Source of the DNA: a virus
Taxonomy: Duplodnaviria; Heunggongvirae; Uroviricota; Caudoviricetes
Strand: one strand, 5' to 3'
IMG/VR virus record: IMGVR_UViG_642979322_000011
Length of the DNA stretch: 64,000 nt
In this document: positions 1 through 64,000 of the stretch, piece after piece
Position numbering within the stretch: the stretch's first letter is position 1
How the letters are laid out: each line of letters starts with the position of its first letter
Notes under the pieces: model-generated
What the model was told of the DNA's origin: nothing
Seen by the model: only the letters and a program-made list of their open reading frames with translations
The model's database searches: none
Program-made: the position numbers and the translations under genes

Positions 1-177
1 ATGGAAAAAGACCTGAAAGAGTTGCGGGAATACCTATTACTTTCCCCCGTCTATTCTGAAATTAACGATTGTCTGGCTAGTCTCTCAATGGAAGACGTGA
101 CCAATGAAGAGTTCGCGGAACGTTTGGGAATTGCTCCTGATTGGATGGATGCTATAGATACTAGCCAACTTGCTTAA
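1..177 (+). CDS. 3' end of a gene entering from upstream, or a 58-codon small ORF; unknown function
   Basis: Open frame from position 1 to TAA at 175-177; followed by a GC hairpin (186-202) and a T-rich stretch. Confidence 0.25.
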   Translation: MEKDLKELREYLLLSPVYSEINDCLASLSMEDVTNEEFAERLGIAPDWMDAIDTSQLA

Positions 178-185
178 GAAAGGAT

Positions 186-212
186 GCGCCATTGCTGGGC
201 GCGTTTCTCATT
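186..212 (+). terminator. Possible intrinsic terminator
   Basis: GCGCC-7nt-GGCGC stem followed by a T-rich tract. Confidence 0.3.
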
Positions 213-363
213 TCTCCCGTAGCACTACGCATACCTTCTAATAAATTTCACCATCAAAATCAGTAGATTGATAAAATGTCACTCAAATCTGTCATAAGTA
301 TCACAATTTTTAAACCTAATTGAAATATAATGTTATTAGATATTATCTAATGGAGGTAGTTTA

Positions 364-1776
364 ATGTCTTATGCGTTGATTGATAATGCTTCGTTAACAG
401 CAGTCGAAAGAACACTGGGTGATATTCTTGTTAAGAATCCAGATACTATTAACGGAGATTTAGTCGCTTTTGAAAATCTTATTCAAGCGATACTTTTTTA
501 CGATACCCTGATCTGTGTAGATAATTATAAAAAAGAATATAGAGATAAACGCATTGCTAAATTTGACTTTATTAAATTTGTATCTGAAAGTGATTTTCAA
601 CTCAGTGAACTTGATCAGTTAGCACAAGTTGAATCTCGGCAAATTACTTCCGAAATTAGAGGTGGGGAGTTTGTTGACGATGATTTTAGGCAACTTGTAG
701 AGATGCTTAAGCTGAATATGATTTGCACATGGGATCTTCGGTCTAGCGTGTATTACTTAACAATGAAAATGCTTGGTCAGCCCGGTACTCCTGAATATGC
801 GAAATATAGTGAACTAAGTGCATCGATTTTTAATGAATTATCAGATGCTTCTGATACGAAAGGGTACTGGTCAACCGATGTGAAGCTAGTGAGTTCATCT
901 GGACATGAATATACTGAGCGTGAATTTGAACTAGAAAGGGAAAAATCTACTCGCGGTAAAGGAGGTATGACTCGTTCACTTGAAATGTTTATCGCATCGC
1001 TAAATTGGTTGGCATATAAATCTATTTATTACAGCGTCATTGCTAAGCATTTTAAAGCAGACTCATTTATTCATCCAATAAGGCATGCATATCAATTGCA
1101 TTGGATGAAAAAAACAGGTGCTTTTGGTCATGATTATACTGCAAGGTTGGTGCAATCGTTGTCTGATAAAATCAGTACTGCAAGATCTGAAATTGTAGAT
1201 CATGGACGCACATCTACTATTTCATTAGATTTACCAATATTTTCTGCATGGCTAGCAAACGAAACAGGAAATGTCTCTCAAGTTATCAATTCAGCTTTAG
1301 AGCTTAGAACACATGATCATTTTCGTACGTGTCGAGATGTAATCCGAGAGATTCATGTGACCTACGATGAATCGGGGATAAGTGCAGGAAATAAAAAAGT
1401 AACAAAATTACTAAGTGATTTAGATAAAATATCTGGAGATATTAAACGAAGCTACGGTGTTCCATCAAATCAAGGTATTCAAGGCAGTTTTTTGATAAAA
1501 TGTATAAATTCATTGACAGGACTCGTGGGTATTCCAGGTTTGCCTGATAAAGAGTTTGCACTGAGCACTCCTGAATTTATGAAGTCTAAACAACATAAAG
1601 CATTTTCTACCGTTTTCAAGGATGTTACTAACGAACTAACAAGCATTGAACGTTTAGGTGGGCTTCGGGATAAATTAGCGTCGAACTTTACTATTGATGA
1701 TTCTTATTATACCGAGCCAAAAACAGAGGATCCGAGATTCCGTTACGTAAGTAGTAATTGGAAGCAGCCAATGTAG
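364..1776 (+). CDS. Hypothetical protein, AT-rich orphan gene (470 aa)
   Basis: Long ORF with GGAGG RBS 8 nt upstream of ATG and TATAAT-like -10 at ~328; very low GC versus surroundings; no family recognised. Confidence 0.6.
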   Translation: MSYALIDNASLTAVERTLGDILVKNPDTINGDLVAFENLIQAILFYDTLICVDNYKKEYRDKRIAKFDFIKFVSESDFQLSELDQLAQVESRQITSEIRGGEFVDDDFRQLVEMLKLNMICTWDLRSSVYYLTMKMLGQPGTPEYAKYSELSASIFNELSDASDTKGYWSTDVKLVSSSGHEYTEREFELEREKSTRGKGGMTRSLEMFIASLNWLAYKSIYYSVIAKHFKADSFIHPIRHAYQLHWMKKTGAFGHDYTARLVQSLSDKISTARSEIVDHGRTSTISLDLPIFSAWLANETGNVSQVINSALELRTHDHFRTCRDVIREIHVTYDESGISAGNKKVTKLLSDLDKISGDIKRSYGVPSNQGIQGSFLIKCINSLTGLVGIPGLPDKEFALSTPEFMKSKQHKAFSTVFKDVTNELTSIERLGGLRDKLASNFTIDDSYYTEPKTEDPRFRYVSSNWKQPM

Positions 1777-2040
1777 ATATAGTTAAATGTATAATTATAA
1801 GTAATAACAATTTACAGACATTATTGAATTAAAAATAATTGCGTTAGGGTATAATATCTAACGCAATTAGATTGAAAAGTTAATTAAATAGTTAGTCAGA
1901 GCTAACTTCTTGTATTGTTAGTTACACTGCCTAACCTACAGACAAAAAGCCCCTCAGAATTGTGCTTACGCGCTCAAATTTCACTGCTGGGGATTTTTAC
2001 GTACATTCAACCCAAAAAGTGACCAAAAAAGTTCTTACAG

Positions 2041-2150
2041 AGTTGACGTTACGTTGACGTTGTTTTCTGAAAATGATCCCTTGGTGACTTATTTTATGTA
2101 TTTGATTTTACGTTTTTTCTTTAATGTTTTATCACTTTAAACTAACGTCA
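2041..2150. repeat. TTGACGTT direct repeats with an inverted copy about 90 bp downstream; iteron- or operator-like
   Basis: agTTGACGTTacgTTGACGTTg at 2041-2062 and AACGTCAA at 2143-2150 in AT-rich non-coding DNA. Confidence 0.3.
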
Positions 2151-2446
2151 ACTTATCCTTATAGAGCGATTAATTTCTATAAGTACTTTTTCTCAAAATT
2201 TGATTTTTACGGATGGAAGTCCATCAAAGAAACGTCATTTTTTTCTAAGACTTTGATCTTTCGTTAACGGTGTTAGTGGGGACTTCGGTCGTCGAGCGCG
2301 ATGCGCTTCTGACCGTTTCAATGGATAGGTTCGCCTTCTTGCGCCTCTCGCGGCGTTTGCCGCGCTCCGCGCTTTTGGCGGTTTGGCAGGCATATCTCTC
2401 TTATTATTGGTCGTTTTTTGCACCGCCTTGTCACGATCTGTCACTA

Positions 2447-3142
2447 CTAGTAGTAATGGTCATAACCTCCGCTTTCTCTTTTGGCTCTGGATGCTCTCAC
2501 TCGTGCTCTTCTTAACATCCTTAACAGTGGGTGGGTTTGTACTTTGTTCGAGTTTATTATCTGTGAGGATAGTAATTCCCTGCGCTCTGTCTCTGCCTCT
2601 TTGGTGACCGCTATCACTGATAAATCCCAATCGTGTTTGCTAATTAACGGTGCTTGGAACGGGGTGATTGGTGATCGATTTATGTCTTGTCGTTTCAATG
2701 TACGCTGTATCTGTCGCTTAGCTTTGTAGTTGTCTTTCCTTGATGCCTGAACGGCTTTTAGTATGCGTCTTACAGCATGAAAGCCAGTGATAGAAAGTGT
2801 TTCTTTTTTTATCTCATGCCGCGCCCAGCCATTCGAATAACCCCAAACGTTGGCATCTGACCAATCATATAGGCTCTTGCTCGCCTCTCTATTAAAGTCA
2901 TTTAACTTAGTTTCGGGCTTTGCCATGTAATCAATCTGTTTACCTATACACTTTGTAGGCTCTGAATATTGCTGACCTTTCAAATCTAGATCCCACTGGG
3001 GAGGAACATTTGATGGGATTGCATTGTTTGCCAGTGTTACCCATTTGCTGACAATTTTGCCAGCTTGCCCATTAATGCTTCTTTCGTTCACCATGATTAT
3101 TGCGTGTACATGCGGCTCTGACTGGTGTTGAGCCCACTCCAT
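2447..3142 (-). pseudogene. Relaxase-like fragment (MobA/MOBQ-type HUH motif), 5'-truncated
   Basis: EPHVHAIIMVNERS resembles the NPHCHLMISER HUH motif of RSF1010 MobA; N-terminal catalytic Tyr region absent; abuts a tail-fibre fragment on the opposite strand. Confidence 0.4.
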
Positions 3143-3694
3143 GACGTAAACCCACTGATTGCCTTGAATGAAAGCGATATTGCATCGCTTGATACCAGAG
3201 TTCAGTCGCTGGAATCGCAGGTTTCAGACCATGAAACGCGCATTAATGCTCTGGAGTATGCCACTACGCGCAAGAAGTCAGAGGTTGTTTACTCTGGCGT
3301 ATCAGTAACCATCCCGACAGCGCCGACCAACCTTGTTAGCCTGCTGAAAACGCTTACGCCGTCATCCGGGACGTTGGCACCATTCTTCGACACCGTTAAC
3401 AACAAGATGGTTGTGTTCAACGAGAACAAAACCTTGTTCTTCAAGCTGTCGATTGTCGGGACGTGGCCCAGCGGAACCGCCAACAGGTCAATGCAGCTAA
3501 CATTCTCCGGTTCTGTTCCTGACACGCTAGTAAGCAGTCGCAACTCGGCAACAACAACCGACAACATCCTGTTAGCTACGTTCTTCAGCGTGGATAAAGA
3601 CGGCTTTCTTGCCACAAATGGCAGCACGTTAACCATTCAGTCGAATGGCGCGGCGTTTACTGCCACAACCATCAAAATCATTGCGGAGCAGTGA
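3125..3694 (+). pseudogene. Phage tail fibre C-terminal fragment
   Basis: Coiled-coil then Ser/Thr/Asn-rich beta-type C-terminus typical of tail fibre tips; no N-terminal domain; stop overlaps next ATG (TGATG). Confidence 0.45.
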
Positions 3695-4161
3695 TGGAAA
3701 TAAAGCTCATCGATAACCCGGTGAAACTTGCAGAATTCCTTAACAACCCGGTAAACACGGGGAATATCGTAGACAGTGGAGATAAATACTACATCAAGCC
3801 TGATGCGGTATATCTCGGCATCTACGAAGGATTAGTGCTGGCTGGAGTTCATGAAGTGCGTAACTTCTGGCATAGCGTTGTTGAATGCCATGCGGTGTAT
3901 GACCCCGGATTCCGTGGCGAATATGCACTACAAGGGCATCGATTATTCTGCAAATGGCTTCTCGAAAACTCACCATTCCTTAACAGCATCACCATGGTTC
4001 CTGACACCACCAAATACGGACGGGCAATTATCCGTTTGCTTGGCGCTACCCGTGTTGGTCACCTTGATGATGCGTACATGAGTAACGGAAAACCGGTAGG
4101 AATCACCCTCTATCAATTACCTCGTTCGAAATATGAGGAGCTATTAAATGTTAGTACTTAG
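3694..4161 (+). CDS. Hypothetical phage protein
   Basis: ATG with GGAG RBS, translationally coupled to upstream ORF. Confidence 0.45.
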   Translation: MEIKLIDNPVKLAEFLNNPVNTGNIVDSGDKYYIKPDAVYLGIYEGLVLAGVHEVRNFWHSVVECHAVYDPGFRGEYALQGHRLFCKWLLENSPFLNSITMVPDTTKYGRAIIRLLGATRVGHLDDAYMSNGKPVGITLYQLPRSKYEELLNVST

Positions 4162-4828
4162 CGAAAGCTTCAAGAATAAATTGCTTCCCATGAATGGGTA
4201 TATGAAAGGCGGCAGCGACTCCGGATCTAAAGCCCAGGCACGCGCAACTGAAAAGGGCATCGAACTGCAGCGTGAAATGTGGCAGACGAACATGCAAAAC
4301 CTTGCACCGTTCACGCCACTCGCTCAGCAGTACGTATCACAGTTGCAGAATCTTTCCTCTCTTCAGGGGCAAGGTCAGGCGCTTAACCAGTATTACAACT
4401 CTCAGCAGTATAAAGACCTTGCAGGGCAGGCGCGCTATCAGAGTCTGGCAGCAGCAGAGGCAACGGGTGGATTAGGCTCTACAGCAACAGGAAACCAGTT
4501 AGCAGCAATCGCACCTACACTCGGTCAAAACTGGCTGTCAGGTCAGATGAACAACTACAACAATCTGGCAAATATCGGCCTTGGTGCTCTTACAGGTCAG
4601 GCAAACGCCGGACAGAACTACGCTAACAATGTCAGCCAATTGTATCAACAGCAGGCGGCAGCATCGGCAGCAAATGCGAATAAGCCTTCAGGCCTACAGA
4701 GTTTTGCTACAGGTGCCATTGGTGGGGCCGCATCAGGTGCAATGATTGGTAGTGCAGTTCCTGTTATTGGGACTGGTATTGGTGCTCTTGCTGGCGGTGT
4801 TATCGGTGGTCTTGGATCATTGTTTTAA
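4148..4828 (+). CDS. Phage internal virion (ejection)-like protein with Gly-rich C-terminus
   Basis: GAGGAG RBS; Q/N-rich then GxGxG C-terminus ending GGLGSLF, paralogous to 58584-58835 (ends GIAGSLF) in the Stx2 prophage. Confidence 0.5.
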   Translation: MLVLSESFKNKLLPMNGYMKGGSDSGSKAQARATEKGIELQREMWQTNMQNLAPFTPLAQQYVSQLQNLSSLQGQGQALNQYYNSQQYKDLAGQARYQSLAAAEATGGLGSTATGNQLAAIAPTLGQNWLSGQMNNYNNLANIGLGALTGQANAGQNYANNVSQLYQQQAAASAANANKPSGLQSFATGAIGGAASGAMIGSAVPVIGTGIGALAGGVIGGLGSLF

Positions 4829-4837
4829 GGTGGGAAT

Positions 4838-5500
4838 ATGGCTACTTGGCAACAAGGAATCAACTCAGGCGGTTTTCTTGCTGGTATCGGTGGGCAAAAC
4901 TCAAATGCGCCAAAGGCAAGTGATGTAAGTGAGGCGTTGGCCTATATTCGCCAGAACAACGAAATGGAGCGTTCAGGTCGCAATAACATCGGCCTTCAGG
5001 CGTTGCAGGGACTTGGTAGTGTCGCTCAAACATCTCAAGCCGCAAAGCAACAGGAAGCGGATGCTGCATTCCAAAAAGAATATGCGGCAGCCATCCAGTC
5101 CGGCGATCGACAGCAGGTTCGAGATCTGATGACCAAATATCCTGGTCAATTAGAGAAGATTCAGTCTGGTATGAAGTGGGCAGACGAAGACCAGCGCAAT
5201 TCTATCGGCACCTTAGCGGCTGGCGCACGCCTTGCGGCCTCGTCTCCAGAAGCAATGCAATCATGGCTGCAAAACACGCCAAGGAACTGGCGCGCGTCGG
5301 TGTTGACCCTAACAACGTTGCTCAGATGTATCAGCAGAATCCTTCAGGGTTTGGTGAGTTGTTTATCACCTTGGGATGGCTGCTCTCGGTCCGATTGACT
5401 ACTTCAATGTTCAGGACAAGATGGCTGGTCGTGAGATTGACCGAGGCAGGCTGGCAGAGACAATCCGCAGCAATCAGGCCGGAGATTTTGAGTTTAAGTC
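4838..5500 (+). pseudogene. Internal virion protein-like gene broken by two frameshifts
   Basis: Protein-like sequence continues across three frames (track ORFs 4838, 5176, 5376). Confidence 0.4.
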
Positions 5501-5972
5501 AAAGCCGTCATATTTAGTTCTATCATTTGCTGAAATATCATCTGTAGTCTTTATCCTAATGTCTGTCTATATGGTGGCAAAAAGTCAAAATAGCAATGGA
5601 TTACAGTATGATGCGCTTTTTATACCATCAATGGCCTTTTCAATATTAGTGTTTTCGTTTAATGGTGGTATTATTTCAAAAATAATATCAAATAAAGTTA
5701 TGATACTTTTAGGTGATGCTTCTTTTTCATTTTACTTGGTCCATACTATAGTAATCAGTACATTGAGCAAGTTCTTTAATGTTTCTGGTCTTGGTGCTAT
5801 AAGTGTAATTAAATTTATAGTAATGGCTCTGTTTGCTTCATTATTTATATCAATAATGATGTATTTGTTTTTTGAAAAGCCAATAAACAATAAGCTAAGA
5901 AAATGGTGGAGTGGATTTAAGAATGATGTTTCAACCACTCGAGTTGAAAAAATAGAAGGCAATCAATTATAG
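5500..5972 (+). pseudogene. Acyltransferase-3 family (O-antigen acetylase-like) C-terminal fragment
   Basis: AT-rich membrane segment with [13 protein letters not shown] motif typical of OafA/Oac acyltransferase C-termini; no N-terminal part. Confidence 0.45.
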
Positions 5973-6145
5973 CAATTAAAGTATGATAAGCATTTATGAT
6001 TGGTTTTAATGAAATGCATATGTAGTTAACATATAATAATTGCATTTTGTTATTGTTGATGGTTTCTTGGTGTAAGAAATCCTGAGAAGTGAAAAGCTTT
6101 GCTATATGTGCAAGGCTTTTCTTTTTTAAAGAATCGTTGTAATAA

Positions 6146-7303
6146 CTACTCCACCTTCCCATCAAGCCAGTCCGCCCACCACTGCATCATTTCTCTGCGC
6201 TTATCGAGATACTGAGCATGGTTGTAAATCCCACGCACAGATCCGCCGTTGGCATGTGCTAGTTGCACTTCAATAGCGTCAGCAGGCCATTCGTGCTCGT
6301 TCATAATCGTGCTGAATTCATGCCTGAATCCGTGACCGCTTTCCAGACCTTCATAGCCGATTTGTTTGATCACAAGCAGTACAGCGTTCTCACAGATTGA
6401 CTTCTTCTTATCGTTGCGCCCGGCAAAAACAAACTCTGATACTGGTTTAGTGATGGAGCTTAGCGTAGTGAGAAGTTCAACAACCTGGTCCGACATCGGA
6501 ACCACATGAATCTTGCGTCCCTTCATCACACTGGCCTCGATGGTGATAATCCTGTTTTCAAAATCGACGTTCTTCCATTGCATGGAACGAAGCTCTTTCG
6601 TTCTTAGTGCTGTGTAGCGTAAAACTTTGGTCGCAATGAGAGATACGATACTTCCTGAAAATGTTGCAAGTGCTTTGTTGAATGCCGGGATCTGGTCGGC
6701 AGGTAAAAACGGGAAGTTCTTCTTGCGGTATCCCTTCATGGCTTCAGCAAGGTCAGGTGCCGGGTTATATTTAGCCCTTCCGGTGACAATAGCGTAACGG
6801 AAAACCTCGCCGCATCTTCTGCGTGCTTTGTTGGCTCGCTCCATTGCCCCGCGATCTTCAAATCTGCGGATTACTTCCAGCAGTTGCATCGGCTCAATAT
6901 CCTGAATTTCAAGGCCGCCGATGATAGGTAAAATGTCGTCATCAAACATTTTTGCAAGTTCAGTCGCATAGGCGGCTGACCAGACTTGCCTCTTATGCTC
7001 GTACCATTCCTTGTAAATCGCACTAAAGGAATTGTTGTTAGACGAAGCCTTTTTCGCCTTTACCGGATCGATGCCAACCGAGATGTCTTTCCTCGCAGTC
7101 CATGCTTTATCCCTTGCCTCTTGCAAAGTCATAAGCGGATATTTTCCGACGGTCAGGATTTTCTCCTTACCGTCAATCTTGTAGCGAAGCTGCCATACCT
7201 TTTTCCCTGATACAGGGACATAAAGGTACAGGCCATTACCATCGAGTAGGCGGTATGGTTTTTCTTTCGGCTTTGCTGCTTCAATCTGCTTAACGGTGAG
7301 CAT
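6146..7303 (-). CDS. intS: Tyrosine integrase, P4/IntS family
   Basis: 385-aa product from MLTVKQIEAAKPKEKPYRLLDGNG, matches recalled K-12 IntS N-terminus and length; immediately 3' of and co-directional with argW. Confidence 0.9.
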   Translation of the reverse strand: MLTVKQIEAAKPKEKPYRLLDGNGLYLYVPVSGKKVWQLRYKIDGKEKILTVGKYPLMTLQEARDKAWTARKDISVGIDPVKAKKASSNNNSFSAIYKEWYEHKRQVWSAAYATELAKMFDDDILPIIGGLEIQDIEPMQLLEVIRRFEDRGAMERANKARRRCGEVFRYAIVTGRAKYNPAPDLAEAMKGYRKKNFPFLPADQIPAFNKALATFSGSIVSLIATKVLRYTALRTKELRSMQWKNVDFENRIITIEASVMKGRKIHVVPMSDQVVELLTTLSSITKPVSEFVFAGRNDKKKSICENAVLLVIKQIGYEGLESGHGFRHEFSTIMNEHEWPADAIEVQLAHANGGSVRGIYNHAQYLDKRREMMQWWADWLDGKVE

Positions 7304-7464
7304 GGGTAAAAATCCGGTGGGTAAAATTATTTTATCCACTTTTTACCCGTCATGGCGTGCGGCTGTCAACGATCTGACGCGAACCATGACGAACTCTGAA
7401 TCTACGGAAGGCTTGATATTCAGGGGATTTTGCGGACTGGTACGGATGGAGGCGAACTGATAAA

Positions 7465-7540
7465 TGGTGTCCCCTGCAGGAATCGAACCTGCAATTAGCC
7501 CTTAGGAGGGGCTCGTTATATCCATTTAACTAAGAGGACG
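7465..7540 (-). tRNA. argW: tRNA-Arg (anticodon CCU)
   Basis: Reverse complement reads GTCCTCTTAGTTAAATGGATATAACGAGCCCCTCCTAAGGGCTAATTGCAGGTTCGATTCCTGCAGGGGACACCA; cloverleaf with CCT anticodon and encoded CCA. Confidence 0.9.
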
Positions 7541-7734
7541 TTGTTGCGTATTGATTTTGGTTGTTCACCATATGACTGATAATACCGTCTTTATGGTTTT
7601 AAAATCAAGGTGTAAGTTTGTTTTTGTTCATGGTTGATTATCTTCTTTTGCGTTGAAAAGTGTTTTGTTCACTTGCTAATGCGTACATATTGAGTACAGA
7701 ATACATTATAAACTTGTGTACAGGATATAAAGCA

Positions 7735-8904
7735 TTGGCACTGAGCGACACCAAACTACGAGGCCTCTACGGAAAACCCTACTCTGGCCCTGCTGAAATC
7801 ACCGATGGTGACGGGTTAAGTGTGCGGATTACTCCAGCAGGAACTATCACGTTTCAGTACCGTTATCGCTGGAATGGTAAGCCAGTACGTCTTACTGTCG
7901 GGCGCTATCCGTCTACTTCACTGAAGGACGCGCGTGTTATCGTCGGTGAGATGCGCGCATTGTACATGAAGGGAGTTAACCCTAAAAATTATTTTGCGCC
8001 CAGTGACGGCGAACTGACATTAAAAGAATGCCTGGATCAGTGGTGGGATAAGTATGTTACTGATCTGAAACCCAATACACAGACGCTTTACAGATCCGTC
8101 GTGTACAACACTATGTACACACAGTTTGAAGGCTCGCCAGTTGCCGGTATCCCTGTATCGGCTTGGGCTCGCTTTTTTGACAAGCAAGAAAGCCTCAACA
8201 AGAAAAAGGCTCGTGTTCTGTTGTTACAACTGCGTTCAGTTATTAACTGGTGTATCAGCCGCCAGTTAATCCCATCATGCGAATTACTCAAACTTAGTGT
8301 AAAGAATATTGGGAAGAAACCAGATGTGGGGAGTCGCGTACTTACCTATACGGAACTGGCAAAGATCTGGCTGGCACTGGAGAACTCAAAAGTGGTTACT
8401 TCCAACAAGCTGTTACATCAATTGCTATTGCTATGGGGGGCCAGGCTTTCTGAGCTACGTCTCGCTACAGCCAGTGAGTTCAACATGGAAGATCTGGTCT
8501 GGACAACCCCTAAAGAGCATTCAAAGATGGGTAATATTATCCGGCGTCCGATATTTACTCAGGTTGAGCCTTATATTGAGCGATTGCTTAATGCGGGTTT
8601 TGATGTGCTATTCCCCGGGCAGGAAATAGATAAACCTATTGATCGTTCGTCGGCTAATTTGTACATGAAAAAGTTAAGGGAGAAAATTGATATTCCTGAA
8701 TGGAGAACGCATGATTTTAGGCGTTCTCTGGTAACGAATTTATCTGGGGAAGGAATTATGCCCCACGTCACTGAAAAAATGCTGGGGCATGAACTTGGGG
8801 GAGTTATGGCCGTGTATAATAAACACGACTGGTTGTCGGAACAGAAAGATGCGTATGAGTTGTATGCTGATAAAATTTTCTGGCACGCTAAACAGCTCGG
8901 TTAA
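7735..8904 (+). CDS. Tyrosine integrase (phage integrase family with N-terminal arm-binding domain)
   Basis: Conserved N-terminus ALSDTKLRGL begins at a TTG (7735) with AGGA RBS; C-terminal catalytic region with HDFRRS; track ORF starts earlier at GTG. Confidence 0.85.
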   Translation: MALSDTKLRGLYGKPYSGPAEITDGDGLSVRITPAGTITFQYRYRWNGKPVRLTVGRYPSTSLKDARVIVGEMRALYMKGVNPKNYFAPSDGELTLKECLDQWWDKYVTDLKPNTQTLYRSVVYNTMYTQFEGSPVAGIPVSAWARFFDKQESLNKKKARVLLLQLRSVINWCISRQLIPSCELLKLSVKNIGKKPDVGSRVLTYTELAKIWLALENSKVVTSNKLLHQLLLLWGARLSELRLATASEFNMEDLVWTTPKEHSKMGNIIRRPIFTQVEPYIERLLNAGFDVLFPGQEIDKPIDRSSANLYMKKLREKIDIPEWRTHDFRRSLVTNLSGEGIMPHVTEKMLGHELGGVMAVYNKHDWLSEQKDAYELYADKIFWHAKQLG

Positions 8905-9070
8905 TTCCTCCGGCTTTAAGCCATTGTTCAACGGCCTGACGACTATATCGCGCCGGATGAGTAAGTACTGGATCAGGGAATCCGTGTTTTTTTCGCAAAT
9001 TATACAAAGCTGTGCGCCTTTTTTGTAACAACTCAGAAACTTCTTTTTCGGTCATTAAGTTGATTTCCAT
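8888..9070 (-). CDS. AlpA-family excisionase/transcriptional regulator
   Basis: 60-aa HTH protein convergent with integrase 3' end; MTEKEVSELLQ...YSRQAVEQWLK. Confidence 0.6.
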   Translation of the reverse strand: MEINLMTEKEVSELLQKRRTALYNLRKKHGFPDPVLTHPARYSRQAVEQWLKAGGINRAV

Positions 9071-9130
9071 AGTATGCTCTCCTTTTCTACATGTTTTTCA
9101 ACAGCATAATAAACCGCCCGAAGGCGGTTG

Positions 9131-9382
9131 TTAGTTGATTGATGTACGGCGCATTTTTCGAAGGCTGGCAATATGCTTTTCCTTCTCAATTTCCGCTTTA
9201 ATCATATGCAGTTCGTTGTGCTCTATTCGCTCAAATTCTTCATTAAATGCACCAATTGAAGTGGCTCTGGTTCTGCCGTCGAGCCTTCGGTAGATCACCT
9301 GAGTCAGAGTTACCTTGCATATTTCTACCGGATAGTTGTTGGCATCAACGAAAGACTGCCCGCGCTGGATCAGGACGAACAC
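9131..9382 (-). CDS. Hypothetical protein
   Basis: ORF with GTG start and AAGGA RBS; AT-rich. Confidence 0.35.
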   Translation of the reverse strand: MFVLIQRGQSFVDANNYPVEICKVTLTQVIYRRLDGRTRATSIGAFNEEFERIEHNELHMIKAEIEKEKHIASLRKMRRTSIN

Positions 9383-9750
9383 TGGTTGTATTCCTTGAGT
9401 GCCATATCATAAACACGGCATGCCGAGAGGTGTGTTGTAGTCAACGTCGTTCGTATCCTGAAAAGTCCATGTGTTGTGACGGTAACTTCCGGGGCTTTGA
9501 GTTTCACTGCATCAACGATATGCTGATGTTTGCGGCTTTCGAATATAGAGCTGGATATAACCACACTTGCTGTTAAACCGTAACTTTCAAATGTGATTTT
9601 CATGTCATTATCCTCGCAGTTAGCCGGGCAACAAAAATAAATAATGTTGTTCCTGCGAATAACAGGATACCGCCCGTCATTAGAGAAAGGAAAAACAATA
9701 TTAATGTACGCGGGGTGTTTCTCAAAATATTCTCTCTGTGATTCGCTCAC
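9370..9750 (-). CDS. Hypothetical protein
   Basis: ORF only; odd composition, may be mis-framed. Confidence 0.3.
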   Translation of the reverse strand: MSESQREYFEKHPAYINIVFPFSNDGRYPVIRRNNIIYFCCPANCEDNDMKITFESYGLTASVVISSSIFESRKHQHIVDAVKLKAPEVTVTTHGLFRIRTTLTTTHLSACRVYDMALKEYNQCSS

Positions 9751-10163
9751 TCTGACAATTCGTTGATCAAGTCACGGTATTTATTCAGTTCTTGCAACGC
9801 CTTACATGCACCCTCCCATCGTTTCTGTTTCCGCCCGGCGCGGCGCGCTTCTTTCCGTGATTTACGTAGCAGGTCGCCTATAATGTTGTGCTGCACTGGC
9901 TGCACTGGCTGCACTGGCTGCACTGGCTGCACTGGCTGCACTGGCTGCACTGGCTGCACTGGCTGCACTGAGGCGATATTTGGTTTTTTGTCCACTTCCC
10001 TTGCAACTGCCTGCCAGATGCCATTTTTTACAGTTACTACCCCCTGGTTTTTTAACTTCCATAGAGTGTCAATAACGTCATTCAAATCAATATTGAGACC
10101 TTTAGAAATACTTTCGGCTGATGCTTTTCCTAATTTGTTCAATTCTGTGAGCACTGCGTTCAT
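9747..10163 (-). CDS. Hypothetical phage protein with PVQ tandem repeat
   Basis: ORF encodes (VQP)x9 from a 9-bp DNA tandem repeat. Confidence 0.55.
   Translation of the reverse strand: MNAVLTELNKLGKASAESISKGLNIDLNDVIDTLWKLKNQGVVTVKNGIWQAVAREVDKKPNIASVQPVQPVQPVQPVQPVQPVQPVQPVQHNIIGDLLRKSRKEARRAGRKQKRWEGACKALQELNKYRDLINELSE
9891..9969. repeat. 9-bp tandem repeat CTGCACTGG, about 8.7 copies
   Basis: Perfect head-to-tail copies visible in sequence, in frame within CDS 9747-10163. Confidence 0.9.
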
Positions 10164-10198
10164 TTTTTTCTCCTGATATTTTAATGTCGGTGGGGCTG

Positions 10199-10411
10199 TT
10201 ATACGGTTGGTGAGGTGTCAGCTTCTTCTACCAGCTTTTCCAGTTCATCCAGCTTTCGGGAAAGAATTTCACCAAACAGATGAAGTTCTGCATCTGCTGT
10301 AATCGGGATTGGAACAAATCGTATTCCACTTCTGGCAAGTTGATTTGCGATTTCCAGACACTGCCTTAATTCAACTGGTGATGCCTTTGTCAACGTCGTT
10401 TTTTCGCTCAT
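10199..10411 (-). CDS. Small phage protein, paralogue of 17411-17602
   Basis: ASPVELRQCLEIANQLARSGIRFVPIPI vs ASPVELRTSIEMAHSLAQIGVRFVPIPV; start re-set to internal ATG (MSEKTTL). Confidence 0.5.
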   Translation of the reverse strand: MSEKTTLTKASPVELRQCLEIANQLARSGIRFVPIPITADAELHLFGEILSRKLDELEKLVEEADTSPTV

Positions 10412-10997
10412 TGGTTTTCTCCAGAAATTTAACAATACCCGGAACCATCTCAATGGATGGTGTGCCGCATTGGTTACCCCATACATCAAATCCATGCGAG
10501 GTGTGGCGGGCGAACAGTTCTATCCGGGGAACATCGCCAAGAAGTTGCACAAGTTTTTCTCGAGCCATATCCGGCTTGCGGGAGTGATCAAGGCGTGGTG
10601 CAGTGAATGACTGGATTATTCCGGCGTTAATGCGTTCGGGCAGATTTCCTTTCACTGCAAAAAGGCAGTCTTCGCTGTTAGCGCGAGTGGTGCTACCCAT
10701 ACCCATGACCAGCTTGTCGGTCTGTCTTTTCCCGCATTTGTTCCAGGTTAATCCTTTCATCGTCACCAGACGAAAGCCCCACGCTTCTACAACCTTCAAT
10801 GCTTCAAGTGGTTGTGTAGGCACCCACCACATAGCCAACAGGCAATTCTCGGCTGCCAGTTCCCATACCGGGAGGCGGCAGATATCCAGAAGACTCATGA
10901 CCGGATATTTAAAACTTGCACCGCGTTGACCATCGGTTGCTTTGTCGCGGAATGTCCAGGGGGGATCTGCGTAAATGAGGGTGTATTTTTTCGTCAT
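10371..10997 (-). CDS. Orphan N6-adenine DNA methyltransferase, MT-A70 family
   Basis: IYADPPW (DPPW catalytic motif) near N-terminus; ATG start confirmed. Confidence 0.75.
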   Translation of the reverse strand: MTKKYTLIYADPPWTFRDKATDGQRGASFKYPVMSLLDICRLPVWELAAENCLLAMWWVPTQPLEALKVVEAWGFRLVTMKGLTWNKCGKRQTDKLVMGMGSTTRANSEDCLFAVKGNLPERINAGIIQSFTAPRLDHSRKPDMAREKLVQLLGDVPRIELFARHTSHGFDVWGNQCGTPSIEMVPGIVKFLEKTNERKNDVDKGITS

Positions 10998-11425
10998 AGC
11001 GCGTTTTCAAACTCATCAATGTAAAGTCCTGCTTTAATCAGTCGGCGACGGCGTTCGGCCTTTTGCACGTATTCCTCGCGACAGTTTTTTGCTGCGTGTT
11101 CACGGCTTCTGCGACTGAATGGAGGAACGGCATTGCGTGAGCGAGGTGTGTCACGACGAGGATTTGATTCGAGGGAGAAAAAGCGATCAACGATTCCGGT
11201 GTCTGTGGTGAATGGTTCTGAAGCCTTTATTTTCACAACCTTACTGCCCTTTGTCAGGCCGCGAGCTACCTTGTTGAACTCGCAAAGTGAAACACCAAAT
11301 TTCTCTGCTATTTCACTGCCAGTAACAGGACGACCACGAGACTGAATCATCCAGGTGACGCGTTCTTTTAACCCACGGAAGGCACCGGGCCTTCCAGAAC
11401 GCCTGTAGAAAGCGATCTGTTTCAA
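10994..11425 (-). CDS. Hypothetical HTH protein
   Basis: TTG start with GGAGA RBS (alternative ATG at 11350); HTH-like VTGSEIAEKFGVS. Confidence 0.45.
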   Translation of the reverse strand: MKQIAFYRRSGRPGAFRGLKERVTWMIQSRGRPVTGSEIAEKFGVSLCEFNKVARGLTKGSKVVKIKASEPFTTDTGIVDRFFSLESNPRRDTPRSRNAVPPFSRRSREHAAKNCREEYVQKAERRRRLIKAGLYIDEFENAL

Positions 11426-11439
11426 ATTTTTGTCTCCAG

Positions 11440-11462
11440 ATATGAAAACCCCGACGGGATGT
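11440..11462 (-). terminator. Rho-independent terminator
   Basis: Minus strand CCCCGAC-5nt-GTCGGGG followed by TTTT, downstream of CDS 11481-12158. Confidence 0.5.
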
Positions 11463-11790
11463 CGGGGATGGTAGGGGAAGTTACAGGCTTAACGAGAAGC
11501 CTTTTCGGGAATTTCGATCTGACAGTCTTGAAATATCCTGTAGCGTGCGGCGCATTTCTTCCGTCAGATGTTTGAAGGCGTTAAATTCAGCGACAGCCGC
11601 ATCGACGTTATAGCCCTTGCTGTGTAGTTCGTTGAGGATACGCATGGTTGGGCTTGGCATGTCGAAGAGTACAGAAACGTCCAGGTTAAGAGTTTTTCGA
11701 TCAACATAGCTCATCATGGAGTAGGGGTGGTGCTCTGAAAACCACGATAGAGGGTAGTTGATAGATAGTGTTGATTCTGGAAGCTGAAGT
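11440..11790. repeat. Copy A of a ~350-bp intra-prophage repeat
   Basis: About 90% identical to 20235-20580 by eye; covers the 3' end of an antirepressor gene plus its terminator. Confidence 0.75.
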
Positions 11791-12158
11791 TGTTCTGGGA
11801 TTTTTTGACTGAAATAGCAGTCTTCCAGTTTTTCGAACACTTCCCACGCCCGATCGGTTTCGAGCATTTTTGCGTGACGGGCTGCGCCGCGTTCTGTCCA
11901 GAGGATGAGGGAGCGAACGTTACGGGCGATTTTCACAGAGTAGTTAAAAGCTACTCTGTGCTTGAACTCACGTAAAGTTTCACCTTCAAGTTTGAAGAAG
12001 TGTTTTTCCTCAATGAAACGACCTTTGTTTTCGTGGTGATTCTGGCGAATACGAATAGCTTCTGTGCCGTAAAGGTGCGCCAAAAGTTCGGTAGTGATAA
12101 CGGGGATCTGCTTGTAAGTAATCGTGGAGAGTGTTTCAACAGAAACTTGAGTTGTCAT
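11481..12158 (-). CDS. Antirepressor-like protein (ORF6N-type N-terminal domain, shared Rha-type C-terminal domain)
   Basis: N-terminus IPVITTELLAHLYGTEAIRIRQNHHENKGRFIEEKHFFKLEGETLREFK; C-terminal ~100 aa nearly identical to 20276-20923. Confidence 0.6.
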   Translation of the reverse strand: MTTQVSVETLSTITYKQIPVITTELLAHLYGTEAIRIRQNHHENKGRFIEEKHFFKLEGETLREFKHRVAFNYSVKIARNVRSLILWTERGAARHAKMLETDRAWEVFEKLEDCYFSQKIPEQLQLPESTLSINYPLSWFSEHHPYSMMSYVDRKTLNLDVSVLFDMPSPTMRILNELHSKGYNVDAAVAEFNAFKHLTEEMRRTLQDISRLSDRNSRKGFSLSL

Positions 12159-12481
12159 TATGACGCCCTCGAGTGGTTTCTAAACTATCACCACCGTTAG
12201 GTTCGAATCATCGGGTGGTGAGACGTACAGGGTTCGAACTACCGGGAAACCAACCGGCGAGCTTTTCAGCTCCCCTATACGCCCCACCATAATTCAGATG
12301 TGCGCGTGCATACGACAATAAAAAACACGCTCGCGGCGTGTCTCTGTCGCGGTTTCTATCCGGGGTTCGAATCCCGACGGTCAACTCGACCGTGCGAAGA
12401 ATATAATCCCGGATATGTGTTGTCGTCAACAAGTGGCGTGCTATCATCGAATAGTGTTCTATCCTACTCAGTGAGGTTTAA

Positions 12482-12740
12482 CATGCGTACAACCCAACAA
12501 TTCAGCATTACATTAACCAACGAAATGGCTGACATGGTGCGCGCCCGTGTGGCTTCCGGTGCATACGCTTCAGAAAGCGAAGTTATTCGTGAAGGGCTTC
12601 GTGCACTGAATGAACGCGACAAAGCAATGGAAGCGTGGTTAATACACTCAGCCGCGCCGCCACTCGACGCTATTCGTGAGAACCTAGGCAAAGGGCACTC
12701 CATTTCACAGGTTCGCTCTGAGATTCGCGCCCGGAAGTAA
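12482..12740 (+). CDS. ParD-family (RHH, COG3609-like) antitoxin homologue
   Basis: MADMVRARVASGAYASESEVIREGLRALNERDKAMEAWL matches the ParD pattern (GEYATASEIVREAVR...); GAGG RBS; no ParE/RelE-like ORF follows. Confidence 0.65.
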
Positions 12741-12826
12741 TCTGCATGGCATATGAAGTGCCACACTAACAAACTGCTCCAGGTATGGGAATAGTGTCAC
12801 TTGCAGCACCTATTAGAGATCCGATA

Positions 12827-13066
12827 ATGAACATCATAGCAAGGTTCTTTTATTTGATAATTTTCTGCATGGCAACATCAGGATGCACTACCACTACGAA
12901 AATAAATCGCGGAGATGAAAAGGAACAGTACATCATTGCCTGTGGTGCCGCTACACCATGGGGAGTATGCTATGATAAAGCCAATGCCCTATGTAAAAAT
13001 GGATATAAAGACATTTTAAAGGAACAGGGATTTAACAGGAAAGAATTAACCATTGAGTGTAAATAA
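12827..13066 (+). CDS. Small lipoprotein (79 aa), unknown function
   Basis: Signal peptide MNIIARFFYLIIFCMATSGC with lipobox TSG-C; four more Cys; AT-rich. Confidence 0.5.
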   Translation: MNIIARFFYLIIFCMATSGCTTTTKINRGDEKEQYIIACGAATPWGVCYDKANALCKNGYKDILKEQGFNRKELTIECK

Positions 13067-13155
13067 GGCCATCATTTGCAACGTTGAAAAAATTCGCCCG
13101 TGCTACAGGGAAAAAACTCCAGATCCGCTTCGTTTAACTACGAGGATTACCACTA

Positions 13156-13461
13156 ATGGCGATGTTTACCCCCCCTCATCCTGGAGAAATTATTGCTGAT
13201 ATTCTGGAAGATCAGAATATTGGAATCAGGGAACTGGCAAGAGCGCTTGATGTCGCGCCTTCCACTGTTCAGCGACTGGTTTCAGGTAATGCGACAATAT
13301 CTCCTGAAATGGCTGTTCGTCTCGCTGCTGTCCTGGGGGGAACTCCGTCTTCATGGATTCGTCTCCAGACGGCATGGAGCCTTGAAAAAGCGGAAAGAGA
13401 AGTTGACGTATCTCATCTCTCAACAAAATACCGCCCGGCAGAAATTTCGCCTCATGCTTAA
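13156..13461 (+). CDS. HigA-family antitoxin homologue (XRE-HTH)
   Basis: HPGEIIADILEDQNIGIRELARALDVAPSTVQRLVSGNATISPEMAVRLAAVLGGTPSSWIRLQTAWSLEKAE closely matches recalled E. coli HigA; GAGGA RBS; no HigB-like ORF upstream. Confidence 0.7.
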   Translation: MAMFTPPHPGEIIADILEDQNIGIRELARALDVAPSTVQRLVSGNATISPEMAVRLAAVLGGTPSSWIRLQTAWSLEKAEREVDVSHLSTKYRPAEISPHA

Positions 13462-13503
13462 CCACCGCGCCGTCATTCTGGCGGCGTCGGAGAGTGGAGG
13501 ATA

Positions 13504-14242
13504 TCAGGTTCCGAATTCTGCGTTGTTCTCCGCGTCCAGGATTTCTTCAATCTTCCGTACTCCCCGATTATTGTATCGGAAGCTTTCTACCTGCTTATCC
13601 GAATACGGGGATTTGTCGATGAACCATTTCCCGTATTGTTCGGTTTTGAGCATGTAGGTATTGGCAATGCGACCAACCTTGTTAGCGGATATTTTGAGTT
13701 TTGCTCCAACTTCTGACGCCGAATAGTAATGTTCATTAATCATCGGTAGCGGGATTACGTTAGCGCCTACAACGGGATTAACCAGGCTGGCGGCAACGAC
13801 TTGTTTAGCTTCAGGGGCAAGGTTGGGGAGGAAGCCGAAAAGGTCTTTCATTGTATCGACGGTCATTTTCAGCGCCCGTGCTTTACGGAATTCCTCAAGG
13901 CCGTTAGTCGAATGTTTCGAGGTGATTTTTTGTTGCAGTTGCTGTTGCATTGACTCCAGTTGATCGACCAGCGAACGACGGACGGATTTAGATTCACGAG
14001 CGGCAACCCGAAGCGCTTGTTTATAGGTCATCACAATAACAACCTGATCCGCACCGCCTTTTTTCTTATCCATGGGGGTTACGAAAATTTCGTAACCCCC
14101 CCCCATCAAGTTCATCTTTGATGCGTGCAATGAAGTCGTTGTTGCGTACTTCTTTTTCACCGCACAGTCTCCGCGCTTCATTCACCATTTTCAACAGAGC
14201 CTGGCTGTCGATAGTTCCATTTTTCATTACATTATTTTTCAT
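13504..14242 (-). pseudogene. Phage protein split by a frameshift in a C9/G9 homopolymer
   Basis: N-terminal frame from ATG 14242 (MKNNVMKNGTIDSQALLKMVNEARRLCGEK...) stops shortly after the run at 14096-14104; C-terminal frame is track ORF 13504-14181. Confidence 0.5.
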
Positions 14243-14335
14243 CGTTTTAACCTCTCAAGCTCGCCGTAGCGAGTTCAGATAAAAGAAATCCCCGCGAGTG
14301 CGAGGATTCTTATTCACCTTTGACCAAGTTGCAGG

Positions 14336-14959
14336 TTAGCCACGGTTAACCTCCTGCGGCGGTTCTGGTAGCGGCATCCAGTGAGTTGCTTGCTCAATAC
14401 CATTACCCGGCTTAATCGTTGCATCTCCGCGCCGAAAGGTGCTTCCGGTATAGCGTGCGGAGCATATTAGCGGTTCAACCAGAGAGCTATCGAAATTCAC
14501 CGAAATAAGCACGTTCTGGCCCTTTTCAGGCATTCGATCACTACAGCTTATCCAACTATCCGGAGTTACCGGAGAGTTACCAGCCTCATAAGCGGATTTC
14601 ATCCAGTGCGTAAGCGTTTCGATGCTTACACATCCGCAATCAACGTCTATTTTTTCTTTTTGTTCTGACAACCATTCCTGGAATGACAGCTTGGCAGTCT
14701 GGCTTGCTGGATCAATTCGTGGCAGGCCGATATATAGTGGTACATTTCCCGGCTCCATCGAATTGTCGGGACAAATAAACGTGTTACAACCATATTTAAC
14801 GAGCTCAATTCCCACTGTGTCGATAGTGGCGAATGGTTCAGTGGTCAATGCAGTCAACGCAATTTCATAAGCACGGCGCTCAATATTATCTCGCACGTCC
14901 AGGCTGCCGATTCGCTCTTTGATTTCTTTAATCATTTCTTTGTCGGTGAACGTTGTCAT
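14336..14959 (-). CDS. Hypothetical phage protein with C-terminal WMPLPEPP motif
   Basis: ORF; C-terminus HWMPLPEPP recurs in lambdoid hypothetical proteins. Confidence 0.5.
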   Translation of the reverse strand: MTTFTDKEMIKEIKERIGSLDVRDNIERRAYEIALTALTTEPFATIDTVGIELVKYGCNTFICPDNSMEPGNVPLYIGLPRIDPASQTAKLSFQEWLSEQKEKIDVDCGCVSIETLTHWMKSAYEAGNSPVTPDSWISCSDRMPEKGQNVLISVNFDSSLVEPLICSARYTGSTFRRGDATIKPGNGIEQATHWMPLPEPPQEVNRG

Positions 14960-14962
14960 GTG

Positions 14963-15250
14963 TTAGTCCTTATCCACTTCAACGCCATCTTTCAGCGTGA
15001 TGCCGTGCCAATCATCAGCCCAACTGGTTAACCCAGGCGCATCAATGCTAGGCATATAGACGCTTGCAGTGTGGTAGCCCTTATCGTTATCAATGCTGGC
15101 AACGTGCTCGCCGTTGTATGCGCTCAGCGTGTCTAGGACACTATAAAACTTTCCTCCGGCTGCCCTGAAATCCTTTACAGCCTTCACAAGACGATTCCAC
15201 GCTTTTTCCTGTTCTGGCGTCAGGTCGATTAATTCCTGCAAAGTTGCCAT
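14963..15250 (-). CDS. Hypothetical phage protein
   Basis: ATG at 15250 with AAGGA RBS (MATLQELIDL...). Confidence 0.45.
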   Translation of the reverse strand: MATLQELIDLTPEQEKAWNRLVKAVKDFRAAGGKFYSVLDTLSAYNGEHVASIDNDKGYHTASVYMPSIDAPGLTSWADDWHGITLKDGVEVDKD

Positions 15251-15471
15251 TTCAGTTTTCCTTATATGGGTTAATTTTATTGTGCAGTGTGTTGAACGAC
15301 GCCCATACCACGTCGTTATACAACTCAATAACTAGCTCAATTATTTTCCCGATTGCCCAGACAAAAATTAGCGGGGATATCGGTGTCATCAACACGATAA
15401 ACAGAATGAGAAACAAAAATTCTGTCGCTCTACTTTTTCGCGGATATTCTTTTCTGAATAATGTAGGCACA

Positions 15472-15687
15472 TCACTCTCCTTTGTTGCTCCTCAAAATTT
15501 TATGCCCTGGCGCAAAAGCACGCGTTTTGTCTTTGCTTATTCGCCAGCCATCCTTGCGCGCCTCTTTTGCACAGCCAGCCCATGACGTACCGATATACTC
15601 ACCGAAGTCTGGCGACTTATATTTGCCATCTGTACACTGGAGGCAATCACAATAGAGATGCATGGTGTAACTTGCAGCAATAGCCAT
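15472..15687 (-). CDS. Hypothetical Cys-rich small protein
   Basis: ATG at 15687 with AGGAG RBS; CDCLQC motif. Confidence 0.4.
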   Translation of the reverse strand: MAIAASYTMHLYCDCLQCTDGKYKSPDFGEYIGTSWAGCAKEARKDGWRISKDKTRAFAPGHKILRSNKGE

Positions 15688-15688
15688 A

Positions 15689-15877
15689 TCACTCTCCTTT
15701 AGTGCGCAAGTGGTTTTTCCAGCGGTTTTGCTCCGCGCTGGGCTTTTTGCAAAAACCACAATCCATCATCCCGTAATATTTCATCAACCCCATCCGTCGG
15801 TTGCTGAGTCTCACCCACTGCCAGACGCCAGGAGCGTTTCTACGAACTAACAGAATCTTTGCTTTACGGTTTTTCAT
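15689..15877 (-). CDS. Hypothetical small protein
   Basis: ATG at 15877 with AGGAGA RBS; the longer track ORF overlaps the upstream gene. Confidence 0.35.
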   Translation of the reverse strand: MKNRKAKILLVRRNAPGVWQWVRLSNRRMGLMKYYGMMDCGFCKKPSAEQNRWKNHLRTKGE

Positions 15878-16028
15878 CGTTTTGCTCTCCTGCATCTCTT
15901 TGCTGCTCGTCGTGCCGCTGCAATACCGGTATGGCGGCGCTTTGGTGTCGGGATGATGTTCTTTGCAATTAGCGCAGAAGCCCAAAAACGAGTCGGATAC
16001 GGTAACAAGCCGATACATGCCACACGCA

Positions 16029-16802
16029 TTACTCACCTCTTTTGATGCGAATGCCAGCGGCGCGCTCGGCTTCACTTTGTTCCCAAAACCACTTGTGAAG
16101 CGCCATAAGCTTTTCGTCAATCGGTGCATATTTGCGATTAAAGTAGGCCTGAGCATCTTTCTCAGATTCGTCCGGTAATTCGCCAGGGCCAAACAGTGTG
16201 TTATAAATCCATGCTAGTCCGCTCTTAGCGTCGCCAGTTGCCTGCCATTCGATAATGGCAGCCTGCATGACCAGAATGTTTTTCCCGATTAATAGGTCCA
16301 GTTCTTTGTACCGGTTGCGGATGTATGCATTCTCGCTTTGTAATTTTGCGTTGCGCTTTTCTGAGGCTTCAAGTAACGCCTGCTTATCGCGTAGAGCTTC
16401 TTCCAGTTCAGCAACATGGCATTCACTATCAATAAGGTTGTTCTCTGCTGCTTCAAGCTCAACACGCAGCTTCCCAACCGTAAGCGCAATCTCCTCGTTC
16501 TCCTGGTCGCGGCGTTTGATGTATTGCTGGTTTCTTTCCTGTTCATCCAGCAGTGCCAGCACGGTAGCCGGGTTAGCCTCTGCTATGAATTCAGCGTTTG
16601 CATAAGCCTGATCATCTGATTCAATCAGGCAGTTAACATGACATTCCGCAATCACGCCACCGGGTTCTCCTTTCCATTTTTGGCAAACAAAAACTCCTGT
16701 TAAATTGCCGTGCTGGTTAACAGATGTATGCCCTACGATGTAGCTTCCTTTAGTTGCTTTCTCTGCCTTTTCACGCAGTGCCTGATAATTAATTTCGCTC
16801 AC
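16029..16802 (-). CDS. Ead/Ea22-like coiled-coil protein
   Basis: Coiled-coil acidic protein in lambda ea22 position. Confidence 0.5.
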   Translation of the reverse strand: MSEINYQALREKAEKATKGSYIVGHTSVNQHGNLTGVFVCQKWKGEPGGVIAECHVNCLIESDDQAYANAEFIAEANPATVLALLDEQERNQQYIKRRDQENEEIALTVGKLRVELEAAENNLIDSECHVAELEEALRDKQALLEASEKRNAKLQSENAYIRNRYKELDLLIGKNILVMQAAIIEWQATGDAKSGLAWIYNTLFGPGELPDESEKDAQAYFNRKYAPIDEKLMALHKWFWEQSEAERAAGIRIKRGE

Positions 16803-17020
16803 TTCGAACCTCTCTGTTTACTGATAAGCTCCAGATCCTCCTGGCAACTTGCACAAGTCCGACAACCCTGAACGGCCAGGCGTCTTCGCTCATCTATGGG
16901 ATCGCCACACTCACAACAATGAGTGGCAGATATAGCCTGGTGGTTCAGGCGGCGCATTTTTATTGCTGTGTTGCGCTGTAATTCTTCAATTTCTGATGCT
17001 GAATCAATGAGGTCTGCCAT
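16799..17020 (-). CDS. TraR/DksA-family C4 zinc-finger protein
   Basis: CCECGDPIDERRRLAVQGCRTCASC four-Cys motif in a 73-aa protein. Confidence 0.65.
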   Translation of the reverse strand: MADLIDSASEIEELQRNTAIKMRRLNHQAISATHCCECGDPIDERRRLAVQGCRTCASCQEDLELISKQRGSK

Positions 17021-17073
17021 CTTTCATTAATCCCTGAATTGTTGGTTAATACGCTTGAGGGTGAATGCGAATA

Positions 17074-17096
17074 ATAAAAAAGGAGCCTGTAGCTCC
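17074..17096 (-). terminator. Rho-independent terminator
   Basis: Minus strand GGAGC-5nt-GCTCC followed by TTTTTTATT. Confidence 0.5.
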
Positions 17097-17118
17097 CTGA
17101 TGATTTTGCTTTTCATGT

Positions 17119-17334
17119 TCACCGTTCCTTAAAGACGCCGTTTAACATGCCGATCGCCAGACTTAAATGAGTCGGTGTGAATCCCATTAGCGTTACCGTT
17201 TCGCGGTGCTTCTTCAGTACGCTACGGCAAATGTCATCGACGTTTTTATCCGGAAACTGCTGTCTGGCTTTTTTGATTTCAGAATTAGCCTGACGGGCAA
17301 TGCTGCGAAGGGCGTTTTCCTGCTGAGGTGTCAT
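17119..17334 (-). CDS. Hypothetical phage protein
   Basis: ATG at 17334 (MTPQQENALRS...). Confidence 0.4.
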   Translation of the reverse strand: MTPQQENALRSIARQANSEIKKARQQFPDKNVDDICRSVLKKHRETVTLMGFTPTHLSLAIGMLNGVFKER

Positions 17335-17410
17335 TGAACAAGTCCCATGTCGGCAAGCATAAGCACACAGAATATGAAGCCTGCTGCCAGAAAAATGCAT
17401 TCTGTTGTTG

Positions 17411-17602
17411 TCATGCCGGGTCTCTCTCGTTTGCTTCTGCTTTCGCCGCCATCATTTCCAGCTTTTGTGAAAGGGATGTGGCTAACGTATGAAATTCTTC
17501 GTCTGTTTCTACTGGTATTGGCACAAACCTGACTCCAATTTGAGCGAGGCTATGTGCCATCTCGATACTCGTTCTTAACTCAACGGGAGATGCTTTGTGC
17601 AT
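17411..17602 (-). CDS. Small phage protein, paralogue of 10199-10411
   Basis: Shared ASPVELR...GxRFVPIP core. Confidence 0.45.
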   Translation of the reverse strand: MHKASPVELRTSIEMAHSLAQIGVRFVPIPVETDEEFHTLATSLSQKLEMMAAKAEANERDPA

Positions 17603-17753
17603 ACAGCTCCCCGTTTATTATTTATCTCCTCAGCCAGCCGCTGTGCTTTCAGGGGATTTCTGATAACAGAAAGGCCGGGAAATACCCAGCCTCGCTTTGT
17701 AACGGAGTAGACGAAAGTGATCGCACCTACCCGGATATTATCGTGAGGATGCT

Positions 17754-18434
17754 TCATCGCCATTGCTCCCCAAATACAAAACCAATTTCAGCCAGTGCCT
17801 CGTCCATTTTTTCGATGAACTCCGGCACCATCTCATCAAAACTCGCCATGTACTTTTCATCCCGCTCGACCACGACATAATGCAGGCCTTCACGCTTCAT
17901 GCGTGGGTCGTAGTTGGCGAAGTACCAGGCGTCCTTGTCTGTAACCCACATGCTGAATTGCACCTGGGCCATGTAAGCAGGCTTGATAGCGTCAAAGCCG
18001 CCAAGCCGGAATTTCATGAAGTCGCGGGAAGTAAAAGGGCATTTAAGCTCAAGACCGTTACCGTCGCTGCATAAACCGTCGGGAGAGCAGGCGGTGCGCA
18101 TGCTTTCGTCACGAAAAATTATTGGCGTTTCCGAGACGGTAACATCCGCGATAAATTCGAAGAGGGCACGGGCATCATCTTCGTATTGCTTTCCCCATGC
18201 GAGCGACTTAGCGTTAACTTCCGGTGCCACGCCAGTACAAACTTCAGCCAGCAGGGTGTGGAAGTATGACATTTTTGTATCAGGCCATTTGCTGCCGGAA
18301 CGTGGCTTTGCTATCACATTGTGAACTTCTGAAGCAGTGATAACACCGAGTCTCAGCTTGTGCCATCCATCATCGCCCTGGTCGAGGCTGGTAATATCCA
18401 CGCCAGTTCGCTGGAGAATAATTTCTGGTGTCAT
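17754..18434 (-). CDS. exo: Lambda-type exonuclease (Red-alpha)
   Basis: Near-identical to recalled lambda Exo over full length ([11 protein letters not shown]...GFVFGEQWR). Confidence 0.9.
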
Positions 18435-19381
18435 GACACGGCCTCGCTGTTATTTTCCGTGGTGGCGTGAATTTTCGCTTCCGCCGTGGCCTTGTTTCTG
18501 GCAGCTTTCTTTTTGACAAAATCAAGCGTTTTGACAGCTTCTTCCTGACTGAGATATTCATGTGATGCAATCGTGCGACGGAATGTTTTGGAACATAAGG
18601 GAAGCAGGTCATCCCATGTCTTGTTAATTTCGGTGATTGCCTGAGTGATCTCATTGATAATCTCATCTGATGCGGGAGTGACGTCACGCTCAGGGATGTG
18701 ATCAGCATTCAGGATGATACCTTCACCGCCCTGAGTGTTCAGGTAGTCGATAGCTGTATCCAGGCGATCGCGACGGGGCCAGTATTTGCTGGCGCGCTTA
18801 ACAATGGCTTTTCTGGCCATTTCATCGGGGAAACTATCCCACGGGCTACTTCCTCCGTTATTTCCGGCTTTGCTGCACGCCCTGATGACCTCGATTTCCC
18901 TGTTGCTCATCTCTTCGGTCAGATAGTCGCCTTCGGATGTTTTTACGACACAATAACCGCCAATGCGTGCGCCCCTGTCTACGAATGGGTTGTATTTGTG
19001 CGTGGGGGCGCAGTCAATACCGTTGGACTCGTAAATGTCCTTCTCGTAAACAAGTTTGCATTGCCCCCACTGAATGGCTCCTGTGACCTGTGCCAGATGC
19101 AGAAGCCCCATATAACTGATATCCAGGCATACAGCACCGCCTCGTGGGACCAGATACGCCAGCTTGCTGGACGGGTTCAGGGTTATGCCGATGGCGGCAA
19201 CATTGATGATAGCGTTCTGTGCGCTGGGCAGATTTGCCTGTGCTGTTTTAGCCAGAAAGTCATTTTTCTGGAATTGCTGAATTGCAAACTGACTTTCCTT
19301 CGCCCATGTCAGCGTCGGTTCAGTTAATGCCTCGCAGAAAAAGCGCTCCTGCTGCTTAACAAATTCAACGATATCGAACAT
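18431..19381 (-). CDS. bet: Single-strand annealing protein (RecT-like N-terminus, Bet-like C-terminus)
   Basis: C-terminal [24 protein letters not shown] matches lambda Bet; 4-bp overlap with exo; start set to ATG 19381 with AGGA RBS. Confidence 0.75.
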
Positions 19382-19397
19382 TTTTTGGTCCTGAAAA

Positions 19398-19679
19398 TCA
19401 GAAAGGACAGGGGGAGAATTTTCTCTCCCATTCTTCTTCCGCCCGAGCATAGGCGATCGCTGAGATATAATCGTTGTACGCCTCTTCAGCTTTTTCGCCA
19501 GTGAGTGCCAGTTGGGCTTCTTTGGGTAAAAAAAGGCTGCTCATAAGCAATGGTTTATCGGGGAACATGCTGATAAGCTCCTGCGCCCGATCATCAATCC
19601 ATTTATCCTTTTCATCCTGAATTTGCTGATTAATCCAGCGACGCTCCTCTATGCGGTCGCAGGTGAGGTATGCGTTCAT
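19398..19679 (-). CDS. Hypothetical phage protein
   Basis: ORF in gam position; not similar to lambda Gam. Confidence 0.4.
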   Translation of the reverse strand: MNAYLTCDRIEERRWINQQIQDEKDKWIDDRAQELISMFPDKPLLMSSLFLPKEAQLALTGEKAEEAYNDYISAIAYARAEEEWERKFSPCPF

Positions 19680-19699
19680 GGCGGAACTCCTGATTCCGG

Positions 19700-19981
19700 T
19701 TAATGCATTAAATTAATTTGTCGGGAAAGCTGACATACAGGGCAGTTACATTCTTCCTCCTGCTCCTTAGCGAAGAAATATGCAGCGGCCTGTAATGCGA
19801 TGTCTTCTGGATGTTCCGCGATAAACATAACATTGCCTTCCGTATCAATAACAGAAATAGCCTCATCAGACAGGACGACAAAATAGGCGATGATTTTATC
19901 ATCCATAAAAACTTCTCCCATTATCGTTCCTGCTGGAGTTACGACGCTTTTTACATTGATATTTATTTTTTGATTGAGCAT
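19700..19981 (-). CDS. Hypothetical phage protein
   Basis: ORF in early-left operon. Confidence 0.4.
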   Translation of the reverse strand: MLNQKININVKSVVTPAGTIMGEVFMDDKIIAYFVVLSDEAISVIDTEGNVMFIAEHPEDIALQAAAYFFAKEQEEECNCPVCQLSRQINLMH

Positions 19982-19992
19982 GATATTTCCTT

Positions 19993-20205
19993 TCAGGCTG
20001 GTGAGATTAACGGTTGGCCTTTATTGTTCAGGTAAACTTCTATTGCATCTGAGATAATGCGAATTTTTTCAATCAGTGAATGTGCGTAAAGTGCATTATT
20101 AACGTTCGCTGACGCCATGTAATAACGCCCGTTGTAAAGAATTGCTGTACCGGGTTTAACGTCCTCGCGAGAAACTAATGCGGTTCCGTAGTGAGGTTTG
20201 AGCAT
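19993..20205 (-). CDS. Hypothetical phage protein
   Basis: ORF in early-left operon. Confidence 0.4.
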   Translation of the reverse strand: MLKPHYGTALVSREDVKPGTAILYNGRYYMASANVNNALYAHSLIEKIRIISDAIEVYLNNKGQPLISPA

Positions 20206-20234
20206 GACAAATCCTCCGGTTAATTAATCCAGAT

Positions 20235-20580
20235 ATTTAATTTAATCCCCGATATGTGGTCGGGGATGGGGTTAATTAAAGATTTACGTTGAAACCAAAG
20301 CGGGAAGACTTTTCTGATGTACGGGAAATATCCAGCAATTGACGGCGCATTTCTTCCGTCAGATGCTTGAAGGCGTTAAATTCGGCGACAGCCGCATCGA
20401 CGTTATAGCCCTTGCTGTGTAGTTCGTTGAGGATGCGCATAGTTGGGCTTGGCATATCGAAGAGCACGGAAGCATCAAGGCTGATAACCTTGCGATCAAC
20501 ATAGTTCATCGTGGCGTAGGGGTGATGCTCTGAAAACCACGATAAAGGAAAATTGATATTCATCGCAGGAGAAGACAGGG
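20235..20580. repeat. Copy B of the ~350-bp intra-prophage repeat
   Basis: Matches 11440-11790. Confidence 0.75.
20241..20265 (-). terminator. Terminator-like hairpin (part of repeat copy B)
   Basis: CCCCGA-loop-TCGGGG stem homologous to 11440-11462; A/T-rich flank. Confidence 0.4.
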
Positions 20581-20923
20581 CCAGTTGTTTCTGTTCCCAT
20601 AGTTGTTTTTCCATGCGATCGAATTCAGCAATGTAGGCTTCTTTGAAAGCGGCGGCTTTTTTGCCAGTGAACCCCATCACCAGGAAAACGAATCCGTTTT
20701 TGGTGATTTGGTACATTGGGCGTTGCTCGCCTTTGGCGTCGGTGTAGGTAACGTCCTCAAAATTGAGGGCGTTAAATTTCTCTGAGCATTCAATATTTGC
20801 AATGGCGCGCAATACGTTATCGTGTCGTTTGCAAAAATATTCGGCAACGGCAAAGGACGTAGTAACAGCGCGACCATTGGAAATGGTGATTTCAGGTTGA
20901 GAAAGGACTGGGATAGTAGCCAT
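20276..20923 (-). CDS. Rha-family phage regulatory protein
   Basis: N-terminus AVTTSFAVAEYFCKRHDNVLRAI is Rha-like; C-terminal domain shared with 11481-12158; start set to MATIPV. Confidence 0.65.
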   Translation of the reverse strand: MATIPVLSQPEITISNGRAVTTSFAVAEYFCKRHDNVLRAIANIECSEKFNALNFEDVTYTDAKGEQRPMYQITKNGFVFLVMGFTGKKAAAFKEAYIAEFDRMEKQLWEQKQLALSSPAMNINFPLSWFSEHHPYATMNYVDRKVISLDASVLFDMPSPTMRILNELHSKGYNVDAAVAEFNAFKHLTEEMRRQLLDISRTSEKSSRFGFNVNL

Positions 20924-21633
20924 AATGGCAGCCTCCTTGATTGGTGATTGATAACCACCGCTGGAGGTAGCAAGCTCGCTGGCGGTGGACTGTACAGGGT
21001 TGCTACAACTGGCAATCAAGGGAACCAGCCCGACCGAAGTCGGCCCCATACAGCCCACCATTGATAAGATGTGCGTGTATGTCGATACAAAAAAAAGACG
21101 CTGGCGCGTCTGTATCGCCTCGATTGTCAGCGGGGTAGCAATCCCGACACCCGTTTTATGAGGTGTTCGCCAAATATAGCCCCGACATCACACGCAGTCA
21201 ATACCGTCCTTTCTCAGAAACGCTTTGGCGGTGCCGCCTGCACCCCAAAACATTCCCTGTATTGGTCAGCGCCAACTTCCTGCCAGTGTTGCCCGTTCTC
21301 ACGCCGTTCTCGCTCTCGCGCGGGGATACTCTCTCATCGACCGGATCGCACCCGATGATACAGCACGTTTACGTGTAGGGGTCTAAACAGGTCATTGACG
21401 CTGTAAAGCTCCAGATTGTTAAAGAGCATTTTGCGGCGGGTTAAGTCGCGCCGTACGACTGATTTATGTAGCCCTGTGTAAGGGCGCGATGTTTCTGGCT
21501 TGAAATAAATATAACTTGCGGTGATTTTCATGTAAATACCGTTGGTGCTTTTTAAGGGCGAGAAATTATTACTTAACTGATTTTTAAAGTGATTTATTTT
21601 TTAAGGGGGCAGATAACAGGAGGGGATATGCAA

Positions 21634-21658
21634 AGAAAAACCCGGCGCATGGGCCGGG
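21634..21658 (-). terminator. Rho-independent terminator downstream of the R-M pair
   Basis: Minus strand CCCGGC-6nt-GCCGGG followed by TTTTT. Confidence 0.55.
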
Positions 21659-21678
21659 CTATTTATCTGGTCCTGTTC

Positions 21679-22632
21679 TCATTCAGTAGAGTAGGGGCCA
21701 AGAAATCGCACTCCGTTGAAGTGAATAAGATGAGAAGGTGCATCAGCCACCCATACCTCTGTTTCCCATGCGATTTCACCAAGATATCGCCCCATGATGG
21801 AGCGATTTGGAAAAGCGGTCACATAGACAAGTCCGGCTGTTGATCCGGCAAACAGCCTGGCAAGCTCAGCATGCCGCTTCCCATCAACCGGTCCATGACT
21901 GGTGACAGACTCAACCAGTAGCAGCCAGTTTTTCGCAGTAAAATGTAGCACCACATCTGGCATTTTACCGTGTGAATCCACATCAACACCTAGCCCGGCC
22001 AGCAGTGGAGCGTCGAAGTAGCCCCACTTTTCGCCAGTGTCGCCAGCATAGACCAGCACGCTACCCGGAGCAAAACGTGGGGCGAAGTCCTCTATTATGG
22101 CACGGATAAGTTCGCTGTGCTCGCCGGGACTGAGGGTTATTTGCTGGCCCGCAGCAATTTCAACAGGGATACGATTCTGTTCGCGCTCCTTAGCATAGCG
22201 GGTAACCAGCGTTTCACGCTCGGCTAAATAGGTTGCAAGGCTATCGTGCCATGCCGGGCTGCCGAAAGTGCGTAGCATGGACAGAGCAGCAGGTTCGATC
22301 TGATAAACAGCCTTCGGGCTGTTCACTGGGCGATCGGGCTTGTCCGGATTGTAGAGGGCTACTCCAGCAGCGCAGAACTGATGCATAGACTGGCGGCGGA
22401 ATGTCTCACGAGTATTGGGTGCGTAGACCTTGCCGTAGTGCTCCCGAACCCAATTCATGATTGGTGTAATGCCCACAAGCGGATTTTCCGCGTCGGCCCA
22501 TGCTTTTCCCGGTGTGAGGTTCAGGAGTGCCAGCAAACACAAAGCAGAACGCTCATTCTGCTGCGCTCTGGGCAGGCCTAAGGATGCTATAATTTGCTGA
22601 GCGGCCTCAATATAATCATTTTGGTTGTTCAT
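21679..22632 (-). CDS. Putative type II restriction endonuclease (BsuBI/PstI-like)
   Basis: 317-aa ORF overlapping the methyltransferase stop by 4 bp; N-terminus QQIIASLGLPRAQQNERSALCLL resembles BsuBI/PstI-family enzymes from memory. Confidence 0.5.
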   Translation of the reverse strand: MNNQNDYIEAAQQIIASLGLPRAQQNERSALCLLALLNLTPGKAWADAENPLVGITPIMNWVREHYGKVYAPNTRETFRRQSMHQFCAAGVALYNPDKPDRPVNSPKAVYQIEPAALSMLRTFGSPAWHDSLATYLAERETLVTRYAKEREQNRIPVEIAAGQQITLSPGEHSELIRAIIEDFAPRFAPGSVLVYAGDTGEKWGYFDAPLLAGLGVDVDSHGKMPDVVLHFTAKNWLLLVESVTSHGPVDGKRHAELARLFAGSTAGLVYVTAFPNRSIMGRYLGEIAWETEVWVADAPSHLIHFNGVRFLGPYSTE

Positions 22633-24098
22633 GCAGTCAGAGCTCCTAGCTTAGCGTCAATATGTTCTTGCGTGAGAGTTTCTTGTTGCATAGCCCACTT
22701 GCCAAGCTCTATCAGAGTGTCACGGCTTGGGTACTTAATCATCTTGAGGTCGGTTGCATTGACCTGTGTATGCCCGTTGAAGCGACGGAAATACTTATCC
22801 ACTGCGGTAGTGTTCAGGAACACGGCCAAGCCACGGGCCAGCGCCTCGGGTAACCCATGTTTGTTCTCATGAAACACGTTCATGTGATTTTCAAATCCCA
22901 ACACTGAATACTCACTGAAGGTAGCAGGATCAACGACGCTTGCTACCACTCGGCGCTTTTCCTCCTTCGACGAGAAACGACGCACCACACAATAAAAACC
23001 GTTCGGGTAAAGCCACTTTTCTGTCTCGTCGTTGCGCATGATTGCATTGGGTTTCTTCAAACCTTCCACAGGCCAGACAGTGCTACTCATACTCAAATGG
23101 CTCGGGTAGATCAGGGGAACAGTTCCTTCTTCTGGCATGCTGCGCAAATGAGCTTTCAGTCGGAAATCAACTATCGGTCCGGTCGATACCTTCACGCCAA
23201 TATCAGCCAGCGAATATTGTACGGCAGATGATAACTCAATGGCGCTTTTCTCGAGCGTGGTCGGCACATGAATAAACCGCTCTGAATCGTCCGGGTACAC
23301 AATCTGGTCAAATGGGTGTTCGTAGGTGACCAGGTCAAAAAAGCTATCATCGGTCGAAGTTGTGACTGTAACAGCCTCCTGACGGCCTCCACGCTCCAGG
23401 CGGATGATAATATTTTCCTGCAACACATCGTCATCCCTGAAAGCTTTGCTACGTGATTCGAACAAATGAATATGGCGGATTGCTGCCCGTTCAAGTATGA
23501 AATTACGGAACGGACGGTAATACGGTCCGTTGCAGAAACTACGTGGGATTATGGCCACTATCTGCCCGCCAGGTGCAACCTCACCTACAGCCAGTGCAAC
23601 AAAGGCGGAATACAGATTTACCGTCTCGATACCGACAGTGCGAAGAGCCTGCCGGTGGGCTGACTGGCTATTGATCTTCTTGTAAGGCGGATTAAGTATT
23701 GCATGGGTATAACCTCGATCCTGTAGACCTTCGGCGGTTGCCAGCTCAATATAATCCCCTTCGATGATGCGGGGCGTCACTCTCCTGTACCCGGTTAAGT
23801 GCTTCGCAAGGTGACCACACAGCTTTTTGTCGATTTCGTAGGCTGTTGCCTCGACAGACTCAAAGCCAAACTCGCCAACCAGCCAACGGTCGAGGAAGGC
23901 GCAAGACAGTGCGCCTACACCAGCGCCTGCGTCCAGTAGACGGCAAGTTTTCATTGTGCTCGGTGGAAACAAGGAGGCCATAAAACGGGCCACGCCAGAA
24001 GGCGTCATGAACTGGCCGAACTCAGCTTTGTGTTTACGCGCGGTACGGGGAGACAGCTCGCGACGCACGCTGTCTGCGACGTCTAGCTTTTGAAGCAT
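22629..24098 (-). CDS. N6-adenine DNA methyltransferase, gamma class
   Basis: Motif order FGQFMTPSGVARF (X), LLDAGAGVGALS (I), ILNPPYKKI (IV); AGAGGA RBS. Confidence 0.8.
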   Translation of the reverse strand: MLQKLDVADSVRRELSPRTARKHKAEFGQFMTPSGVARFMASLFPPSTMKTCRLLDAGAGVGALSCAFLDRWLVGEFGFESVEATAYEIDKKLCGHLAKHLTGYRRVTPRIIEGDYIELATAEGLQDRGYTHAILNPPYKKINSQSAHRQALRTVGIETVNLYSAFVALAVGEVAPGGQIVAIIPRSFCNGPYYRPFRNFILERAAIRHIHLFESRSKAFRDDDVLQENIIIRLERGGRQEAVTVTTSTDDSFFDLVTYEHPFDQIVYPDDSERFIHVPTTLEKSAIELSSAVQYSLADIGVKVSTGPIVDFRLKAHLRSMPEEGTVPLIYPSHLSMSSTVWPVEGLKKPNAIMRNDETEKWLYPNGFYCVVRRFSSKEEKRRVVASVVDPATFSEYSVLGFENHMNVFHENKHGLPEALARGLAVFLNTTAVDKYFRRFNGHTQVNATDLKMIKYPSRDTLIELGKWAMQQETLTQEHIDAKLGALTA

Positions 24099-24138
24099 AA
24101 CTAATCCTCTTTACGTGGCATGATGATGCCAACGTGCT

Positions 24139-24179
24139 TTTGACATCCTCCACATTCTTCAGGCGTGAAGGATGTCAAA
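24139..24179. promoter_or_regulatory. 11-bp perfect inverted repeat between cI and the methyltransferase; candidate OL/PL operator
   Basis: TTTGACATCCT-19nt-AGGATGTCAAA; shares TTGACAT with the PR -35 region. Confidence 0.35.
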
Positions 24180-24192
24180 TCACTCTGTGAGC

Positions 24193-24906
24193 TCAATCAA
24201 AAGTCTCATCATTCCACTGCGATTTGATGACCTTTCCGACAAACTGGCAGTTTTCGTTACACTCAATCATGTCGAATCGTGGGTTGAGCGGCTCCAGGTA
24301 CGCTTTACCGCTCTCACGAATGAATCGTTTGAAGGTAAATTCATCGCCGTTCATTCGGGCCACGCAAAAATCGCCATCCTCGATTTCCCGTTCAGGGTCA
24401 ACGAGTATCAGCATACCTTCAGGGAAGCTGGGTTTACCACCCTGCGGTGCGGTCATTGAATGCCCCTTGACCTCCAGCCAGAACGACCTGTCACTGGCTT
24501 TTGTGGTGGTGGAGATCCATTTAATCGCATCTTTTGCGGTGTACGAAATATCATCCATTGAGAATGCGCCAGCTTGTACGCAGGAGAGTAACGGATATTC
24601 GTAAGCGGGGACACGAGTTAATGGCTCTTCAATTGCGAGCGCCATTTCTGCAATAGATTTTGCCAGGCTGGGACTGAAATCTCCGACCTTTACATTCAGT
24701 ATCTTAGCAAGCTGTGCTGCGTGGCTGGCATTTATGGCGTTGATGCCAGCCATTAGCTGATTAACAGCGCTTTGGGTAACACCTAATTCATAGGCTAATG
24801 ATTCCTGCGACAGGCCTAACTCTTTCTTTTTAGCGTTAAAAATACTTTTCAGACGCTTGGCGTCTTCCAGTTGCTCAGGGGTTAACGGTTTCTTTTTCAT
24901 GTTCAT
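24193..24906 (-). CDS. cI: CI-type repressor (HTH plus LexA-like S24 autopeptidase domain)
   Basis: N-terminal XRE HTH ([21 protein letters not shown]); C-terminal S24-like domain; divergent from cro. Confidence 0.85.
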
Positions 24907-24948
24907 ACCATATCACCTTTGGTTATATGTAATGAAATATCTGTGGTG

Positions 24949-24977
24949 TTGACATTTTAATAACCGTGCGTAATGAT
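24949..24977 (+). promoter_or_regulatory. Putative PR promoter in the cI-cro intergenic region
   Basis: TTGACA at 24949-24954, 16-17 nt spacer, TAATGA-like -10; cro RBS AGGAG follows. Confidence 0.5.
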
Positions 24978-25001
24978 ATGGGCATTTTGAAGGAGTCAGT
25001 T

Positions 25002-25205
25002 ATGGCGATGAAAAAAGAGACCCTGGCTGATTACGTATACAGGTTCGGTCAGAAGAAAGCCGCTAAGGACTTTGGTGTGGCGCAGAGCGCGATCAGTAAA
25101 GCGCTTCTCGTCGGACGTGAAATTTACGTCAAAACCTTTGATGACGGCAGAGTTGAGGCGGAAGAGGTTCGACCGTTCCCTGCGTTCGTAAGAGGCGATG
25201 ATTAA
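25002..25205 (+). CDS. cro: Cro-like repressor
   Basis: 67-aa HTH protein ([20 protein letters not shown]) divergent from cI. Confidence 0.65.
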
Positions 25206-25235
25206 TCCTGGACACACAGCCCATCGGAGGTGTGA

Positions 25236-25529
25236 GTGAACAGGCAAATCAAAACGGTTATGCCCGAGCAGTACTGTGATGCTGATCGGGACTGGATACA
25301 GGAGCAATTGTTACAGCTAGACCCGACCACCCGGGTAAAAATTGCAGCAGAGTACGCGAGAGTGTACCAGGAAGAGTGGGACAAGGAGCCTGTATCGTTC
25401 AGGAAGGGCAACAGGGCAAGACGGAGCGCCAACACCCGGTTACGGGTGTATGTCCAGAAGTACGCGAGAGCCAGCCGTGGCTGGATGCTTTCGCCAGTAG
25501 CGGTACGGAAGTTTCCCCCGACACCATGA
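25236..25529 (+). CDS. Hypothetical protein in cII position, Arg-rich C-terminus
   Basis: ORF only; not similar to lambda CII. Confidence 0.4.
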   Translation: MNRQIKTVMPEQYCDADRDWIQEQLLQLDPTTRVKIAAEYARVYQEEWDKEPVSFRKGNRARRSANTRLRVYVQKYARASRGWMLSPVAVRKFPPTP

Positions 25530-25736
25530 TGGCGGTTAGTTGTGCTAGAAATAATTTCACATGCAACTAATTTCCTGAAAGGAAGCGAGGAGGGGGTAAG
25601 GGGGTGGAGTCGTTGGTAAGGCCTGTATCCCTTGGCCTAGGCCAGAAGGCAGGTACATAGGTTAGGTAGATCACTGTATAAGCGCGCGATAGTTTCTGGT
25701 GAAATAATTATCGAGCTAACTATTGAGTGATAGACT

Positions 25737-26114
25737 ATGTCAGCAGCAACCAAATCGGCACTGATCCGTACACTGAGCACTGTACCACTGAGAACAGAGG
25801 AGCGTTACAGCTTTCTGGCTGATGTTGTAACGCTCCTTGAGTCACAGGGGATGCATGTGGCAAGCAATGTCACAGTAAGAATCGATGGCAGAAATTTCCG
25901 TGTTGATATTCTCGCAACAGCAAAAACTGGTGGGAGTGTGGCTATCGAGATCGATCGTAGCTCTCCGCGATCCCGCTCAGTCATGAAATTGCGTGAATTG
26001 GCACGTCGTGGCACTGAAGGCTTTGTGTTGCTTCGAATGCCAAAGAAACTGACCAGTTATAGCGATGCTGGGATCGATATCATCCCGGCGAATGGCAAGG
26101 GGGCGTCATGCTGA
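25737..26114 (+). CDS. Hypothetical protein
   Basis: ORF overlapping the helicase start. Confidence 0.4.
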   Translation: MSAATKSALIRTLSTVPLRTEERYSFLADVVTLLESQGMHVASNVTVRIDGRNFRVDILATAKTGGSVAIEIDRSSPRSRSVMKLRELARRGTEGFVLLRMPKKLTSYSDAGIDIIPANGKGASC

Positions 26115-27628
26115 AAATCACCCCAAACTTTGCTCAGGAGCGCGGTTTAAACCAGCTGCGGCACCAGTGGAAACAGCATCGCACGTACCTGATGTACGCA
26201 CCCACTGGCTCTGGCAAAACTGGTCTTGCAGCATTCGTCACCGCCGGAATGGTTGAACGTGGTATGCGAGTGATGTTTGTCTGTCCGTACACCATCCTGC
26301 TGAACCAGACAGCGGAACGTTTCACCGAATACGGTTTGCCGTGGGAAGAAATCAGTTTTGTATGGCGTGATCACCCTAACTATGACCCGTCACGACTGAT
26401 TCAGATTGCCAGTGCCGACACGCTGATCCGTCGTGAGTTTCCTGACAACATCGATCTGCTGATCATCGATGAAGCACACATGAAGCGTCGTGCGTTACTT
26501 GAGGTTATCCGGGACAGAGACATCAGGGTTCTTGGACTTTCCGGCACCCCGTTCGCAGCCTGGATGGGGAAGTACTACGAATGCCTGATCAAGCCTACAA
26601 CGATTCGTGAACTTATTCAGCGTGGTGATCTGAGCGATTATGAGTTTTTTGCCCCCTCAATGCCTGATCTGGCTGGCGTAAAAACCAGTAACACCGTATT
26701 TGGACGGGATTACAACGAGGAGCAGCTCGCATCCATCATGGGGAGTTCAGATCTGGTTGGCGATATCGTTCGCAACTGGCTTGAGAATGGCGAGGATTTA
26801 CCGACGATTTGCTTCTGCGTGAACGTGGCTCATGCGAACTTTGTTACCCGTGAGTTTTTACAGTCTGGCATTGGCGCAGAGGTGATGACGGCAGATACCC
26901 CCCATGATGAACGGCAGGACATCATTCGCCGTTTTGAAGAGGGTGCGACCAAAATAATTGTCAACGTTGGCGTACTGGTTGCGGGATTTGACAGCGATGT
27001 TCGCTGCCTAATCTACGCCCGTCCGACCAAATCAGAAATCCGCTGGTTGCAGTGCATCGGGAGAGCGTTACGTACTGCGTCTGGTAAAAAACGCGCATTG
27101 ATTTTCGACCATTCCGGTACGGTTCATCGGCTGGGCTTCCCCGAGGATATCGAGTATGACGAACTTCCGGGAAAAAATGACGGAATGCAAGCGTCTGCTG
27201 GCGGGAGTGAGGTTAAGGCTGAGAAACTTCCCAGGAAATGCCCCAAATGCCACTTCATGAAGCCTGCTGGCGTGCATATGTGTCCCAAATGTGGATTTCG
27301 TCCTCTTGGTGGTGATGACGTGGCGACAGATCGCGATCGTAAGCTTTCACGCGTCAACAAAGGGAAACGCGAATACAGCCGCGAGGAAAAGCAGCGTTGG
27401 TGGAGTGAGATCAAGGGGTATCAGAATTACCGCAACGCGACTGGTAAACCCCTGAGTGACGGATGGTGTGCTCATACCTACAAGGAGAAGTTCGGGGTTT
27501 GGCCCAAAGGATTCAGTAATGCGCCGCTGCAAACCTCAGTTGAAGTGTACAACTTCATCAAGTCAAAGACCATTGCCTATGCCAAAGGGCGCAAGAAAGC
27601 CATGACAGGAGGCCAGCATGCAGACTAA
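26108..27628 (+). CDS. Superfamily-2 DNA helicase (replication)
   Basis: Walker A YAPTGSGKT and DEAH box LLIIDEAHM; C-terminal Cys4 cluster. Confidence 0.8.
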   Translation: MLKITPNFAQERGLNQLRHQWKQHRTYLMYAPTGSGKTGLAAFVTAGMVERGMRVMFVCPYTILLNQTAERFTEYGLPWEEISFVWRDHPNYDPSRLIQIASADTLIRREFPDNIDLLIIDEAHMKRRALLEVIRDRDIRVLGLSGTPFAAWMGKYYECLIKPTTIRELIQRGDLSDYEFFAPSMPDLAGVKTSNTVFGRDYNEEQLASIMGSSDLVGDIVRNWLENGEDLPTICFCVNVAHANFVTREFLQSGIGAEVMTADTPHDERQDIIRRFEEGATKIIVNVGVLVAGFDSDVRCLIYARPTKSEIRWLQCIGRALRTASGKKRALIFDHSGTVHRLGFPEDIEYDELPGKNDGMQASAGGSEVKAEKLPRKCPKCHFMKPAGVHMCPKCGFRPLGGDDVATDRDRKLSRVNKGKREYSREEKQRWWSEIKGYQNYRNATGKPLSDGWCAHTYKEKFGVWPKGFSNAPLQTSVEVYNFIKSKTIAYAKGRKKAMTGGQHAD

Positions 27629-28589
27629 GAAGGCAGCGGTCGGGCATTGGGGGCGAATTTTTGAATATTACGGCATGCCTCCTGTTACTGGTGTGAAACA
27701 TTACAACGGACCCTGCCCGATATGTGGTGCCAGAGGTAAATTTCGCTGTGATGATAAAGATGGCTCCGGTTCGTGGATTTGCGTCTGTGGTCACGGGGAC
27801 GGGATGGAGTTGTTGCAACTTGCCACGGGTAAGCCCTGGGTGACGTTGTGTGATGAAATCGATCGGCTGATCGGAAATACCTGGAAGAGGGAGAAAGTCA
27901 GCCAGCCTGTAACAGAGATAAGCAGAAAGCGGAAGCTGGTCATGGATAAGTTCTCCAGACTTTCATGTCTGCGGGGCACAACAGGTGAGGCGTACCTGCA
28001 GGGGAGGGGAATACTCCAGTTACCGACCGAATCCGTGCGTTTCTGTGACCGTCAGATCGCCAGCGGGCGCGAATATCAGGCAATTTACGCCATTGCAACA
28101 GATGACAAAGGTTCTCTTTGCTATCTGCATCGTACGTTGCTGGATGGTGATCGCAAGGCGAATGTAGAGGCGGCTAAAAAAATGACCGCGCTACAGGAGT
28201 TGCCTGGTTTGCAGTATGCCAAATCGGTGGCAATACGCCTGTATCCGGTGTCGTCCACTCTGGGGATAGCCGAGGGTATCGAAACGGCGCTTTCATGCCG
28301 TCAAATATTCCGCTGCAATGTGTGGTCAACAATGAACTCCGGTTTTATGGAGAAGTTTATTGCGCCACCAGGCGTTAATCACCTGATTATATTTGCTGAC
28401 AATGATGAGCACGGCGCAGGTCTGGCGGCTGCCTTTAAATGCGGGCATAAGAATCTCATGAGTCGCAATGACGTTGAGAAGGTCAGTATTCGCTGGCCTG
28501 ACCTGCCGGATTTTAACGACATGCTCATTCAGGGGGGGGAAGCCCGTGAGCATGTGTTGACGCGCAAATTCAAAGCGGAGGCTGCCTGA
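27618..28589 (+). CDS. DNA primase (zinc-binding/TOPRIM type)
   Basis: N-terminal CPICGARGKFRCDD...WICVCGHGDG zinc-binding motif and acidic IIFADNDEHG TOPRIM-like motif. Confidence 0.7.
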   Translation: MQTKKAAVGHWGRIFEYYGMPPVTGVKHYNGPCPICGARGKFRCDDKDGSGSWICVCGHGDGMELLQLATGKPWVTLCDEIDRLIGNTWKREKVSQPVTEISRKRKLVMDKFSRLSCLRGTTGEAYLQGRGILQLPTESVRFCDRQIASGREYQAIYAIATDDKGSLCYLHRTLLDGDRKANVEAAKKMTALQELPGLQYAKSVAIRLYPVSSTLGIAEGIETALSCRQIFRCNVWSTMNSGFMEKFIAPPGVNHLIIFADNDEHGAGLAAAFKCGHKNLMSRNDVEKVSIRWPDLPDFNDMLIQGGEAREHVLTRKFKAEAA

Positions 28590-39065: not shown

Positions 39066-39610
39066 ATCTGACGATTGTTAACGGTATTGATTTCCGCGAT
39101 CTTGTTTTTGTGACAGGCAACGAGCCGGTGACGGATACCCGAAAGGTTGCCGTAGCATTTGGCAAAGAACACAAAGATGTATTGCGGAAAACAAGAGCCG
39201 TTGTTCAACAATGCTCAAAAGAATTTGCAGAGCGCAATTTTGCGCTTTGCTATGAAAACAATGAGTTACAGAACGGTAAACCCCAGCCCATATATCGAAT
39301 GACAAAAGACGGTTGGACGATGTTGGTATTTGGTTTTACGGGGAAAGCTGCTATGACCTTTAAGGAAGCGTACATTCAGGCTTTCAACTGGATGGCTGAG
39401 CTTATTCAGCAAGGTCTGGCGAATCTGGAGGCGGAGCGCAACGCTGTAATGCTGGAGTACATGAAAGAGAAAGATGTCGCCAGTATGTCAGGTCGTTTGC
39501 TCAATCGCTGGGGCAGGGTGAAGAAGCCTCAGTTGCTGGCAAGGCTGGACAGGCTGGAGCAGCAGGGGCAGATTGCGTTACCCGGATTTGATAAAGGCAT
39601 TTCAGCCTGA
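39066..39610 (+). pseudogene. Rha-family regulatory gene interrupted after codon 3 by IS629
   Basis: Joining 37747-37755 (ATGAACTAT) to 39066 onward restores MNYLTIVNGIDFRDLVFVTGNEPVTDTRKVAVAFGKEHKDVL (Rha-like). Confidence 0.6.
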
Positions 39611-39902
39611 CATAGCCATGCGCCGTATCGTCGCCGTATTCCCGCATTAACAGAGACCGCAGCCACCTTATCTGCGTGAGTGTGCGGGGATAATCAAAAA
39701 CGATACACACCGGGTTTTCTCATTTTTCACGAGATGGGAGCGATTTCCCGCGAAGCCGCCTGTCCGGTGCGGTGGTGGAAGAAACCGGATAAAACAACCG
39801 CATTGTGCAAATATCGATCAAATATGGTGCTGCTGTGTGAAATCTGAAAAATCACAGCGGTCATTATGCATCAGTTTTTAACACAGGACGTCAGAACGTG
39901 AC

Positions 39903-40697
39903 ATGGCAAAGCTGGACTGGAAAAAGCTGGAGCAGGCATTCCGACGCGAACATGCCGAAACGGGAATAACATTACTGGACTGGTGCCGGAAGAAAAAGAT
40001 TAATTACAACACCGCCAGAACCCGTATAAAAATGGGCAAAATCGATCATGAAATTGATCATAAAACCGATCATGACATCTCAGATGAAGAACCCTGCAAT
40101 GACGCGGGTTCCGGCGATGAAAAATGTGCAAAAAACTCTGAAAAAAACTGCGCAAATTCGGCAGAAACGAAACGGATTCGTGGTTCCCGACTTTTACCAC
40201 CTTCAAACGCTTTTTCTCAGCGAAACACCCACGCCGTAAGACACCGTGGATATGCGAAGTATCTTGAGGCAGATAACCTCATGGATGATGCGTCCGACAT
40301 GGTGCTGTTCGATGAACTGGTGTTCACCCGGGCCCGCGCACTTTCAGTAACTAAGGCACTTAAAGGGATGTTCGCCGACCTGGAAGAGGCAACTGACGTG
40401 GAAACCCGTGTTGCTCTTTACGACAAAATACTCAAAGCTGAACAGGCCCTTGACCGGAATATTGCCCGTATCGAGTCAATTGAACGCTCATTGCTGACGC
40501 TGGACGTCCTGGCTGAGACAGCACCAAAACTTCGTGCTGACCGGGAAAGAATCAACGCCGCCAGAGATAAACTCAGAGCTGAAACCGATATTCTGACCAA
40601 CCAGCGTCGGGGCGTTGTTACGCCTGTCAGTGACATCGTGTCATCGCTGCATGAAATGAGTAATTCGGGGAGACTGGATGACATTCCGGAAGAATGA
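39903..40697 (+). CDS. Putative terminase small subunit
   Basis: First gene of the late structural operon, immediately upstream of and overlapping terminase large subunit. Confidence 0.5.
   Translation: MAKLDWKKLEQAFRREHAETGITLLDWCRKKKINYNTARTRIKMGKIDHEIDHKTDHDISDEEPCNDAGSGDEKCAKNSEKNCANSAETKRIRGSRLLPPSNAFSQRNTHAVRHRGYAKYLEADNLMDDASDMVLFDELVFTRARALSVTKALKGMFADLEEATDVETRVALYDKILKAEQALDRNIARIESIERSLLTLDVLAETAPKLRADRERINAARDKLRAETDILTNQRRGVVTPVSDIVSSLHEMSNSGRLDDIPEE
40044..40079. repeat. Three GATCAT(G/A)A units at exact 12-bp spacing
   Basis: GATC at 40044, 40056, 40068; in frame within the terS-like gene (xDHx repeats). Confidence 0.8.
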
Positions 40698-42384
40698 ACC
40701 GCGATGTGATGAGCCGTCAGAAATGACCGAGGCTGAACAACGTCTGTTCATCATGACTAAACTGAGCAATCCCTGGTGGCGGCTCAATCATCTCTACAAA
40801 ATACAGAACGAAAAAGGTGAACTGGTCACCTTCAGAATGCGACCGGCGCAGCGCCAGTTGTTCCGGAGCATGCACAATAAAAATATTATCCTGAAAGCGC
40901 GCCAGCTGGGATTTTCCACAGCCATTGATATTTATCTTCTCGACCAGGCATTATTCATTCCGCATCTCAAATGCGGGATCGTCGCTCAGGATAAACAGGC
41001 TGCCAGTGAAATTTTCCGCACAAAAATTGCTGTACCGTTTGATCATCTCCCTGACTGGCTGAGAGCCTCATTCACCATCGTTGAACGTCGTAGCGGTGCC
41101 AGCGGTGGCTATATCCTGTTTGGTCACGGCTCGAGTATCCAGGTGGCAACCTCATTCCGTTCAGGTACGGTGCAGCGCCTGCATATCTCAGAGCACGGCA
41201 AAATTTGCGCGAAATATCCGGCTAAGGCGAAAGAACTGCGAACCGGTACGCTTAATGCCGTCTCTGATGAATGCATTATTTTTGATGAGTCCACTGCTGA
41301 AGGCGTGGGTGGTGATTTTTACGAGATGAGTAACCGAGCACAGGAGATCACTGCATCAGGCTTATTGCTGACGGCACAGGATTATAAATTCCATTTTTAC
41401 GCCTGGTGGCAGGATCCTAAATACAGCGCCAGAGTGCCGGAAAGCGGGCTGAAGCTGTCACGGGAAAAAATGACGTATTTTTCTGCGGTTGAGAAGGCAA
41501 TGAACATCACGCTTACTGATGAACAGAAGCAGTGGTACATCAATAAGGAAACTGAACAGCGTGAGGAAATGAAGCAGGAGTTTCCCTCAACGCCACAGGA
41601 GGCGTTTCTGACGTCCGGACGACGTGTGTTCAGTGCCGAAAGTACGTTGCAGGCAGAATCATTCTGTTCGCCACCGATGATTGTTTATGACATTGAACCT
41701 GTTACAGGAGCGAAGACTAAAGCTCAGTCTCTGCGTGAAGGAAATAAAAACGAGTTGCAGCGGACGCTGATGAATTATCTGCTGGTATGGGAACTGCCGG
41801 ATCCGGATGAAGAGTATGTTTGTGGGGCAGATACTGCCGAAGGGCTGGAGCACGGAGACCGCTCATCGCTGGATGTTGTCAAACGCAGTAATGGCGAGCA
41901 GGTGGCTCACTGGTTCGGGCATCTCGATGCTGAACTTTTTGCTCATCTCATTTCGCAGGTCTGTCGTATGTATAACAACGCGTTTGTGGGGCCGGAGCGT
42001 AATAATCACGGACATGCAGTTATCCTGAAACTCCGGGAACTCTATCCGACACGTTATATCTACAACGAACAGCATCTTGACCAGGCATATGACGACGATA
42101 CGCCCCGCCTTGGCTGGCTGACAACCCGTCAGAGCAAACCTGTTCTGACCGAAGGAATGAAAACGCTTCTGAATAATGGAATATCAGGGATCCGCTGGTC
42201 AGGCACATTATCGGAAATGAACACCTACGTTTATGACGCGAAAGGCTCCATGAATGCACAGGAAGGCTGCTTTGATGATCAGCTCATGAGCTACATGATT
42301 GCCCAGGAGATGCGCGCCAGAATGCCGGTGAGGGTAAAACAGAAAACGGATAAACGCAGAACCACACACTGGATGGCTCACTGA
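40678..42384 (+). CDS. Terminase large subunit
   Basis: Deviant Walker A ILKARQLGFSTA typical of terminase ATPases; position before portal. Confidence 0.75.
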   Translation: MTFRKNEPRCDEPSEMTEAEQRLFIMTKLSNPWWRLNHLYKIQNEKGELVTFRMRPAQRQLFRSMHNKNIILKARQLGFSTAIDIYLLDQALFIPHLKCGIVAQDKQAASEIFRTKIAVPFDHLPDWLRASFTIVERRSGASGGYILFGHGSSIQVATSFRSGTVQRLHISEHGKICAKYPAKAKELRTGTLNAVSDECIIFDESTAEGVGGDFYEMSNRAQEITASGLLLTAQDYKFHFYAWWQDPKYSARVPESGLKLSREKMTYFSAVEKAMNITLTDEQKQWYINKETEQREEMKQEFPSTPQEAFLTSGRRVFSAESTLQAESFCSPPMIVYDIEPVTGAKTKAQSLREGNKNELQRTLMNYLLVWELPDPDEEYVCGADTAEGLEHGDRSSLDVVKRSNGEQVAHWFGHLDAELFAHLISQVCRMYNNAFVGPERNNHGHAVILKLRELYPTRYIYNEQHLDQAYDDDTPRLGWLTTRQSKPVLTEGMKTLLNNGISGIRWSGTLSEMNTYVYDAKGSMNAQEGCFDDQLMSYMIAQEMRARMPVRVKQKTDKRRTTHWMAH

Positions 42385-44528
42385 TGAAAAATGAAACTAA
42401 CACCATGGCGACGAAAAACGACAATGGAGCCACGCCGCGTTTTTCTCAGCGCCAGTTACAGGCGCTTTGTTCTGATATTGACAGCCAGCCTAAATGGCGT
42501 GATGCCGCAAACAAGGCCTGTGCGTATTACGATGGCGATCAGTTGCCACCGGAAGTTCTTCAGGTACTGAAAGATCGCGGTCAGCCGATGACTATCCATA
42601 ACCTCATCGCGCCTACCGTCGATGGCGTTCTGGGAATGGAGGCCAAAACACGGACTGATCTGGTGGTGATGTCAGACGAGCCAGATGATGAAACTGAAAA
42701 ACTGGCTGAAGCTATTAATGCTGAATTTGCCGATGCATGCCGCCTTGGCAATATGAATAAAGCCCGCTCTGATGCCTATGCGGAACAAATCAAGGCGGGC
42801 CTCAGTTGGGTGGAGGTCAGACGAAACAGCGATCCGTTCGGGCCTGAATTTAAGGTGTCTACTGTCAGCCGGAATGAGGTTTTCTGGGACTGGCTGAGCC
42901 GGGAGGCTGATTTAAGTGACTGCCGATGGCTGATGCGTCGCCGCTGGATGGATACCGATGAGGCAAAAGCTACATTCCCGGGAATGGCTCAGGTTATCGA
43001 TTATGCCATTGATGACTGGCGTGGTTTTGTCGATACCACGGTTACTGAAGGCCAGCCCAGTCCGTTGATGAGTGCATGGGAAGAGTATCAGTCATGGGAT
43101 CGACAGCAGAACGAATGGCTTCAGCGTGAACGCCGTCGTGTGCTGCTTCAGGTGGTTTATTACCGTACATTCGAGCGTCTTCCGGTGATTGAACTCAGTA
43201 ATGGACGGGTGGTGGCCTTTGATAAAAATAATCTGATGCAGGCGGTAGCTGTGGCATCCGGGCGGGTTCAGGTGAAAGTCGGGCGGGTAAGCCGTATTCG
43301 TGAAGCCTGGTTTGTCGGGCCACACTTTATTGTGGATCGCCCCTGTAGTGCTCCGCAGGGGATGTTTCCGCTGGTTCCTTTCTGGGGATACCGAAAGGAT
43401 AAAACCGGGGAGCCATACGGGCTAATTTCCCGCGCCATTCCGGCACAGGATGAGGTGAATTTTCGTCGTATCAAGCTGACCTGGTTGCTTCAGGCCAAAC
43501 GCGTGATTATGGACGAGGATGCCACCCAGTTGTCAGACAACGACCTGATGGAGCAGATCGAACGTCCGGATGGCATTATTAAACTGAATCCGGTCCGAAA
43601 AAATCAGAAAAGTGTCGCAGATGTTTTTCGGGTTGAGCAGGATTTTCAGGTTGCCAGCCAGCAGTTTCAGGTCATGCAGGAATCGGAAAAACTTATCCAG
43701 GATACCATGGGAGTGTATTCCGCATTTCTCGGGCAGGATTCAGGTGCGACGTCAGGCGTGGCTATCAGTAACCTGGTGGAGCAGGGGGCCACAACCCTTG
43801 CGGAAATCAACGATAACTACCAGTTTGCCTGCCAGCAGGTGGGAAGACTGTTGCTGGCTTATCTTCTCGATGACCTGAAAAAACGCCGTAATCATGCAGT
43901 GGTGATTAATCGCGATGATCGCCAGCGTCGCCAGACCATTGTCCTCAATGCTGAAGGTGATAATGGTGAACTGACCAATGATATTTCAAGGTTAAATACA
44001 CATATTGCGCTGGCGCCTGTTCAGCAGACACCGGCGTTTAAGGCACAGCTTGCACAGAGAATGTCAGAGGTTATTCAGGGGCTGCCGCCTCAGGTGCAGG
44101 CTGTTGTGCTCGACCTGTGGGTTAATCTTCTGGATGTGCCGCAGAAACAGGAGTTTGTTGAGCGTATTCGTGCTGCGCTGGGGACGCCAAAATCACCGGA
44201 TGAAATGACGCCGGAAGAACAGGAAGTAGCGGCACAACAACAGGCACTTCAGCAACAACAGGCAGAACTCCAGATGCGCGAGATGGCTGGCAGAGTGGCA
44301 AAACTGGAAGCTGACGCCGCCAGGGCACATGCAGCTGCACAACGGGATAATGCCAGTGCACAGCGGGAAGTCGCCCTGACACAGGGGCAGCGTTATGTGG
44401 ATGCGCTTAACCAGGCACATACGGCAGAAATCATTACCGGCGTACAGAATATGGAACAGGAGCAGGACGTTCTTCAGCAACAGATGCTGTATACGTTACA
44501 ACAGCGGATGAATGAAATGTCGCTCTGA
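42384..44528 (+). CDS. Portal protein
   Basis: 714-aa ORF coupled to terminase stop; C-terminal Q-rich coiled coil. Confidence 0.6.
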   Translation: MKNETNTMATKNDNGATPRFSQRQLQALCSDIDSQPKWRDAANKACAYYDGDQLPPEVLQVLKDRGQPMTIHNLIAPTVDGVLGMEAKTRTDLVVMSDEPDDETEKLAEAINAEFADACRLGNMNKARSDAYAEQIKAGLSWVEVRRNSDPFGPEFKVSTVSRNEVFWDWLSREADLSDCRWLMRRRWMDTDEAKATFPGMAQVIDYAIDDWRGFVDTTVTEGQPSPLMSAWEEYQSWDRQQNEWLQRERRRVLLQVVYYRTFERLPVIELSNGRVVAFDKNNLMQAVAVASGRVQVKVGRVSRIREAWFVGPHFIVDRPCSAPQGMFPLVPFWGYRKDKTGEPYGLISRAIPAQDEVNFRRIKLTWLLQAKRVIMDEDATQLSDNDLMEQIERPDGIIKLNPVRKNQKSVADVFRVEQDFQVASQQFQVMQESEKLIQDTMGVYSAFLGQDSGATSGVAISNLVEQGATTLAEINDNYQFACQQVGRLLLAYLLDDLKKRRNHAVVINRDDRQRRQTIVLNAEGDNGELTNDISRLNTHIALAPVQQTPAFKAQLAQRMSEVIQGLPPQVQAVVLDLWVNLLDVPQKQEFVERIRAALGTPKSPDEMTPEEQEVAAQQQALQQQQAELQMREMAGRVAKLEADAARAHAAAQRDNASAQREVALTQGQRYVDALNQAHTAEIITGVQNMEQEQDVLQQQMLYTLQQRMNEMSL

Positions 44529-44547
44529 AAACTCTGGCTTCAACTGA

Positions 44548-44572
44548 ACCCCGTCATCGTACGGGGTTTTTT
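44548..44572 (+). terminator. Rho-independent terminator
   Basis: ACCCCGT-6nt-ACGGGGT followed by T6. Confidence 0.55.
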
Positions 44573-44685
44573 GTTTCCGGAGGTAAGCGTTCCGGGAGCG
44601 GTGCGCTTATTCGCGGGGGCAGCGATAAGCCTTATTTACTCAACCATTCGGATCTGTCCGATAAACAGACCATGCGGAGTTATTT

Positions 44686-45693
44686 ATGGATTTTGAATTT
44701 ACGGGTGAAGAAACCCCGGAACAACTGGAAAAAATGCTGGAAGGACTTGGGGATGTGGATATTGACAGTCACGCACAGGACGTCGTGACGGAAGATACCA
44801 CGGAAAAACATGCGGATGAGGAAGCACAGACTCAGACGGGCGATAACAATGTGGCACCGACGCCGGATGCCAGTGTGGAGCAGACGCAGGACGTGAAGGA
44901 GCCGGAAGCGAAGGGGGTGCTCACCCGCGACGGTAAACACGTCATTCCCTATGAAGTCCTTGAGGCTGAACGTTCCGGTAAGCAACGGGCCGAACAGGAA
45001 GCCGCACTTCTTCGTGGGCAGATAGCTGAAGAAAAACGCAGGGTGGAACTGCTGACGTCTCAGATCCACCAGGCCGGTATGAAGCCCACACCGTTACCGG
45101 AAAACGAAAAAATTTCTGATGAGCAGATTGCCCGTATCAGGGAGATGTATCCGGAAATTGGTGACGCGGTGGCTTCGCTCATCCGTAAAAATAACTATCT
45201 CCAGTCCCGTGTTCAGCAATCAGCACAGCAGGCAGAAGGTAATGGTGGTGAGGATTTATCACCGGTTCTTGATGCGATGAATGCCGTGCCGGTGCTGAAA
45301 ACGTGGCAGGAGTCCGATCCAGATCGCTTCTCGGTTGCTGTATCCATCGACGGGAAGCTCCAGAATGACCCCGCATGGAAAGACAAAACGCTCACTGAAC
45401 GTTTCGCTGAAGTGGCCCGTCGTACGCAGGTTGCTTTCGGTGAAGTCAGTGAGTCGTCTGCTGACAACAAGGCAGACAAAACGGATATCCGGAAAACGGC
45501 GGAAGAGAAAGTGAAGACCGCTGAACAGGAGCAGGCAGTACCTGCTTCCCCGTCAGATTTAGGCACCACGGCTTCCGTCGGAACCGGTGATAATTTTGAA
45601 CGGTTACTTGGCGCTTCTCATTCAGAGGCAGAGGCGATTATGCGCGGTATGACGAATGCTGAAATAGACGCGCTTCTGGAGAAGCTCGGGTAA
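44686..45693 (+). CDS. Putative scaffolding protein
   Basis: Acidic, helical, between portal and capsid genes. Confidence 0.45.
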   Translation: MDFEFTGEETPEQLEKMLEGLGDVDIDSHAQDVVTEDTTEKHADEEAQTQTGDNNVAPTPDASVEQTQDVKEPEAKGVLTRDGKHVIPYEVLEAERSGKQRAEQEAALLRGQIAEEKRRVELLTSQIHQAGMKPTPLPENEKISDEQIARIREMYPEIGDAVASLIRKNNYLQSRVQQSAQQAEGNGGEDLSPVLDAMNAVPVLKTWQESDPDRFSVAVSIDGKLQNDPAWKDKTLTERFAEVARRTQVAFGEVSESSADNKADKTDIRKTAEEKVKTAEQEQAVPASPSDLGTTASVGTGDNFERLLGASHSEAEAIMRGMTNAEIDALLEKLG

Positions 45694-45716
45694 CTTACTG
45701 AAGGAGAACTGAAGTA

Positions 45717-46931
45717 ATGACGACTGTAACATCAGCCCAGGCGAATAAGCTGTATCAGGTGGCGCTTTTTACCGCTGCCAACCGCAACCGCTCGATGGTA
45801 AATATCCTCACTGAACAGCAGGAAGCGCCAAAAGCGGTTTCGCCGGACAAGAAAAGCACGAAGCAGACCAGCGCGGGTGCGCCGGTTGTCCGTATCACAG
45901 ACCTTAACAAACAGGCCGGTGATGAAGTGACCTTCAGCATCATGCACAAACTCTCAAAACGTCCGACGATGGGAGATGAGCGTGTTGAAGGTCGTGGTGA
46001 GGATCTCAGCCATGCTGACTTCTCCCTGAAAATCAATCAGGGACGTCACCTGGTGGATGCAGGCGGACGTATGAGTCAGCAGCGCACGAAGTTTAACCTG
46101 GCATCCTCAGCCAGAACGCTTCTGGGGACGTACTTTAATGACCTGCAGGACCAGTGTGCGATAGTGCATCTTGCTGGAGCTCGTGGTGATTTTGTTGCTG
46201 ACGACACTATTCTGCCGACAGCGGAGCACCCTGAATTCAAAAAAATCATGATCAACGATGTACTGCCTCCGACACATGACCGTCACTTTTTTGGCGGTGA
46301 TGCGACAAGCTTTGAGCAGATTGAAGCGGCAGATATTTTTTCTATTGGCCTGGTGGACAATCTCTCCCTGTTCATTGACGAAATGGCGCATCCGTTACAG
46401 CCGGTTCGTCTGTCCGGTGATGAACTTCACGGAGAAGATCCATATTACGTCCTGTACGTCACGCCGCGTCAGTGGAATGACTGGTACACCTCGACGTCCG
46501 GTAAGGACTGGAACCAGATGATGGTTCGTGCCGTGAACCGTGCAAAAGGTTTTAATCATCCGCTGTTCAAAGGTGAATGTGCGATGTGGCGCAATATCCT
46601 GGTTCGTAAGTATGCGGGTATGCCGATCCGTTTCTATCAGGGGTCAAAGGTTCTGGTATCAGAGAATAACCTGACGGCAACCACGAAAGAGGTCGCTGCT
46701 GCAACCAATATTGACCGCGCCATGTTACTGGGGGCTCAGGCGCTGGCAAATGCTTACGGTCAGAAGGCGGGCGGTCACTTCAACATGGTTGAGAAGAAAA
46801 CGGATATGGATAACCGTACTGAGATAGCAATCAGCTGGATCAACGGTCTGAAAAAAATCCGTTTCCCCGAGAAGAGCGGCAAGATGCAGGATCACGGCGT
46901 GATTGCCGTTGATACAGCAGTGAAGCTCTGA
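45717..46931 (+). CDS. Major capsid protein
   Basis: 404-aa ORF with AAGGAG RBS, followed by a strong terminator; position after scaffold. Confidence 0.6.
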   Translation: MTTVTSAQANKLYQVALFTAANRNRSMVNILTEQQEAPKAVSPDKKSTKQTSAGAPVVRITDLNKQAGDEVTFSIMHKLSKRPTMGDERVEGRGEDLSHADFSLKINQGRHLVDAGGRMSQQRTKFNLASSARTLLGTYFNDLQDQCAIVHLAGARGDFVADDTILPTAEHPEFKKIMINDVLPPTHDRHFFGGDATSFEQIEAADIFSIGLVDNLSLFIDEMAHPLQPVRLSGDELHGEDPYYVLYVTPRQWNDWYTSTSGKDWNQMMVRAVNRAKGFNHPLFKGECAMWRNILVRKYAGMPIRFYQGSKVLVSENNLTATTKEVAAATNIDRAMLLGAQALANAYGQKAGGHFNMVEKKTDMDNRTEIAISWINGLKKIRFPEKSGKMQDHGVIAVDTAVKL

Positions 46932-46948
46932 TTTTTTCCTTTCCCTAT

Positions 46949-46971
46949 GCCGGGTTTTCGCCCGGCTTTTT
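46949..46971 (+). terminator. Rho-independent terminator
   Basis: GCCGGG-6nt-CCCGGC followed by T5. Confidence 0.5.
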
Positions 46972-46986
46972 CAGGAGTCATTAATT

Positions 46987-47376
46987 ATGGCAAAGACTAT
47001 CCTTGCCCCGTCACTGAGTGAACGGGTCTATACGGGTACGCACGGTAATGAGTCGGTGGCAGAAGGCGTATTTACGGTGAATGCTGCGGAAGCGGACAGT
47101 GTTATTCATCTTCTCTCACTGCCAGTGGGCATCCGTATCAACTCACTCCAACTGGTTTCAACGGGTGGTCTGGGTACTGCAACCGTCAGCATTAAGTCCG
47201 GTGAGCATGCTCTCATCGATAACAGCGAAGCTGTTTCTGCAAAATTTGCCAGATATGTGCCAGTGGAGCCGTACACCACACAGCGTGACGGGGAGCTGGT
47301 TACTGTCACCATTAAGACTGCCGCTGCAACCGGCACCCTGAATGTTCTGCTGCGTTATACCGTGGTGGGATACTGA
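46987..47376 (+). CDS. Phage structural protein (hypothetical)
   Basis: ORF with RBS; followed by a hairpin plus T-run at 47392-47413. Confidence 0.45.
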   Translation: MAKTILAPSLSERVYTGTHGNESVAEGVFTVNAAEADSVIHLLSLPVGIRINSLQLVSTGGLGTATVSIKSGEHALIDNSEAVSAKFARYVPVEPYTTQRDGELVTVTIKTAAATGTLNVLLRYTVVGY

Positions 47377-47398
47377 TTAAAACCTTCCGGCCCGCGTC

Positions 47399-47887
47399 AT
47401 GCGGGCTTTTTATCCGGGGAATTATATGAGTGAGAAAATTGCCGTTGTCTATATCGGCCCAAAACCCGTGAAAAAGGACACCATTACCGGAAGTCGCACG
47501 CTGTTCCCACGTCTTGAGCCGGTGCATGTTGACAGCGCGATGGCCTGGCAACTGCTGGGGTTTCCGGATGTCTGGGTTCGTCATGAAGAGCTTGATGATG
47601 TTCTGAAAAAGCAACAACAGAATGAGCAGTTGCGGCAGGCACAGCAGGCGCAGGAAAGAGTGCTTGCTGCGCTGGCAGAAGCGGAGAACAGTTTTGTTGT
47701 TTCTGTTAACGGGCAGGAGGTGGATTTAAGTAAGCTCACCTCAGCACGGCTGGCGACGCTGTGTGAGGCAGAAGAGCTGGATATTCACAAAGACCCGAAA
47801 GAAACGGCTGAGGCATTCCGTATCCGGGTGCGTGAGGCATTTCGCCGTCGTGTTGCGGAGACTGAACAGCATGGCGGAACTGAGTGA
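47399..47887 (+). CDS. Phage structural protein (hypothetical)
   Basis: ORF in structural operon. Confidence 0.45.
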   Translation: MRAFYPGNYMSEKIAVVYIGPKPVKKDTITGSRTLFPRLEPVHVDSAMAWQLLGFPDVWVRHEELDDVLKKQQQNEQLRQAQQAQERVLAALAEAENSFVVSVNGQEVDLSKLTSARLATLCEAEELDIHKDPKETAEAFRIRVREAFRRRVAETEQHGGTE

Positions 47888-48434
47888 TTTTTTACCGTAT
47901 GTCCGTCGTCATATCAGCGGTCCACTGAACATTATGATGACGGATGCTCTGTCAATGGCTGCCGTGGCATTCAGCCGCCAGTCGTTGGTGTGCCGTCGGG
48001 AGGTTACTGTTGTACCAGTAGCAGGAAAAGAAATCGTGCTTCCGTATGACAAAGATGATGAGGAGTGCGTTCATATCATCCGTATCTCTGACGATAATCA
48101 TGAGCTTTTTGTCGGTCGGGATGTGGATATCAGCTCCGGACGCTCCCTGCGATTTGCCTGTTCTCCCGGTGAGGTGAGCGTGCTTTATGCCGTCGCTCCG
48201 AAAGCCGGACGCAGCCAGATACCGGATGAACTCCTCACATGGCCTGAAGAAGTGGCTGCGGGGGCACTTGAGCGGTTGTTCATGCAGACTGGTGTTTCAT
48301 GGTCAGATCCGTTACGCGCACAGTATTTTTCTGTGCAGTTTTCTGAGGGGATCCGTCGGGCATATCGTCATACACTGGCGACAAGCCCGTACTCTTCATA
48401 CCGCAACCCTGTACGCAGGCAGAGGTTTTTCTGA
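47871..48434 (+). CDS. Phage structural protein (hypothetical)
   Basis: ATG at 47871 (MAELSDFLPY...). Confidence 0.45.
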   Translation: MAELSDFLPYVRRHISGPLNIMMTDALSMAAVAFSRQSLVCRREVTVVPVAGKEIVLPYDKDDEECVHIIRISDDNHELFVGRDVDISSGRSLRFACSPGEVSVLYAVAPKAGRSQIPDELLTWPEEVAAGALERLFMQTGVSWSDPLRAQYFSVQFSEGIRRAYRHTLATSPYSSYRNPVRRQRFF

Positions 48435-49084
48435 TGACGACGATTACAGAAATCATCGGACGTGTGAATACACAACTGGTTGACCCGATGATGGTTCGCT
48501 GGCCCCTGCAGGAATTGTGCGATTATTACAATGATGCTGTGAGGGCAGTGATTCTGGCGAGACCGGATGCTGGCGCAAGCCTGGAAACAATAAGTTGTGT
48601 TCCTGGCGCCCGTCAGGTTTTGCCCGATGGTGTAATACAACTTCTTGACGTGATATGCCTCAGTGACGGTAGTGCAGTCAGACCATTATCCCGGGAGGTG
48701 CTGGATGCGCAGTATCCTGAGTGGCCCACAATGAAGGGTATTCCTGAATGTTTTATCAGCAACGACCTGTCCCCGCGCGTATTCTGGCTGTTTCCTGCTC
48801 CTGACAAAGAGATAAGTATTGATGCAGTGGTAAGCCGGATACCGGAGGCAGTGTATGTTCTGACGCAGGACGATGATACGCCAGTTCCACTGGAAGAGGC
48901 TTATGTTAACCCACTGGTGGAGTGGATGTTGTTTCGCGCTTTCAGTAAGGATGCTGCCGGTGGCGCAGAATCGGGGCTGGCTGCGCAGCATTATCAGAGT
49001 TTTGTTGAGCAACTTGGGATCAAACAGGGGGCAGACAGTGCATTGTATGCCCGTAAAAAAGTGTTTAACGGAGGTGGAGTGTGA
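48434..49084 (+). CDS. Phage structural protein (hypothetical)
   Basis: ORF coupled to neighbours. Confidence 0.45.
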   Translation: MTTITEIIGRVNTQLVDPMMVRWPLQELCDYYNDAVRAVILARPDAGASLETISCVPGARQVLPDGVIQLLDVICLSDGSAVRPLSREVLDAQYPEWPTMKGIPECFISNDLSPRVFWLFPAPDKEISIDAVVSRIPEAVYVLTQDDDTPVPLEEAYVNPLVEWMLFRAFSKDAAGGAESGLAAQHYQSFVEQLGIKQGADSALYARKKVFNGGGV

Positions 49085-51019
49085 GTGTTGTTGTTTCGGG
49101 GACGCTGAAATCTCCTGATGGTGAGGCGATATCAGGAGCAAATATTACCCTGACGGCGCTGACAGTTTCACCGGATGCGCTCAGCGGCACCAGTGCGTCG
49201 GCAGTGACCCGTGAAGGTGGATATTACGGAATGACGATGGATCCGGGGGAGTATGCGGTTTCGGTGACGGTGAAAGGGAAGACTGCTGTCTACGGACGTG
49301 TGCGTATTGAGGGGACCGAAAGTACGGTGACGCTCAATATGCTGTTACGCCGCAGTCTTGTTGAGGTTAGCATACCCGGAGAACTGCTGACAGATTTCCG
49401 GCAGATACAGAATAATGTGGCTGATGACCTTGCCACTATTCGTCGCCTGAATGAAGACACGGCGACAAAAAACAACTCAGGCCACACAGTCAAAAGAAAG
49501 TGCAGCAGCCAGTGCGAAGAGTGCATCTGACAGTGCAAAGACGGCAACCAGCAGGGCGGCTGAAGCCGGACAAAAAGCGACTGATGCCACTGAGGCTGCG
49601 ACCCGTGCAGTCACAGCAGCGGGGAATGCAGAGGAAAGCTCGACCCGTGCCGGAGAGTCTGAAAAAGCCGCCGGAGCTGATGCAGAAAAAGCCAGACAGC
49701 ATGCTGAAAAGGCCAGGCTGGCGCAGGAGAGCGCCGGAGAGATCCTTAAGCGGGCAGAGGCTGCCACTGTCAGTGCTGAAGAGGCCAGACGTATGGCTGA
49801 GAATGCACGGGGGCCCCGGGGGCCTCAGGGAGAAACTGGTCCGAAGGGGGATGTCGGTCCTAAAGGCGAAACAGGTCCAGTGGGCCCTCAAGGGCCCGCA
49901 GGGCCGAAAGGTGAGCGTGGTGACGTTGGTGCTCAGGGGGCTGTAGGGCCTGCTGGTCCGCGTGGTGAGAAGGGCGAACAGGGGGAGCGAGGACCGCAGG
50001 GAATACCAGGCCTGAAGGGGGATACCGGAGAGCGGGGGCCTAAAGGGGACCAGGGGGATATGGGGCCAAAAGGCGAGAAAGGTGATCCGGGAGGTCCTGC
50101 AGGCCCGCAAGGTCCTAAAGGCGAACGAGGAGAAGCCGGACCACAGGGACCGATGGGAGCACGAGGTGAGCGTGGGGAGACTGGCCCCCGAGGTGAACCT
50201 GGTCCTGCAGGTCCGAGAGGCGAACGAGGAGAGACCGGACCTCAGGGACCTCGTGGAGAGCCAGGTCCGGCAGGCAGCGCTGCAAATGTGGCTGATGCAA
50301 CGACGGCACAGAAGGGAATTGTGCAGTTAAGCAGCGCAACGGACAGTGATGATGAAACGAAGGCTGCCACCCCGAAAGCGGTGAAAGCGGCAATGGATGT
50401 GGCAAATGAAGCGAAAACAAAGGCAGAAGAGGCTGCAGCAGGAGGTGGTGTTCCCGGTCCGAAAGGAGATAAAGGGGACACGGGGCCAGCAGGTCCGGCT
50501 GGGCCGAAGGGTGATAAGGGAGAGCGCGGTGACACCGGCCCTGTCGGGGCAACCGGCGAACGGGGACCGGCAGGTGATGCTGGTCCGGCAGGCCCGCAGG
50601 GGCCGAAAGGTGACAGGGGAGAGCGGGGAGAGACCGGTCTGACGGGAAATGCAGGTCCACAGGGTCCAAAGGGAGATACCGGTGCGGCAGGCCCGGCAGG
50701 CCCACAGGGACCGAAAGGAGAAACAGGTGCGGCAGGCCCGGTGGGGGCGACCGGACCTCAGGGGCCGAAGGGCGACCCGGGGGAGACGCAAATACGGTTC
50801 CGTCTGGGGCCGGGAAACATTATTGAGACAAACAGCCATGGCTGGTTCCCGGATACAGATGGCGCACTCATCACCGGACTGACCTTTCTTGACCCCAAAG
50901 ATGCCACACGGGTTCAGGGTTTTTTTCAGCATTTGCAGGTCAGGTTTGGTGACGGGCCGTGGCAGGATGTCAAGGGGCTGGATGAAGTGGGCAGTGATAC
51001 AGGCAGAACAGGAGAATGA
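49081..51019 (+). pseudogene. Stf-like tail fibre with collagen-like repeats, frameshifted in an A6 run
   Basis: N-terminus resembles lambda Stf; frame shifts +1 at A6 49467-49472; downstream frame has GxY collagen repeats and the Stf motif KGIVQLSSATDS...ATPKAVKAAMD. Confidence 0.7.
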
Positions 51020-51020
51020 C

Positions 51021-51290
51021 ATGAATATTTTGAGAAAGCTTATGCAGAGTCTGTGCGGTTGCGGAAAGCATGATGACTGTGAAAACGGGCAGTCGCTTAC
51101 AGCACAACTGCGACTGGGACCGGCAGACATTCTGGAGTCAGATGAGAATGGCATTATTCCGGAGCAGGACAGGGTAATCACACAGGTGGTGATACTGGAT
51201 GCAGATAAAAAGCAGATACAGTGTGTGGTAAGACCGCTGCAAATCCTGCGTGCTGACGGGACGTGGGAAAATATTGGCGGGATGAAATAG
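51021..51290 (+). CDS. Small Cys-containing protein after tail fibre (possible fibre accessory)
   Basis: ATG with AGGAGA RBS; CGCGKHDDC motif. Confidence 0.4.
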   Translation: MNILRKLMQSLCGCGKHDDCENGQSLTAQLRLGPADILESDENGIIPEQDRVITQVVILDADKKQIQCVVRPLQILRADGTWENIGGMK

Positions 51291-51308
51291 CCGACAGCTT
51301 CACAAAAA

Positions 51309-51330
51309 CCGGAGCCCGGCTCCGGTTTTT
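51309..51330 (+). terminator. Rho-independent terminator
   Basis: CCGGAGC-3nt-GCTCCGG followed by T5. Confidence 0.6.
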
Positions 51331-51375
51331 GTTGTCATGTATAGGGGGGGGTTATTAGAGAGTGAAGTAATAAAC

Positions 51376-51618
51376 ATGTTAATACGATGGAGTGAAGGAT
51401 GCCGTGTAATTCTGGTTCAAGAGTTTTTTATGCCGGAAAATCGCAGGATTATTCTGGATAGTAAAGAATCCTGGTTAATAATCTGTGATAGTCAGTTGGG
51501 CCATTTAATGCGCAGTATGTATCAGGGACGCCGTTTTATTCAGCTGAATCTGGAAAAATTGAAAGGGGTACATGATGTCGCCTTGCCAGTGAAATGGGAA
51601 TTCACACGAAGACAGTGA
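51376..51618 (+). CDS. Hypothetical small protein in AT-rich moron
   Basis: ORF in AT-rich segment bounded by a terminator upstream. Confidence 0.35.
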   Translation: MLIRWSEGCRVILVQEFFMPENRRIILDSKESWLIICDSQLGHLMRSMYQGRRFIQLNLEKLKGVHDVALPVKWEFTRRQ

Positions 51619-51912
51619 ATAGCTTTCTGTATACGGGAATGGCGAAAAATGGACTGTATGGTGTGAGTGTGAAACATCTTGCGTGTGCGGAGTGATGCTT
51701 CTCGTTGCTACAGCGGCAATGATAATGCAGTGAAAAAAGGGGAGCAATATGCTCCCCCAAACCGAAAGAAAATTGCAATAATCAATGAAGTTATTTAGTC
51801 ATCATCAGAATGTCATGCAAGGCATTTTGTTTCAGTGATGCCGATCGCGATTTTAGCGAATTCCATCATAAATCCCCTGATTTTTAAGCCTGAAGCAGTC
51901 AAAGGAATTTCT

Positions 51913-53538
51913 ATGCCCTATATCGATATCACCACGATGCGTGGGATGATGCCGCGCGTTGTGACATCCATGCTGCCCGAGCATTCCGCTGTACTGGCGG
52001 AGGACTGCCATTTCCGGTTTGGTGTTATTACACCAGAACGTCAGATATCCGGGGTTGAGAAAACATTCACAATTAAGCCAAAAACAATTTTTCATTACCG
52101 TGACGATTTCTGGTTTGCATGGCCGGATGTGGTGGATGTGATCCGCAGTCCGATCGCTCAGGACCCCCACGGGCGTATTTACTACACTGACGGGCGTTTT
52201 CCTAAAGTGACGGATGCGACTATTGCCACAAAAGGGGACGGGAATCACCCGACATCATCGTATCGTCTGGGGATCCCCGCGCCGACGACAGCTCCTGTCT
52301 GTACTGTTCAGCAGGGCGGTGATGTTTCTGACGATAACCCGAATGATGATGAAACCCGGTTTTATACGGAAACCTTTGTCTCAGATTATGGTGAAGAAGG
52401 TCCGCCAGGTCCGGCGTCTCTGGAGGTAACACTCCGTACTCCGGGAACTGCGGTACAACTGACGCTGGCTCCGGTGCCATTGCAGAATGCCAGTATTAAA
52501 CGTCGCCGGATTTATCGCTCTGCATCAGGTGGAGGGGAGGCGGATTTTTTACTTGTGGCTGAACTGGATGCATCCGTGCTCAGTTACACGGACAAAATAC
52601 CGGCGAAAAACCTTGGGCCTTCCCTGGCGACATGGGATTACCTGCCGCCGCCAGAGAATATGACAGGCCTTTGCCTGATGGCTAACGGTATTGCCGCCGG
52701 GTTTGCCGGTAATGAAGTGATGTTTTCGGAAGCGTATCTGCCGTATGCATGGCCGGAAGTGAATCGTCACACGACGGCAGAAGATATTGTAGCTATCTGT
52801 CCGCTGGGAACGTCACTGGTGGTGGCGACAAAGGGGGAGCCTTATTTGTTCAGTGGGGTATCACCGTCCACAATTTCTGGTTCCAAAATCCCTTCAATGC
52901 AGGCGTGTCTGAGCAGGCGGAGTATGGTTGCGATGGAGGGTTTTGTGCTGTATGCAGGAACAAATGGCCTGGTGTCTGTTGATGCAAACGGTAATGTCGC
53001 GCTGGCGACGGAACAGATTGTTTCACCGGAACAGTGGCAGAGTCAGTTTAATCCGGCCTCCATTGTGGCTTATCCCTGGCGTGGTGAATACATTGCCTGT
53101 TACACGAAACCGGATGGTAAGCAGGATGTGTTTGTATTCAGTCCGGTGAACATGGATATCCGTTATCTCAGTACACCGTTTGACTGCGCATGGGTTGATC
53201 TCGCGAAAGATATGATGCGCGTGGTGACAGGAGACAAAATGTCAGTGCTTGCCGGGGGGGCTCTGCCCTCCACGATAAGGTGGCATTCAAAAATTTTTTC
53301 ATTACCTGAAAGAACCTCTTTTTCCTGTATCAGGGTGAAATCTCCGGCGCCTGAGCGGGTGGGGATCACCATTATGGCTGATGATGTTCCTGTGATTCAT
53401 TTTGCGCCGGGTACGTTTAAGGGAAGTGTGGTGAGACTTCCGGCAGCAACCGGGCAAAACTGGCAGGTGATGGTATCCGGATTCGGGCAGGTGGAACGAA
53501 TAACCCTGAGTACATCAATGTCGGAGATGCCGGTATGA
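51913..53538 (+). CDS. Phage tail/structural protein
   Basis: ATG at 51913 with AAAGGA RBS; large ORF coupled to next gene. Confidence 0.5.
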   Translation: MPYIDITTMRGMMPRVVTSMLPEHSAVLAEDCHFRFGVITPERQISGVEKTFTIKPKTIFHYRDDFWFAWPDVVDVIRSPIAQDPHGRIYYTDGRFPKVTDATIATKGDGNHPTSSYRLGIPAPTTAPVCTVQQGGDVSDDNPNDDETRFYTETFVSDYGEEGPPGPASLEVTLRTPGTAVQLTLAPVPLQNASIKRRRIYRSASGGGEADFLLVAELDASVLSYTDKIPAKNLGPSLATWDYLPPPENMTGLCLMANGIAAGFAGNEVMFSEAYLPYAWPEVNRHTTAEDIVAICPLGTSLVVATKGEPYLFSGVSPSTISGSKIPSMQACLSRRSMVAMEGFVLYAGTNGLVSVDANGNVALATEQIVSPEQWQSQFNPASIVAYPWRGEYIACYTKPDGKQDVFVFSPVNMDIRYLSTPFDCAWVDLAKDMMRVVTGDKMSVLAGGALPSTIRWHSKIFSLPERTSFSCIRVKSPAPERVGITIMADDVPVIHFAPGTFKGSVVRLPAATGQNWQVMVSGFGQVERITLSTSMSEMPV

Positions 53539-54803
53539 CCAGAAAACCGTGGCGTGCGGGGAAGGATTTATCCACTGTTGTGGAGAATATGGAAATTGGC
53601 ACCGGGCAGCGTGGTGACGGACGTCACGCATTTGTGACCCGTGAGGAACTGGTTGGTCTTAAACTCGCCCGGCGTCGAACATCGGGTGGTGCCTCATATG
53701 CACTGAATCCGGGTATTGAGATTGACAGTACTTTAATGACTGTTGATTTTCCCACAAAACCGCTGAATTTTAAGGCGACCGGTGGATTTGGCTCGGTTCT
53801 TCTTGAATGGGATATGCCTAATTATCGCGGACATTCACTGACTGAAATCTGGCGGGGTACGGAGGATGACCTTGCTGATGCAGTGCTGGTTGCCACGACG
53901 CCGGGGCAGGTTTACGGCGATCCGGTTGACCCTGGCTGGTCGGGATTTTACTGGATACGTTTTGTTAACGCGGCAGGAGTGAAAGGTCCATGGAATGCTG
54001 AAAAAGGCACTCAGGCACAAACACAGATCGGCGTGAAGGCCATCATTGACCAGATCCGCGATGAGGCTGCAAAGTCGCCGGTTGTGTCCGAGCTGCGTAA
54101 AGAAATAAAAAACGCGCAGGGGCAGGCTGTAAAGGATGCTGCAATTAAGACAACCGAAGTTGTAGGGACTCTCAGGGAAGAAACGACAAGAACGATTGGT
54201 GGTATTGAAACCCGCATTAGCACACTGGATTCGTCAACCAGTGAATCGCTTAATGAGGTCGACAAGCGCATCACTAAATTGGATAAAGAAGGCGGTGAAG
54301 CTTTTCTTGCAATGTGGTCAAAAAAAGCGGGAGTTGATGGTATCACTGCGGGGATCGGGATTGTCGCCGGAAAAGACAGTGAAGGCAGGCCTGTAAGTCA
54401 GGTTGCAATTTCTGCGTCGCAGTTGTTTGTCTTTGACCCGAATAATCCGGATAACACAGCCTATCCGTTTGCGGTATCAGGTGGCAAGGTAGTGATCCCG
54501 AAAGCGATGATTTATGACGCGGTGATTGAAACACTGGTGTCGCGGAAGGTTGTGGCGGATGAGGTAAAAGCCGGGGTAAGTATCACTTCGCCAGTTATCC
54601 GGAGTGCCGTTATTCAGAACGGAAACTTTCAGGTTGATTCTCAGGGTAACCTGAATATTGGAGGCCTTTTCAGTGTTACGTCACAAGGGCAACTGACAAT
54701 TCGTTACTCTAATCAGAATGTAGGACTGGTGATCCGCAATGATAAAATTGAGGTTTATGACCAGAATGGACGACTGGCTGTTCGCATAGGCAGATTACGC
54801 TGA
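53535..54803 (+). CDS. Phage tail protein
   Basis: ORF overlapping upstream stop; beta-rich C-terminus. Confidence 0.5.
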   Translation: MTRKPWRAGKDLSTVVENMEIGTGQRGDGRHAFVTREELVGLKLARRRTSGGASYALNPGIEIDSTLMTVDFPTKPLNFKATGGFGSVLLEWDMPNYRGHSLTEIWRGTEDDLADAVLVATTPGQVYGDPVDPGWSGFYWIRFVNAAGVKGPWNAEKGTQAQTQIGVKAIIDQIRDEAAKSPVVSELRKEIKNAQGQAVKDAAIKTTEVVGTLREETTRTIGGIETRISTLDSSTSESLNEVDKRITKLDKEGGEAFLAMWSKKAGVDGITAGIGIVAGKDSEGRPVSQVAISASQLFVFDPNNPDNTAYPFAVSGGKVVIPKAMIYDAVIETLVSRKVVADEVKAGVSITSPVIRSAVIQNGNFQVDSQGNLNIGGLFSVTSQGQLTIRYSNQNVGLVIRNDKIEVYDQNGRLAVRIGRLR

Positions 54804-54817
54804 TCAGGAGGTGAGTA

Positions 54818-55096
54818 TTGGAATACGGTTTTGCCATTTATAACAGAAATAACGTTAATGTTACGGGCGTGCTGACTCCAGTATTTTTCCTGGACAGATT
54901 TACAGCGGAGTCTGGCTCAAAGACGTACACTAATAAACCCGACGGGAAATCATTGCAGGCTGTATGTTGTTTATTTCCCTGGAATAATGTATTTGCGGAT
55001 CGGAAAGTACCGAAGATAACCATTAATGACAATACGGTGACGTGGTCGAATCTTGAGCAGGGTATGGGATCTTATATTTATACATTCTGGGGATAA
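54818..55096 (+). CDS. Hypothetical protein
   Basis: ORF, AT-rich. Confidence 0.4.
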   Translation: MEYGFAIYNRNNVNVTGVLTPVFFLDRFTAESGSKTYTNKPDGKSLQAVCCLFPWNNVFADRKVPKITINDNTVTWSNLEQGMGSYIYTFWG

Positions 55097-55101
55097 GTGT
55101 T

Positions 55102-55719
55102 ATGTACGGTTTGAGCATTATGAAGCCGGATGGCAGCGTATGGATAAGTCCAGGTTTTACGCCGCAGTGTCTGATCAACAAAGGCACCATACCGGCGACT
55201 GAAAAGTCTTTTTTTAAAACATCAATCCCGTCAGGCAAAAGTTGTTTTTTCTTTATCAGAACAGAGAAGAAGGCCGATGTCATGTACACGCATGAACAGA
55301 TTGATGGATATCATGCACTAAGGCTTCATGTAATTGTCAGGGGAACGAACCCTGGTGTTACGACGGTTTATGCTTTCGCGAATATGGTTACTCCACCTTC
55401 TGAGTATGGTATCGCCATGTATAACCCGGACGGTGAGATGATTTATCATGGCGAAATGATGCTGCTTGACGCGAAGTTAATACCTGTTGATATCAAATTT
55501 GAAAAGGACCTTGGATATCCATGCGCAATCATGCCTGCACTGGTCGGGTATTATAACTGGAAAAGAACTCCTTATGATCGACCGATTTATACCACATCCA
55601 CTGGTGCTACAGGAAATAAAATATATTCCTGTGAGCATTATTCCGGTGGTGCAACATGGGATATTCGAAAGCCGTATATAGATAAGGTCCTGGTTATTAA
55701 TACATCAGTATATGATTAG
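55102..55719 (+). CDS. Hypothetical protein
   Basis: ORF, AT-rich. Confidence 0.4.
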   Translation: MYGLSIMKPDGSVWISPGFTPQCLINKGTIPATEKSFFKTSIPSGKSCFFFIRTEKKADVMYTHEQIDGYHALRLHVIVRGTNPGVTTVYAFANMVTPPSEYGIAMYNPDGEMIYHGEMMLLDAKLIPVDIKFEKDLGYPCAIMPALVGYYNWKRTPYDRPIYTTSTGATGNKIYSCEHYSGGATWDIRKPYIDKVLVINTSVYD

Positions 55720-55809
55720 TTGAAGCGAGTCTTTAATATTCATTTAAAATGTCTAAAAAGATGTATTATTAAAAAGTTTAGCGTGTTATCTGAATACAGG
55801 ATATCTTAA

Positions 55810-56544
55810 ATGAAGAGTATAGCAACACTGGTTGTGTGTGCAATCTCCGGGATTGCCTGTGTAAATTTATCTGCACATGCAGCAGAAGGAGAGCATACAA
55901 TTTCTCTGGGGTATGCGCACTTTCAGTTTCCGGGACTGAAGGATTTTGTAAAGGATGCGACTGCTCATAACAGGGAGACTTTCAGTCATTTCGTCAACAG
56001 AAACTACTTTTCTTCATTGGGCGAATATACAGATGGTCGGGTCAGTGGATATGAAGGCAAGGATAAAAATCCACAGGGCATTAATATCAGGTATCGCTAC
56101 GAGATAACGGATGATTTTGGCGTTATCACCTCTTTTACATGGACGCGTTCTCTCACTAACTCACAGACATTTATTGATGTGCAGTCAGCCGATCATACCA
56201 GGAAGATTAAGAATCCGGCAGCTTCTGCCAGAACGGATATCAGGGCGAATTACTGGAGTCTGTTAGCGGGGCCTTCATGGCGGGTTAATCAGTACATGAG
56301 TTTATATGCGATGGCAGGGATGGGCGTTGCTAAAGTTAGCGCTGACCTGAAAATTAAGGACAATATTAACAGTAGTGGCGGATTTTCTGAAAGCAACAGC
56401 ACGAAAAAAACCTCCCTTGCGTGGGCTGCAGGTGCACAGTTTAACCTGAATGAGAGTGTTACACTGGATGTGGCTTACGAAGGTTCCGGCTCTGGCGACT
56501 GGCGCACGAGTGGCGTTACTGCTGGCATTGGCCTGAAATTCTGA
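55810..56544 (+). CDS. lom: Outer-membrane beta-barrel protein, Ail/Lom/PagC family
   Basis: Signal peptide then alternating amphipathic strands, terminal aromatic (…GIGLKF); followed by a strong terminator. Confidence 0.85.
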   Translation: MKSIATLVVCAISGIACVNLSAHAAEGEHTISLGYAHFQFPGLKDFVKDATAHNRETFSHFVNRNYFSSLGEYTDGRVSGYEGKDKNPQGINIRYRYEITDDFGVITSFTWTRSLTNSQTFIDVQSADHTRKIKNPAASARTDIRANYWSLLAGPSWRVNQYMSLYAMAGMGVAKVSADLKIKDNINSSGGFSESNSTKKTSLAWAAGAQFNLNESVTLDVAYEGSGSGDWRTSGVTAGIGLKF

Positions 56545-56566
56545 CCTGTATCCGGTAACCGTTTAC

Positions 56567-56590
56567 TACCCGCTGTGATGGCGGGTTTTT
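56567..56590 (+). terminator. Rho-independent terminator after lom
   Basis: ACCCGC-7nt-GCGGGT followed by T6. Confidence 0.65.
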
Positions 56591-56776
56591 TATTGCCCGT
56601 ACAGGGCAAAAACCGTAAATTATGCGTGGGTGCCTTTCGGCTGATGGCTGGAGGGTGAACCTGAAGGCCTGATGTGGAAAGGCCCCGAGTCAACTTAACG
56701 TTAACCCGAGGCCCTAACACTTCGTACCTTAAGCAAGTAGAAGGTTAGCGCCTCTCTGTAAAAGGAGTCAAGCGCT

Positions 56777-56917
56777 ATGTCGCAAAAATCGCTTATCACC
56801 GTCACAATTTGCATGACGGTTATCTTCACCATCTGGATGTTGCACGGTTCACTGTGTGAGTTCCGGCTGAATTTGTGGGGAGCGGAGTTTGCGGCGTTCT
56901 TACAGTGTAAGCAGTAG
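56777..56917 (+). CDS. Hok/Gef-family type I toxin-like small membrane protein (46 aa)
   Basis: MSQKSLITVTICMTVIFTIWMLHGSLCEFRLNLWGAEFAAFLQCKQ; TM helix plus SLCE-R...E-AAF motif shared with Hok/HokD; AAGGAG RBS; absent from ORF track. Confidence 0.5.
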   Translation: MSQKSLITVTICMTVIFTIWMLHGSLCEFRLNLWGAEFAAFLQCKQ

Positions 56918-56973
56918 GAAAACCGCGACGGGGACGAGAGTCCCCGTCAACTGGTTGCTGAGGTTCAGCCGAT

Positions 56974-57375
56974 ATGGCACCCGTTTCAGGTGAGAGAATG
57001 AACGATAAAATTCTCTGGTATATGCAGCGTGTTGTGAGAAATTCCCGCAACCCTGAATTTATGAATGAAGTTAAAGACGCCTGCCTTAAAAAGCAGGCGT
57101 TTTGTTTTGAGGCACCTGATGGCTTTTTGGTGCTGCGTTCTGTGCTCAGTGCTGATGGTATCCCTTATGTTCTGGTGTTGCTGGGCGTGTGTACGGGGAG
57201 TAACAGCGTTGAGCGTTACCTGCCGGAGGTGAAGACATTAACCCATCTGGCTGGCGGACGCTGGGCTGAGTTCCATACGGCAAGGCGGGGATTTATCCGG
57301 CTGGGAAAACGACTGGGCTTTGAGCGAATGCCGGATGATGAGGATGGCTTCATGGTGTTCAGGATAGCGGTCTGA
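56974..57375 (+). CDS. Hypothetical phage protein
   Basis: ORF with GAGG RBS (alternative ATG at 56998). Confidence 0.45.
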   Translation: MAPVSGERMNDKILWYMQRVVRNSRNPEFMNEVKDACLKKQAFCFEAPDGFLVLRSVLSADGIPYVLVLLGVCTGSNSVERYLPEVKTLTHLAGGRWAEFHTARRGFIRLGKRLGFERMPDDEDGFMVFRIAV

Positions 57376-57428
57376 CTGCTACAGTTTTCATCATTGTGTT
57401 TAAACCAACATTGTAATTCACATTCTGA

Positions 57429-57450
57429 CCCTGCTCCGGCAGGGTTTTTT
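57429..57450 (+). terminator. Rho-independent terminator
   Basis: CCCTGC-4nt-GCAGGG followed by T6. Confidence 0.55.
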
Positions 57451-57468
57451 GTTATCCAGGGGGCCATT

Positions 57469-58125
57469 ATGGGTGGAAGTAAAGGCGGTGGTGATACCAA
57501 AGTAAAACCAACAGCAGCGCAAATAGCACAGGAAGAAGTGGCCTGGAAAGGGTGGCAGGATTACAAAAATATCCTCCGCCCGGCTGAAGATAACTTCATG
57601 GAAAAGGTCGATGACCTGAACAGTGAGCAGCAGTACGACAATATTGCTGGCACCACAAATCTGGGGTATCAGAAACAGTTTGGCGAAGCACGGAAGGAGC
57701 TTGCGGGTAATCTTGCTCAGTCCGGCGTTGACCCATCCAGTGGTCGTTTTAATGCGGTAATGAATGCGAACCAGAGTGACCAGGTAACCGGGCAGATTGA
57801 CACAACCACACGGGGGCAGGTATCGCAGGCAGATAAGTATGTTGCCGGGCTACAGGATGTTGCTGCTCTCGGTTCTGGTCAGAAGGCGGATGCGTTACAG
57901 AGTTTTAACTCTCTGGCAGACAGCAGTCTGGCAAAAGCTAAATCGGATGCACAGGCGGCGTTTACGAAACAGCAGGGGCGAGCCTCTCTTGTTGGCGCTG
58001 GTCTGGGTGCGGCAGGTGCATATGCGATGCATAAGGCTGGCGGTAGCGGAGGAAGTGGCGGTGCTAAAACACCTGGCACCGGCGCTAATGCCATTCAGCA
58101 TCAGGCTCAGAACTGGAGACTGTAA
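57469..58125 (+). CDS. Phage internal virion-like protein
   Basis: ATG at 57469 with AGGGGG RBS; Gly/Ala/Gln-rich. Confidence 0.45.
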   Translation: MGGSKGGGDTKVKPTAAQIAQEEVAWKGWQDYKNILRPAEDNFMEKVDDLNSEQQYDNIAGTTNLGYQKQFGEARKELAGNLAQSGVDPSSGRFNAVMNANQSDQVTGQIDTTTRGQVSQADKYVAGLQDVAALGSGQKADALQSFNSLADSSLAKAKSDAQAAFTKQQGRASLVGAGLGAAGAYAMHKAGGSGGSGGAKTPGTGANAIQHQAQNWRL

Positions 58126-58127
58126 TT

Positions 58128-58574
58128 ATGGAGTATGGCAAATACGAAACTCTCGCAAGGGCTGGTTATTCAGGAGCAGACCGCCCACAGGGTGACTGGC
58201 AGACGTCAGCAGCGCTGACACGCCAACAATACGACGACTGGCGAACCAGATATTTGCCCCGCGTGGCAAGGCTGGCTGACCTTGGGGAGAACAACAGTCT
58301 GATGAATGCACAGCTTGCACGGGTGGGAGGCCTTGCCACTTCCAGTCTCCGTACAGCGCAGATGGCGCAGGATAACCAGATGGCGAGATACGGGGTAAAC
58401 CGCCCGGATAATCCCGACAGTAATACGCTGGGGTTACGTAATGCCCTGGCAATTGCTGGCGCGAAAAATGGTATCCGTGAAGCCGAACAGGATCGCCAGA
58501 TGAATATTCTGACGGGGGCTTCTGCACCGGCAAGACAGAAACTGAGTGTTGGCGGCCAACTGGTGGCAGCGTAA
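58128..58574 (+). CDS. Phage internal virion-like protein
   Basis: Coupled ORF. Confidence 0.45.
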   Translation: MEYGKYETLARAGYSGADRPQGDWQTSAALTRQQYDDWRTRYLPRVARLADLGENNSLMNAQLARVGGLATSSLRTAQMAQDNQMARYGVNRPDNPDSNTLGLRNALAIAGAKNGIREAEQDRQMNILTGASAPARQKLSVGGQLVAA

Positions 58575-58583
58575 GGGGGCAAT

Positions 58584-58835
58584 ATGGGATACGGTTTACT
58601 GGATATTGCAAATCAGTCGCGGCGTGAGGCATTACAGGGAATAAGTGACGCAGACAGACGACGTGAAGAAATTGAGGCTGCGAACAAACAGATGGCGGCG
58701 CAACAGAAAGCGCAGAACAAGCAGAATATCGGTACGGGCATTGGTACGGGGGCGGCTATTGGCGCATCCGTTGGTGGTCCTGTTGGTGCTGTTGCTGGAG
58801 CAGTAATTGGCGGCATTGCTGGTTCTTTGTTTTAA
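58584..58835 (+). CDS. Small Gly-rich membrane-associated virion protein
   Basis: C-terminus GTGIGTGAAIGASVGGPVGAVAGAVIGGIAGSLF; paralogue of the C-terminus of 4148-4828. Confidence 0.45.
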   Translation: MGYGLLDIANQSRREALQGISDADRRREEIEAANKQMAAQQKAQNKQNIGTGIGTGAAIGASVGGPVGAVAGAVIGGIAGSLF

Positions 58836-58845
58836 GGAGTGGTGA

Positions 58846-64000: not shown

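What the first reader, a model, noticed from the sequence alone, without database searches (positions are those of the whole stretch)
364..1776. AT-rich 470-aa orphan gene at the edge of the integrase-linked remnant
A long intact ORF with strong RBS and promoter-like elements, with much lower GC than neighbouring DNA and no recognisable family motifs, sits in a prophage-remnant hotspot next to argW. Such positions are where single-gene anti-phage or abortive-infection genes are often found. The short ORF ending at 177 may be a partner gene.
Basis: inference. Interest (0 to 1): 0.5.

Follow-up and report, generated by a model that had tools for sequence, protein, structure and literature searches.

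The report
Mobile single-gene candidate phage-defence protein
The "orphan" gene is a real, strongly conserved but unstudied gene that moves between many bacteria on its own and sits in a slot where other E. coli strains carry anti-virus genes, so it is most likely a new one-protein phage-defence gene of E. coli O157:H7.

Summary
The ORF (364-1776, 470 aa, GGAGG 7 nt before the ATG, 36% GC) is real and under strong purifying selection (dN/dS about 0.07-0.10). It is not an orphan. It belongs to a family of about 316 50%-identity clusters, all about 440-485 aa, with no fusions, no Pfam, NCBIfam or PADLOC match and no name.

In O157:H7/O55:H7 it is the only gene in the variable cargo slot (about 244-1904) of a degraded small element at argW (integrase, AlpA, Rep, [cargo], 58-aa ORF, resolvase). 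Other strains carry SIR2-STAND, PDC-S06, a DpnII/MboI-like gene or an HNH gene in that slot.

Homologues are single-gene integron cassettes in Vibrio vulnificus and Stutzerimonas. Elsewhere they lie beside Hachiman, Lamassu, AbiG, PDC-S06 and TOTE genes.

The 58-aa ORF is element backbone, not a partner.

Verdict: a probable new stand-alone defence gene, possibly a PIN-like nuclease. Function is not demonstrated.

The parts
364..1776 (+). 470-aa ORF (WP_000119352, annotated 'hypothetical protein'). Member of a conserved, unnamed family of about 470-aa stand-alone proteins.
   Evidence: dN/dS 0.07-0.10 against the Dickeya and Vibrio copies
364..774 (+). Codons 1-137: beta/alpha domain assigned as PIN-like. 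Near-invariant D7 (end of strand 1, motif LIDN[AS][TS]), R16, G19, D32, E37, D47, D53, R63, W123; D124 is at 73%.
775..1773 (+). Codons 138-470: large alpha/beta plus long-helix region with no detectable relative. Invariant P238 and R240 ('HPIR'), P291 and R324. Proposed regulatory or sensor part (inference).
352..356 (+). Shine-Dalgarno GGAGG, 7 nt before the ATG. Conserved in other genera.
244..1904 (.). O157/O55-specific cargo segment of the variable slot. The conserved flanks of the element end at about 208-243 and resume at about 1905-1939.
   Evidence: blastn against five other E. coli loci
323..1880 (+). Module shared at 81% nucleotide identity with Dickeya solani. It comprises the gene, about 40 nt upstream and about 100 nt downstream. 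In Salmonella only 350-1788 is shared.
1817..1897 (.). 81-nt imperfect palindrome (13-bp core stem 1836-1848 / 1857-1869) at the 3' edge of the cargo. It is conserved with Dickeya. It may be a terminator or a degenerate attC relic.
   Evidence: fold z = -4.65, 0 of 200 shuffles as stable; alignment; it does not meet the attC R''/R' consensus
1..177 (+). 58-aa ORF (WP_000409798, phrog_35119). Backbone gene of the argW element next to a resolvase; not a specific partner of the 470-aa gene.
182..206 (+). Terminator-like hairpin plus T-run after the 58-aa ORF. It separates that ORF from the 470-aa gene.
2447..3094 (-). Rep-like gene of the small element (phrog_30534). Longer orthologues match REP_ORF2-G2P. 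It forms the conserved right flank of the slot; element DNA ends at 3164, where the P22-like remnant begins.
7465..7539 (-). argW tRNA-Arg(CCT), the integration site shared by the elements stacked here. The intS ORF lies at 6146-7339 (-).

Best explanation
The gene encodes a self-sufficient, horizontally mobile anti-phage (or anti-mobile-element) defence protein. Most likely it is an abortive-infection-type effector.

Proposed mechanism (inferred): the N-terminal about 137 residues form a PIN-like, metal-dependent nuclease domain whose acidic cluster (D7, D32/E37, D47/D53, with or without D124) would cut RNA or DNA. The about 330-residue C-terminal region, with invariant P238/R240, P291 and R324 and a 47-residue helix, would keep the nuclease inactive until an infection cue is sensed.

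Shown here:
- It is a real gene under purifying selection.
- It belongs to a conserved, single-architecture family.
- It is the sole cargo in a hypervariable slot that holds known defence genes in other strains.
- Its homologues travel as single-gene integron cassettes and lie in defence islands.
- There is a fold-level resemblance to PIN/VapC.

Inferred, not shown: defence activity, nuclease activity, target, trigger and autoinhibition.
For: (1) Hotspot allelism. The conserved flanks (58-aa ORF plus resolvase on the left; Rep on the right) bracket different cargo in different strains:
- the 470-aa gene in O157/O55;
- a SIR2_2+STAND protein of 826 aa;
- PDC-S06, 858 aa (PADLOC E = 0);
- a ParA-like ATPase;
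- an 821+330-aa pair;
- a DpnII/MboI-like gene;
- an HNH_2 trio in Klebsiella.

(2) Autonomy. No neighbour is conserved across 32 loci. In V. vulnificus the gene alone is bounded by attC repeats. In Stutzerimonas it lies beside an IntI-like integrase, between two attC sites. A second clade sits at different positions of V. vulnificus arrays.

(3) Defence neighbourhoods. Among the 112 nearest ORFs in 31 genomes are HamA x3, HamB x2, LmuA x3, LmuB x4, DUF4365 x4, TIR_2 x2, PIN_8 x2, PIN_12 x2, AEP-TOTE and PDC-S06. In Salmonella the gene is near AbiGi and a BrxC/D-like ATPase-helicase-TerB cluster. In Pectobacterium it is next to HEPN/Toprim and CTD1-MComp1-SMC genes.

(4) Selection and mobility. 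dN/dS is 0.07-0.10. GC stays at 36-40% in hosts of very different GC. Identity is >=80% across Enterobacterales, Vibrionales and Alteromonadales.

(6) Literature. Integron cassettes and satellite or prophage hotspots are documented reservoirs of single-gene defence systems (bioRxiv 10.1101/2024.07.02.601686; 10.64898/2026.03.17.712381; PMC9122126).
Against: There are no experimental data of any kind.

Some slot alleles (ParA-like, small ORFs) are not known defence genes. Some homologue contexts are not obviously defence-related: after recBCD in Aeromonas and near the ars operon in Dickeya. Only a minority of integron cassettes are defence genes.
Confidence: 0.5

Rival explanations
1. It is a defence protein, but the N-terminal domain is not a nuclease. 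The PIN-like/Rossmannoid fold would bind a nucleotide or signal, or act on another substrate, and the killing or blocking activity would lie elsewhere in the protein or in a host partner.
Confidence: 0.2
2. It is not a defence gene. It would be a selfish or otherwise adaptive accessory gene, for example a stabilising toxin-like addiction factor for integron arrays and islands, or a stress-related enzyme, that merely co-travels with defence genes.
For: Most integron cassettes have no known defence role; 18% of tested V. cholerae cassettes scored positive (bioRxiv 10.1101/2024.07.02.601686). Toxin-antitoxin modules lie nearby in several loci. The Aeromonas copy sits at one repeated chromosomal place after recD.
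Against: No antitoxin-like partner is conserved. The same slot and the same neighbourhoods are repeatedly occupied by recognised defence systems in unrelated genera.
Confidence: 0.22
3. It is one half of a two-gene system with the upstream 58-aa ORF (1-177).
For: The two ORFs are adjacent and on the same strand in O157.
Against: The 58-aa ORF is found with other cargos (SIR2-STAND, the 821+330-aa pair, PDC-S06) and in Klebsiella without the 470-aa gene. It is missing beside homologues in 31 other genomes. The small ORF upstream in Dickeya is unrelated. A terminator-like hairpin separates the two genes.
Confidence: 0.03
4. It serves the life cycle of the small argW element itself (replication, packaging or transfer).
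For: It lies between the Rep gene and the resolvase of that element.
Against: It is replaced by unrelated genes in sister elements whose backbone is intact. It also occurs in integrons and islands that lack that backbone.
Confidence: 0.03

Closest known systems
VapC / PIN-domain ribonucleases (e.g. PDB 1w8i, 4chg, 6a7v, 3tnd)
   Same: They are the best structural matches, with about 105-122 residues superposed. The beta-alpha order is similar, and an Asp at the end of strand 1 is followed by an acidic residue in a helix.
   Different: There is no detectable sequence or profile similarity. No VapB-type antitoxin partner is present. The protein is 3.5 times larger, with an unrelated 330-aa C-terminal region. 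The third and fourth catalytic acids are only partly conserved.
Single-gene anti-phage integron cassettes (Darracq et al., bioRxiv 10.1101/2024.07.02.601686; Kieffer et al. and Getz et al. as cited in 10.64898/2026.03.17.712381)
   Same: Homologues are one-ORF cassettes bounded by attC sites in sedentary chromosomal integrons of Vibrio and Stutzerimonas. They are compact and autonomous.
   Different: The family is not among the models of PADLOC 2.0, and I found no paper on it. The O157 copy is no longer in an integron and has no consensus attC.
Defence hotspots of prophages and satellites (P2/P4 hotspots, PMC9122126)
   Same: Conserved flanking genes bracket a slot whose content varies between strains and includes known systems: SIR2-STAND, PDC-S06, restriction-like and HNH genes.
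   Different: The carrier is another element type: integrase, AlpA, RCR-type Rep and resolvase, about 8 kb, at argW. As far as I could find it has not been described as a hotspot carrier. In O157 it is truncated and fused to a P22-like remnant.
PDC-S06 and SIR2-STAND (Avs-like) single-protein systems
   Same: They are alternative occupants of exactly the same slot. PDC-S06 also neighbours a Pseudomonas homologue.
   Different: Their domains (ABC/SMC-type ATPase; SIR2 plus STAND NTPase) are unrelated to this protein.

Membership tests
PIN-domain nuclease superfamily | Three-layer alpha/beta/alpha fold with a parallel sheet, superposable on PIN structures | tested here: met
PIN-domain nuclease superfamily | Three to four conserved acidic residues forming the metal site (after strand 1, in the following helix, and after later strands) | tested here: inconclusive
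   D7 94%, E37 97%, D32 99%, D47 90% and D53 90% are conserved. The later positions are weaker: D105 56%, D107 51%, D124 73%.
PIN-domain nuclease superfamily | Sequence or profile similarity to PIN families | tested here: not met
   None of the 74 members matched a Pfam PIN model at E<=5. A PDB profile search found none. hhalign against a three-sequence VapC profile gave a probability below 1%; that profile is weak.
PIN-domain nuclease superfamily | Mg2+/Mn2+-dependent nuclease activity | not testable with these tools
   Needs biochemistry.
Integron gene cassette | A single ORF bounded by attC recombination sites within an array next to an IntI integrase | tested here: met
   Met for homologues. 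In V. vulnificus L034, attC sites lie at 9848-9978 and 11428-11558 around the gene at 10001-11413. In Stutzerimonas L041, an IntI-like gene lies at 6598-7560 and attC sites at 7905-7979 and about 9403-9474. Clade 2 is also in V. vulnificus arrays.
Integron gene cassette | The O157 copy itself retains attC and an integron context | tested here: inconclusive
   There is no IntI and no array. An 81-nt imperfect palindrome at 1817-1897 and a GTTAT at 332-336, aligned with the R' boxes of other copies, are suggestive. The R''/R' consensus is not met.
Known or candidate defence systems in PADLOC-DB 2.0 | HMM match to a catalogued defence protein | tested here: not met
   0 families at E<=1.
Defence-hotspot cargo | Occupies a slot between conserved genes whose alternative alleles include recognised defence systems | tested here: met
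   Alternative alleles are SIR2+STAND, PDC-S06 (E = 0), DpnII/MboI-like and HNH_2 genes.
HEPN RNases | Conserved R-x(4-6)-H motif | tested here: not met
Two-gene (toxin-antitoxin-like) module with the 58-aa ORF | Conserved co-occurrence of the two genes | tested here: not met

The most novel reading that the evidence does not exclude
This is the founding member of a new single-protein immune system. A cryptic PIN-like nuclease would be governed by a sensor domain of previously unseen fold. It spreads as a 1.5-kb integron cassette and hotspot cargo from Gammaproteobacteria to Clostridia, and is fixed in the E. coli O157:H7/O55:H7 lineage.
Probability: 0.4. Interest if true: 0.65.

Novelty: new variant of a known kind. 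Interest (0 to 1): 0.55.

Why it matters
If confirmed, this would add a compact (1.4 kb) one-protein defence system with an undescribed regulatory fold to the bacterial immune repertoire.

It would also explain a conserved lineage-specific gene of the O157:H7/O55:H7 pathogens, whose virulence is driven by phage traffic.

Finally, it would flag a small argW-integrated AlpA/Rep/resolvase element of E. coli and Klebsiella as a further carrier of a defence hotspot. The family links three defence-gene marketplaces: integron cassettes, satellite-like elements and genomic islands.

Tried and rejected
- Sequence searches on the 470-aa protein gave nothing meaningful: Pfam, NCBIfam and PADLOC, Pfam on all 74 family members, and PDB sequence and profile searches.
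- PHROGs gave only an unnamed family, phrog_13435.
- Foldseek against PDB and BFVD gave no hit with E<0.1. The afdb50 library was unavailable.
- hhalign of the N-terminal profile against VapC gave no signal. Only three PIN sequences could be gathered from the held loci.
- HEPN idea (R240 x5 H246): rejected, because the His is not conserved.
- Search for a conserved partner gene: none found. The 58-aa ORF and the Dickeya DUF6979 ORF are unrelated.
- tblastn against the GenBank phage records: no match, so the gene is not a phage gene proper. Plasmids gave only four records.
- Strict and loose attC consensus scans of the O157 copy were inconclusive.
- A literature search for WP_000119352 gave no paper.
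- EcCIMP1, a published E. coli PICI, was checked as a possible identity of the carrier element. It is a different element, with a primase and PerC.
- The first structure prediction used only close homologues and was poor (pLDDT 62). It was replaced by a model from a broader alignment.

Full report
**What is in the sequence.** The window is E. coli O157:H7 chromosome. Bases 1-2300 match 317 complete genomes at >=99% identity, all on chromosomes; those listed are mostly named O157:H7 plus one O55:H7.

The ORF 364-1776 (+) is intact and encodes 470 aa. GGAGG at 352-356 lies 7 nt before the ATG. The gene has 36.2% GC (GC3 25.5%), against 42-46% in the flanks and 49.4% in the window. RefSeq calls it 'hypothetical protein' WP_000119352.

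The consensus scan found no sigma-70 site in 178-363. The region has fewer promoter-like sites than its own shuffles, so the 'promoter-like elements' are unproven. A perfect TATAAT lies at 326-331 without a good -35. A terminator-like hairpin (182-206) follows the upstream 58-aa ORF.

**Not an orphan.** A search of 5.8 billion proteins gave 233 hits. The 120 listed are nearly all full-length, at 54-85% identity. They come from Dickeya, Vibrio, Salmonella, Shewanella, Aeromonas, Pseudomonas, Stutzerimonas, Undibacterium, Chromobacterium and others, and the named ones are 'hypothetical'.

A second clade at 33-40% identity occurs in Halomonas, Serratia, Pectobacterium, V. vulnificus, Citrifermentans, Sulfurimonas and Verrucomicrobia, and on a Clostridium kluyveri plasmid.

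A profile search of 1.84 billion 50%-identity representatives found 316 clusters. The full-length ones are 437-485 aa, and none shows a fusion to another domain.

dN/dS against the Dickeya and V. vulnificus copies is 0.10 and 0.07. The gene stays at 36-40% GC in every host compared. It is therefore a real, constrained, horizontally mobile gene.

**Where it sits in E. coli.** RefSeq annotation gives this gene order:
- csc sucrose genes
- DUF4942 fragment
- resolvase (208 aa)
- 58-aa ORF
- 470-aa ORF
- 215-aa 'hypothetical' on the minus strand
- P22-like needle and ejection-gene remnants
- intS
- argW
- a second integrase and a lambdoid prophage

About 200 other E. coli genomes match only bases about 1905/1940-2300. 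Their loci reveal an intact small element at argW (about 8 kb in the Klebsiella locus L052). Its order is integrase (428 aa), a 246-aa ORF, AlpA, three small ORFs, a Rep gene (REP_ORF2-G2P), [variable DNA], the 58/64-aa ORF and the resolvase.

blastn places the conserved flanks at up to about 208-243 on the left and about 1905-3164 on the right. The O157 cargo is therefore about 244-1904 and holds this one gene.

The same slot holds other cargo elsewhere:
- a SIR2_2+STAND protein;
- the PADLOC candidate PDC-S06 (E = 0);
- a ParA-like ATPase;
- an 821+330-aa pair;
- IS5 plus small ORFs;
- a DpnII/MboI-like gene;
- an HNH_2 trio in Klebsiella.

This is a classic defence-hotspot pattern. The O157 element is truncated after Rep and abuts the P22-like/IntS remnant.

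**The 58-aa ORF.** It is backbone, not a partner. It accompanies other cargos. It occurs on 528 Klebsiella contigs. It is separated from the 470-aa gene by a terminator-like hairpin. It has no counterpart next to homologues elsewhere.

**How the gene travels.** Clustering all ORFs within 6 kb in 32 loci found no neighbour shared by more than five loci.

In V. vulnificus the gene alone lies between two attC repeats of the superintegron. In Stutzerimonas it lies beside an IntI-like integrase, between two attC sites. Clade-2 copies sit at different positions of V. vulnificus arrays.

E. coli and Dickeya share 81% nucleotide identity over 323-1880 only. Salmonella shares just 350-1788.

The O157 copy ends in an 81-nt imperfect palindrome (1817-1897, z = -4.65). 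It begins near a GTTAT that aligns with the R' boxes of the upstream attC sites in other copies. The attC consensus is not met, however, so a cassette origin of this copy is only suggestive.

**Neighbourhoods elsewhere.** The two nearest ORFs on each side in 31 genomes (112 proteins) include HamA x3, HamB x2, LmuA x3, LmuB x4, DUF4365 x4, TIR_2 x2, PIN_8 x2, PIN_12 x2, an AEP-TOTE protein and PDC-S06.

In Salmonella the gene lies in an island with AbiGi, a BrxC/D-like ATPase-helicase-TerB cluster, Mrr, an antirestriction gene and CbtA/CbeA. In Pectobacterium it follows a HEPN/Toprim protein and is near CTD1-MComp1-SMC.

Less telling contexts are Aeromonas, where it lies just after recBCD, and Dickeya, where it lies near the ars operon. 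The gene is absent from 50,697 GenBank phage records.

**The protein.** With a 74-sequence alignment spanning both clades, AlphaFold gave pLDDT 83.9 and pTM 0.87.

Across 291 members the conserved polar residues are D7, R16, D32, E37, D47, D53, R63, W123, Y223, R240 and R324, together with G19, P238 and P291. D105, D107 and D124 are at 51-73%.

No sequence-level PIN signal was found. A possible HEPN R-x5-H motif fails on conservation.

**Interpretation.** Context evidence makes a defence or anti-mobile-element role the best explanation (about 0.6). A PIN-like nuclease effector held in check by the C-terminal region is the most likely mechanism, but it rests on fold resemblance only (about 0.35-0.4). 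Nothing here demonstrates activity.

Published work shows that integron cassettes and satellite or prophage hotspots are rich in compact defence genes (10.1101/2024.07.02.601686; 10.64898/2026.03.17.712381; PMC9122126). I found no paper on this family.

**Verdict.** 'Orphan' and 'partner ORF' are wrong. The defence-gene hypothesis is strengthened and sharpened. This is a candidate new single-protein system of a known general kind and is worth a phage-challenge experiment.

Noticed in passing
window 1-3164, and loci L045-L049, L052, L058: A small integrative element at argW in E. coli and Klebsiella (about 8 kb in Klebsiella L052). Its order is integrase, a 246-aa ORF, AlpA, small ORFs, an RCR-type Rep gene (REP_ORF2-G2P), a hypervariable slot, a 58/64-aa ORF and a resolvase. 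It looks satellite-like and carries a defence hotspot. It is not the published PICI EcCIMP1.
   Followed up: partly
L037-L040 (Aeromonas hydrophila), gene at 8001-9356: The Aeromonas homologue sits about 100 nt downstream of recD, same strand, at the end of recBCD. This is the same place in most of the 24 contigs read; no mobile-element genes were called nearby. This could be chance or a functional link to RecBCD.
   Followed up: no
window 5376-5972 (+): A very AT-rich stretch (28-36% GC) encodes a hydrophobic 198-aa ORF at the junction between the P22-like ejection-gene remnant and intS. In strain TR01 the region is annotated as one 378-aa 'ejection protein'. That suggests a chimeric gene or a frameshift difference between strains.
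   Followed up: no
window 7660-8904 and 30669-30920: A second tyrosine integrase lies on the other side of argW and starts a lambdoid prophage (bet/exo/gam, kil, cIII, Ser/Thr kinase in the TR01 annotation). A tRNA-Met/Arg/Arg cluster lies further in. Several elements are stacked at argW.
   Followed up: no
L002 11548-11961 (-) (Undibacterium): A bona fide VapC/PIN toxin gene lies about 140 nt downstream of the family member. It was found only because VapC was used as a probe.
   Followed up: no
L045 5263-8717: The two-gene cargo (821 aa plus 330 aa) in the same slot of E. coli 675SK2 has no Pfam or PADLOC match at all. It is another unexplored candidate defence pair.
   Followed up: partly
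window 1777-2446: Strain TR01 differs from the window by a single-base indel in this non-coding stretch, so locus L001 coordinates are shifted by 1 downstream of it.
   Followed up: partly

Follow-up and report, generated by a model that had tools for sequence, protein, structure and literature searches.

The stretch of DNA analysed here (64 000 nt, IMG/VR record IMGVR_UViG_642979322_000011, in the following called the window) raises the question why the integrase of an Stx2 prophage lies beyond the 5′ end of a tRNA gene and is transcribed away from it. Such a geometry is unusual, as the preliminary description of the locus had pointed out: divergent (OD) and integrase-before-tRNA (SIT) arrangements jointly account for <8% of 1273 integrase–tRNA pairs (PMC2951348).

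Two different integrases flank an intact argW gene

The window represents E. coli O157:H7 and is 99.99% identical to NZ_CP089270.1 over the compared stretches 1–30000 and 44693–64000. The main elements of the locus are as follows:

6146–7303, minus strand: intS (named intC in EDL933), identified via Pfam, RefSeq and 95–96% DNA identity to the K-12 intS region
7465–7539, minus strand: argW, an intact tRNA-Arg(CCU) gene, identified via ARAGORN and its cloverleaf fold
7540–64000: body of the Stx2a prophage, whose right end is located ~4.7 kb past the window
7735–8904, plus strand: Φ24B-type tyrosine integrase of 389 aa with a TTG start, identified via identity to Φ24B and Pfam

ARAGORN found one tRNA-Arg(CCT) in the window, argW, which folds into a normal cloverleaf and whose sequence is 100% identical across 5426 of 5426 E. 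coli genomes, in agreement with the earlier view that the gene is intact. The tRNA, ORF and domain calls also agree that it is flanked by two different integrases. The minus-strand ORF at 6146–7339 carries the Pfam domains Phage_integrase, Phage_int_M and Arm-DNA-bind_3, and the plus-strand ORF at 7660–8904 carries Phage_integrase and Arm-DNA-bind_3 (PF00589, PF13356). RefSeq names the first ‘prophage integrase IntS’ (6146–7303) and the second a tyrosine recombinase with a TTG start at 7735; the two proteins share 29% identity over 93 residues, solely in the N-terminal arm-binding region. As first described, IntS is located on the 3′ side of argW and transcribed in the same direction, which is the standard same-orientation, tRNA-before-integrase arrangement (PMC2951348). 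The second integrase is positioned beyond the 5′ end of argW and is divergent from it, and the prophage on this right-hand side contains stx2A (31011–31970) and stx2B (31982–32251).

The attachment core is the 5′ end of argW

The preliminary description had offered two explanations for this geometry, namely an attachment core upstream of or overlapping the 5′ region of the tRNA, or a rearranged junction. We found that the core overlaps the 5′ end of argW and that nothing is rearranged:

7516–7539: Φ24B-type att core TTATATCCATTTAACTAAGAGGAC at the int-proximal junction, attL in GenBank HQ424691

This core is the reverse complement of argW nucleotides 1–24 and comprises the 5′ acceptor arm (nucleotides 1–7), nucleotides 8–9 and the D arm minus its last base. 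The window matches 5426 of 5426 complete E. coli genomes up to exactly position 7539, which is tRNA nucleotide 1, and most of the matches end there. Within the window the tRNA and the 24-bp core were each found only once. The window ends inside the last phage gene, and the far junction was taken from the 99.99%-identical genome NZ_CP089270.1 and from other records. Window positions 44693–64000 correspond to positions 1–19307 of the far-end stretch of this near-identical genome (L002) at 99.995% identity. In NZ_CP089270.1 the last phage gene is followed by 220 bp and then by yfdC, and the identical 24 bp TTATATCCATTTAACTAAGAGGAC are located inside these 220 bp (L002 23995–24018), ~4.7 kb past the end of the window. 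Identity at the far end stops on the inner side with one mismatch, at tRNA nucleotide 25; the far junction consists of the core, native upstream sequence and yfdC. The search for a direct repeat at the far prophage end, suggested earlier, thus yielded nucleotides 1–24 of argW itself and not the repeat unrelated to argW that had been named as the refuting outcome. In the present isolate the right end is accordingly expected to read LPD38-family gene, TTATATCCATTTAACTAAGAGGAC, AATGCGGCATGAG..., yfdC in that order, as judged from the near-identical genome and the other records.

Both recombination partners can be rebuilt from the two junctions. When the host flanks are rejoined (the window up to 7539 and the sequence past the far core), they give the empty argW–yfdC locus of strain 19213, only a few SNPs apart; this is the comparison with an empty locus that had been proposed. 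When the phage arm, the core and the window from 7540 onwards are rejoined, they give 680 bp that are contiguous at 95–99% identity in the free phages vB_EcoS_P27, Stx2-converting phage 86, phi345 and Lyz12581Vzw. Existing GenBank annotations of att sites agree with this assignment: the attL of HQ424691 spans the 5′ end of the tRNA, and LC616031 marks a 24-bp duplication. We conclude with high confidence that a Φ24B-type Stx2a prophage has integrated site-specifically into the 5′ end of argW and that the locus represents its int-proximal junction. Nucleotides 25–75 of the present argW gene are host-derived; nucleotides 1–24, the shared core, may come from host or phage.

Integrase, excisionase and the int-proximal attP arm

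Next to the core and the integrase gene the following elements were assigned:

7540–7734, plus strand: int-proximal attP arm, located within the published minimal attP and containing a block kept in 21 relatives
7673–7702, plus strand: pInt, the likely own promoter of int (TTGCTA, 18-nt spacer, CAGAAT)
8888–9070, minus strand: excisionase (Xis/RDF), encoded convergently to int with an overlap at the int 3′ end

The integrase is identical to Φ24B Int (ADN68388) in 383 of 389 residues (98%), and the 60-aa Xis ORF, which contains an HTH_17 domain, matches Φ24B Xis in 59 of 60 (98%). The longest ORF, starting at 7660, overstates the integrase, and the TTG at 7735 is the supported start. The latter is preferred because 5′-RACE on the 98%-identical Φ24B gene located the transcript start 46 bp downstream of the old start codon, which favours initiation at the TTG (PMC3064807). 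If the old codon is the GTG at 7660, this transcript start would map near position 7706. The hexamers of pInt were assigned in the present analysis from the sequence. An alignment of relatives revealed a conserved block near int, GTTCACTTGCCAnTGCGTACA..GAGTACAGAAT...TGTGTACAGG, that contains GTACA repeats and would fit the published pInt. The motif TTGTTCA is present in three direct copies at 7561, 7624 and 7665, and GTACA is found at 7683, 7694 and 7718 in the int-proximal arm and at five sites over both attP arms. Both motifs are enriched compared to shuffled sequences and are candidates for arm-type Int sites.

A putative phage-borne promoter faces argW

An element that integrates into the 5′ end of a gene needs its own promoter, because the native promoter stays at the far end of the element. 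Upstream of argW the phage DNA contains a candidate:

7579–7608, minus strand: promoter-like site with a −35 element TTGATT (7608–7603), an 18-nt spacer and a −10 element TATTAT (7584–7579)

From a consensus scan a transcript start near 7572 on the minus strand and a leader of ~32 nt are predicted. The 111 bp upstream of the tRNA have diverged in 21 elements of this type, in which the sole invariant columns are TTG and G.TA...T. These are 18 nt apart and always found on the tRNA strand, with the −10 element ending 39 nt before tRNA nucleotide 1. The native argW promoter scored below the threshold of the promoter scan. A terminator scan of both junctions found none; a hairpin past the last phage gene, considered as an ‘insulating terminator’ against the displaced native promoter, was rejected as it has no T-run.

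Judging from this conservation, the phage promoter likely drives argW in lysogens. The −35/−10 element could alternatively serve the regulation of int or transcription across attP, with the tRNA being silent or read through. In favor of such a role, the promoter is part of the attP arm, where it is interspersed with candidate Int-binding repeats and arranged back-to-back with pInt. Furthermore, argW may be dispensable because tRNA-Arg(UCU) can likewise read AGG. However, the TTG and TAnnnT positions are the only ones kept in an otherwise diverged region, they keep strand and distance relative to tRNA nucleotide 1, and the native promoter is displaced by ~61 kb. We regard a role unrelated to argW as unlikely; it is the only live alternative to our reading of the locus.

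The Φ24B attachment site probably corresponds to the argW gene

The recombination system of phage Φ24B has been studied experimentally, and Int-dependent attP × attB recombination has been demonstrated (PMC3064807, PMC7581858). Int alone is enough for integration and excision needs Xis (PMC3064807). The primary site of the phage was described as ‘250 bp upstream of intS’ (PMC5247750), and a central crossover region of 24 bp and a minimal attB of 62–93 bp were reported (PMC7581858). The minimal attP was given as 350–427 bp, a range whose reading is limited by the plasmid-table entry for attP350, which disagrees with the primer positions in the same paper (PMC7581858); an assignment of arm-type sites from these constructs was dropped over this conflict. 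In STEC genomics the site is called argW, and the 24-bp att is in routine use (bioRxiv 2024.03.06.583675).

The published Φ24B attP and attB primers map perfectly to the locus studied here, and ‘Int F’ represents the first 19 bases of the core. According to the primer mapping, the published 49-bp ‘B arm’ of attB is tRNA nucleotides 25–73 and ‘B′’ is the native upstream side. The smallest working attB (49 + 24 + 20 bp) would then be essentially the whole tRNA gene plus 20 bp, and the non-working attB (18 + 24 + 20 bp) would have been missing tRNA nucleotides 43–73. The words tRNA and argW are absent from the two Φ24B recombination papers (PMC7581858 and PMC3064807).

Twenty integrase relatives share the divergent tRNA

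A scan with one genome per species yielded 33 relatives of the integrase. Of the relatives with ≥67% identity and sufficient upstream DNA, 19 of 19 show a divergent tRNA-Arg(CCT) located 171–204 bp upstream of int; together with one truncated match of 56% identity, which likewise has a divergent tRNA-Arg(CCT), this gives 20 relatives in total. They are spread over the Enterobacterales, belong to Erwinia, Enterobacter, Pantoea, Brenneria, Xenorhabdus, Providencia, Tatumella, Salmonella, Rosenbergiella, Morganella, Proteus, Limnobaculum and Rouxiella, and include an unclassified Enterobacteriaceae isolate and a gammaproteobacterial metagenome-assembled genome. Within E. coli, 209 of 5426 complete genomes contain the integrase, and the junction of IntS flank, tRNA and phage is present in at least 151 complete genomes. 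For distant relatives lacking the tRNA, an Rfam scan gave no RNA target; its hits, all located far from int, were limited to phage C4 and isrK RNAs.

These data bear on two further explanations. The adjacency to argW could be coincidental if the phage used a site in the intergenic region ahead of the tRNA and the repeat had nothing to do with the gene; the Φ24B papers, which locate the site only relative to intS, would be compatible with that. However, it is highly improbable given that the repeat is precisely the first 24 nucleotides of the tRNA, that most E. coli homology breaks off at nucleotide 1, that the published minimal attB requires the 49 bp mapped above to nucleotides 25–73, and that the target tRNA is constant in 20 species with differing flanks. 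A secondary rearrangement (inversion, deletion or inter-prophage recombination) that moved the Stx2 integrase to the 5′ end of the tRNA might be suspected in view of the degraded left element and the tendency of prophage-rich O157 genomes to rearrange, but its probability is close to nil since attB and attP both rebuild cleanly and the same junction recurs in E. coli and the same layout in 20 other species. Both coincidence and rearrangement are excluded.

The IntS element is a stranded remnant

The left element uses a different part of the same gene:

7464–7479, minus strand: KplE1/IntS-type att core CTGCAGGGGACACCAT, 16 nt, at the argW 3′ end, one copy

The 16-nt core, whose sequence was taken from the work on IntS/KplE1 (PMC2951348), consists of the last 15 tRNA nucleotides and the first base after the gene. 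No second copy was found in the window (≤2 mismatches) or in the 22 kb left of the tRNA in the near-identical genome (≤3 mismatches). Past intS, annotation shows P22-like ejection and needle genes, some of which are pseudogenes. The left, KplE1/CPS-53-like element is a stranded remnant because the second 16-nt core that would be needed for excision is absent; together with the pseudogenes, this bears out the initial assignment of IntS to a degraded element. A distance of 36 bp separates the 24-bp core from the 16-nt core in the 75-nt gene. As they are separate, both elements coexist and the tRNA is still intact.

Model and implications

We propose the following course of events. The attP of the phage carries a 24-bp copy of tRNA nucleotides 1–24, and Int exchanges strands within this identity between attP and argW; the overlap region possibly lies in the D loop. 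After integration argW keeps its host body (nucleotides 25–75) and phage DNA precedes the gene. A 24-nt 5′ stub and, with it, the native promoter of argW end up ~61 kb away beside yfdC. In view of this displacement, argW is probably driven by a promoter of the phage (TTGATT, 18-nt spacer, TATTAT, 7608–7579). With respect to its own attP the integrase is arranged in an ordinary P4-like manner, with the core ~195 bp upstream, int transcribed away from it and a promoter of its own; the reversed feature is the orientation of the target gene. IntS elements use their separate 16-nt core at the 3′ end, which allows an element at each end of argW without conflict.

Among STEC, O157:H7 included, argW is one of the main docking sites for high-toxin Stx2a phages. 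The location of the site in the 5′ third of the tRNA explains how the prophage and the IntS remnant share one tRNA, and also why IntS is wrongly attributed to the Stx phage by prophage finders; it appears in the list of Stx-phage integrases of one survey (PMC8136144). Lysogeny would rewire the promoter of a rare-codon tRNA. Moreover, two names refer to one site: what Φ24B biochemistry calls ‘upstream of intS’ is the ‘argW’ of STEC genomics. Beyond the linking of these names the biology is established.

Comparison with known systems

The IntS of KplE1/CPS-53 (also HK620 and Kapi1) has argW as a common target gene with the Stx2 phage, and in both systems the int promoter lies inside the att arm and transcription runs away from the core (PMC2951348). 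They differ in the segment used: KplE1 IntS has a 16-nt core at the tRNA 3′ end and is co-directional (STI), whereas the Stx2 phage uses nucleotides 1–24 and is divergent (OD).

With lambda the system shares a heterobivalent tyrosine recombinase, arm- and core-type sites and the control of directionality via Xis. In lambda, transcription of int from pL/pI proceeds toward att and is controlled by CI, attB comprises 21 bp and IHF is required. In contrast, Φ24B int is inverted relative to lambda and constitutive, with a TTG start and its own promoter that is active in lysogens (PMC3064807), IHF was reported to be unnecessary and the minimal attB is 62–93 bp (PMC7581858).

Integration into the 5′ part of a tRNA gene is a recognized minority class, considerably less frequent than 3′ integration (PMC6563490). 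The prophage described here shows the trait of this class, as the identity segment is located in the 5′ part of the tRNA and a 5′ stub with the native promoter is found at the far end. A 2002 paper reportedly describes such elements as crossing over within the 5′ portion of the tRNA gene and having to supply the 5′ fragment and the upstream signals.

The integrase of E. coli prophages at the sbcB site, a site reported for Stx2c and Stx1a phages, is 56% identical, and its gene likewise points away from the 5′ end of its target. Identity to the host breaks off shortly after the beginning of the sbcB coding region, and GTAC-type repeats are found upstream of int. The target is protein-coding in this case, and what the phage replaces is not the 5′ segment of a tRNA but the start codon and about ten codons at the beginning of the gene. 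It is conceivable, and we suggest it tentatively, that the Φ24B/sbcB clade is specialized for the 5′ ends of genes, with a replacement promoter in every case, and that Int recognizes the whole tRNA as attB. If so, every argW lysogen would use a phage promoter situated among Int-binding sites to transcribe its AGG-decoding tRNA-Arg(CCU), and a whole-tRNA attB would account for the puzzling length and asymmetry of the attB described in 2020.

The closest systems are Φ24B (vB_EcoP_24B) and the ‘argW’ Stx2a phages PA8, VT2phi_272 and their relatives, which have the same core, int orientation, TTG start and intS-adjacent site, with 98% identity for both Int and Xis. There is no material difference apart from a few amino-acid changes and an IS629-like insertion elsewhere in the prophage. 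For MG1655::φPA8, a K-12 lysogen with the phage at argW, conventional RNA-seq has been published (PMC6580645). A literature search combining argW with 5′-end wording found nothing, and three points are not stated in the literature searched, namely that the core and the long attB of Φ24B represent the argW gene itself, that conservation of the promoter extends over several genera, and that the divergent 5′-end geometry is shared by the 56%-identical integrase of the sbcB site. The site, core and integrase are already known, experimentally tested and annotated in GenBank, and our additions usefully clarify a known system and do not describe one of a new kind.

A relative of the integrase at sbcB

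A relative of the Stx2 prophage integrase, 56% identical to it, is found at the sbcB gene of E. coli, where it lies at the 5′ end of the gene and is divergent from it (2420-2720 in the sbcB-locus sequences L027 / L041). When this locus is compared with the empty site, identity stops ∼30 nt into the 5′ end of the sbcB coding sequence. From the prophage the gene receives its upstream region, a replacement start codon and roughly ten codons. GTGTACC / GCGTACC repeats are present upstream of the sbcB-site integrase gene. This geometry suggests that 5′-end targeting is a trait of the entire integrase clade.

Accessory genes of the Stx2 prophage

Accessory genes lie in these stretches of the prophage:

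21680-24100 (approximate, transferred from 36683-39102 of L001, a stretch of NZ_CP089270.1), early-region restriction and antitoxin genes, by annotation
30669-30920, three phage tRNA genes (CAT anticodon, Arg-TCG and Arg-TCT), directly upstream of stx2A

In the early region, the repressor gene has as neighbours genes for a restriction endonuclease of the BsuBI/PstI family and a methylase of the Eco57I type. ParD- and HigA-type antitoxin genes are also present, neither with a toxin partner in the annotation. The CAT-anticodon tRNA is assigned to Met by ARAGORN but to Ile in the RefSeq annotation. Together with argW, which is probably rewired, Arg-TCG and Arg-TCT bring the arginine decoders touched by the prophage to three.

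Differences from a near-identical genome

One insertion sequence was identified within the lysis/regulator region of the prophage:

37756-39065, IS3-family insertion sequence (1310 bp)

Its inverted repeats of 25 nt begin with TGAACCGCCCCGGG, and its ORFs of 108 and 296 aa carry the domains HTH_Tnp_1 and rve; the element looks like IS629. It is missing from NZ_CP089270.1, which is otherwise 99.99% identical. Downstream of stx2B, positions 32474-32613 do not align to that genome (∼140 bp in the window versus ∼150 bp in NZ_CP089270.1), with flanks 99.9-100% identical.

The element adjoining argW

Beyond intS, the integrase gene 3′ of argW, lies a phage remnant:

1-6145 and the region further left (8130-20975 of L001), P22-like remnant left of intS, by annotation

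Its genes encode needle, DUF2824 and ejection proteins and include pseudogenes. It is bordered by a sucrose (csc) cluster that takes the place of part of dsdX; the argW-dsdCXA region is known as a variable island, according to the title of a study that PMC7545054 cites. A survey of Stx phage genomes (PMC8136144) gives 'integrase IntS' for some of its clusters as a second integrase of Stx phages. The layout of the window suggests that IntS was counted there because prophage boundaries had been drawn past argW into the neighbouring remnant.

Follow-up and report, generated by a model that had tools for sequence, protein, structure and literature searches.

How does a prophage come to carry two antitoxin genes from toxin–antitoxin (TA) systems of type II without a toxin for either, and a lipoprotein gene between them? 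The question is raised by a Stx2a prophage in the window analysed here, a stretch of 64,000 nucleotides from the IMG/VR virus record IMGVR_UViG_642979322_000011. The three genes, parD, a lipoprotein gene and higA, lie on the plus strand between two minus-strand antirepressor genes. The three open reading frames are real and run against both flanking genes, as an earlier reading of the DNA without database searches (the sequence-only reading) had described. Many deposited Stx2a-converting phages match the region at 100% identity, and the phages PA2 and PA8 (genus Oslovirus) match it at 99.8–99.9%. A tRNA-Arg(CCT) is found at 7465–7539, and a Met/Arg/Arg tRNA trio typical of Stx phages at 30669–30920.

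[quoted passage not shown] These are the same genes, and the window lipoprotein is 100% identical in both phages. The paper states that DefenseFinder does not flag the orphan antitoxins, and its authors speculate on a counter-defence role. The passages considered leave the origin of the orphans open and contain nothing on toxin remnants, the slot or the lipoprotein, which are the features that we read here.

Two intact antitoxin genes without toxin partners

The parD gene (12483–12740, plus strand) encodes an RHH antitoxin of 85 aa. It matches the Pfam model PF03693 ParD_antitoxin (1e-7, 32.7 bits against a cut-off of 21), TIGR02606 (53.4 bits, cut-off 46.2) and PHROG 6494, and its nearest solved structures in the PDB are ParD antitoxins. 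The sequence-only reading had placed this gene at 12482–12740. The end is correct, but the start codon is the ATG at 12483, and reading from 12482 gives stop codons. The higA gene (13156–13461, plus strand) encodes an HTH antitoxin of 101 aa, which reaches 87.2 bits against TIGR02607 (cut-off 47.7). Its nearest structures are HigA proteins, with 4.7e-27 for PDB 2ICP and values of 1e-19 to 5e-27 for the HigA structures of E. coli and Proteus. The earlier assignment of the two small proteins as a ParD-like RHH protein and a HigA-like HTH protein is therefore confirmed by the profile searches, as both pass the NCBIfam cut-offs for antitoxin families.

Neither gene has its usual partner in the window, which agrees with the sequence-only reading. 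With the ParE, HigB and RelE proteins of relatives as queries, tblastn yields no toxin gene in the whole 64 kb, all E-values being above 0.1. Immediately downstream of parD, where relatives (L003, L026 and L049) carry the cognate parE, the window has no such gene. The cognate higB, which lies upstream of higA and overlaps its start, is likewise missing from the window and intact in phage GER2 and in 22 genomes. In Stx2_EH2011, ParD is followed by a 99-aa ParE (PF05016, 4.5e-10). In GER2, HigB (Pfam HigB-like_toxin, 1e-21) overlaps the start of a HigA that is one residue from the window protein, and N5T is the single exchange between the window HigA and that of intact higBA loci. Related prophages thus hold intact cognate toxin genes beside the same antitoxin genes and in the same slot. 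Because of these intact partners, which the sequence-only reading had itself named as evidence against its view, the interpretation that it had attached to the trio is only partly supported.

Remnants of toxin–antitoxin genes at the junctions

The missing toxins have left traces. Directly behind parD, at 12746–12769 on the plus strand, lies the 5' remnant of a parE gene. It consists of five codons, ATGGCATATGAAGT (M-A-Y-E-V), followed by two unrelated codons and a stop. An identical start is found in locus L049, whose 103-aa ParE begins MAYEVIITPEAEQ. This ParE accompanies the closest toxin-paired ParD allele, which has 94% aa identity to the window protein, and it begins MAYEV like the remnant. 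The homology of parDE loci to the window stops at 12759.

From 12769 to 13073 (plus strand) follows an imported AT-rich segment of 305 bp with 84.6% nucleotide identity to the P22-like contigs L006 and L007. It runs into the 3' remnant of an HTH-antitoxin gene (13069–13137, plus strand) that stems from a relE/parE-HTH cassette and comprises the last 22 codons and the stop. By tblastn, the stretch 13069–13134 is identical in 22 of 22 aa to the C-terminus of the HTH antitoxin of E. coli G1/2 (E 4.7e-10), and nucleotide identity to intact HTH antitoxin genes is 95.8%. The third remnant, at 13134–13156 on the plus strand, is the 3' end of higB with its last 6–7 codons (N-Y-E-D-Y-H-stop), as seen in the alignment with the higBA locus of GER2 and with KY176. 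Homology to GER2 higBA restarts at 13134, and the higB remnant supplies the ribosome-binding site GAGG of higA. The HTH-antitoxin and higB remnants are fused at the microhomology TTAACT, a junction that is common to the window, KY176 and L016. Chance similarity of the remnants is unlikely, given the match of 22 of 22 aa and 14 matching nucleotides exactly where parE starts. All three remnants had been overlooked in the sequence-only reading.

A cargo slot for toxin–antitoxin pairs

The cassette occupies a slot with well-defined borders. Conservation in an alignment of five loci ends after 12431, which sets the left boundary at 12431/12432, directly upstream of the −35 box in the promoter-like site for isrK. 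The right boundary is formed by a GC-rich hairpin-like sequence at 13461–13486 that loci with different cargo have in common; it is found in L005 and L016, where homology ends at 13486. Relatives use the same slot for parD-parE (EH2011), higB-higA (GER2) and relE-HTH (G1/2 and KY176). In G1/2 the slot is filled by a RelE/ParE toxin and an HTH antitoxin; in KY176 the RelE/ParE-HTH pair is followed by an orphan higA. The exact 32-mer of the left junction (12400–12431) is found in 20 IMG/VR contigs. Eleven of the 20 continue into an intact relE-HTH pair, one into an intact parDE pair and eight into the trio.

A prevalence survey covered 5,426 complete E. coli genomes. The window higA allele is present in 68 genomes, 22 of which also have higB. 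The parD type in all its alleles occurs in about 362 genomes; 308 of these represent an 80–90% allele, and parE accompanies every 80–90% match listed. The window parD allele occurs in 54 genomes, with parE in none of the copies examined. The lipoprotein segment, to which the question of a toxin partner does not apply, is found in 42 genomes. In an assembly collection, the exact ParD protein is present in about 2,190 index blocks, and in each of the eight contexts listed the lipoprotein ORF comes next and then the higA region, with higA frameshifted in two of the eight. Altogether the trio occurs in thousands of assemblies.

We conclude that the cassette is an ordinary recombination scar. With high probability it is a mosaic, built by recombination in a slot whose usual cargo is one complete TA pair of type II. 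Successive illegitimate recombinations at short microhomologies joined four pieces: parD with the first five codons of parE; the 305-bp AT-rich segment, whose lipoprotein gene otherwise lies in the immunity-I region of P22-like phages; an HTH antitoxin gene reduced to its last 22 codons; and intact higA, preceded by the final 6–7 codons of higB. The lipoprotein gene thereby overwrote the toxin genes of TA cassettes and left two antitoxin genes without partners. No unique order of the recombination events can be reconstructed. In type II systems, loss of the antitoxin while the toxin remains is lethal, and loss of the toxin is free. Since the former is lethal, orphan antitoxins would be the expected viable residue of such events and would not need a function of their own. 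To the question raised by the orphans of phi346 and phi349, why Stx phages carry two antitoxins without toxins, the scars give the answer that the toxin genes were overwritten, a point on which the passages of PMC12502783 considered here are silent.

The cassette resembles the type II parDE and higBA cassettes of lambdoid and Stx prophages in that the antitoxins pass the family models and in slot, orientation and promoter position. It differs from them by the absence of both toxin genes, of which five parE codons and 6–7 higB codons are left, and is not a functioning TA system. The slot itself offers a convenient natural system for the study of TA turnover, as parDE, higBA and relE-HTH take one another's place in it from one lambdoid or Stx prophage to the next. 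At L049, a retained parDE pair precedes a scar of 46 bp that consists of the 3' end of higB and 10 codons from the start of higA, from which we conclude that antitoxins, too, are lost once the toxin is gone. The overall pattern agrees with a single slot whose cargo is overwritten again and again. Counting against a purely passive scar, the trio has been carried as a unit into a second backbone and is present in thousands of assemblies. This second backbone (L016, O22:H8), one of the eight contexts, has the cassette in a lambdoid nin region, and the shared module extends from 11806 to 13486 and comprises the N-terminus of the antirepressor, C4, isrK and the cargo. Such spread could reflect selection on the trio rather than hitch-hiking with successful Stx phages.

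Allele history of parD and higA

Between the window parD and the toxin-paired allele of EH2011 there are 36 mismatches, affecting 19 codons synonymously and 12 non-synonymously (dN/dS 0.16), within flanks that are identical from 11401 to 12480. All 12 substitutions relative to this common prophage allele fall in the C-terminal 37 residues. The C-terminal part of ParD is the toxin-binding region in solved ParD–ParE complexes. With every substitution located there, it is uncertain whether the window ParD could cross-neutralise the common ParE. Decay of parD after it had been orphaned was considered and rejected in view of the 19 synonymous codons, the identical flanks and the existence of a paired allele with 94% identity. 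Judging from these allele comparisons, the window parD is an old allele that was brought in by recombination.

For higA, the trio of L010 is informative. Its higA is nucleotide-identical to the paired higA alleles of intact higBA loci, and the loss of higB must therefore be recent. The orphan higA of KY176 has the same junction as the window and differs from the window gene by 12 synonymous codons and one non-synonymous codon. These differences are all located within 13254–13449, and none lies in the 170 nt around the junction. We rejected purifying selection on the orphan higA as an explanation of this pattern: the clustering of the differences indicates a recombination tract, and the L010 gene is identical to paired alleles. 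In two assemblies (L011 and L017), single-base deletions in homopolymer runs put higA out of frame, which may be decay or sequencing error. Both ParD and HigA of the window would probably still fold and bind DNA.

Predicted promoters and transcription of the cassette

A consensus scan finds two promoter-like sites back to back at the left edge of the slot. TTGTCG-16-TATCAT on the plus strand (12420–12447) is placed to drive parD, and TTGACG-18-TATATT on the minus strand (12429 to 12400) is placed to drive isrK; the −35 regions of these consensus matches overlap at 12420–12429. No terminator-like site was found on the plus strand between parD, the lipoprotein gene and higA. The three genes would probably form one transcript from the predicted parD promoter, with a low transcript level in the lysogen that would be set by ParD autorepression. 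The Shine–Dalgarno sequence of the lipoprotein gene is weak, which had escaped the sequence-only reading.

The lipoprotein

The lipoprotein ORF (12827–13066, plus strand) encodes 79 aa. The sequence-only reading had described it as an AT-rich gene between the antitoxin genes with a lipobox and four further cysteines, and every one of these features is found. GC content is 37% for this ORF, 52% for parD, 49% for higA and 49% for the window. The N-terminus has the organization of a bacterial lipoprotein, MNIIAR-FFYLIIFCMATSG-C20, with a positively charged n-region, a hydrophobic core and a lipobox, MNIIARFFYLIIFCMATSG directly followed by C20 (...MATSG-C20), and it conforms to a rule of the PROSITE PS51257 type. 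Cys20 is invariant in 54 homologues, where it is mostly preceded by L-[AS]-G, and together with it C39, C48, C56 and C78 are invariant in the 54 family members. Compared with the P22-like copy, dN/dS is 0.19, from which we conclude that the ORF is a real gene. The family comprises 129 clusters at E<1e-3 in a library of 50% identity. No model in Pfam, NCBIfam or PADLOC matches the protein, and in PHROGs it is matched by function-unknown families only. Structure prediction with AF2 gives a confident model of a β-β-α-β-β domain (pLDDT 86.7), for which the search for structural neighbours found no informative one.

In the P22-like contigs L006 and L007, the homologue (82% aa identity) is flanked by the ejection-protein gene gp16 on one side and the tailspike gene on the other, which places it in the immunity-I region. 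More distant members with 70%, 59% and 53% aa identity occupy the same gp16–tailspike slot in L008, L009 and L040. Two members in this slot directly follow mnt with overlapping stop and start codons, and 26 bp separate another member (51% aa) from the CI-like S24 repressor gene before it. Among deposited phage genomes the lipoprotein is found in Stx phages only, and the P22-like homologues occur only in metagenome and SRA assemblies. The recurrence beside repressors that maintain lysogeny suggests an envelope factor expressed by the lysogen.

According to the Asp+2 rule, the residue at position +2 governs the sorting of lipoproteins to the outer membrane, and Thr at this position predicts outer-membrane sorting. 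The protein would be exported, lipidated at Cys20 and sent to the outer membrane, where it would carry two disulfides. Its genomic context makes a factor of the cell envelope, expressed from the prophage, the most plausible role. The family recurs in the immunity regions of temperate phages, its window member is spread over thousands of STEC assemblies, and it is the only part of the cassette with real open biology.

Possible functions of the trio

Four readings that assign a function to the trio or to its parts deserve discussion. The sequence-only reading had considered a novel TA arrangement. In a tripartite system of this kind, the lipoprotein would be the toxic or effector part under the control of ParD and/or HigA; the only hint of this is that the three genes are neighbours in the same orientation. 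Type II antitoxins work in the cytoplasm, however, and the lipoprotein with its signal peptide and lipobox is predicted to be exported. P22-like phages have close homologues of it (82%, 70% and 59% aa identity) but neither ParD nor HigA, the lipoprotein segment is bordered on both sides by scars within former toxin and antitoxin genes, and ParD and HigA each have a conventional partner in relatives. A novel TA system is thus effectively excluded. The overlap of the two −35 regions could hint at a different use, in which the orphan ParD, with its own promoter overlapping that of isrK, C4 and ant, would have been co-opted as a Mnt-like repressor of the antirepressor operon. It is also in line with this idea that P22-like phages place the homologous lipoprotein after mnt, an RHH repressor gene divergent from ant. 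Yet ParD has no sequence similarity to the Mnt-type proteins that precede the lipoprotein in those phages, and neither an inverted nor a direct repeat operator was found in 12380–12500. Given that relE-HTH, higBA and parDE all occupy the same position, the promoter overlap belongs to the slot rather than to ParD, and a Mnt-like role appears highly improbable. A rather unlikely reading, to which the antitoxin decoys of the sequence-only reading belong, is that the orphans are kept by selection as anti-TA factors (anti-addiction or counter-defence) against ParE and HigB of host defences or of competing, slot-sharing prophages; it is compatible with the scar origin but is not needed to account for the orphans. 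Most copies have both genes undamaged, the trio travels as one unit between the two backbones, and cognate parDE and higBA circulate in the same prophage population and in the same slot. A phage protein of this kind, T4 Dmd, acts against RnlA/LsoA. Precedent further comes from AdfA, an orphan antitoxin-like counter-defence protein that a phage uses against DarTG1 (PMC11825919), and the authors of PMC12502783 raise the same idea for the orphans themselves. AdfA and Dmd are, like ParD and HigA here, phage-borne antitoxin homologues without a toxin, but they belong to lytic phages and their neutralising activity is demonstrated, whereas the window orphans are explained by a visible toxin-gene deletion. 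The evidence from the alleles speaks against selection: the L010 higA leaves no time depth for it, the differences to the KY176 orphan are clustered at 13254–13449 by recombination, two assemblies have higA frameshifts (decay or sequencing error), and 12 of 12 ParD substitutions affect the C-terminal 37 residues. Few genomes also carry a paired copy (for parD at most 10 of about 362, for higA 1 of 68). PADLOC matches HigA only weakly, at the level of the HTH, and matches neither ParD nor the lipoprotein; DefenseFinder is negative in PMC12502783.

For the lipoprotein we favour an action on the cell envelope of the lysogen as most likely, with superinfection exclusion as the leading guess. In this tentative reading, the protein would block an outer-membrane receptor or DNA entry as Cor and Llp do, and ParD would merely supply the promoter. 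In its favour, the protein is a small outer-membrane-type lipoprotein with conserved disulfide cysteines and under purifying selection (dN/dS 0.19), and family members reside in immunity regions that lysogens express, either in the gp16–tailspike slot or after mnt or a CI-like repressor gene. In P22, the gp16–tailspike slot contains sieA. The genomic context supports the Cor/Llp-like exclusion lipoprotein proposed in the sequence-only reading; neither sequence nor fold is similar to Cor, Llp, Bor or another described family. The protein resembles Cor of phi80, N15 and HK022, Llp of T5, Ltp of TP-J34 and Bor of lambda as a small prophage lipoprotein of the immunity or lysogeny region that is probably expressed in the lysogen; it differs in having no detectable sequence or structural kinship with them. 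Stx podophages use BamA as receptor, and P22-like phages use O-antigen and Omp proteins. With nearly identical proteins in both groups, a model in which the lipoprotein blocks the phage's own receptor fails for the two groups together. Serum resistance, stress tolerance and other envelope roles are equally open. Clearly unlikely is the more far-reaching view that the whole trio is a selected unit, in which ParD and HigA would protect prophage and host against ParE and HigB of rival lambdoid prophages or of host TA defences that compete for the slot, and the lipoprotein would found an exclusion family shared by Stx and P22-like phages. This new family would be expressed in lysogens for superinfection exclusion, have the co-transcribed lipoprotein as its first member and occupy the immunity-I (gp16–tailspike) slot in P22-like phages.

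The flanking antirepressor genes

The left edge of the cargo slot is set by an antirepressor module that lies outside the trio. It contains an isrK-type Hfq-binding RNA as leader of the antirepressor operon (12320–12393, minus strand; Rfam RF01394, 53 bits, gathering score 50) and a C4-type antisense RNA of the P1/P7 immI type (12211–12294, minus strand; RF01695, 70.1 bits, gathering score 45, full-length). Both RNAs score above the Rfam gathering scores and are followed on the same strand by the antirepressor ORF, which encodes 225 aa of the ORF6N/KilA-N type (11481–12158, minus strand; Pfam ORF6N 1e-19, PHROG 1760 anti-repressor 1.6e-122) and is the target of the IsrK/C4 leader. The isrK-orf45-anrP region of Gifsy-1 has the same arrangement (PMC4825925). 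Like this region and the immI region of P1 (c4-icd-ant), the window has isrK and C4 RNAs before a minus-strand antirepressor, here directly to the left of the cassette; the difference is that the module is a neighbour of the trio and not part of it.

The two RNA genes (12211–12393) and the antirepressor identity of the flanking genes had been overlooked in the sequence-only reading. The GGTTCGAA motifs at 12200–12390 were considered as tRNA remnants and rejected, as ARAGORN reports no tRNA there and the motifs belong to the C4 and isrK RNAs. On the right flank, an antirepressor-like gene (13504–14242, minus strand; PHROG 1726 anti-repressor, 1.2e-81) is split in the window by an additional C at 14096 in a homopolymer run. 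In L012 and L010 the gene is an intact ORF of 245 aa; the extra C is present in the window and likewise in PA2 and LC727849.

Possible decay in the cargo slot

At the cargo site that carries parD, the lipoprotein gene and the orphan higA in the window, related assemblies differ in their higA sequence. In the prophage loci L011 (CP027675) and L017 (CP027363), higA is frameshifted by single-base deletions in C7 and G6 homopolymer runs, corresponding to window positions 13169 and 13335, while the assemblies are otherwise identical. Either the orphan antitoxin gene is truly decaying in these two loci, or the homopolymer runs were misread in sequencing. The SRA assembly SRR11014948 (L049, 1205-1253) contains an intact parDE pair and, after it, a 46-bp scar composed of the 3' end of higB and codons 1-10 of higA. 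Here the slot has decayed in yet another way, with higA lost as well.

At the right flank of the slot, the antirepressor-like gene on the minus strand (13504-14242) is split into ORFs of 225 aa and 58 aa, because a homopolymer run at position 14096 is longer by a single C than in the unbroken 245-aa ORF of the related prophages L012 and L010. The extra base is not peculiar to the window assembly, because phage PA2 and LC727849 have the same base.

Gene neighborhood of the lipoprotein family

In the P22-like phages L008 (5750-6240) and L009 (3454-3923), the mnt stop codon is overlapped by the gene of the lipoprotein homologue, and in another temperate phage (L041, 4217-5243) a gene of the family lies 26 bp after a CI-like S24 repressor gene. 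Judged from this overlap and spacing, co-transcription with repressors that maintain lysogeny appears to be a consistent feature of the family. A further P22-like contig (L006, 4538-4990) carries a second, unrelated lipoprotein gene upstream of the homologue, which encodes 121-150 aa including …ALTGC…. The final ~50 bp of this second gene belong to the segment that was copied into the window, where they fall in 12769-12826.

Antirepressor control RNAs and variable genes

Two RNA genes, C4 antisense RNA (RF01695, 70 bits) and isrK (RF01394, 53 bits), precede the ORF6N-type antirepressor gene (11481-12158) in tandem on the minus strand, both within 12211-12393. With this arrangement the Stx phage has a control module of the P1 immI and Gifsy-1 IsrK-AnrP type. 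Although the GGTTCGAA motifs resemble tRNA T-arms, they are part of the C4 and isrK RNAs.

Within the 138-aa ORF at 9747-10163 on the minus strand, (PVQ)n is repeated in perfect tandem. In the related prophages L010-L017, called lengths of the homologous gene range from 123 to 138 aa, a spread that suggests variable repeat number. In PA2 (L002, 238-1400), a two-gene insertion, both genes being annotated 'mobile element protein', splits the adenine methyltransferase gene at a position inside window 10371-10997. Unlike in PA2, this gene is unbroken in the window (208 aa).

Follow-up and report, generated by a model that had tools for sequence, protein, structure and literature searches.

The stretch of viral DNA analysed here (64,000 nucleotides, hereafter the window) carries, immediately to the left of a lambda-like cI gene and on the same strand, two tandem genes for a methyltransferase (M) and a restriction endonuclease (R). 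Its DNA is 99.5-100% identical to that of the phages P13374, TL-2011c, Ss-VASD and PA2 and of O104:H4 prophages, including that of strain C227-11, with 100% identity to prophages of O157:H7, O111 and bovine isolates and 99.5% identity to the O104:H4 copy. To judge from these matches, the window is a Stx2a-converting "Eru1/PST2" prophage of the family that includes the phage of the 2011 O104:H4 outbreak. The features of the immunity region and of the genes embedded in it are as follows:

21508-21550 (region), minus strand: predicted promoter PL, sigma-70-like, with -35 TTTACA at 21536-21531 and -10 TATATT at 21513-21508
21510-21526 and 21534-21550: predicted operators OL1 (AATCACCGCAAGTTATA) and OL2, flanking PL (position weight matrix, PWM)
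21630-21660, minus strand: intrinsic terminator ending the cI/M/R unit, hairpin 21660-21639 followed by a U tract (terminator scan)
21679-22632, minus strand: R, R.EcoGIII-type BsuBI/PstI-family type IIP endonuclease, 317 amino acids (Pfam, PDB, identity with C227-11)
22629-24098, minus strand: M, M.EcoGIII-type gamma-class N6-adenine DNA methyltransferase, 489 amino acids (Pfam, identity with C227-11)
24139-24179, minus strand: perfect 16-bp hairpin (palindrome) in the 94-bp spacer between cI and M, z -3.95
24193-24906, minus strand: cI repressor, 237 amino acids, HTH_3 and Peptidase_S24 domains (Pfam, comparison with lambda)
24911-24975: OR region, with OR3 at 24911-24927 (TATCACCTTTGGTTATA), OR2 at 24935-24951 and OR1 at 24959-24975 (promoter scan, pattern search, PWM)
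24949-24954 and 24972-24977: -35 and -10 of PR
25002-25205, plus strand: cro, lambda Cro family (Pfam Cro, E 5e-33; PGAP start)

M matches the Eco57I N6-adenine methyltransferase family of Pfam (E 3e-9) and carries LLDAGAGVG (motif I, residues 54-62) ahead of NPPY (motif IV, residues 136-139), which is the order of the gamma class; among solved structures it finds a single weak match (2OZV, E 2e-4). R matches both BsuBI/PstI domains of Pfam (PF06616, E 5e-61; PF17728, E 1e-54) and, along its full length, the structure of SdaI (2IXS, E 1e-77), and its start overlaps the stop of M by the 4 bp ATGA. The preliminary description of this DNA had named a gamma-class methyltransferase, a BsuBI/PstI-like endonuclease candidate overlapping it by 4 bp and an intrinsic terminator behind the pair, and each of these is borne out, including the nuclease-family homology of the 317-amino-acid protein. 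R is identical to its counterpart in O104:H4 strain C227-11 at 317/317 positions and M at 486/489, with three amino-acid substitutions. By this identity the two genes are the EcoGIII restriction-modification (R-M) system, PstI-like and directed at CTGCAG, which has already been characterised; PMC6602927, citing Fang et al. 2012, gives its CTGC(m6A)G specificity, its restriction of lambda-like phages and its effects on the transcriptome. The specificity assigned here, recognition of CTGCAG protected by m6A as in a PstI/BsuBI isoschizomer, is thus taken from the literature on proteins that are 99-100% identical. The window contains 11 CTGCAG sites, as compared to 15 expected under a mononucleotide model or 26 under a Markov model; this shortage does not point to specific avoidance of the site by the phage, since of the remaining 63 palindromes of six bases 10 are depleted more strongly.

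There are at least 598 related loci, from a wide range of phyla. In the top 80, M is followed by R, abutting or overlapping, in all 78 that have room upstream. Comparison with a related prophage puts the boundaries of the cassette at 21657/21658 on the left and 24178/24179 on the right (approximately 21658-24178), and the hairpin between cI and M, which has no U tract, forms its right-hand end. On this comparative evidence M-R is a two-gene cargo cassette within the immunity region.

Where in the immunity region it lies decides how it should be read. In lambda the order is cI-rexA-rexB-OL/PL-nutL-N; here it is cI, hairpin, M, R and terminator, and beyond these OL/PL-nutL-isrK-C4-rha-kil-gam-recT-exo. 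The pair therefore occupies the position of rexAB and not, as had been proposed, that of N, which corresponds to a region further left (approximately 21060-21500). As the known EcoGIII system in the rexA-rexB slot, the pair is real but ordinary, and what it does (methylating every CTGCAG in important outbreak strains, restricting competing phages, altering host transcription) is all published.

The assignment of OL/PL was made computationally. cI is 61% identical to lambda cI across 236 amino acids and Cro 60% identical to lambda Cro, and OR1-OR3 are three 17-mers with centres 24 bp apart that overlap PR. A PWM trained on OR alone ranks OL1 and OL2 sixth and seventh among approximately 64,000 positions, and their spacing of 24 bp is that of OR. 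They flank the predicted PL, whose transcription start we infer to lie near 21501. A candidate third OL operator (21612-21628) ranks just 203rd, which leaves two convincing ones. OL/PL with its cI operators is thus predicted to lie left of the R-M terminator. Operators could not be identified in this phage group by Yin et al. 2015; the OR and OL operators and the PL predicted here are the first explicit proposal that we have found for it.

Two related prophages with exchanged alleles agree with this map. In the UCPROB-002 prophage cI and PL are the same, and the segment 21658-24178 is replaced by genes for a transmembrane protein, an SDH protease and HicAB. In the F690 prophage M-R is kept while the N-terminal (DNA-binding) domain of cI, OR and cro differ, and with them 21515-21659, homology being lost exactly at 21514/21515; this prophage has extra cargo between R and PL, a Panacea-domain gene pair that is probably a toxin-antitoxin. 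These swaps would place OL/PL at 21508-21659. With PL to the left of the terminator, the two comparisons lead us to regard M-R as immunity-region cargo, presumably expressed in the lysogen, and the corrected map shows it, from 21658 to 24178, in the slot of rexAB. By inference, the pair could also serve as an addiction module.

We consider it highly probable that, taken as a whole, the locus is an EcoGIII cargo cassette expressed in the lysogen from the rexAB slot and avoided by early-left transcription from PL. The geometry suggests that M and R would most likely be made by transcription reading on from the cI maintenance promoter, with a weak promoter of the cassette's own perhaps helping, and that transcription of cI/M/R would stop at the terminator 21660-21639. 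M would be synthesised first, with R translationally coupled to it through the ATGA overlap; M preceding R, a newly lysogenised cell would thus be methylated before it is restricted. Host CTGCAG sites would then all be methylated, incoming unmodified lambda-like phages restricted and host transcription perturbed, as the near identity of the proteins to their characterised counterparts implies. Early-left transcription would be controlled by cI and start from PL on the left side of the terminator, and so bypass M-R. At the 16-bp hairpin in the cI-M spacer, the cI-M-R transcript could be attenuated or processed.

That M-R might instead be an autonomous unit, parked beside cI and driven by a constitutive promoter of its own independently of PRM, is possible, if doubtful. 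M-then-R cassettes function in hundreds of unrelated genomes that offer no cI neighbour, and because the cassette works in such diverse genomes it may carry a promoter that a consensus scan misses. Moreover, a TTGACA lies in the palindrome at the upstream end of the cassette, and read-through might be kept low by the stable hairpin behind cI. However, that TTGACA has no -10 at a suitable distance and was discarded as a spacer promoter; throughout the 94-bp spacer the promoter consensus scan, the pattern search and the PWM return neither a promoter-like site nor an operator; and the hairpin, for want of a U tract, is not a canonical terminator. We keep to read-through from the cI maintenance promoter as the most likely source of M and R.

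If M-R is not in N's place, what is? No homologue of N, cII, cIII, O or P of lambda, 933W or phi80 is found in the window by tblastn, Pfam or PHROGs, and HK225_041, searched as an N, finds no match there either. The preliminary description, which recognised none of these genes, was right in this. That these phages are without N, cII and cIII is in print (PMC8044961; PMC4587872), and the absence of O and P has likewise been published. The region that corresponds to N contains the following:

20276-20923, minus strand: Rha-family, antirepressor-like regulator (Pfam Phage_pRha, NCBIfam, PHROGs: Rha, anti-repressor)
20978-21065, minus strand: C4-family antisense RNA (Rfam RF01695, 77.4 bits against a gathering threshold of 45)
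21166-21091, minus strand: IsrK-family sRNA gene (Rfam RF01394, 61.8 bits against a gathering threshold of 50)
21241-21428, minus strand: phi80-type nutL block, 94% identical to the annotated phi80 nutL over 188 bp
21375-21364, minus strand: boxB core CACGTAAACGTG
21428-21416, minus strand: boxA TGCTCTTTAACAA, a perfect rrn consensus (13/13)

Where N would stand there is thus an orphan phi80-type nutL, and behind it an IsrK/C4/Rha module. For the IsrK element (21091-21201), the promoter and terminator scan gives a promoter-like site at 21201-21173 and a terminator at 21111-21096, both belonging to the element itself. Among the protein genes of the early-left operon rha comes first; it is annotated with an N-terminal extension, to 21050/21061, that runs into the C4 RNA. 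A second copy of the module lies at 12211-12393. The predicted leader from PL is approximately 580 nt long and untranslated, and folds with ordinary predicted stability (z -1.08). The boxA is the sole match to the rrn consensus in 64 kb, where approximately 0.002 would be expected, and the phi80 copy has one mismatch. Conserved copies of the nutL block (approximately 165-190 nt) occur in at least 120 viral contigs; 83 distinct sequences drawn from these are conserved at 90% or more in each column, which is too little variation for covariation analysis; a phi80-type N lies within 2.2 kb downstream in only 11 of 120 contigs.

How early antitermination works here, a question raised with the supposed R-M-driven operon, is a legitimate one and in part answered: a phi80-type nutL is present but no N gene. 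A search for nut- or put-like elements had been proposed, and it succeeded in the first respect, with boxA and boxB downstream of PL, and failed in the second, as a put-like RNA of the HK022 kind was not supported (no similarity to the HK022 PL-nun region, no Rfam match in the leader, the unremarkable fold). On the plus strand downstream of cro (24980-30400), a search allowing up to 3 mismatches to the 12-nt boxA core TGCTCTTTAACA found no nutR. Small open reading frames likewise yield no N homologue: neither of two arginine-rich candidates shows similarity to N. The first, of 65 amino acids (21334-21531, minus strand), finds nothing in Pfam, NCBIfam or PHROGs, has its ATG within the -35 of PL, upstream of the predicted transcription start, and contains the boxA; we treat it as spurious. 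The second, ORF34 (25260-25529), lies just after cro and shows the invariant segment FRKxNxARRxANTRLRVYVQKYARASRG; Pfam and PHROGs assign no function to this open reading frame. A role as an N or cII analogue is not supported for it: only 12 homologues are found, all close and unnamed, and its AF2 model, of low confidence (pLDDT 65), has no Foldseek match against PDB at E <=0.001.

But why would a nutL be kept where its N is missing? The block might be a functional antitermination element that needs no N, its rrn-type boxA recruiting NusB/NusE, NusG, NusA and SuhB to complexes started at PL, so that the leader is shielded from Rho and more of them read through into rha-kil-gam-recT-exo. An rrn boxA alone suppresses Rho-dependent termination, which we count in favour of this, together with the perfect and unique boxA and the conservation of the block mostly without a phi80-type N. 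Nevertheless we regard it as on balance unlikely. Complexes of the rrn type are poor at passing intrinsic terminators, such as that of IsrK (21111-21096), the PR operon has no boxA-like site, and the fold of the leader adds nothing; the conservation of the block may merely reflect recent mosaic exchange, and the block itself could be a leftover from an N gene that gave way to the isrK-C4-rha module. The fuller proposal, that Eru1 Stx2a phages lost N and kept the phi80-type nutL, its boxA having become the perfect rrn consensus, as an N-independent Nus-loading element, which would both shield the leader from Rho and govern how much transcription gets past the IsrK terminator into the antirepressor-like gene, is in our estimate quite unlikely. 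If true, it could be one reason why the lysogeny of Eru1 Stx2a phages is, as reported, unusually unstable and their Stx output accordingly high; a functional orphan nutL would in any case bear on early-left control and unstable lysogeny in Stx phages without N.

Still less can be said for an unrecognised analogue of N acting at the phi80-type nutL, either a phage protein such as ORF34, with the CACGUAAACGUG hairpin as its candidate RNA target, or one that other lambdoid prophages in the same cell provide in trans, and we think it very unlikely. The invariant arginine-rich segment of ORF34, a frame free of any assigned function, and the many lambdoid prophages of EHEC strains would suit it. Against it are the lack of similarity between ORF34 and any N tested, its few, close and unnamed homologues, its poorly modelled structure without a fold match, and the absence of nutR. 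Supply in trans is further disfavoured by the host E. coli C600, in which, to our knowledge, no prophage with a phi80-type N is to be expected. Eru1 phages have been propagated in that strain (PMC8044961).

Finally, the idea put forward in the preliminary description, that R-M replaces N and that a PL between cI and M drives the early-left operon through M-R into the recombination genes, is hardly tenable: the pair is co-oriented with the early-left genes, sits immediately left of cI and is not accompanied by an N gene, but the spacer has no promoter- or operator-like site, a strong terminator follows R with operators and promoter to its left, the immunity swap in F690 has its boundary outside the spacer (21514/21515), and lambda, 933W and phi80 alike have cargo between cI and OL.

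Compared with known systems, the pair is the same as EcoGIII of the O104:H4 Stx2a prophage (P13374/TL-2011c), with gene order, flanks and phage family alike. R shares with PstI and BsuBI (CTGCAG) and with SdaI (CCTGCAGG, 2IXS) an architecture of N-terminal HTH and C-terminal catalytic domain, and M has the NPPY of the gamma-class m6A methyltransferases of these systems. SdaI recognises an 8-bp site, and the PstI genes are divergent. Different from all three, the present pair is phage-borne, lies in an immunity region and forms an M-then-R tandem with a 4-bp overlap. In its position it resembles rexA-rexB of lambda, stk of 933W (where the order is cI-cargo-tM-nutL-N) and gene 40A of phi80, which are cargo between cI and OL/PL, on the strand of cI, with a terminator before OL/PL and a function in exclusion or defence expressed in the lysogen; the R-M terminator is analogous to t-imm of lambda and tM of 933W. 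The proteins, however, are unrelated, and the cargo here is a classical R-M system, which methylates the host chromosome too.

Left of the terminator the likeness is to phi80, with which homology starts exactly at boxA, includes the annotated boxB core and has the same position just downstream of PL. Unlike in phi80, the N gene (98 amino acids) is absent, homology ending approximately 165 bp before it, boxA is a perfect rrn consensus and no nutR was found. The module that follows recalls isrK-orf45-anrP of Gifsy-1 (PMC4825925) and the c4-icd-ant immI region of P1/P7, which likewise comprise IsrK sRNA, C4 RNA and an antirepressor-like gene, and with the Gifsy-1 isrK locus it has in common an IsrK with its own promoter and a leaky terminator. 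What sets it apart from Gifsy-1 and P1/P7 is its place directly downstream of PL and nutL, where N would be.

The gene pair to the left of cI is a restriction-modification cassette, and as a description of the sequence the preliminary description was correct.

24193-24906, minus strand: cI, 94 bp upstream of M and on the same strand
22629-24098, minus strand: M, the 489-aa methyltransferase ORF (ORF listing)
21679-22632, minus strand: R, the 317-aa endonuclease ORF (ORF listing)

M, a gamma-class N6-adenine methyltransferase, matches the Eco57I-type N6-adenine methyltransferase family of Pfam (E 3e-9) and, weakly, type II adenine methyltransferases of NCBIfam, and its protein sequence carries the AdoMet motif LLDAGAGVG before NPPY, the gamma-class order. 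R contains both BsuBI/PstI endonuclease domains (Pfam, E 1e-54 and 5e-61) and aligns over its full length with the sequence of the SdaI crystal structure (2IXS, E 1e-77); the BsuBI/PstI-like candidate therefore does have nuclease homology. M precedes R with the reported 4-bp overlap (ATGA, shared by M stop and R start), and one strong intrinsic terminator, a GC-rich hairpin with U tract at 21660-21639, follows R on the same strand. No promoter is recognisable in front of M.

The 4.3-kb R-M region is 99.5-100% identical in the Stx2a-converting phages P13374, TL-2011c, Ss-VASD, phi191, PA2 and PA8, and at least 80% of it is present in 96 phage records and in 134 of 5,426 complete E. coli genomes. 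These include the O104:H4 outbreak strain C227-11, whose proteins match those of the window at 317 of 317 (R) and 486 of 489 (M) residues; the pair is the EcoGIII system. According to the summary of Fang et al. 2012 in PMC6602927, EcoGIII, a type II system of the PstI kind, methylates (CTGC(m6A)G) and cleaves CTGCAG, has an activity of 100% in lysogens, blocks other lambda-like phages and alters the expression of about 1,950 genes. Avoidance of CTGCAG was considered and discarded, the depletion in the window not being specific. The window encodes stx2A and stx2B (31011-32251); just downstream of stx2B lie Rfam matches to STnc100 (32326-32531, plus strand) and AsxR (32533-32585, minus strand). 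Three tRNAs precede stx2A (30669-30917), another lies at 7468-7539 (minus strand), and an ALIL pseudoknot at 38614-38730 (Rfam), the frameshift signal of the IS3 family, marks an IS element.

The reported lack of N, cII, cIII and O/P homologues was borne out, as tblastn with the N, cII, cIII, O and P proteins of lambda, 933W and phi80 gave no match in the window, which encodes a helicase and a primase (Pfam). Yin et al. 2015 (PMC4587872) noted a 'bsuBI' R-M system where cII and cIII are not recognisable in the P13374/TL-2011c cluster, and Llarena et al. 2021 (PMC8044961) described the Eru1 group of Stx2a phages as lacking lambda N, CII and CIII homologues, with helicase and primase substituting for O/P. 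The R-M pair and the missing homologues are thus both on record. The system has been characterised by experiment, and its phage family is well studied; what was incorrect is the interpretation of its position.

The cassette had been placed at the position of lambda N, with the early-left operon driven through it. However, promoter scan, pattern search and weight matrix gave neither a promoter-like nor an operator-like site between cI and M; the spacer there does hold a perfect 16-bp hairpin without U tract. The promoter scan instead points to the left of the R terminator.

21536-21508, minus strand: TTTACA-17-TATATT, predicted PL
21510-21526: AATCACCGCAAGTTATA, candidate OL site between the PL hexamers, resembling lambda OR3
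21534-21550: AAGCACCAACGGTATTT, candidate OL site upstream of the PL hexamers

Scored with a weight matrix trained solely on the three OR 17-mers (24911-24975; six half-sites), these sites come 6th and 7th among about 64,000 positions, and their spacing of 24 bp is that found within OR. Two prophages support the assignment. The UCPROB-002 prophage shares its cI with the window and is collinear with it as far as 21657 and from 24179 onward; in between, M-R is missing and its place is taken by HicAB, an SDH-family protease, a membrane protein and two unknown ORFs. In the E. coli F690 prophage the cI N-terminal domain, OR and cro differ (24605-25220 is replaced), and homology is also lost at exactly 21515-21659, that is, everything upstream of the PL -10, while M-R is kept at 95.5% identity and a Panacea-domain gene pair, probably a toxin-antitoxin system, is inserted between R and the F690 PL. 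The swap of repressor specificity thus changes two patches, OR and the DNA left of the R-M terminator, which defines the predicted OL/PL there, co-varying with repressor specificity. Taken together, the location of OL/PL and the two prophage comparisons thus argue that the cassette (about 21658-24178) is immunity-region cargo in the rexAB slot, and that the predicted PL, with nutL further left, does not drive through it. The order is cI-rexA-rexB-OL/PL-nutL-N in lambda, cI-three ORFs-stk-ORF-tM terminator-nutL-N in 933W and cI-gene 40A-OL/PL-nutL-N in phi80; judged by these phages, lambdoid phages normally carry cargo between cI and OL.

Defence and toxin-antitoxin cargo has a hotspot in the slot between cI and PL: at 3780-4630 of the F690 locus (L011) the Panacea-domain protein and its partner adjoin M-R, and at 3252-5615 of the UCPROB-002 locus (L004) HicAB, the SDH-family Clp-fold protease and the membrane protein replace it. 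Two other high-scoring operator-matrix sites far from the immunity region, TATCACCAAAGATTTTT (59349-59365, rank 2) and AATCACCGATGGTGACG (7797-7813, rank 5), could be chance matches or distal operators. Just upstream of ORF35, about 40 bp (25674-25712, plus coordinates) are a copy, in unchanged DNA orientation, of the PL -10 together with the first transcribed stretch. Another leftward promoter may lie here, where lambda has the oop promoter, and it would run antisense to ORF34.

How then would the cassette be expressed? In a lysogen, transcription from the cI maintenance promoter would read through into it, as it does into lambda rexAB, possibly with a contribution from a weak promoter of the cassette's own, and the cI-M hairpin may process or attenuate the transcript. 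M would be translated first and R coupled to it, so that a newly lysogenised cell would be modified before it is restricted. The outcome, as PMC6602927 summarises Fang et al. 2012, is a lysogen defended against unmodified phages and carrying genome-wide m6A.

The M-R cassette occurs in at least 598 loci from many phyla. Among the best 80 of these, M precedes R, abutting or overlapping, in all 78 with upstream room, none of the 78 has a cI homologue as neighbour, and the median identities are 80% (R) and 64% (M). R is thus the better conserved; its homologues in these 80 loci, 70-91% identical, come from Chloroflexota, Pseudomonadota, Verrucomicrobiota, Cyanobacteria, Acidobacteriota and a Paenibacillus. 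By these comparisons the R-M family is unusually well conserved and widely transferred. The final 45 nt or so ahead of M (24099-24145, minus strand) are similar to the 3' end of a gene of resolvase/invertase type (...YKHVGVITPRQ*); in Serratia nevei and several MAGs such a gene stands upstream of M. This stretch, which suggests a route of arrival, is probably a scar of the cassette's earlier context; the small GGCATCATCATGCC hairpin falls inside it.

As to early antitermination, which the preliminary description had left as a question, a nut-like element was found and an N was not. Downstream of the predicted PL start (about 21501), TGCTCTTTAACAA (21428-21416, minus strand) matches the rrn boxA consensus at 13 of 13 positions, the only such match in the window (about 0.002 expected). 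The 188 bp from TGCTCTTTAACAA on are 94% identical to phi80, starting exactly at the annotated nutL boxA and including the annotated nutL core hairpin CACGTAAACGTG (21375-21364). A 65-aa Arg-rich ORF over boxA is apparently spurious, and the leader fold is unremarkable. The nutL block occurs in at least 120 IMG/VR contigs; its 83 distinct sequences, about 165-190 nt long, show a conservation of 90% or more in every column. A phi80-type N comes next in 11 of the contigs and isrK/C4/Rha in 27, while the ORFs that follow in the rest are very diverse; the block has the character of a highly conserved, promiscuous leader module. In these contigs boxA comes with a C (35) or a T (85), the boxB loop reads TAAA (96) or AAAA (24), and homology (21241-21428, minus strand, in the window) stops just past a conserved ATG at block position 176.

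The homology to phi80 ends about 165 bp before its N gene, of which the window has no homologue. We favour the view that the block is the relic of a displaced N gene or has a weak anti-Rho function. It might also be the target of an N supplied in trans. That the block is a fully functional, N-independent Nus-loading element seems to us rather improbable. ORF34 after cro was set aside as a candidate (homologues all close and unnamed, a low-confidence model, no fold match). The PR operon has no boxA-like site, and the window shows no put-like similarity to HK022.

Beyond the block follow in order an IsrK-family sRNA (21166-21091; 61.8 bits, Rfam), which has a terminator (21111-21096) and a promoter-like site of its own, a C4-family antisense RNA (21065-20978, 77.4 bits, Rfam) and a Rha/antirepressor-like gene. 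The early-left region has another such RNA pair further to the left (12211-12393, minus strand; IsrK 12320-12393, 53 bits; C4 12211-12294, 70 bits), and the annotation of the O104:H4 copy places an antirepressor gene, Ant, somewhere to the left as well. In the 261-aa 'Rha' ORF the first 46 aa (20924-21061, minus strand) match Pfam Phage_ASH yet coincide with the C4 RNA, and PGAP calls the homologous DNA 'ash family protein' in many E. coli genomes; the Ash family may in part be translations of an RNA gene. Between kil and rha, P13374 (L002, HE664024; 7347-8178) is about 930 bp longer than the window and C227-11. The additional DNA, which encodes a Rha/Ant paralogue annotated 'antitermination ORF26' plus 'antB2', may have come from a duplication or from differing assemblies; there seems to be no basis for the label 'antitermination'.

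The sole part worth following up is the orphan phi80-type nutL with its perfected boxA ahead of the IsrK/C4/antirepressor module. The arrangement parallels the isrK-orf45-anrP locus of Gifsy-1, where terminator read-through and an sRNA control an antirepressor (PMC4825925).

Follow-up and report, generated by a model that had tools for sequence, protein, structure and literature searches.

What is the short stretch of DNA downstream of lom in Stx2 phages of the 933W/Sp5/phi24B type: a toxin–antitoxin module, the source of an RNA that acts elsewhere, or a decaying remnant? In the window (the whole 64,000-nt stretch of viral DNA analyzed here), a reading made from the letters alone, called the sequence-only reading below, had placed a Hok/Gef-like type I toxin locus at 56590-56960. 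The follow-up makes it probable that the locus is a complete hok/sok-type type I toxin–antitoxin module, a moron of ~400 bp between lom and the next gene, in which a Sok-like RNA would be the precursor of the published RNA 24B_1 and the hok mRNA would be controlled by refolding and by repression that needs no mok frame.

A Hok/Gef family peptide downstream of lom

The toxin gene is the anchor of the locus:

56777-56917, plus strand: hok-family toxin gene with an ATG start and a TAG stop, 46 amino acids (RefSeq WP_000078907.1; Hok survey entry 72_1589)

The encoded peptide, MSQKSLITVTICMTVIFTIWMLHGSLCEFRLNLWGAEFAAFLQCKQ, is a member of the Hok/Gef family by profile. The Pfam profile HOK_GEF (PF01848), whose gathering score is 22, gives it 33.2 bits over profile positions 6-42 of 42 (E 4e-8), and PHROG 251 ('MokW-like host killing') matches it with an E value of 2.8e-24. 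The sequence-only reading, which had proposed a 46-codon Hok/Gef-like frame and suggested a profile alignment as a check, is confirmed on this point by a family match above the gathering score. The ribosome-binding site that it had seen ahead of the frame is AAGGAG at 56762-56767, 9 nt 5' of the ATG. It had also described a transmembrane helix followed by SLCEFR...EFAAF, and this description holds: by direct reading of the sequence, residues 6-22 (LITVTICMTVIFTIWML) are hydrophobic and lie N-terminally, ahead of a polar C-terminal part. Residues C12-x-T14, L26-C27-E28 and E37 fall on the conserved columns of a recent Hok survey (C16, T18, L30, C31, E32 and E41; >80% of 1264 Hok peptides in its logo), as judged from the survey alignment rows for entry 1589 and from pairwise alignments. 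The best NCBIfam match of the peptide, the equivalog NF007290 for HokA of E. coli K-12, scores 38.4 bits against a cut-off of 89, NF007279 scores 22.7 bits against a cut-off of 73, and PADLOC returns no match for the 46-aa peptide. Because the NF007290 score is far under the equivalog cut-off, the peptide is not a HokA orthologue; on these scores it is a divergent branch of Hok.

The toxin is already known. The sequence-only reading had listed it as missing from the ORF track, which is true of the original 933W record but not of the RefSeq/PGAP and Pharokka annotations, both of which call the ORF; RefSeq places the product 'Hok/Gef family protein' on exactly 56777-56917. An identical peptide, 72_1589, is part of the catalogue of 1264 Hok peptides of the 2025-26 survey, where it was cloned and tested for toxicity (bioRxiv 10.1101/2025.08.07.668861). 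Expression was toxic for 42 of the 45 Hok constructs of that study, the exceptions being 19_179, 60_1482 and 69_1540 and not 72_1589 (10.1101/2025.08.07.668861). Toxicity, for which inducible expression had been proposed as a check, is thus reported for the identical peptide (10.1101/2025.08.07.668861).

The published hokW-sokW module was considered as the identity of this locus and ruled out: the hokW primers are absent from the window and the peptides differ. In 933W, these primers lie at 58737-58786 on the opposite strand, ~13 kb downstream and past the end of the window.

Boundaries and folding of the predicted hok mRNA

The elements of the hok transcription unit are as follows:

56568-56592, plus strand: intrinsic terminator of lom, which bounds the module on the left; a T run follows its stem ACCCGCTGTGATGGCGGGT
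56593-56621, plus strand: predicted hok promoter read from the sequence, -35 box TTGCCC (56593-56598), 17-nt spacer, -10 box TAAATT (56616-56621)
56628-56986, plus strand: predicted full-length hok-type mRNA (~355 nt)
56628-56644, plus strand: tac-like 5' element, GGGTGCCTTTCGGCTGA, which has two alternative partners
56674-56686, plus strand: internal partner of the 5' element, GTGGAAAGGCCCC, from the RNAalifold consensus
56747-56776, plus strand: hairpin in which the hok ribosome-binding site is shut, AGCGC-CUCU ... GGAG-GCGCU, from the minimum free energy (MFE) pair table
56781-56893, plus strand: ucb/dcb-like long-range helix between the start-codon region (56781-56793) and a site within the coding region (56881-56893), inverted repeat I1
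56926-56949, plus strand: conserved hairpin just 3' of the stop codon, arms GACGGGGAC/GTCCCCGTC at 56927-56948, 9 bp, 100% complementary
56965-56983, plus strand: fbi-like 3' element, TCAGCCGATATGGCACCC, which pairs with the 5' end and bounds the module on the right

The relatives of the module, gathered by a 23-nt pattern scan of viral contigs, lose similarity left of ~56593; they resemble one another from the hok -35 box as far as the 3' element. In divergent E. coli copies, the alignment is confined to window positions 56608-56982. The locus given by the sequence-only reading therefore stands but its right end does not: the unit extends to ~56986, because the 3' partner of the 5' end occupies 56965-56983. 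The structured leader that it had put at ~190 nt is structured, but measures 149 nt from the predicted start at ~56628; positions 56590-56627 hold the hok promoter and so fall outside the leader. A promoter scan of the module gave none at its threshold, the hok and Sok-like promoters each matching 8 of 12 consensus positions, one short of it, and no plus-strand terminator was found within the module. The transcript ends given here for the hok mRNA and the Sok-like RNA are predicted ones.

The Rfam model of the hok leader, RF01794, matches 56628-56790 over its full length with 35.6 bits (E 9.2e-6; gathering score 59). Rfam matches to BSnc120, sX5 and GlmZ were weak and taken as chance. The fold of 56628-56990, in which the two ends of the RNA are paired with each other, has an MFE of -155.4 kcal/mol (z = -6.7 against shuffles). 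The 5' element can pair with 56965-56982 (inverted repeats I13 and I8) or with 56677-56686 (I2); its partner is the 3' end in the single-sequence MFE and the internal site in the alignment consensus, where columns 1-14 pair with 47-59 and 30-32 of the 32 sequences are paired at each position. The pairing with 56674-56686 becomes the MFE when the 3' end is taken off. The complementarity between the two ends consists of GGGTGCC/GGCACCC and TCGGCTGA/TCAGCCGA. Among 32 relatives, 90% of the cells of this helix are paired, compared with 26-48% in controls whose partner is shifted by 1-3 columns. Its changes are one-sided, GC to GU or the reverse, which fits the plus strand, and no double-sided compensatory change occurs in the 32 relatives.

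The ribosome-binding site is predicted to be shut in the full-length RNA, its GGAG having a P(unpaired) of 0.00-0.02 in the folds of four variants. The pairing of 56781-56793 with 56881-56893 is present in both the MFE and the consensus, its upstream arm is invariant in 32 relatives, and the synonymous sites of the start-codon region do not vary among them. The invariance of 56876-56898, which includes the downstream arm, carries no weight because this segment is part of the search pattern. Two pairs of the post-stop hairpin show compensatory changes (GC:21/AU:11 and AU:24/CG:7/GC:1). The existence of this hairpin, described in the sequence-only reading, is upheld; its use as a hok terminator was rejected, as its plus strand lacks a T run and only on the minus strand does it score as a terminator. 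Since no minus-strand gene ends there, the hairpin probably belongs to the hok mRNA as a structural element.

The Sok-like RNA, control of the toxin and 24B_1

Opposite the leader lie the elements of a putative antitoxin:

56676-56738, minus strand: predicted Sok-like antitoxin RNA of ~60 nt, a variable 5' tail, a 14-16-bp hairpin and then UUUCC; corresponds to the published 24B_1 precursor
56742-56771, minus strand: Sok-like promoter read from the sequence, -35 box TTGACT (56771-56766), 18-nt spacer, -10 box TAACCT (56747-56742)
56716-56738, either strand: the part of the module that varies most, comprising the Sok-like 5' tail and the segment of the hok leader that it targets
56684-56703, minus strand: published 20-nt RNA 24B_1, UAACGUUAAGUUGACUCGGG, covering the loop and 3' arm of the hairpin in the Sok-like RNA

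The antisense RNA over the leader that the sequence-only reading expected is thus predicted from the sequence, and it has been seen in the near-identical phi24B as 24B_1 and an ~80-nt precursor (PMC4426718). The minus-strand fold of the Sok-like RNA has -41.7 kcal/mol (z -4.6). Indels among variants keep the apical hairpin from being scored in an alignment, and each sequence was instead folded on both strands: in 34 of 34 distinct variants the hairpin is more stable on the minus than on the plus strand (mean -23.2 vs -13.7 kcal/mol). At its base, no double-sided compensatory change is seen, only one-sided ones. The -35 box of the Sok-like promoter overlaps the hok ribosome-binding site, and at its -10 box AGGTTAGCGCC does not vary across 32 aligned relatives. 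Behind the hairpin the U tract is short (UUUCC), and the promoter/terminator scan placed no terminator there at its threshold; the authors of the 24B_1 work likewise found no intrinsic terminator for their transcript (PMC4426718). Column conservation falls to 0.78 at 56716-56738, compared with 0.9-1.0 in the flanks, and this stretch is also the main difference between the window and phi24B. It is likely, judging from this variation, to be the specificity determinant.

No conserved mok frame is present among 63 relatives. In the window, the R1-type frame lacks a start codon and opens no earlier than -28, as in about half of the 63, and in the others its start and length vary. Two candidate mok starts were tried and rejected: the 24-codon frame from GTG at 56674 stops at 56748, ahead of hok, and the ORFs from ATG at 56672 vary in frame and length. 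Because there is no conserved mok frame, classical mok coupling cannot apply. In the mechanism proposed instead, the full-length mRNA for this Hok-family toxin of the inner membrane would be inert, with its 5' end on its 3' end and the ribosome-binding site shut in the local hairpin. Removal of the 3' end would let the 5' end switch to 56674-56686; CGAGGCCCUAAC, released by the switch, would then pair with GGUUAGCGCCUC, which would expose the variable target loop and loosen the ribosome-binding site. Binding of the Sok-like RNA (56738 to 56676) to the leader would make the mRNA a target of RNase III and allow the inhibitory hairpin to re-close, with no mok involved. In folding predictions for the window, P(unpaired) of the ribosome-binding site is 0.01 in the full-length RNA, 0.31 in the 3'-truncated RNA and 0.01 with the Sok target masked; in three other variants the site opens weakly after truncation (0.03-0.11). 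Both the refolding switch and the mok-independent repression are model predictions of this kind.

The missing mok frame also bears on whether the locus functions at all. A decaying hok remnant, with an ORF that is kept but untranslated from its own mRNA without mok, as in several E. coli K-12 chromosomal hok loci, would account for that absence, for Rfam and NCBIfam scores under the curated cut-offs, and for two damaged relatives (L082, clearly without the 5' end, and L048, with uncompensated changes there). Such decay is very improbable for a module whose intact ORF, ribosome-binding site and RNA elements are kept in 63 of 63 distinct copies from two phage types and which occurs in 1675 of 5426 complete E. 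coli genomes (~31%), in lambdoid and P2-like prophages. The invariant synonymous sites of the start-codon region also speak against it, as does an antisense specificity region that diversifies while the structures stay. The conservation pattern is that of selection, not decay.

The module can be set beside the RNA work in phi24B. Positions 45692-45711 of HM208303 are identical to window 56684-56703, with 24B_1 running from 56703 to 56684, and the phi24B spacer as a whole is 99% identical to the window. The boxes predicted for p24B_1, TTGACT and CGCTAACCT (PMC4426718), are those of the Sok-like promoter, on the same strand and with the same spacer. After induction, 24B_1 gave 2,223 reads with one dominant 20-nt species (PMC4426718, PMC10732415), and its ~80-nt precursor is reported to bind Hfq (PMC4426718, PMC10732415). 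By these coordinate identities, the Sok-like RNA appears to be the published ~80-nt precursor, and the 20-nt 24B_1 a fragment of its terminator hairpin. The words hok, sok and toxin-antitoxin are absent from the two 24B_1 papers (PMC4426718, PMC10732415), and no paper joining 24B_1 with hok or an antitoxin was found in the open-access literature, where one mini-review treats them separately; the link seems so far unrecognized.

An ~80-nt RT-PCR product in phi24B was not detected before induction and was there at 80 min after it (PMC4426718). This induction dependence is the opposite of what a lysogen-guarding antitoxin would show and the opposite of sokW; the RT-PCR may not be strand-specific.

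Phages carrying the delta-24B_1 deletion show faster induction, larger bursts, raised progeny production and altered lysogenization, and a 24B_1 plasmid has opposite effects, with more lysogeny; a drop in ATP is also reported (PMC4426718, PMC10732415). These reciprocal phenotypes were taken to come from a microRNA-like 24B_1, cut from the minus-strand transcript and acting in trans on d_ant, a site upstream of S, and sdhB, which would make the Hok ORF irrelevant to them. The deletion (189 nt), however, corresponds to window 56577-56765 and also takes out the hok promoter, the leader, sok, the greater part of the ribosome-binding site and one half of the terminator of lom, and the insert of pUC18_24B_1, by its published primers, spans 56465-57030 and so carries the whole hok module. 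Both constructs thus alter hok, and going by their coordinates, neither separates the 24B_1 RNA from the toxin. The dominance of the 20-nt species and its position in the loop and 3' arm of a predicted hairpin precursor agree with microRNA-like processing, whereas its placement in the conserved hairpin, not in the variable tail, is as for a stable decay fragment. Binding of 24B_1 to an sdhB fragment in vitro is weak (8 +/- 5% at 100 nM; PMC4426718, PMC10732415) and, as evidence for a trans target, marginal; moreover, the RNA has Sok-like anatomy, and the leader opposite it belongs to a Hok gene that is intact, conserved and toxic. An account by trans action with no part for Hok is on this evidence unlikely; a trans role could coexist with the antitoxin role.

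For the toxin–antitoxin module preferred here, it may tentatively be proposed that a gain or loss of Hok accounts, in whole or in part, for the 24B_1 phenotypes (the drop in ATP, the higher lysogeny seen with the plasmid, and the faster induction and larger bursts of the deletion phage), and that Hok is under a mok-free control in which the antisense RNA re-closes the ribosome-binding-site hairpin. The sequence-only reading had considered prophage stabilization or phage exclusion as roles. The delta-24B_1 knockout phenotypes, the sole ones available, point rather to the lysis–lysogeny balance, and the module would most likely modulate lysis timing or this balance after induction, as hokW-sokW does.

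Significance and comparison with known systems

Two unrelated Hok modules are present in Stx2 phages of the 933W/Sp5/phi24B type, and of these hokW-sokW alone has been studied as a toxin–antitoxin system. A decade of work on 24B_1 has used a deletion and a plasmid that also change the hok promoter and leader, and the plasmid in addition adds the toxin gene. The apparent identity of the Sok-like RNA with the 24B_1 precursor invites a re-reading of the 24B_1 phenotypes, among which the reported ATP drop is the expected effect of a leaky membrane toxin, and recognition of the locus as hok/sok offers simple and decisive controls. As a widespread branch without mok, the module is also a natural test case for the control of Hok mRNA without translational coupling.

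The paradigm, hok/sok of plasmid R1 (Gerdes and co-workers), has a long-lived, highly folded mRNA with 5'/3' pairing, an alternative internal partner for the 5' end and a hairpin after the stop codon. Its antisense RNA, sok, measures ~60 nt and has its -35 box over the hok ribosome-binding site and a long end hairpin opposite the leader. On a feature-by-feature comparison, this RNA anatomy is matched by the predicted elements of the window. Hok of R1, likewise a small membrane toxin of Pfam PF01848, and the window peptide are 30% identical, with the LCE.R...E.A.F motif aligned, as it also is with HokW. Unlike R1 hok/sok, the window module lacks a mok frame, and its 3' element is not followed by a terminator belonging to the module; the R1 system is located on a plasmid and modules of the window type on phages, and the RF01794 score of the window stays under the gathering score.

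The comparison with phi24B differs in kind: 24B_1 has the same place, strand, promoter and sequence, and is read there as a trans-acting microRNA analogue and here as a fragment of a putative cis-antisense antitoxin. Among toxins, Hok cluster 72 holds both 72_1589, identical to the window peptide, and 72_1621, the type found in P2 prophages; the two were cloned and their toxicity tested in a survey that covered coding sequences only and explicitly set aside Sok, mok and mRNA structure (Escalera-Maurer et al., 10.1101/2025.08.07.668861).

Another related system is hokW-sokW of the Sakai prophage Sp5, a type I module that also belongs to the Hok family and sits at a different locus of the same Stx2 phage genome. 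HokW has 51 aa (MKQQKAM...DYESEK), and the window peptide is 37% identical to it over 35 residues. [quoted passage not shown] 2021, PMC8621323). Deletion of hokW-sokW halves phage release (PMC8621323), whereas the 189-nt deletion at the lom-side locus is reported to raise progeny, and the two knockouts thus appear to act in opposite directions.

The toxin gene and its surroundings

The toxin ORF downstream of lom lies at 56777-56917 on the plus strand (46 codons, ATG to TAG), with AAGGAG 9 nt 5' of the ATG, and encodes MSQKSLITVTICMTVIFTIWMLHGSLCEFRLNLWGAEFAAFLQCKQ. The sequence-only reading had taken this ORF, with its strong ribosome-binding site, for Hok/Gef-like, and the family profile agrees: the 46-aa peptide scores 33.2 bits against Pfam HOK_GEF (curated threshold 22, E 4e-8). 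It also matches PHROG 251, "MokW-like host killing" (E 2.8e-24). The peptide is 30% identical to R1 plasmid Hok and 37% identical to HokW, and the LCE.R...E.A.F core is aligned in both. Scores against the NCBIfam HokA and Hok models fall well under their cut-offs, and the peptide thus belongs to a divergent branch of the family. Interpretation of the locus as a Hok/Gef-like type I toxin module is supported.

Phage 933W, VT2-Sakai (Sp5) and numerous O157:H7 chromosomes share the hok region at 100% identity. The ORF had been described as missing from the annotation, which is true of the original 933W record (no gene between lom and L0129) but not of RefSeq, which calls exactly this ORF (WP_000078907.1, "Hok/Gef family protein"), nor of one Pharokka-annotated phage, which names it "MokW-like host killing". 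O157:H7 genomes carry 12-14 Hok genes each (Fozo et al., PMC2887945). In a 2025-26 preprint on Hok diversity, the identical peptide is entry 72_1589 of a high-abundance 60%-identity cluster and was cloned behind an arabinose promoter; only 3 of 45 constructs were non-toxic, all other than 72_1589, and Sok, mok and the mRNA were explicitly outside the analysis (10.1101/2025.08.07.668861). Given the RefSeq annotation and the toxicity test in that survey, the toxin gene was already known, and the finding as first stated is therefore ordinary. Other elements of the window are as follows.

30669-30917: three tRNA genes, before stx2A
31011-32251: Shiga toxin A and B subunit genes
32326-32585: sRNAs STnc100 and AsxR, just after stx2B
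38614-38730: ALIL pseudoknot, an IS3-family frameshift signal

The pseudoknot indicates an insertion sequence within the prophage. A C4 antisense RNA and isrK pair occurs twice on the minus strand, ~8.8 kb apart (12211-12393 and 20978-21166), with Rfam scores above gathering.

RNA anatomy and conservation of the module

The following elements flank or overlap the hok leader and ORF.

56568-56592, plus strand: lom terminator
Directly after the lom terminator, plus strand: candidate hok promoter read from the sequence (TTGCCC, 17 nt, TAAATT)
56771-56766 and 56747-56742, minus strand: Sok-like promoter opposite the hok leader (TTGACT, 18 nt, TAACCT)
57078-57109, plus strand: hairpin ACGCCTGC/GCAGGCGT, then TTTGTTTTG, inside the next ORF, L0129 (listed on the minus strand by the terminator scan)

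The hok promoter is plausible, and transcription is predicted to start at ~56628, at GGGTGCC, which is also the start of the Rfam hok-leader match (56628-56790, E 9e-6, below gathering score). At 56965-56983 lies the complement of the mRNA 5' end (GGGTGCC/GGCACCC and TCGGCTGA/TCAGCCGA), and their fold-back closes the minimum-energy structure predicted for 56628-56990 (-155.4 kcal/mol, z -6.7); the alternative partner of the 5' end is 56674-56686 (GGUGCCUUUC/GAAAGGCCCC). In the predicted fold, the hok ribosome-binding site is sequestered in a hairpin (AGCGC-CUCU...GGAG-GCGCU, 56747-56776) and the start-codon region is paired with 56881-56893. The proposed structured leader is indeed strongly structured, with its boundaries slightly corrected, and the hairpin noticed just after the stop codon is a perfect 9-bp inverted repeat (56927-56948). 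No terminator lies on the plus strand within the module itself; the mRNA 3' end would be set either by a terminator in the flanking DNA, for instance the hairpin at 57078-57100, or by trimming as far as the terminal helix, and the full element to 57109 might stop read-through from the hok unit. This element overlaps weak Rfam matches (BSnc120, GlmZ 3' end). L0129 of 933W (PHROG 610, function unknown) is annotated at 56974-57375, from an ATG at 56974 that overlaps the hok mRNA's 3' element; the PHROG 610 profile begins at residue 9, which suggests ATG 56998 (MNDKIL...) as the true start.

On the minus strand, the TTGACT box overlaps the hok ribosome-binding site and the TAACCT box is invariant among 32 relatives. 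The predicted RNA runs from ~56738 through a ~20-nt tail and a 14-16-bp hairpin (z -4.6) to a UUUCC end at ~56676, which is the anatomy of Sok and matches the antisense RNA expected over the leader. G-U pairs of the hairpin are C-A mismatches on the other strand, and in 34 of 34 distinct versions the RNA of the minus strand has the lower folding energy (mean -23.2 vs -13.7 kcal/mol). The tail and its leader target form the most variable stretch of the module, as expected if they set specificity among several copies per cell.

Scanning viral contigs with a 23-nt pattern gathered >120 loci comprising 63 distinct module versions, and the toxin ORF is intact in all 63 (46-47 aa). Similarity extends from the -35 box to just past GGCACCC, and divergent E. 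coli copies align over window 56608-56982 only; the inherited unit is thus the predicted transcription unit. In the 5'/3' helix, 90% of cells are paired, vs 26-48% with the partner slid, and the substitutions are one-sided GC<->GU, which fits a plus-strand RNA but does not prove one. Double-sided covariation was found neither in this helix nor at the base of the Sok-like hairpin among the relatives; in the post-stop hairpin, two pairs show true compensatory changes. The frame of mok, which overlaps hok in plasmid R1, has no start codon in the window and about half of the 63 relatives, and in the others the position of the start codon differs. The ATG in GATGTGG (56672-56674) is kept in nearly all relatives, and the ORF behind it (8 codons in the window) changes frame and length; it is probably conserved for pairing with the mRNA 5' end rather than for translation.

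Of 5426 complete E. coli genomes, 1675 carry the module, in up to 8 copies each. In P2-like prophages, a ~82%-identical type occupies the end of the prophage, 3' of ogr, so the same moron is borne by two unrelated phage types.

L125, 3001-3350 (UTI89): module directly 3' of an ogr/Delta-like gene
L126, 3001-3373 (E. coli O18): module directly 3' of an ogr/Delta-like gene

These two prophages adjoin serS or a tRNA cluster. Two other loci with intact toxin ORFs are probably inactivated copies: L082 (9694-10044), with promoter and 5' element lost or replaced, and L048 (10439-10797), with uncompensated changes in the 5' element.

The hok/sok mechanism of plasmid R1 serves as the model for the proposed regulation. 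The 5'/3' helix would keep the full-length mRNA locked; once exonucleases had trimmed its 3' end, the 5' end would be free to pair with 56674-56686, releasing CGAGGCCCUAAC for GGUUAGCGCCUC (pairs from RNAalifold), whereupon the variable region would be exposed as a stem-loop and CUCU drawn off GGAG. Computed folds give the ribosome-binding site a P(unpaired) of 0.01 in the full-length and 0.31 in the truncated RNA; masking the antisense target brings it back to 0.01. For the truncated RNA of three other variants, the value is only 0.03-0.11. Because the site closes again upon masking, the antisense RNA could repress hok independently of mok by letting the inhibitory hairpin re-form; it would also mark the duplex for RNase III.

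The antisense RNA and 24B_1

After induction of phi24B, a 20-nt RNA, 24B_1, was recovered as 2,223 identical reads; it maps to HM208303 45711-45692, "between lom and vb_24B_43", with predicted promoter boxes TTGACT and CGCTAACCT and a proposed ~80-nt hairpin precursor (Nejman-Falenczyk et al., PMC4426718). Between the phi24B spacer and the window, identity is 99%, and all differences fall in the variable tail region apart from one loop base. 24B_1 (UAACGUUAAGUUGACUCGGG) equals window 56703->56684, where the Sok-like hairpin has its loop and 3' arm, and the published 24B_1 promoter is the Sok-like promoter. The putative antitoxin RNA of the module is identified as the 24B_1 precursor, which offers a simpler account of a published "bacterial microRNA". 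The terms "hok", "sok" and "toxin-antitoxin" are absent from three 24B_1 papers, PMC4426718 and PMC10732415 among them, and the sole open-access text found to name both 24B_1 and hok handles them separately.

The published 189-nt deletion of phi24B corresponds to window 56577-56765. The hok promoter and entire leader are lost, as are the antisense gene and most of the hok ribosome-binding site; on the lom side, the deletion removes the terminator's 3' half, so lom transcription may run into the remainder. By its published primers, the pUC18_24B1 insert spans window 56465-57030, the whole hok module including the ORF, and is described as "the 189-nt region" in a 2023 paper, in which Hfq was bound by the 24B_1 precursor and not by the 20-mer, and cells bearing the plasmid or prophage had less ATP (PMC10732415).

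Counted against the hok/sok reading are the missing mok, the sub-threshold Rfam and NCBIfam scores, the short U tract of the Sok-like RNA, the lack of double-sided covariation in the terminal helix and Sok-hairpin base, and a phi24B RT-PCR product seen only after induction (PMC4426718); sokW, by contrast, is present before induction and lost after (PMC8621323). The RT-PCR may pick up the hok leader as well.

Two Hok modules in one phage

The characterised type I system of Sp5 is hokW-sokW, with a 51-aa HokW (MKQQKAM...DYESEK; PMC8621323). The hokW sequences, taken from the primers of that study and survey entry 35_712, were not found in the window; in 933W (AF125520) they lie at 58737-58786 on the minus strand, opposite to the hok locus, which rules out that the locus is hokW-sokW. 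The last base of the window corresponds to 933W position 52883, and hokW-sokW is therefore outside it, ~13 kb past the hok locus. Phages of the 933W type thus carry two different Hok modules, an arrangement found in only 3.5% of hok-bearing phages (10.1101/2025.08.07.668861), and the one downstream of lom is so far uncharacterised as a toxin-antitoxin system. The value of the finding lies in a second, mok-less Hok module of the Stx2 phage, in the full RNA anatomy of that module and in the match of its predicted antitoxin to the 24B_1 precursor.
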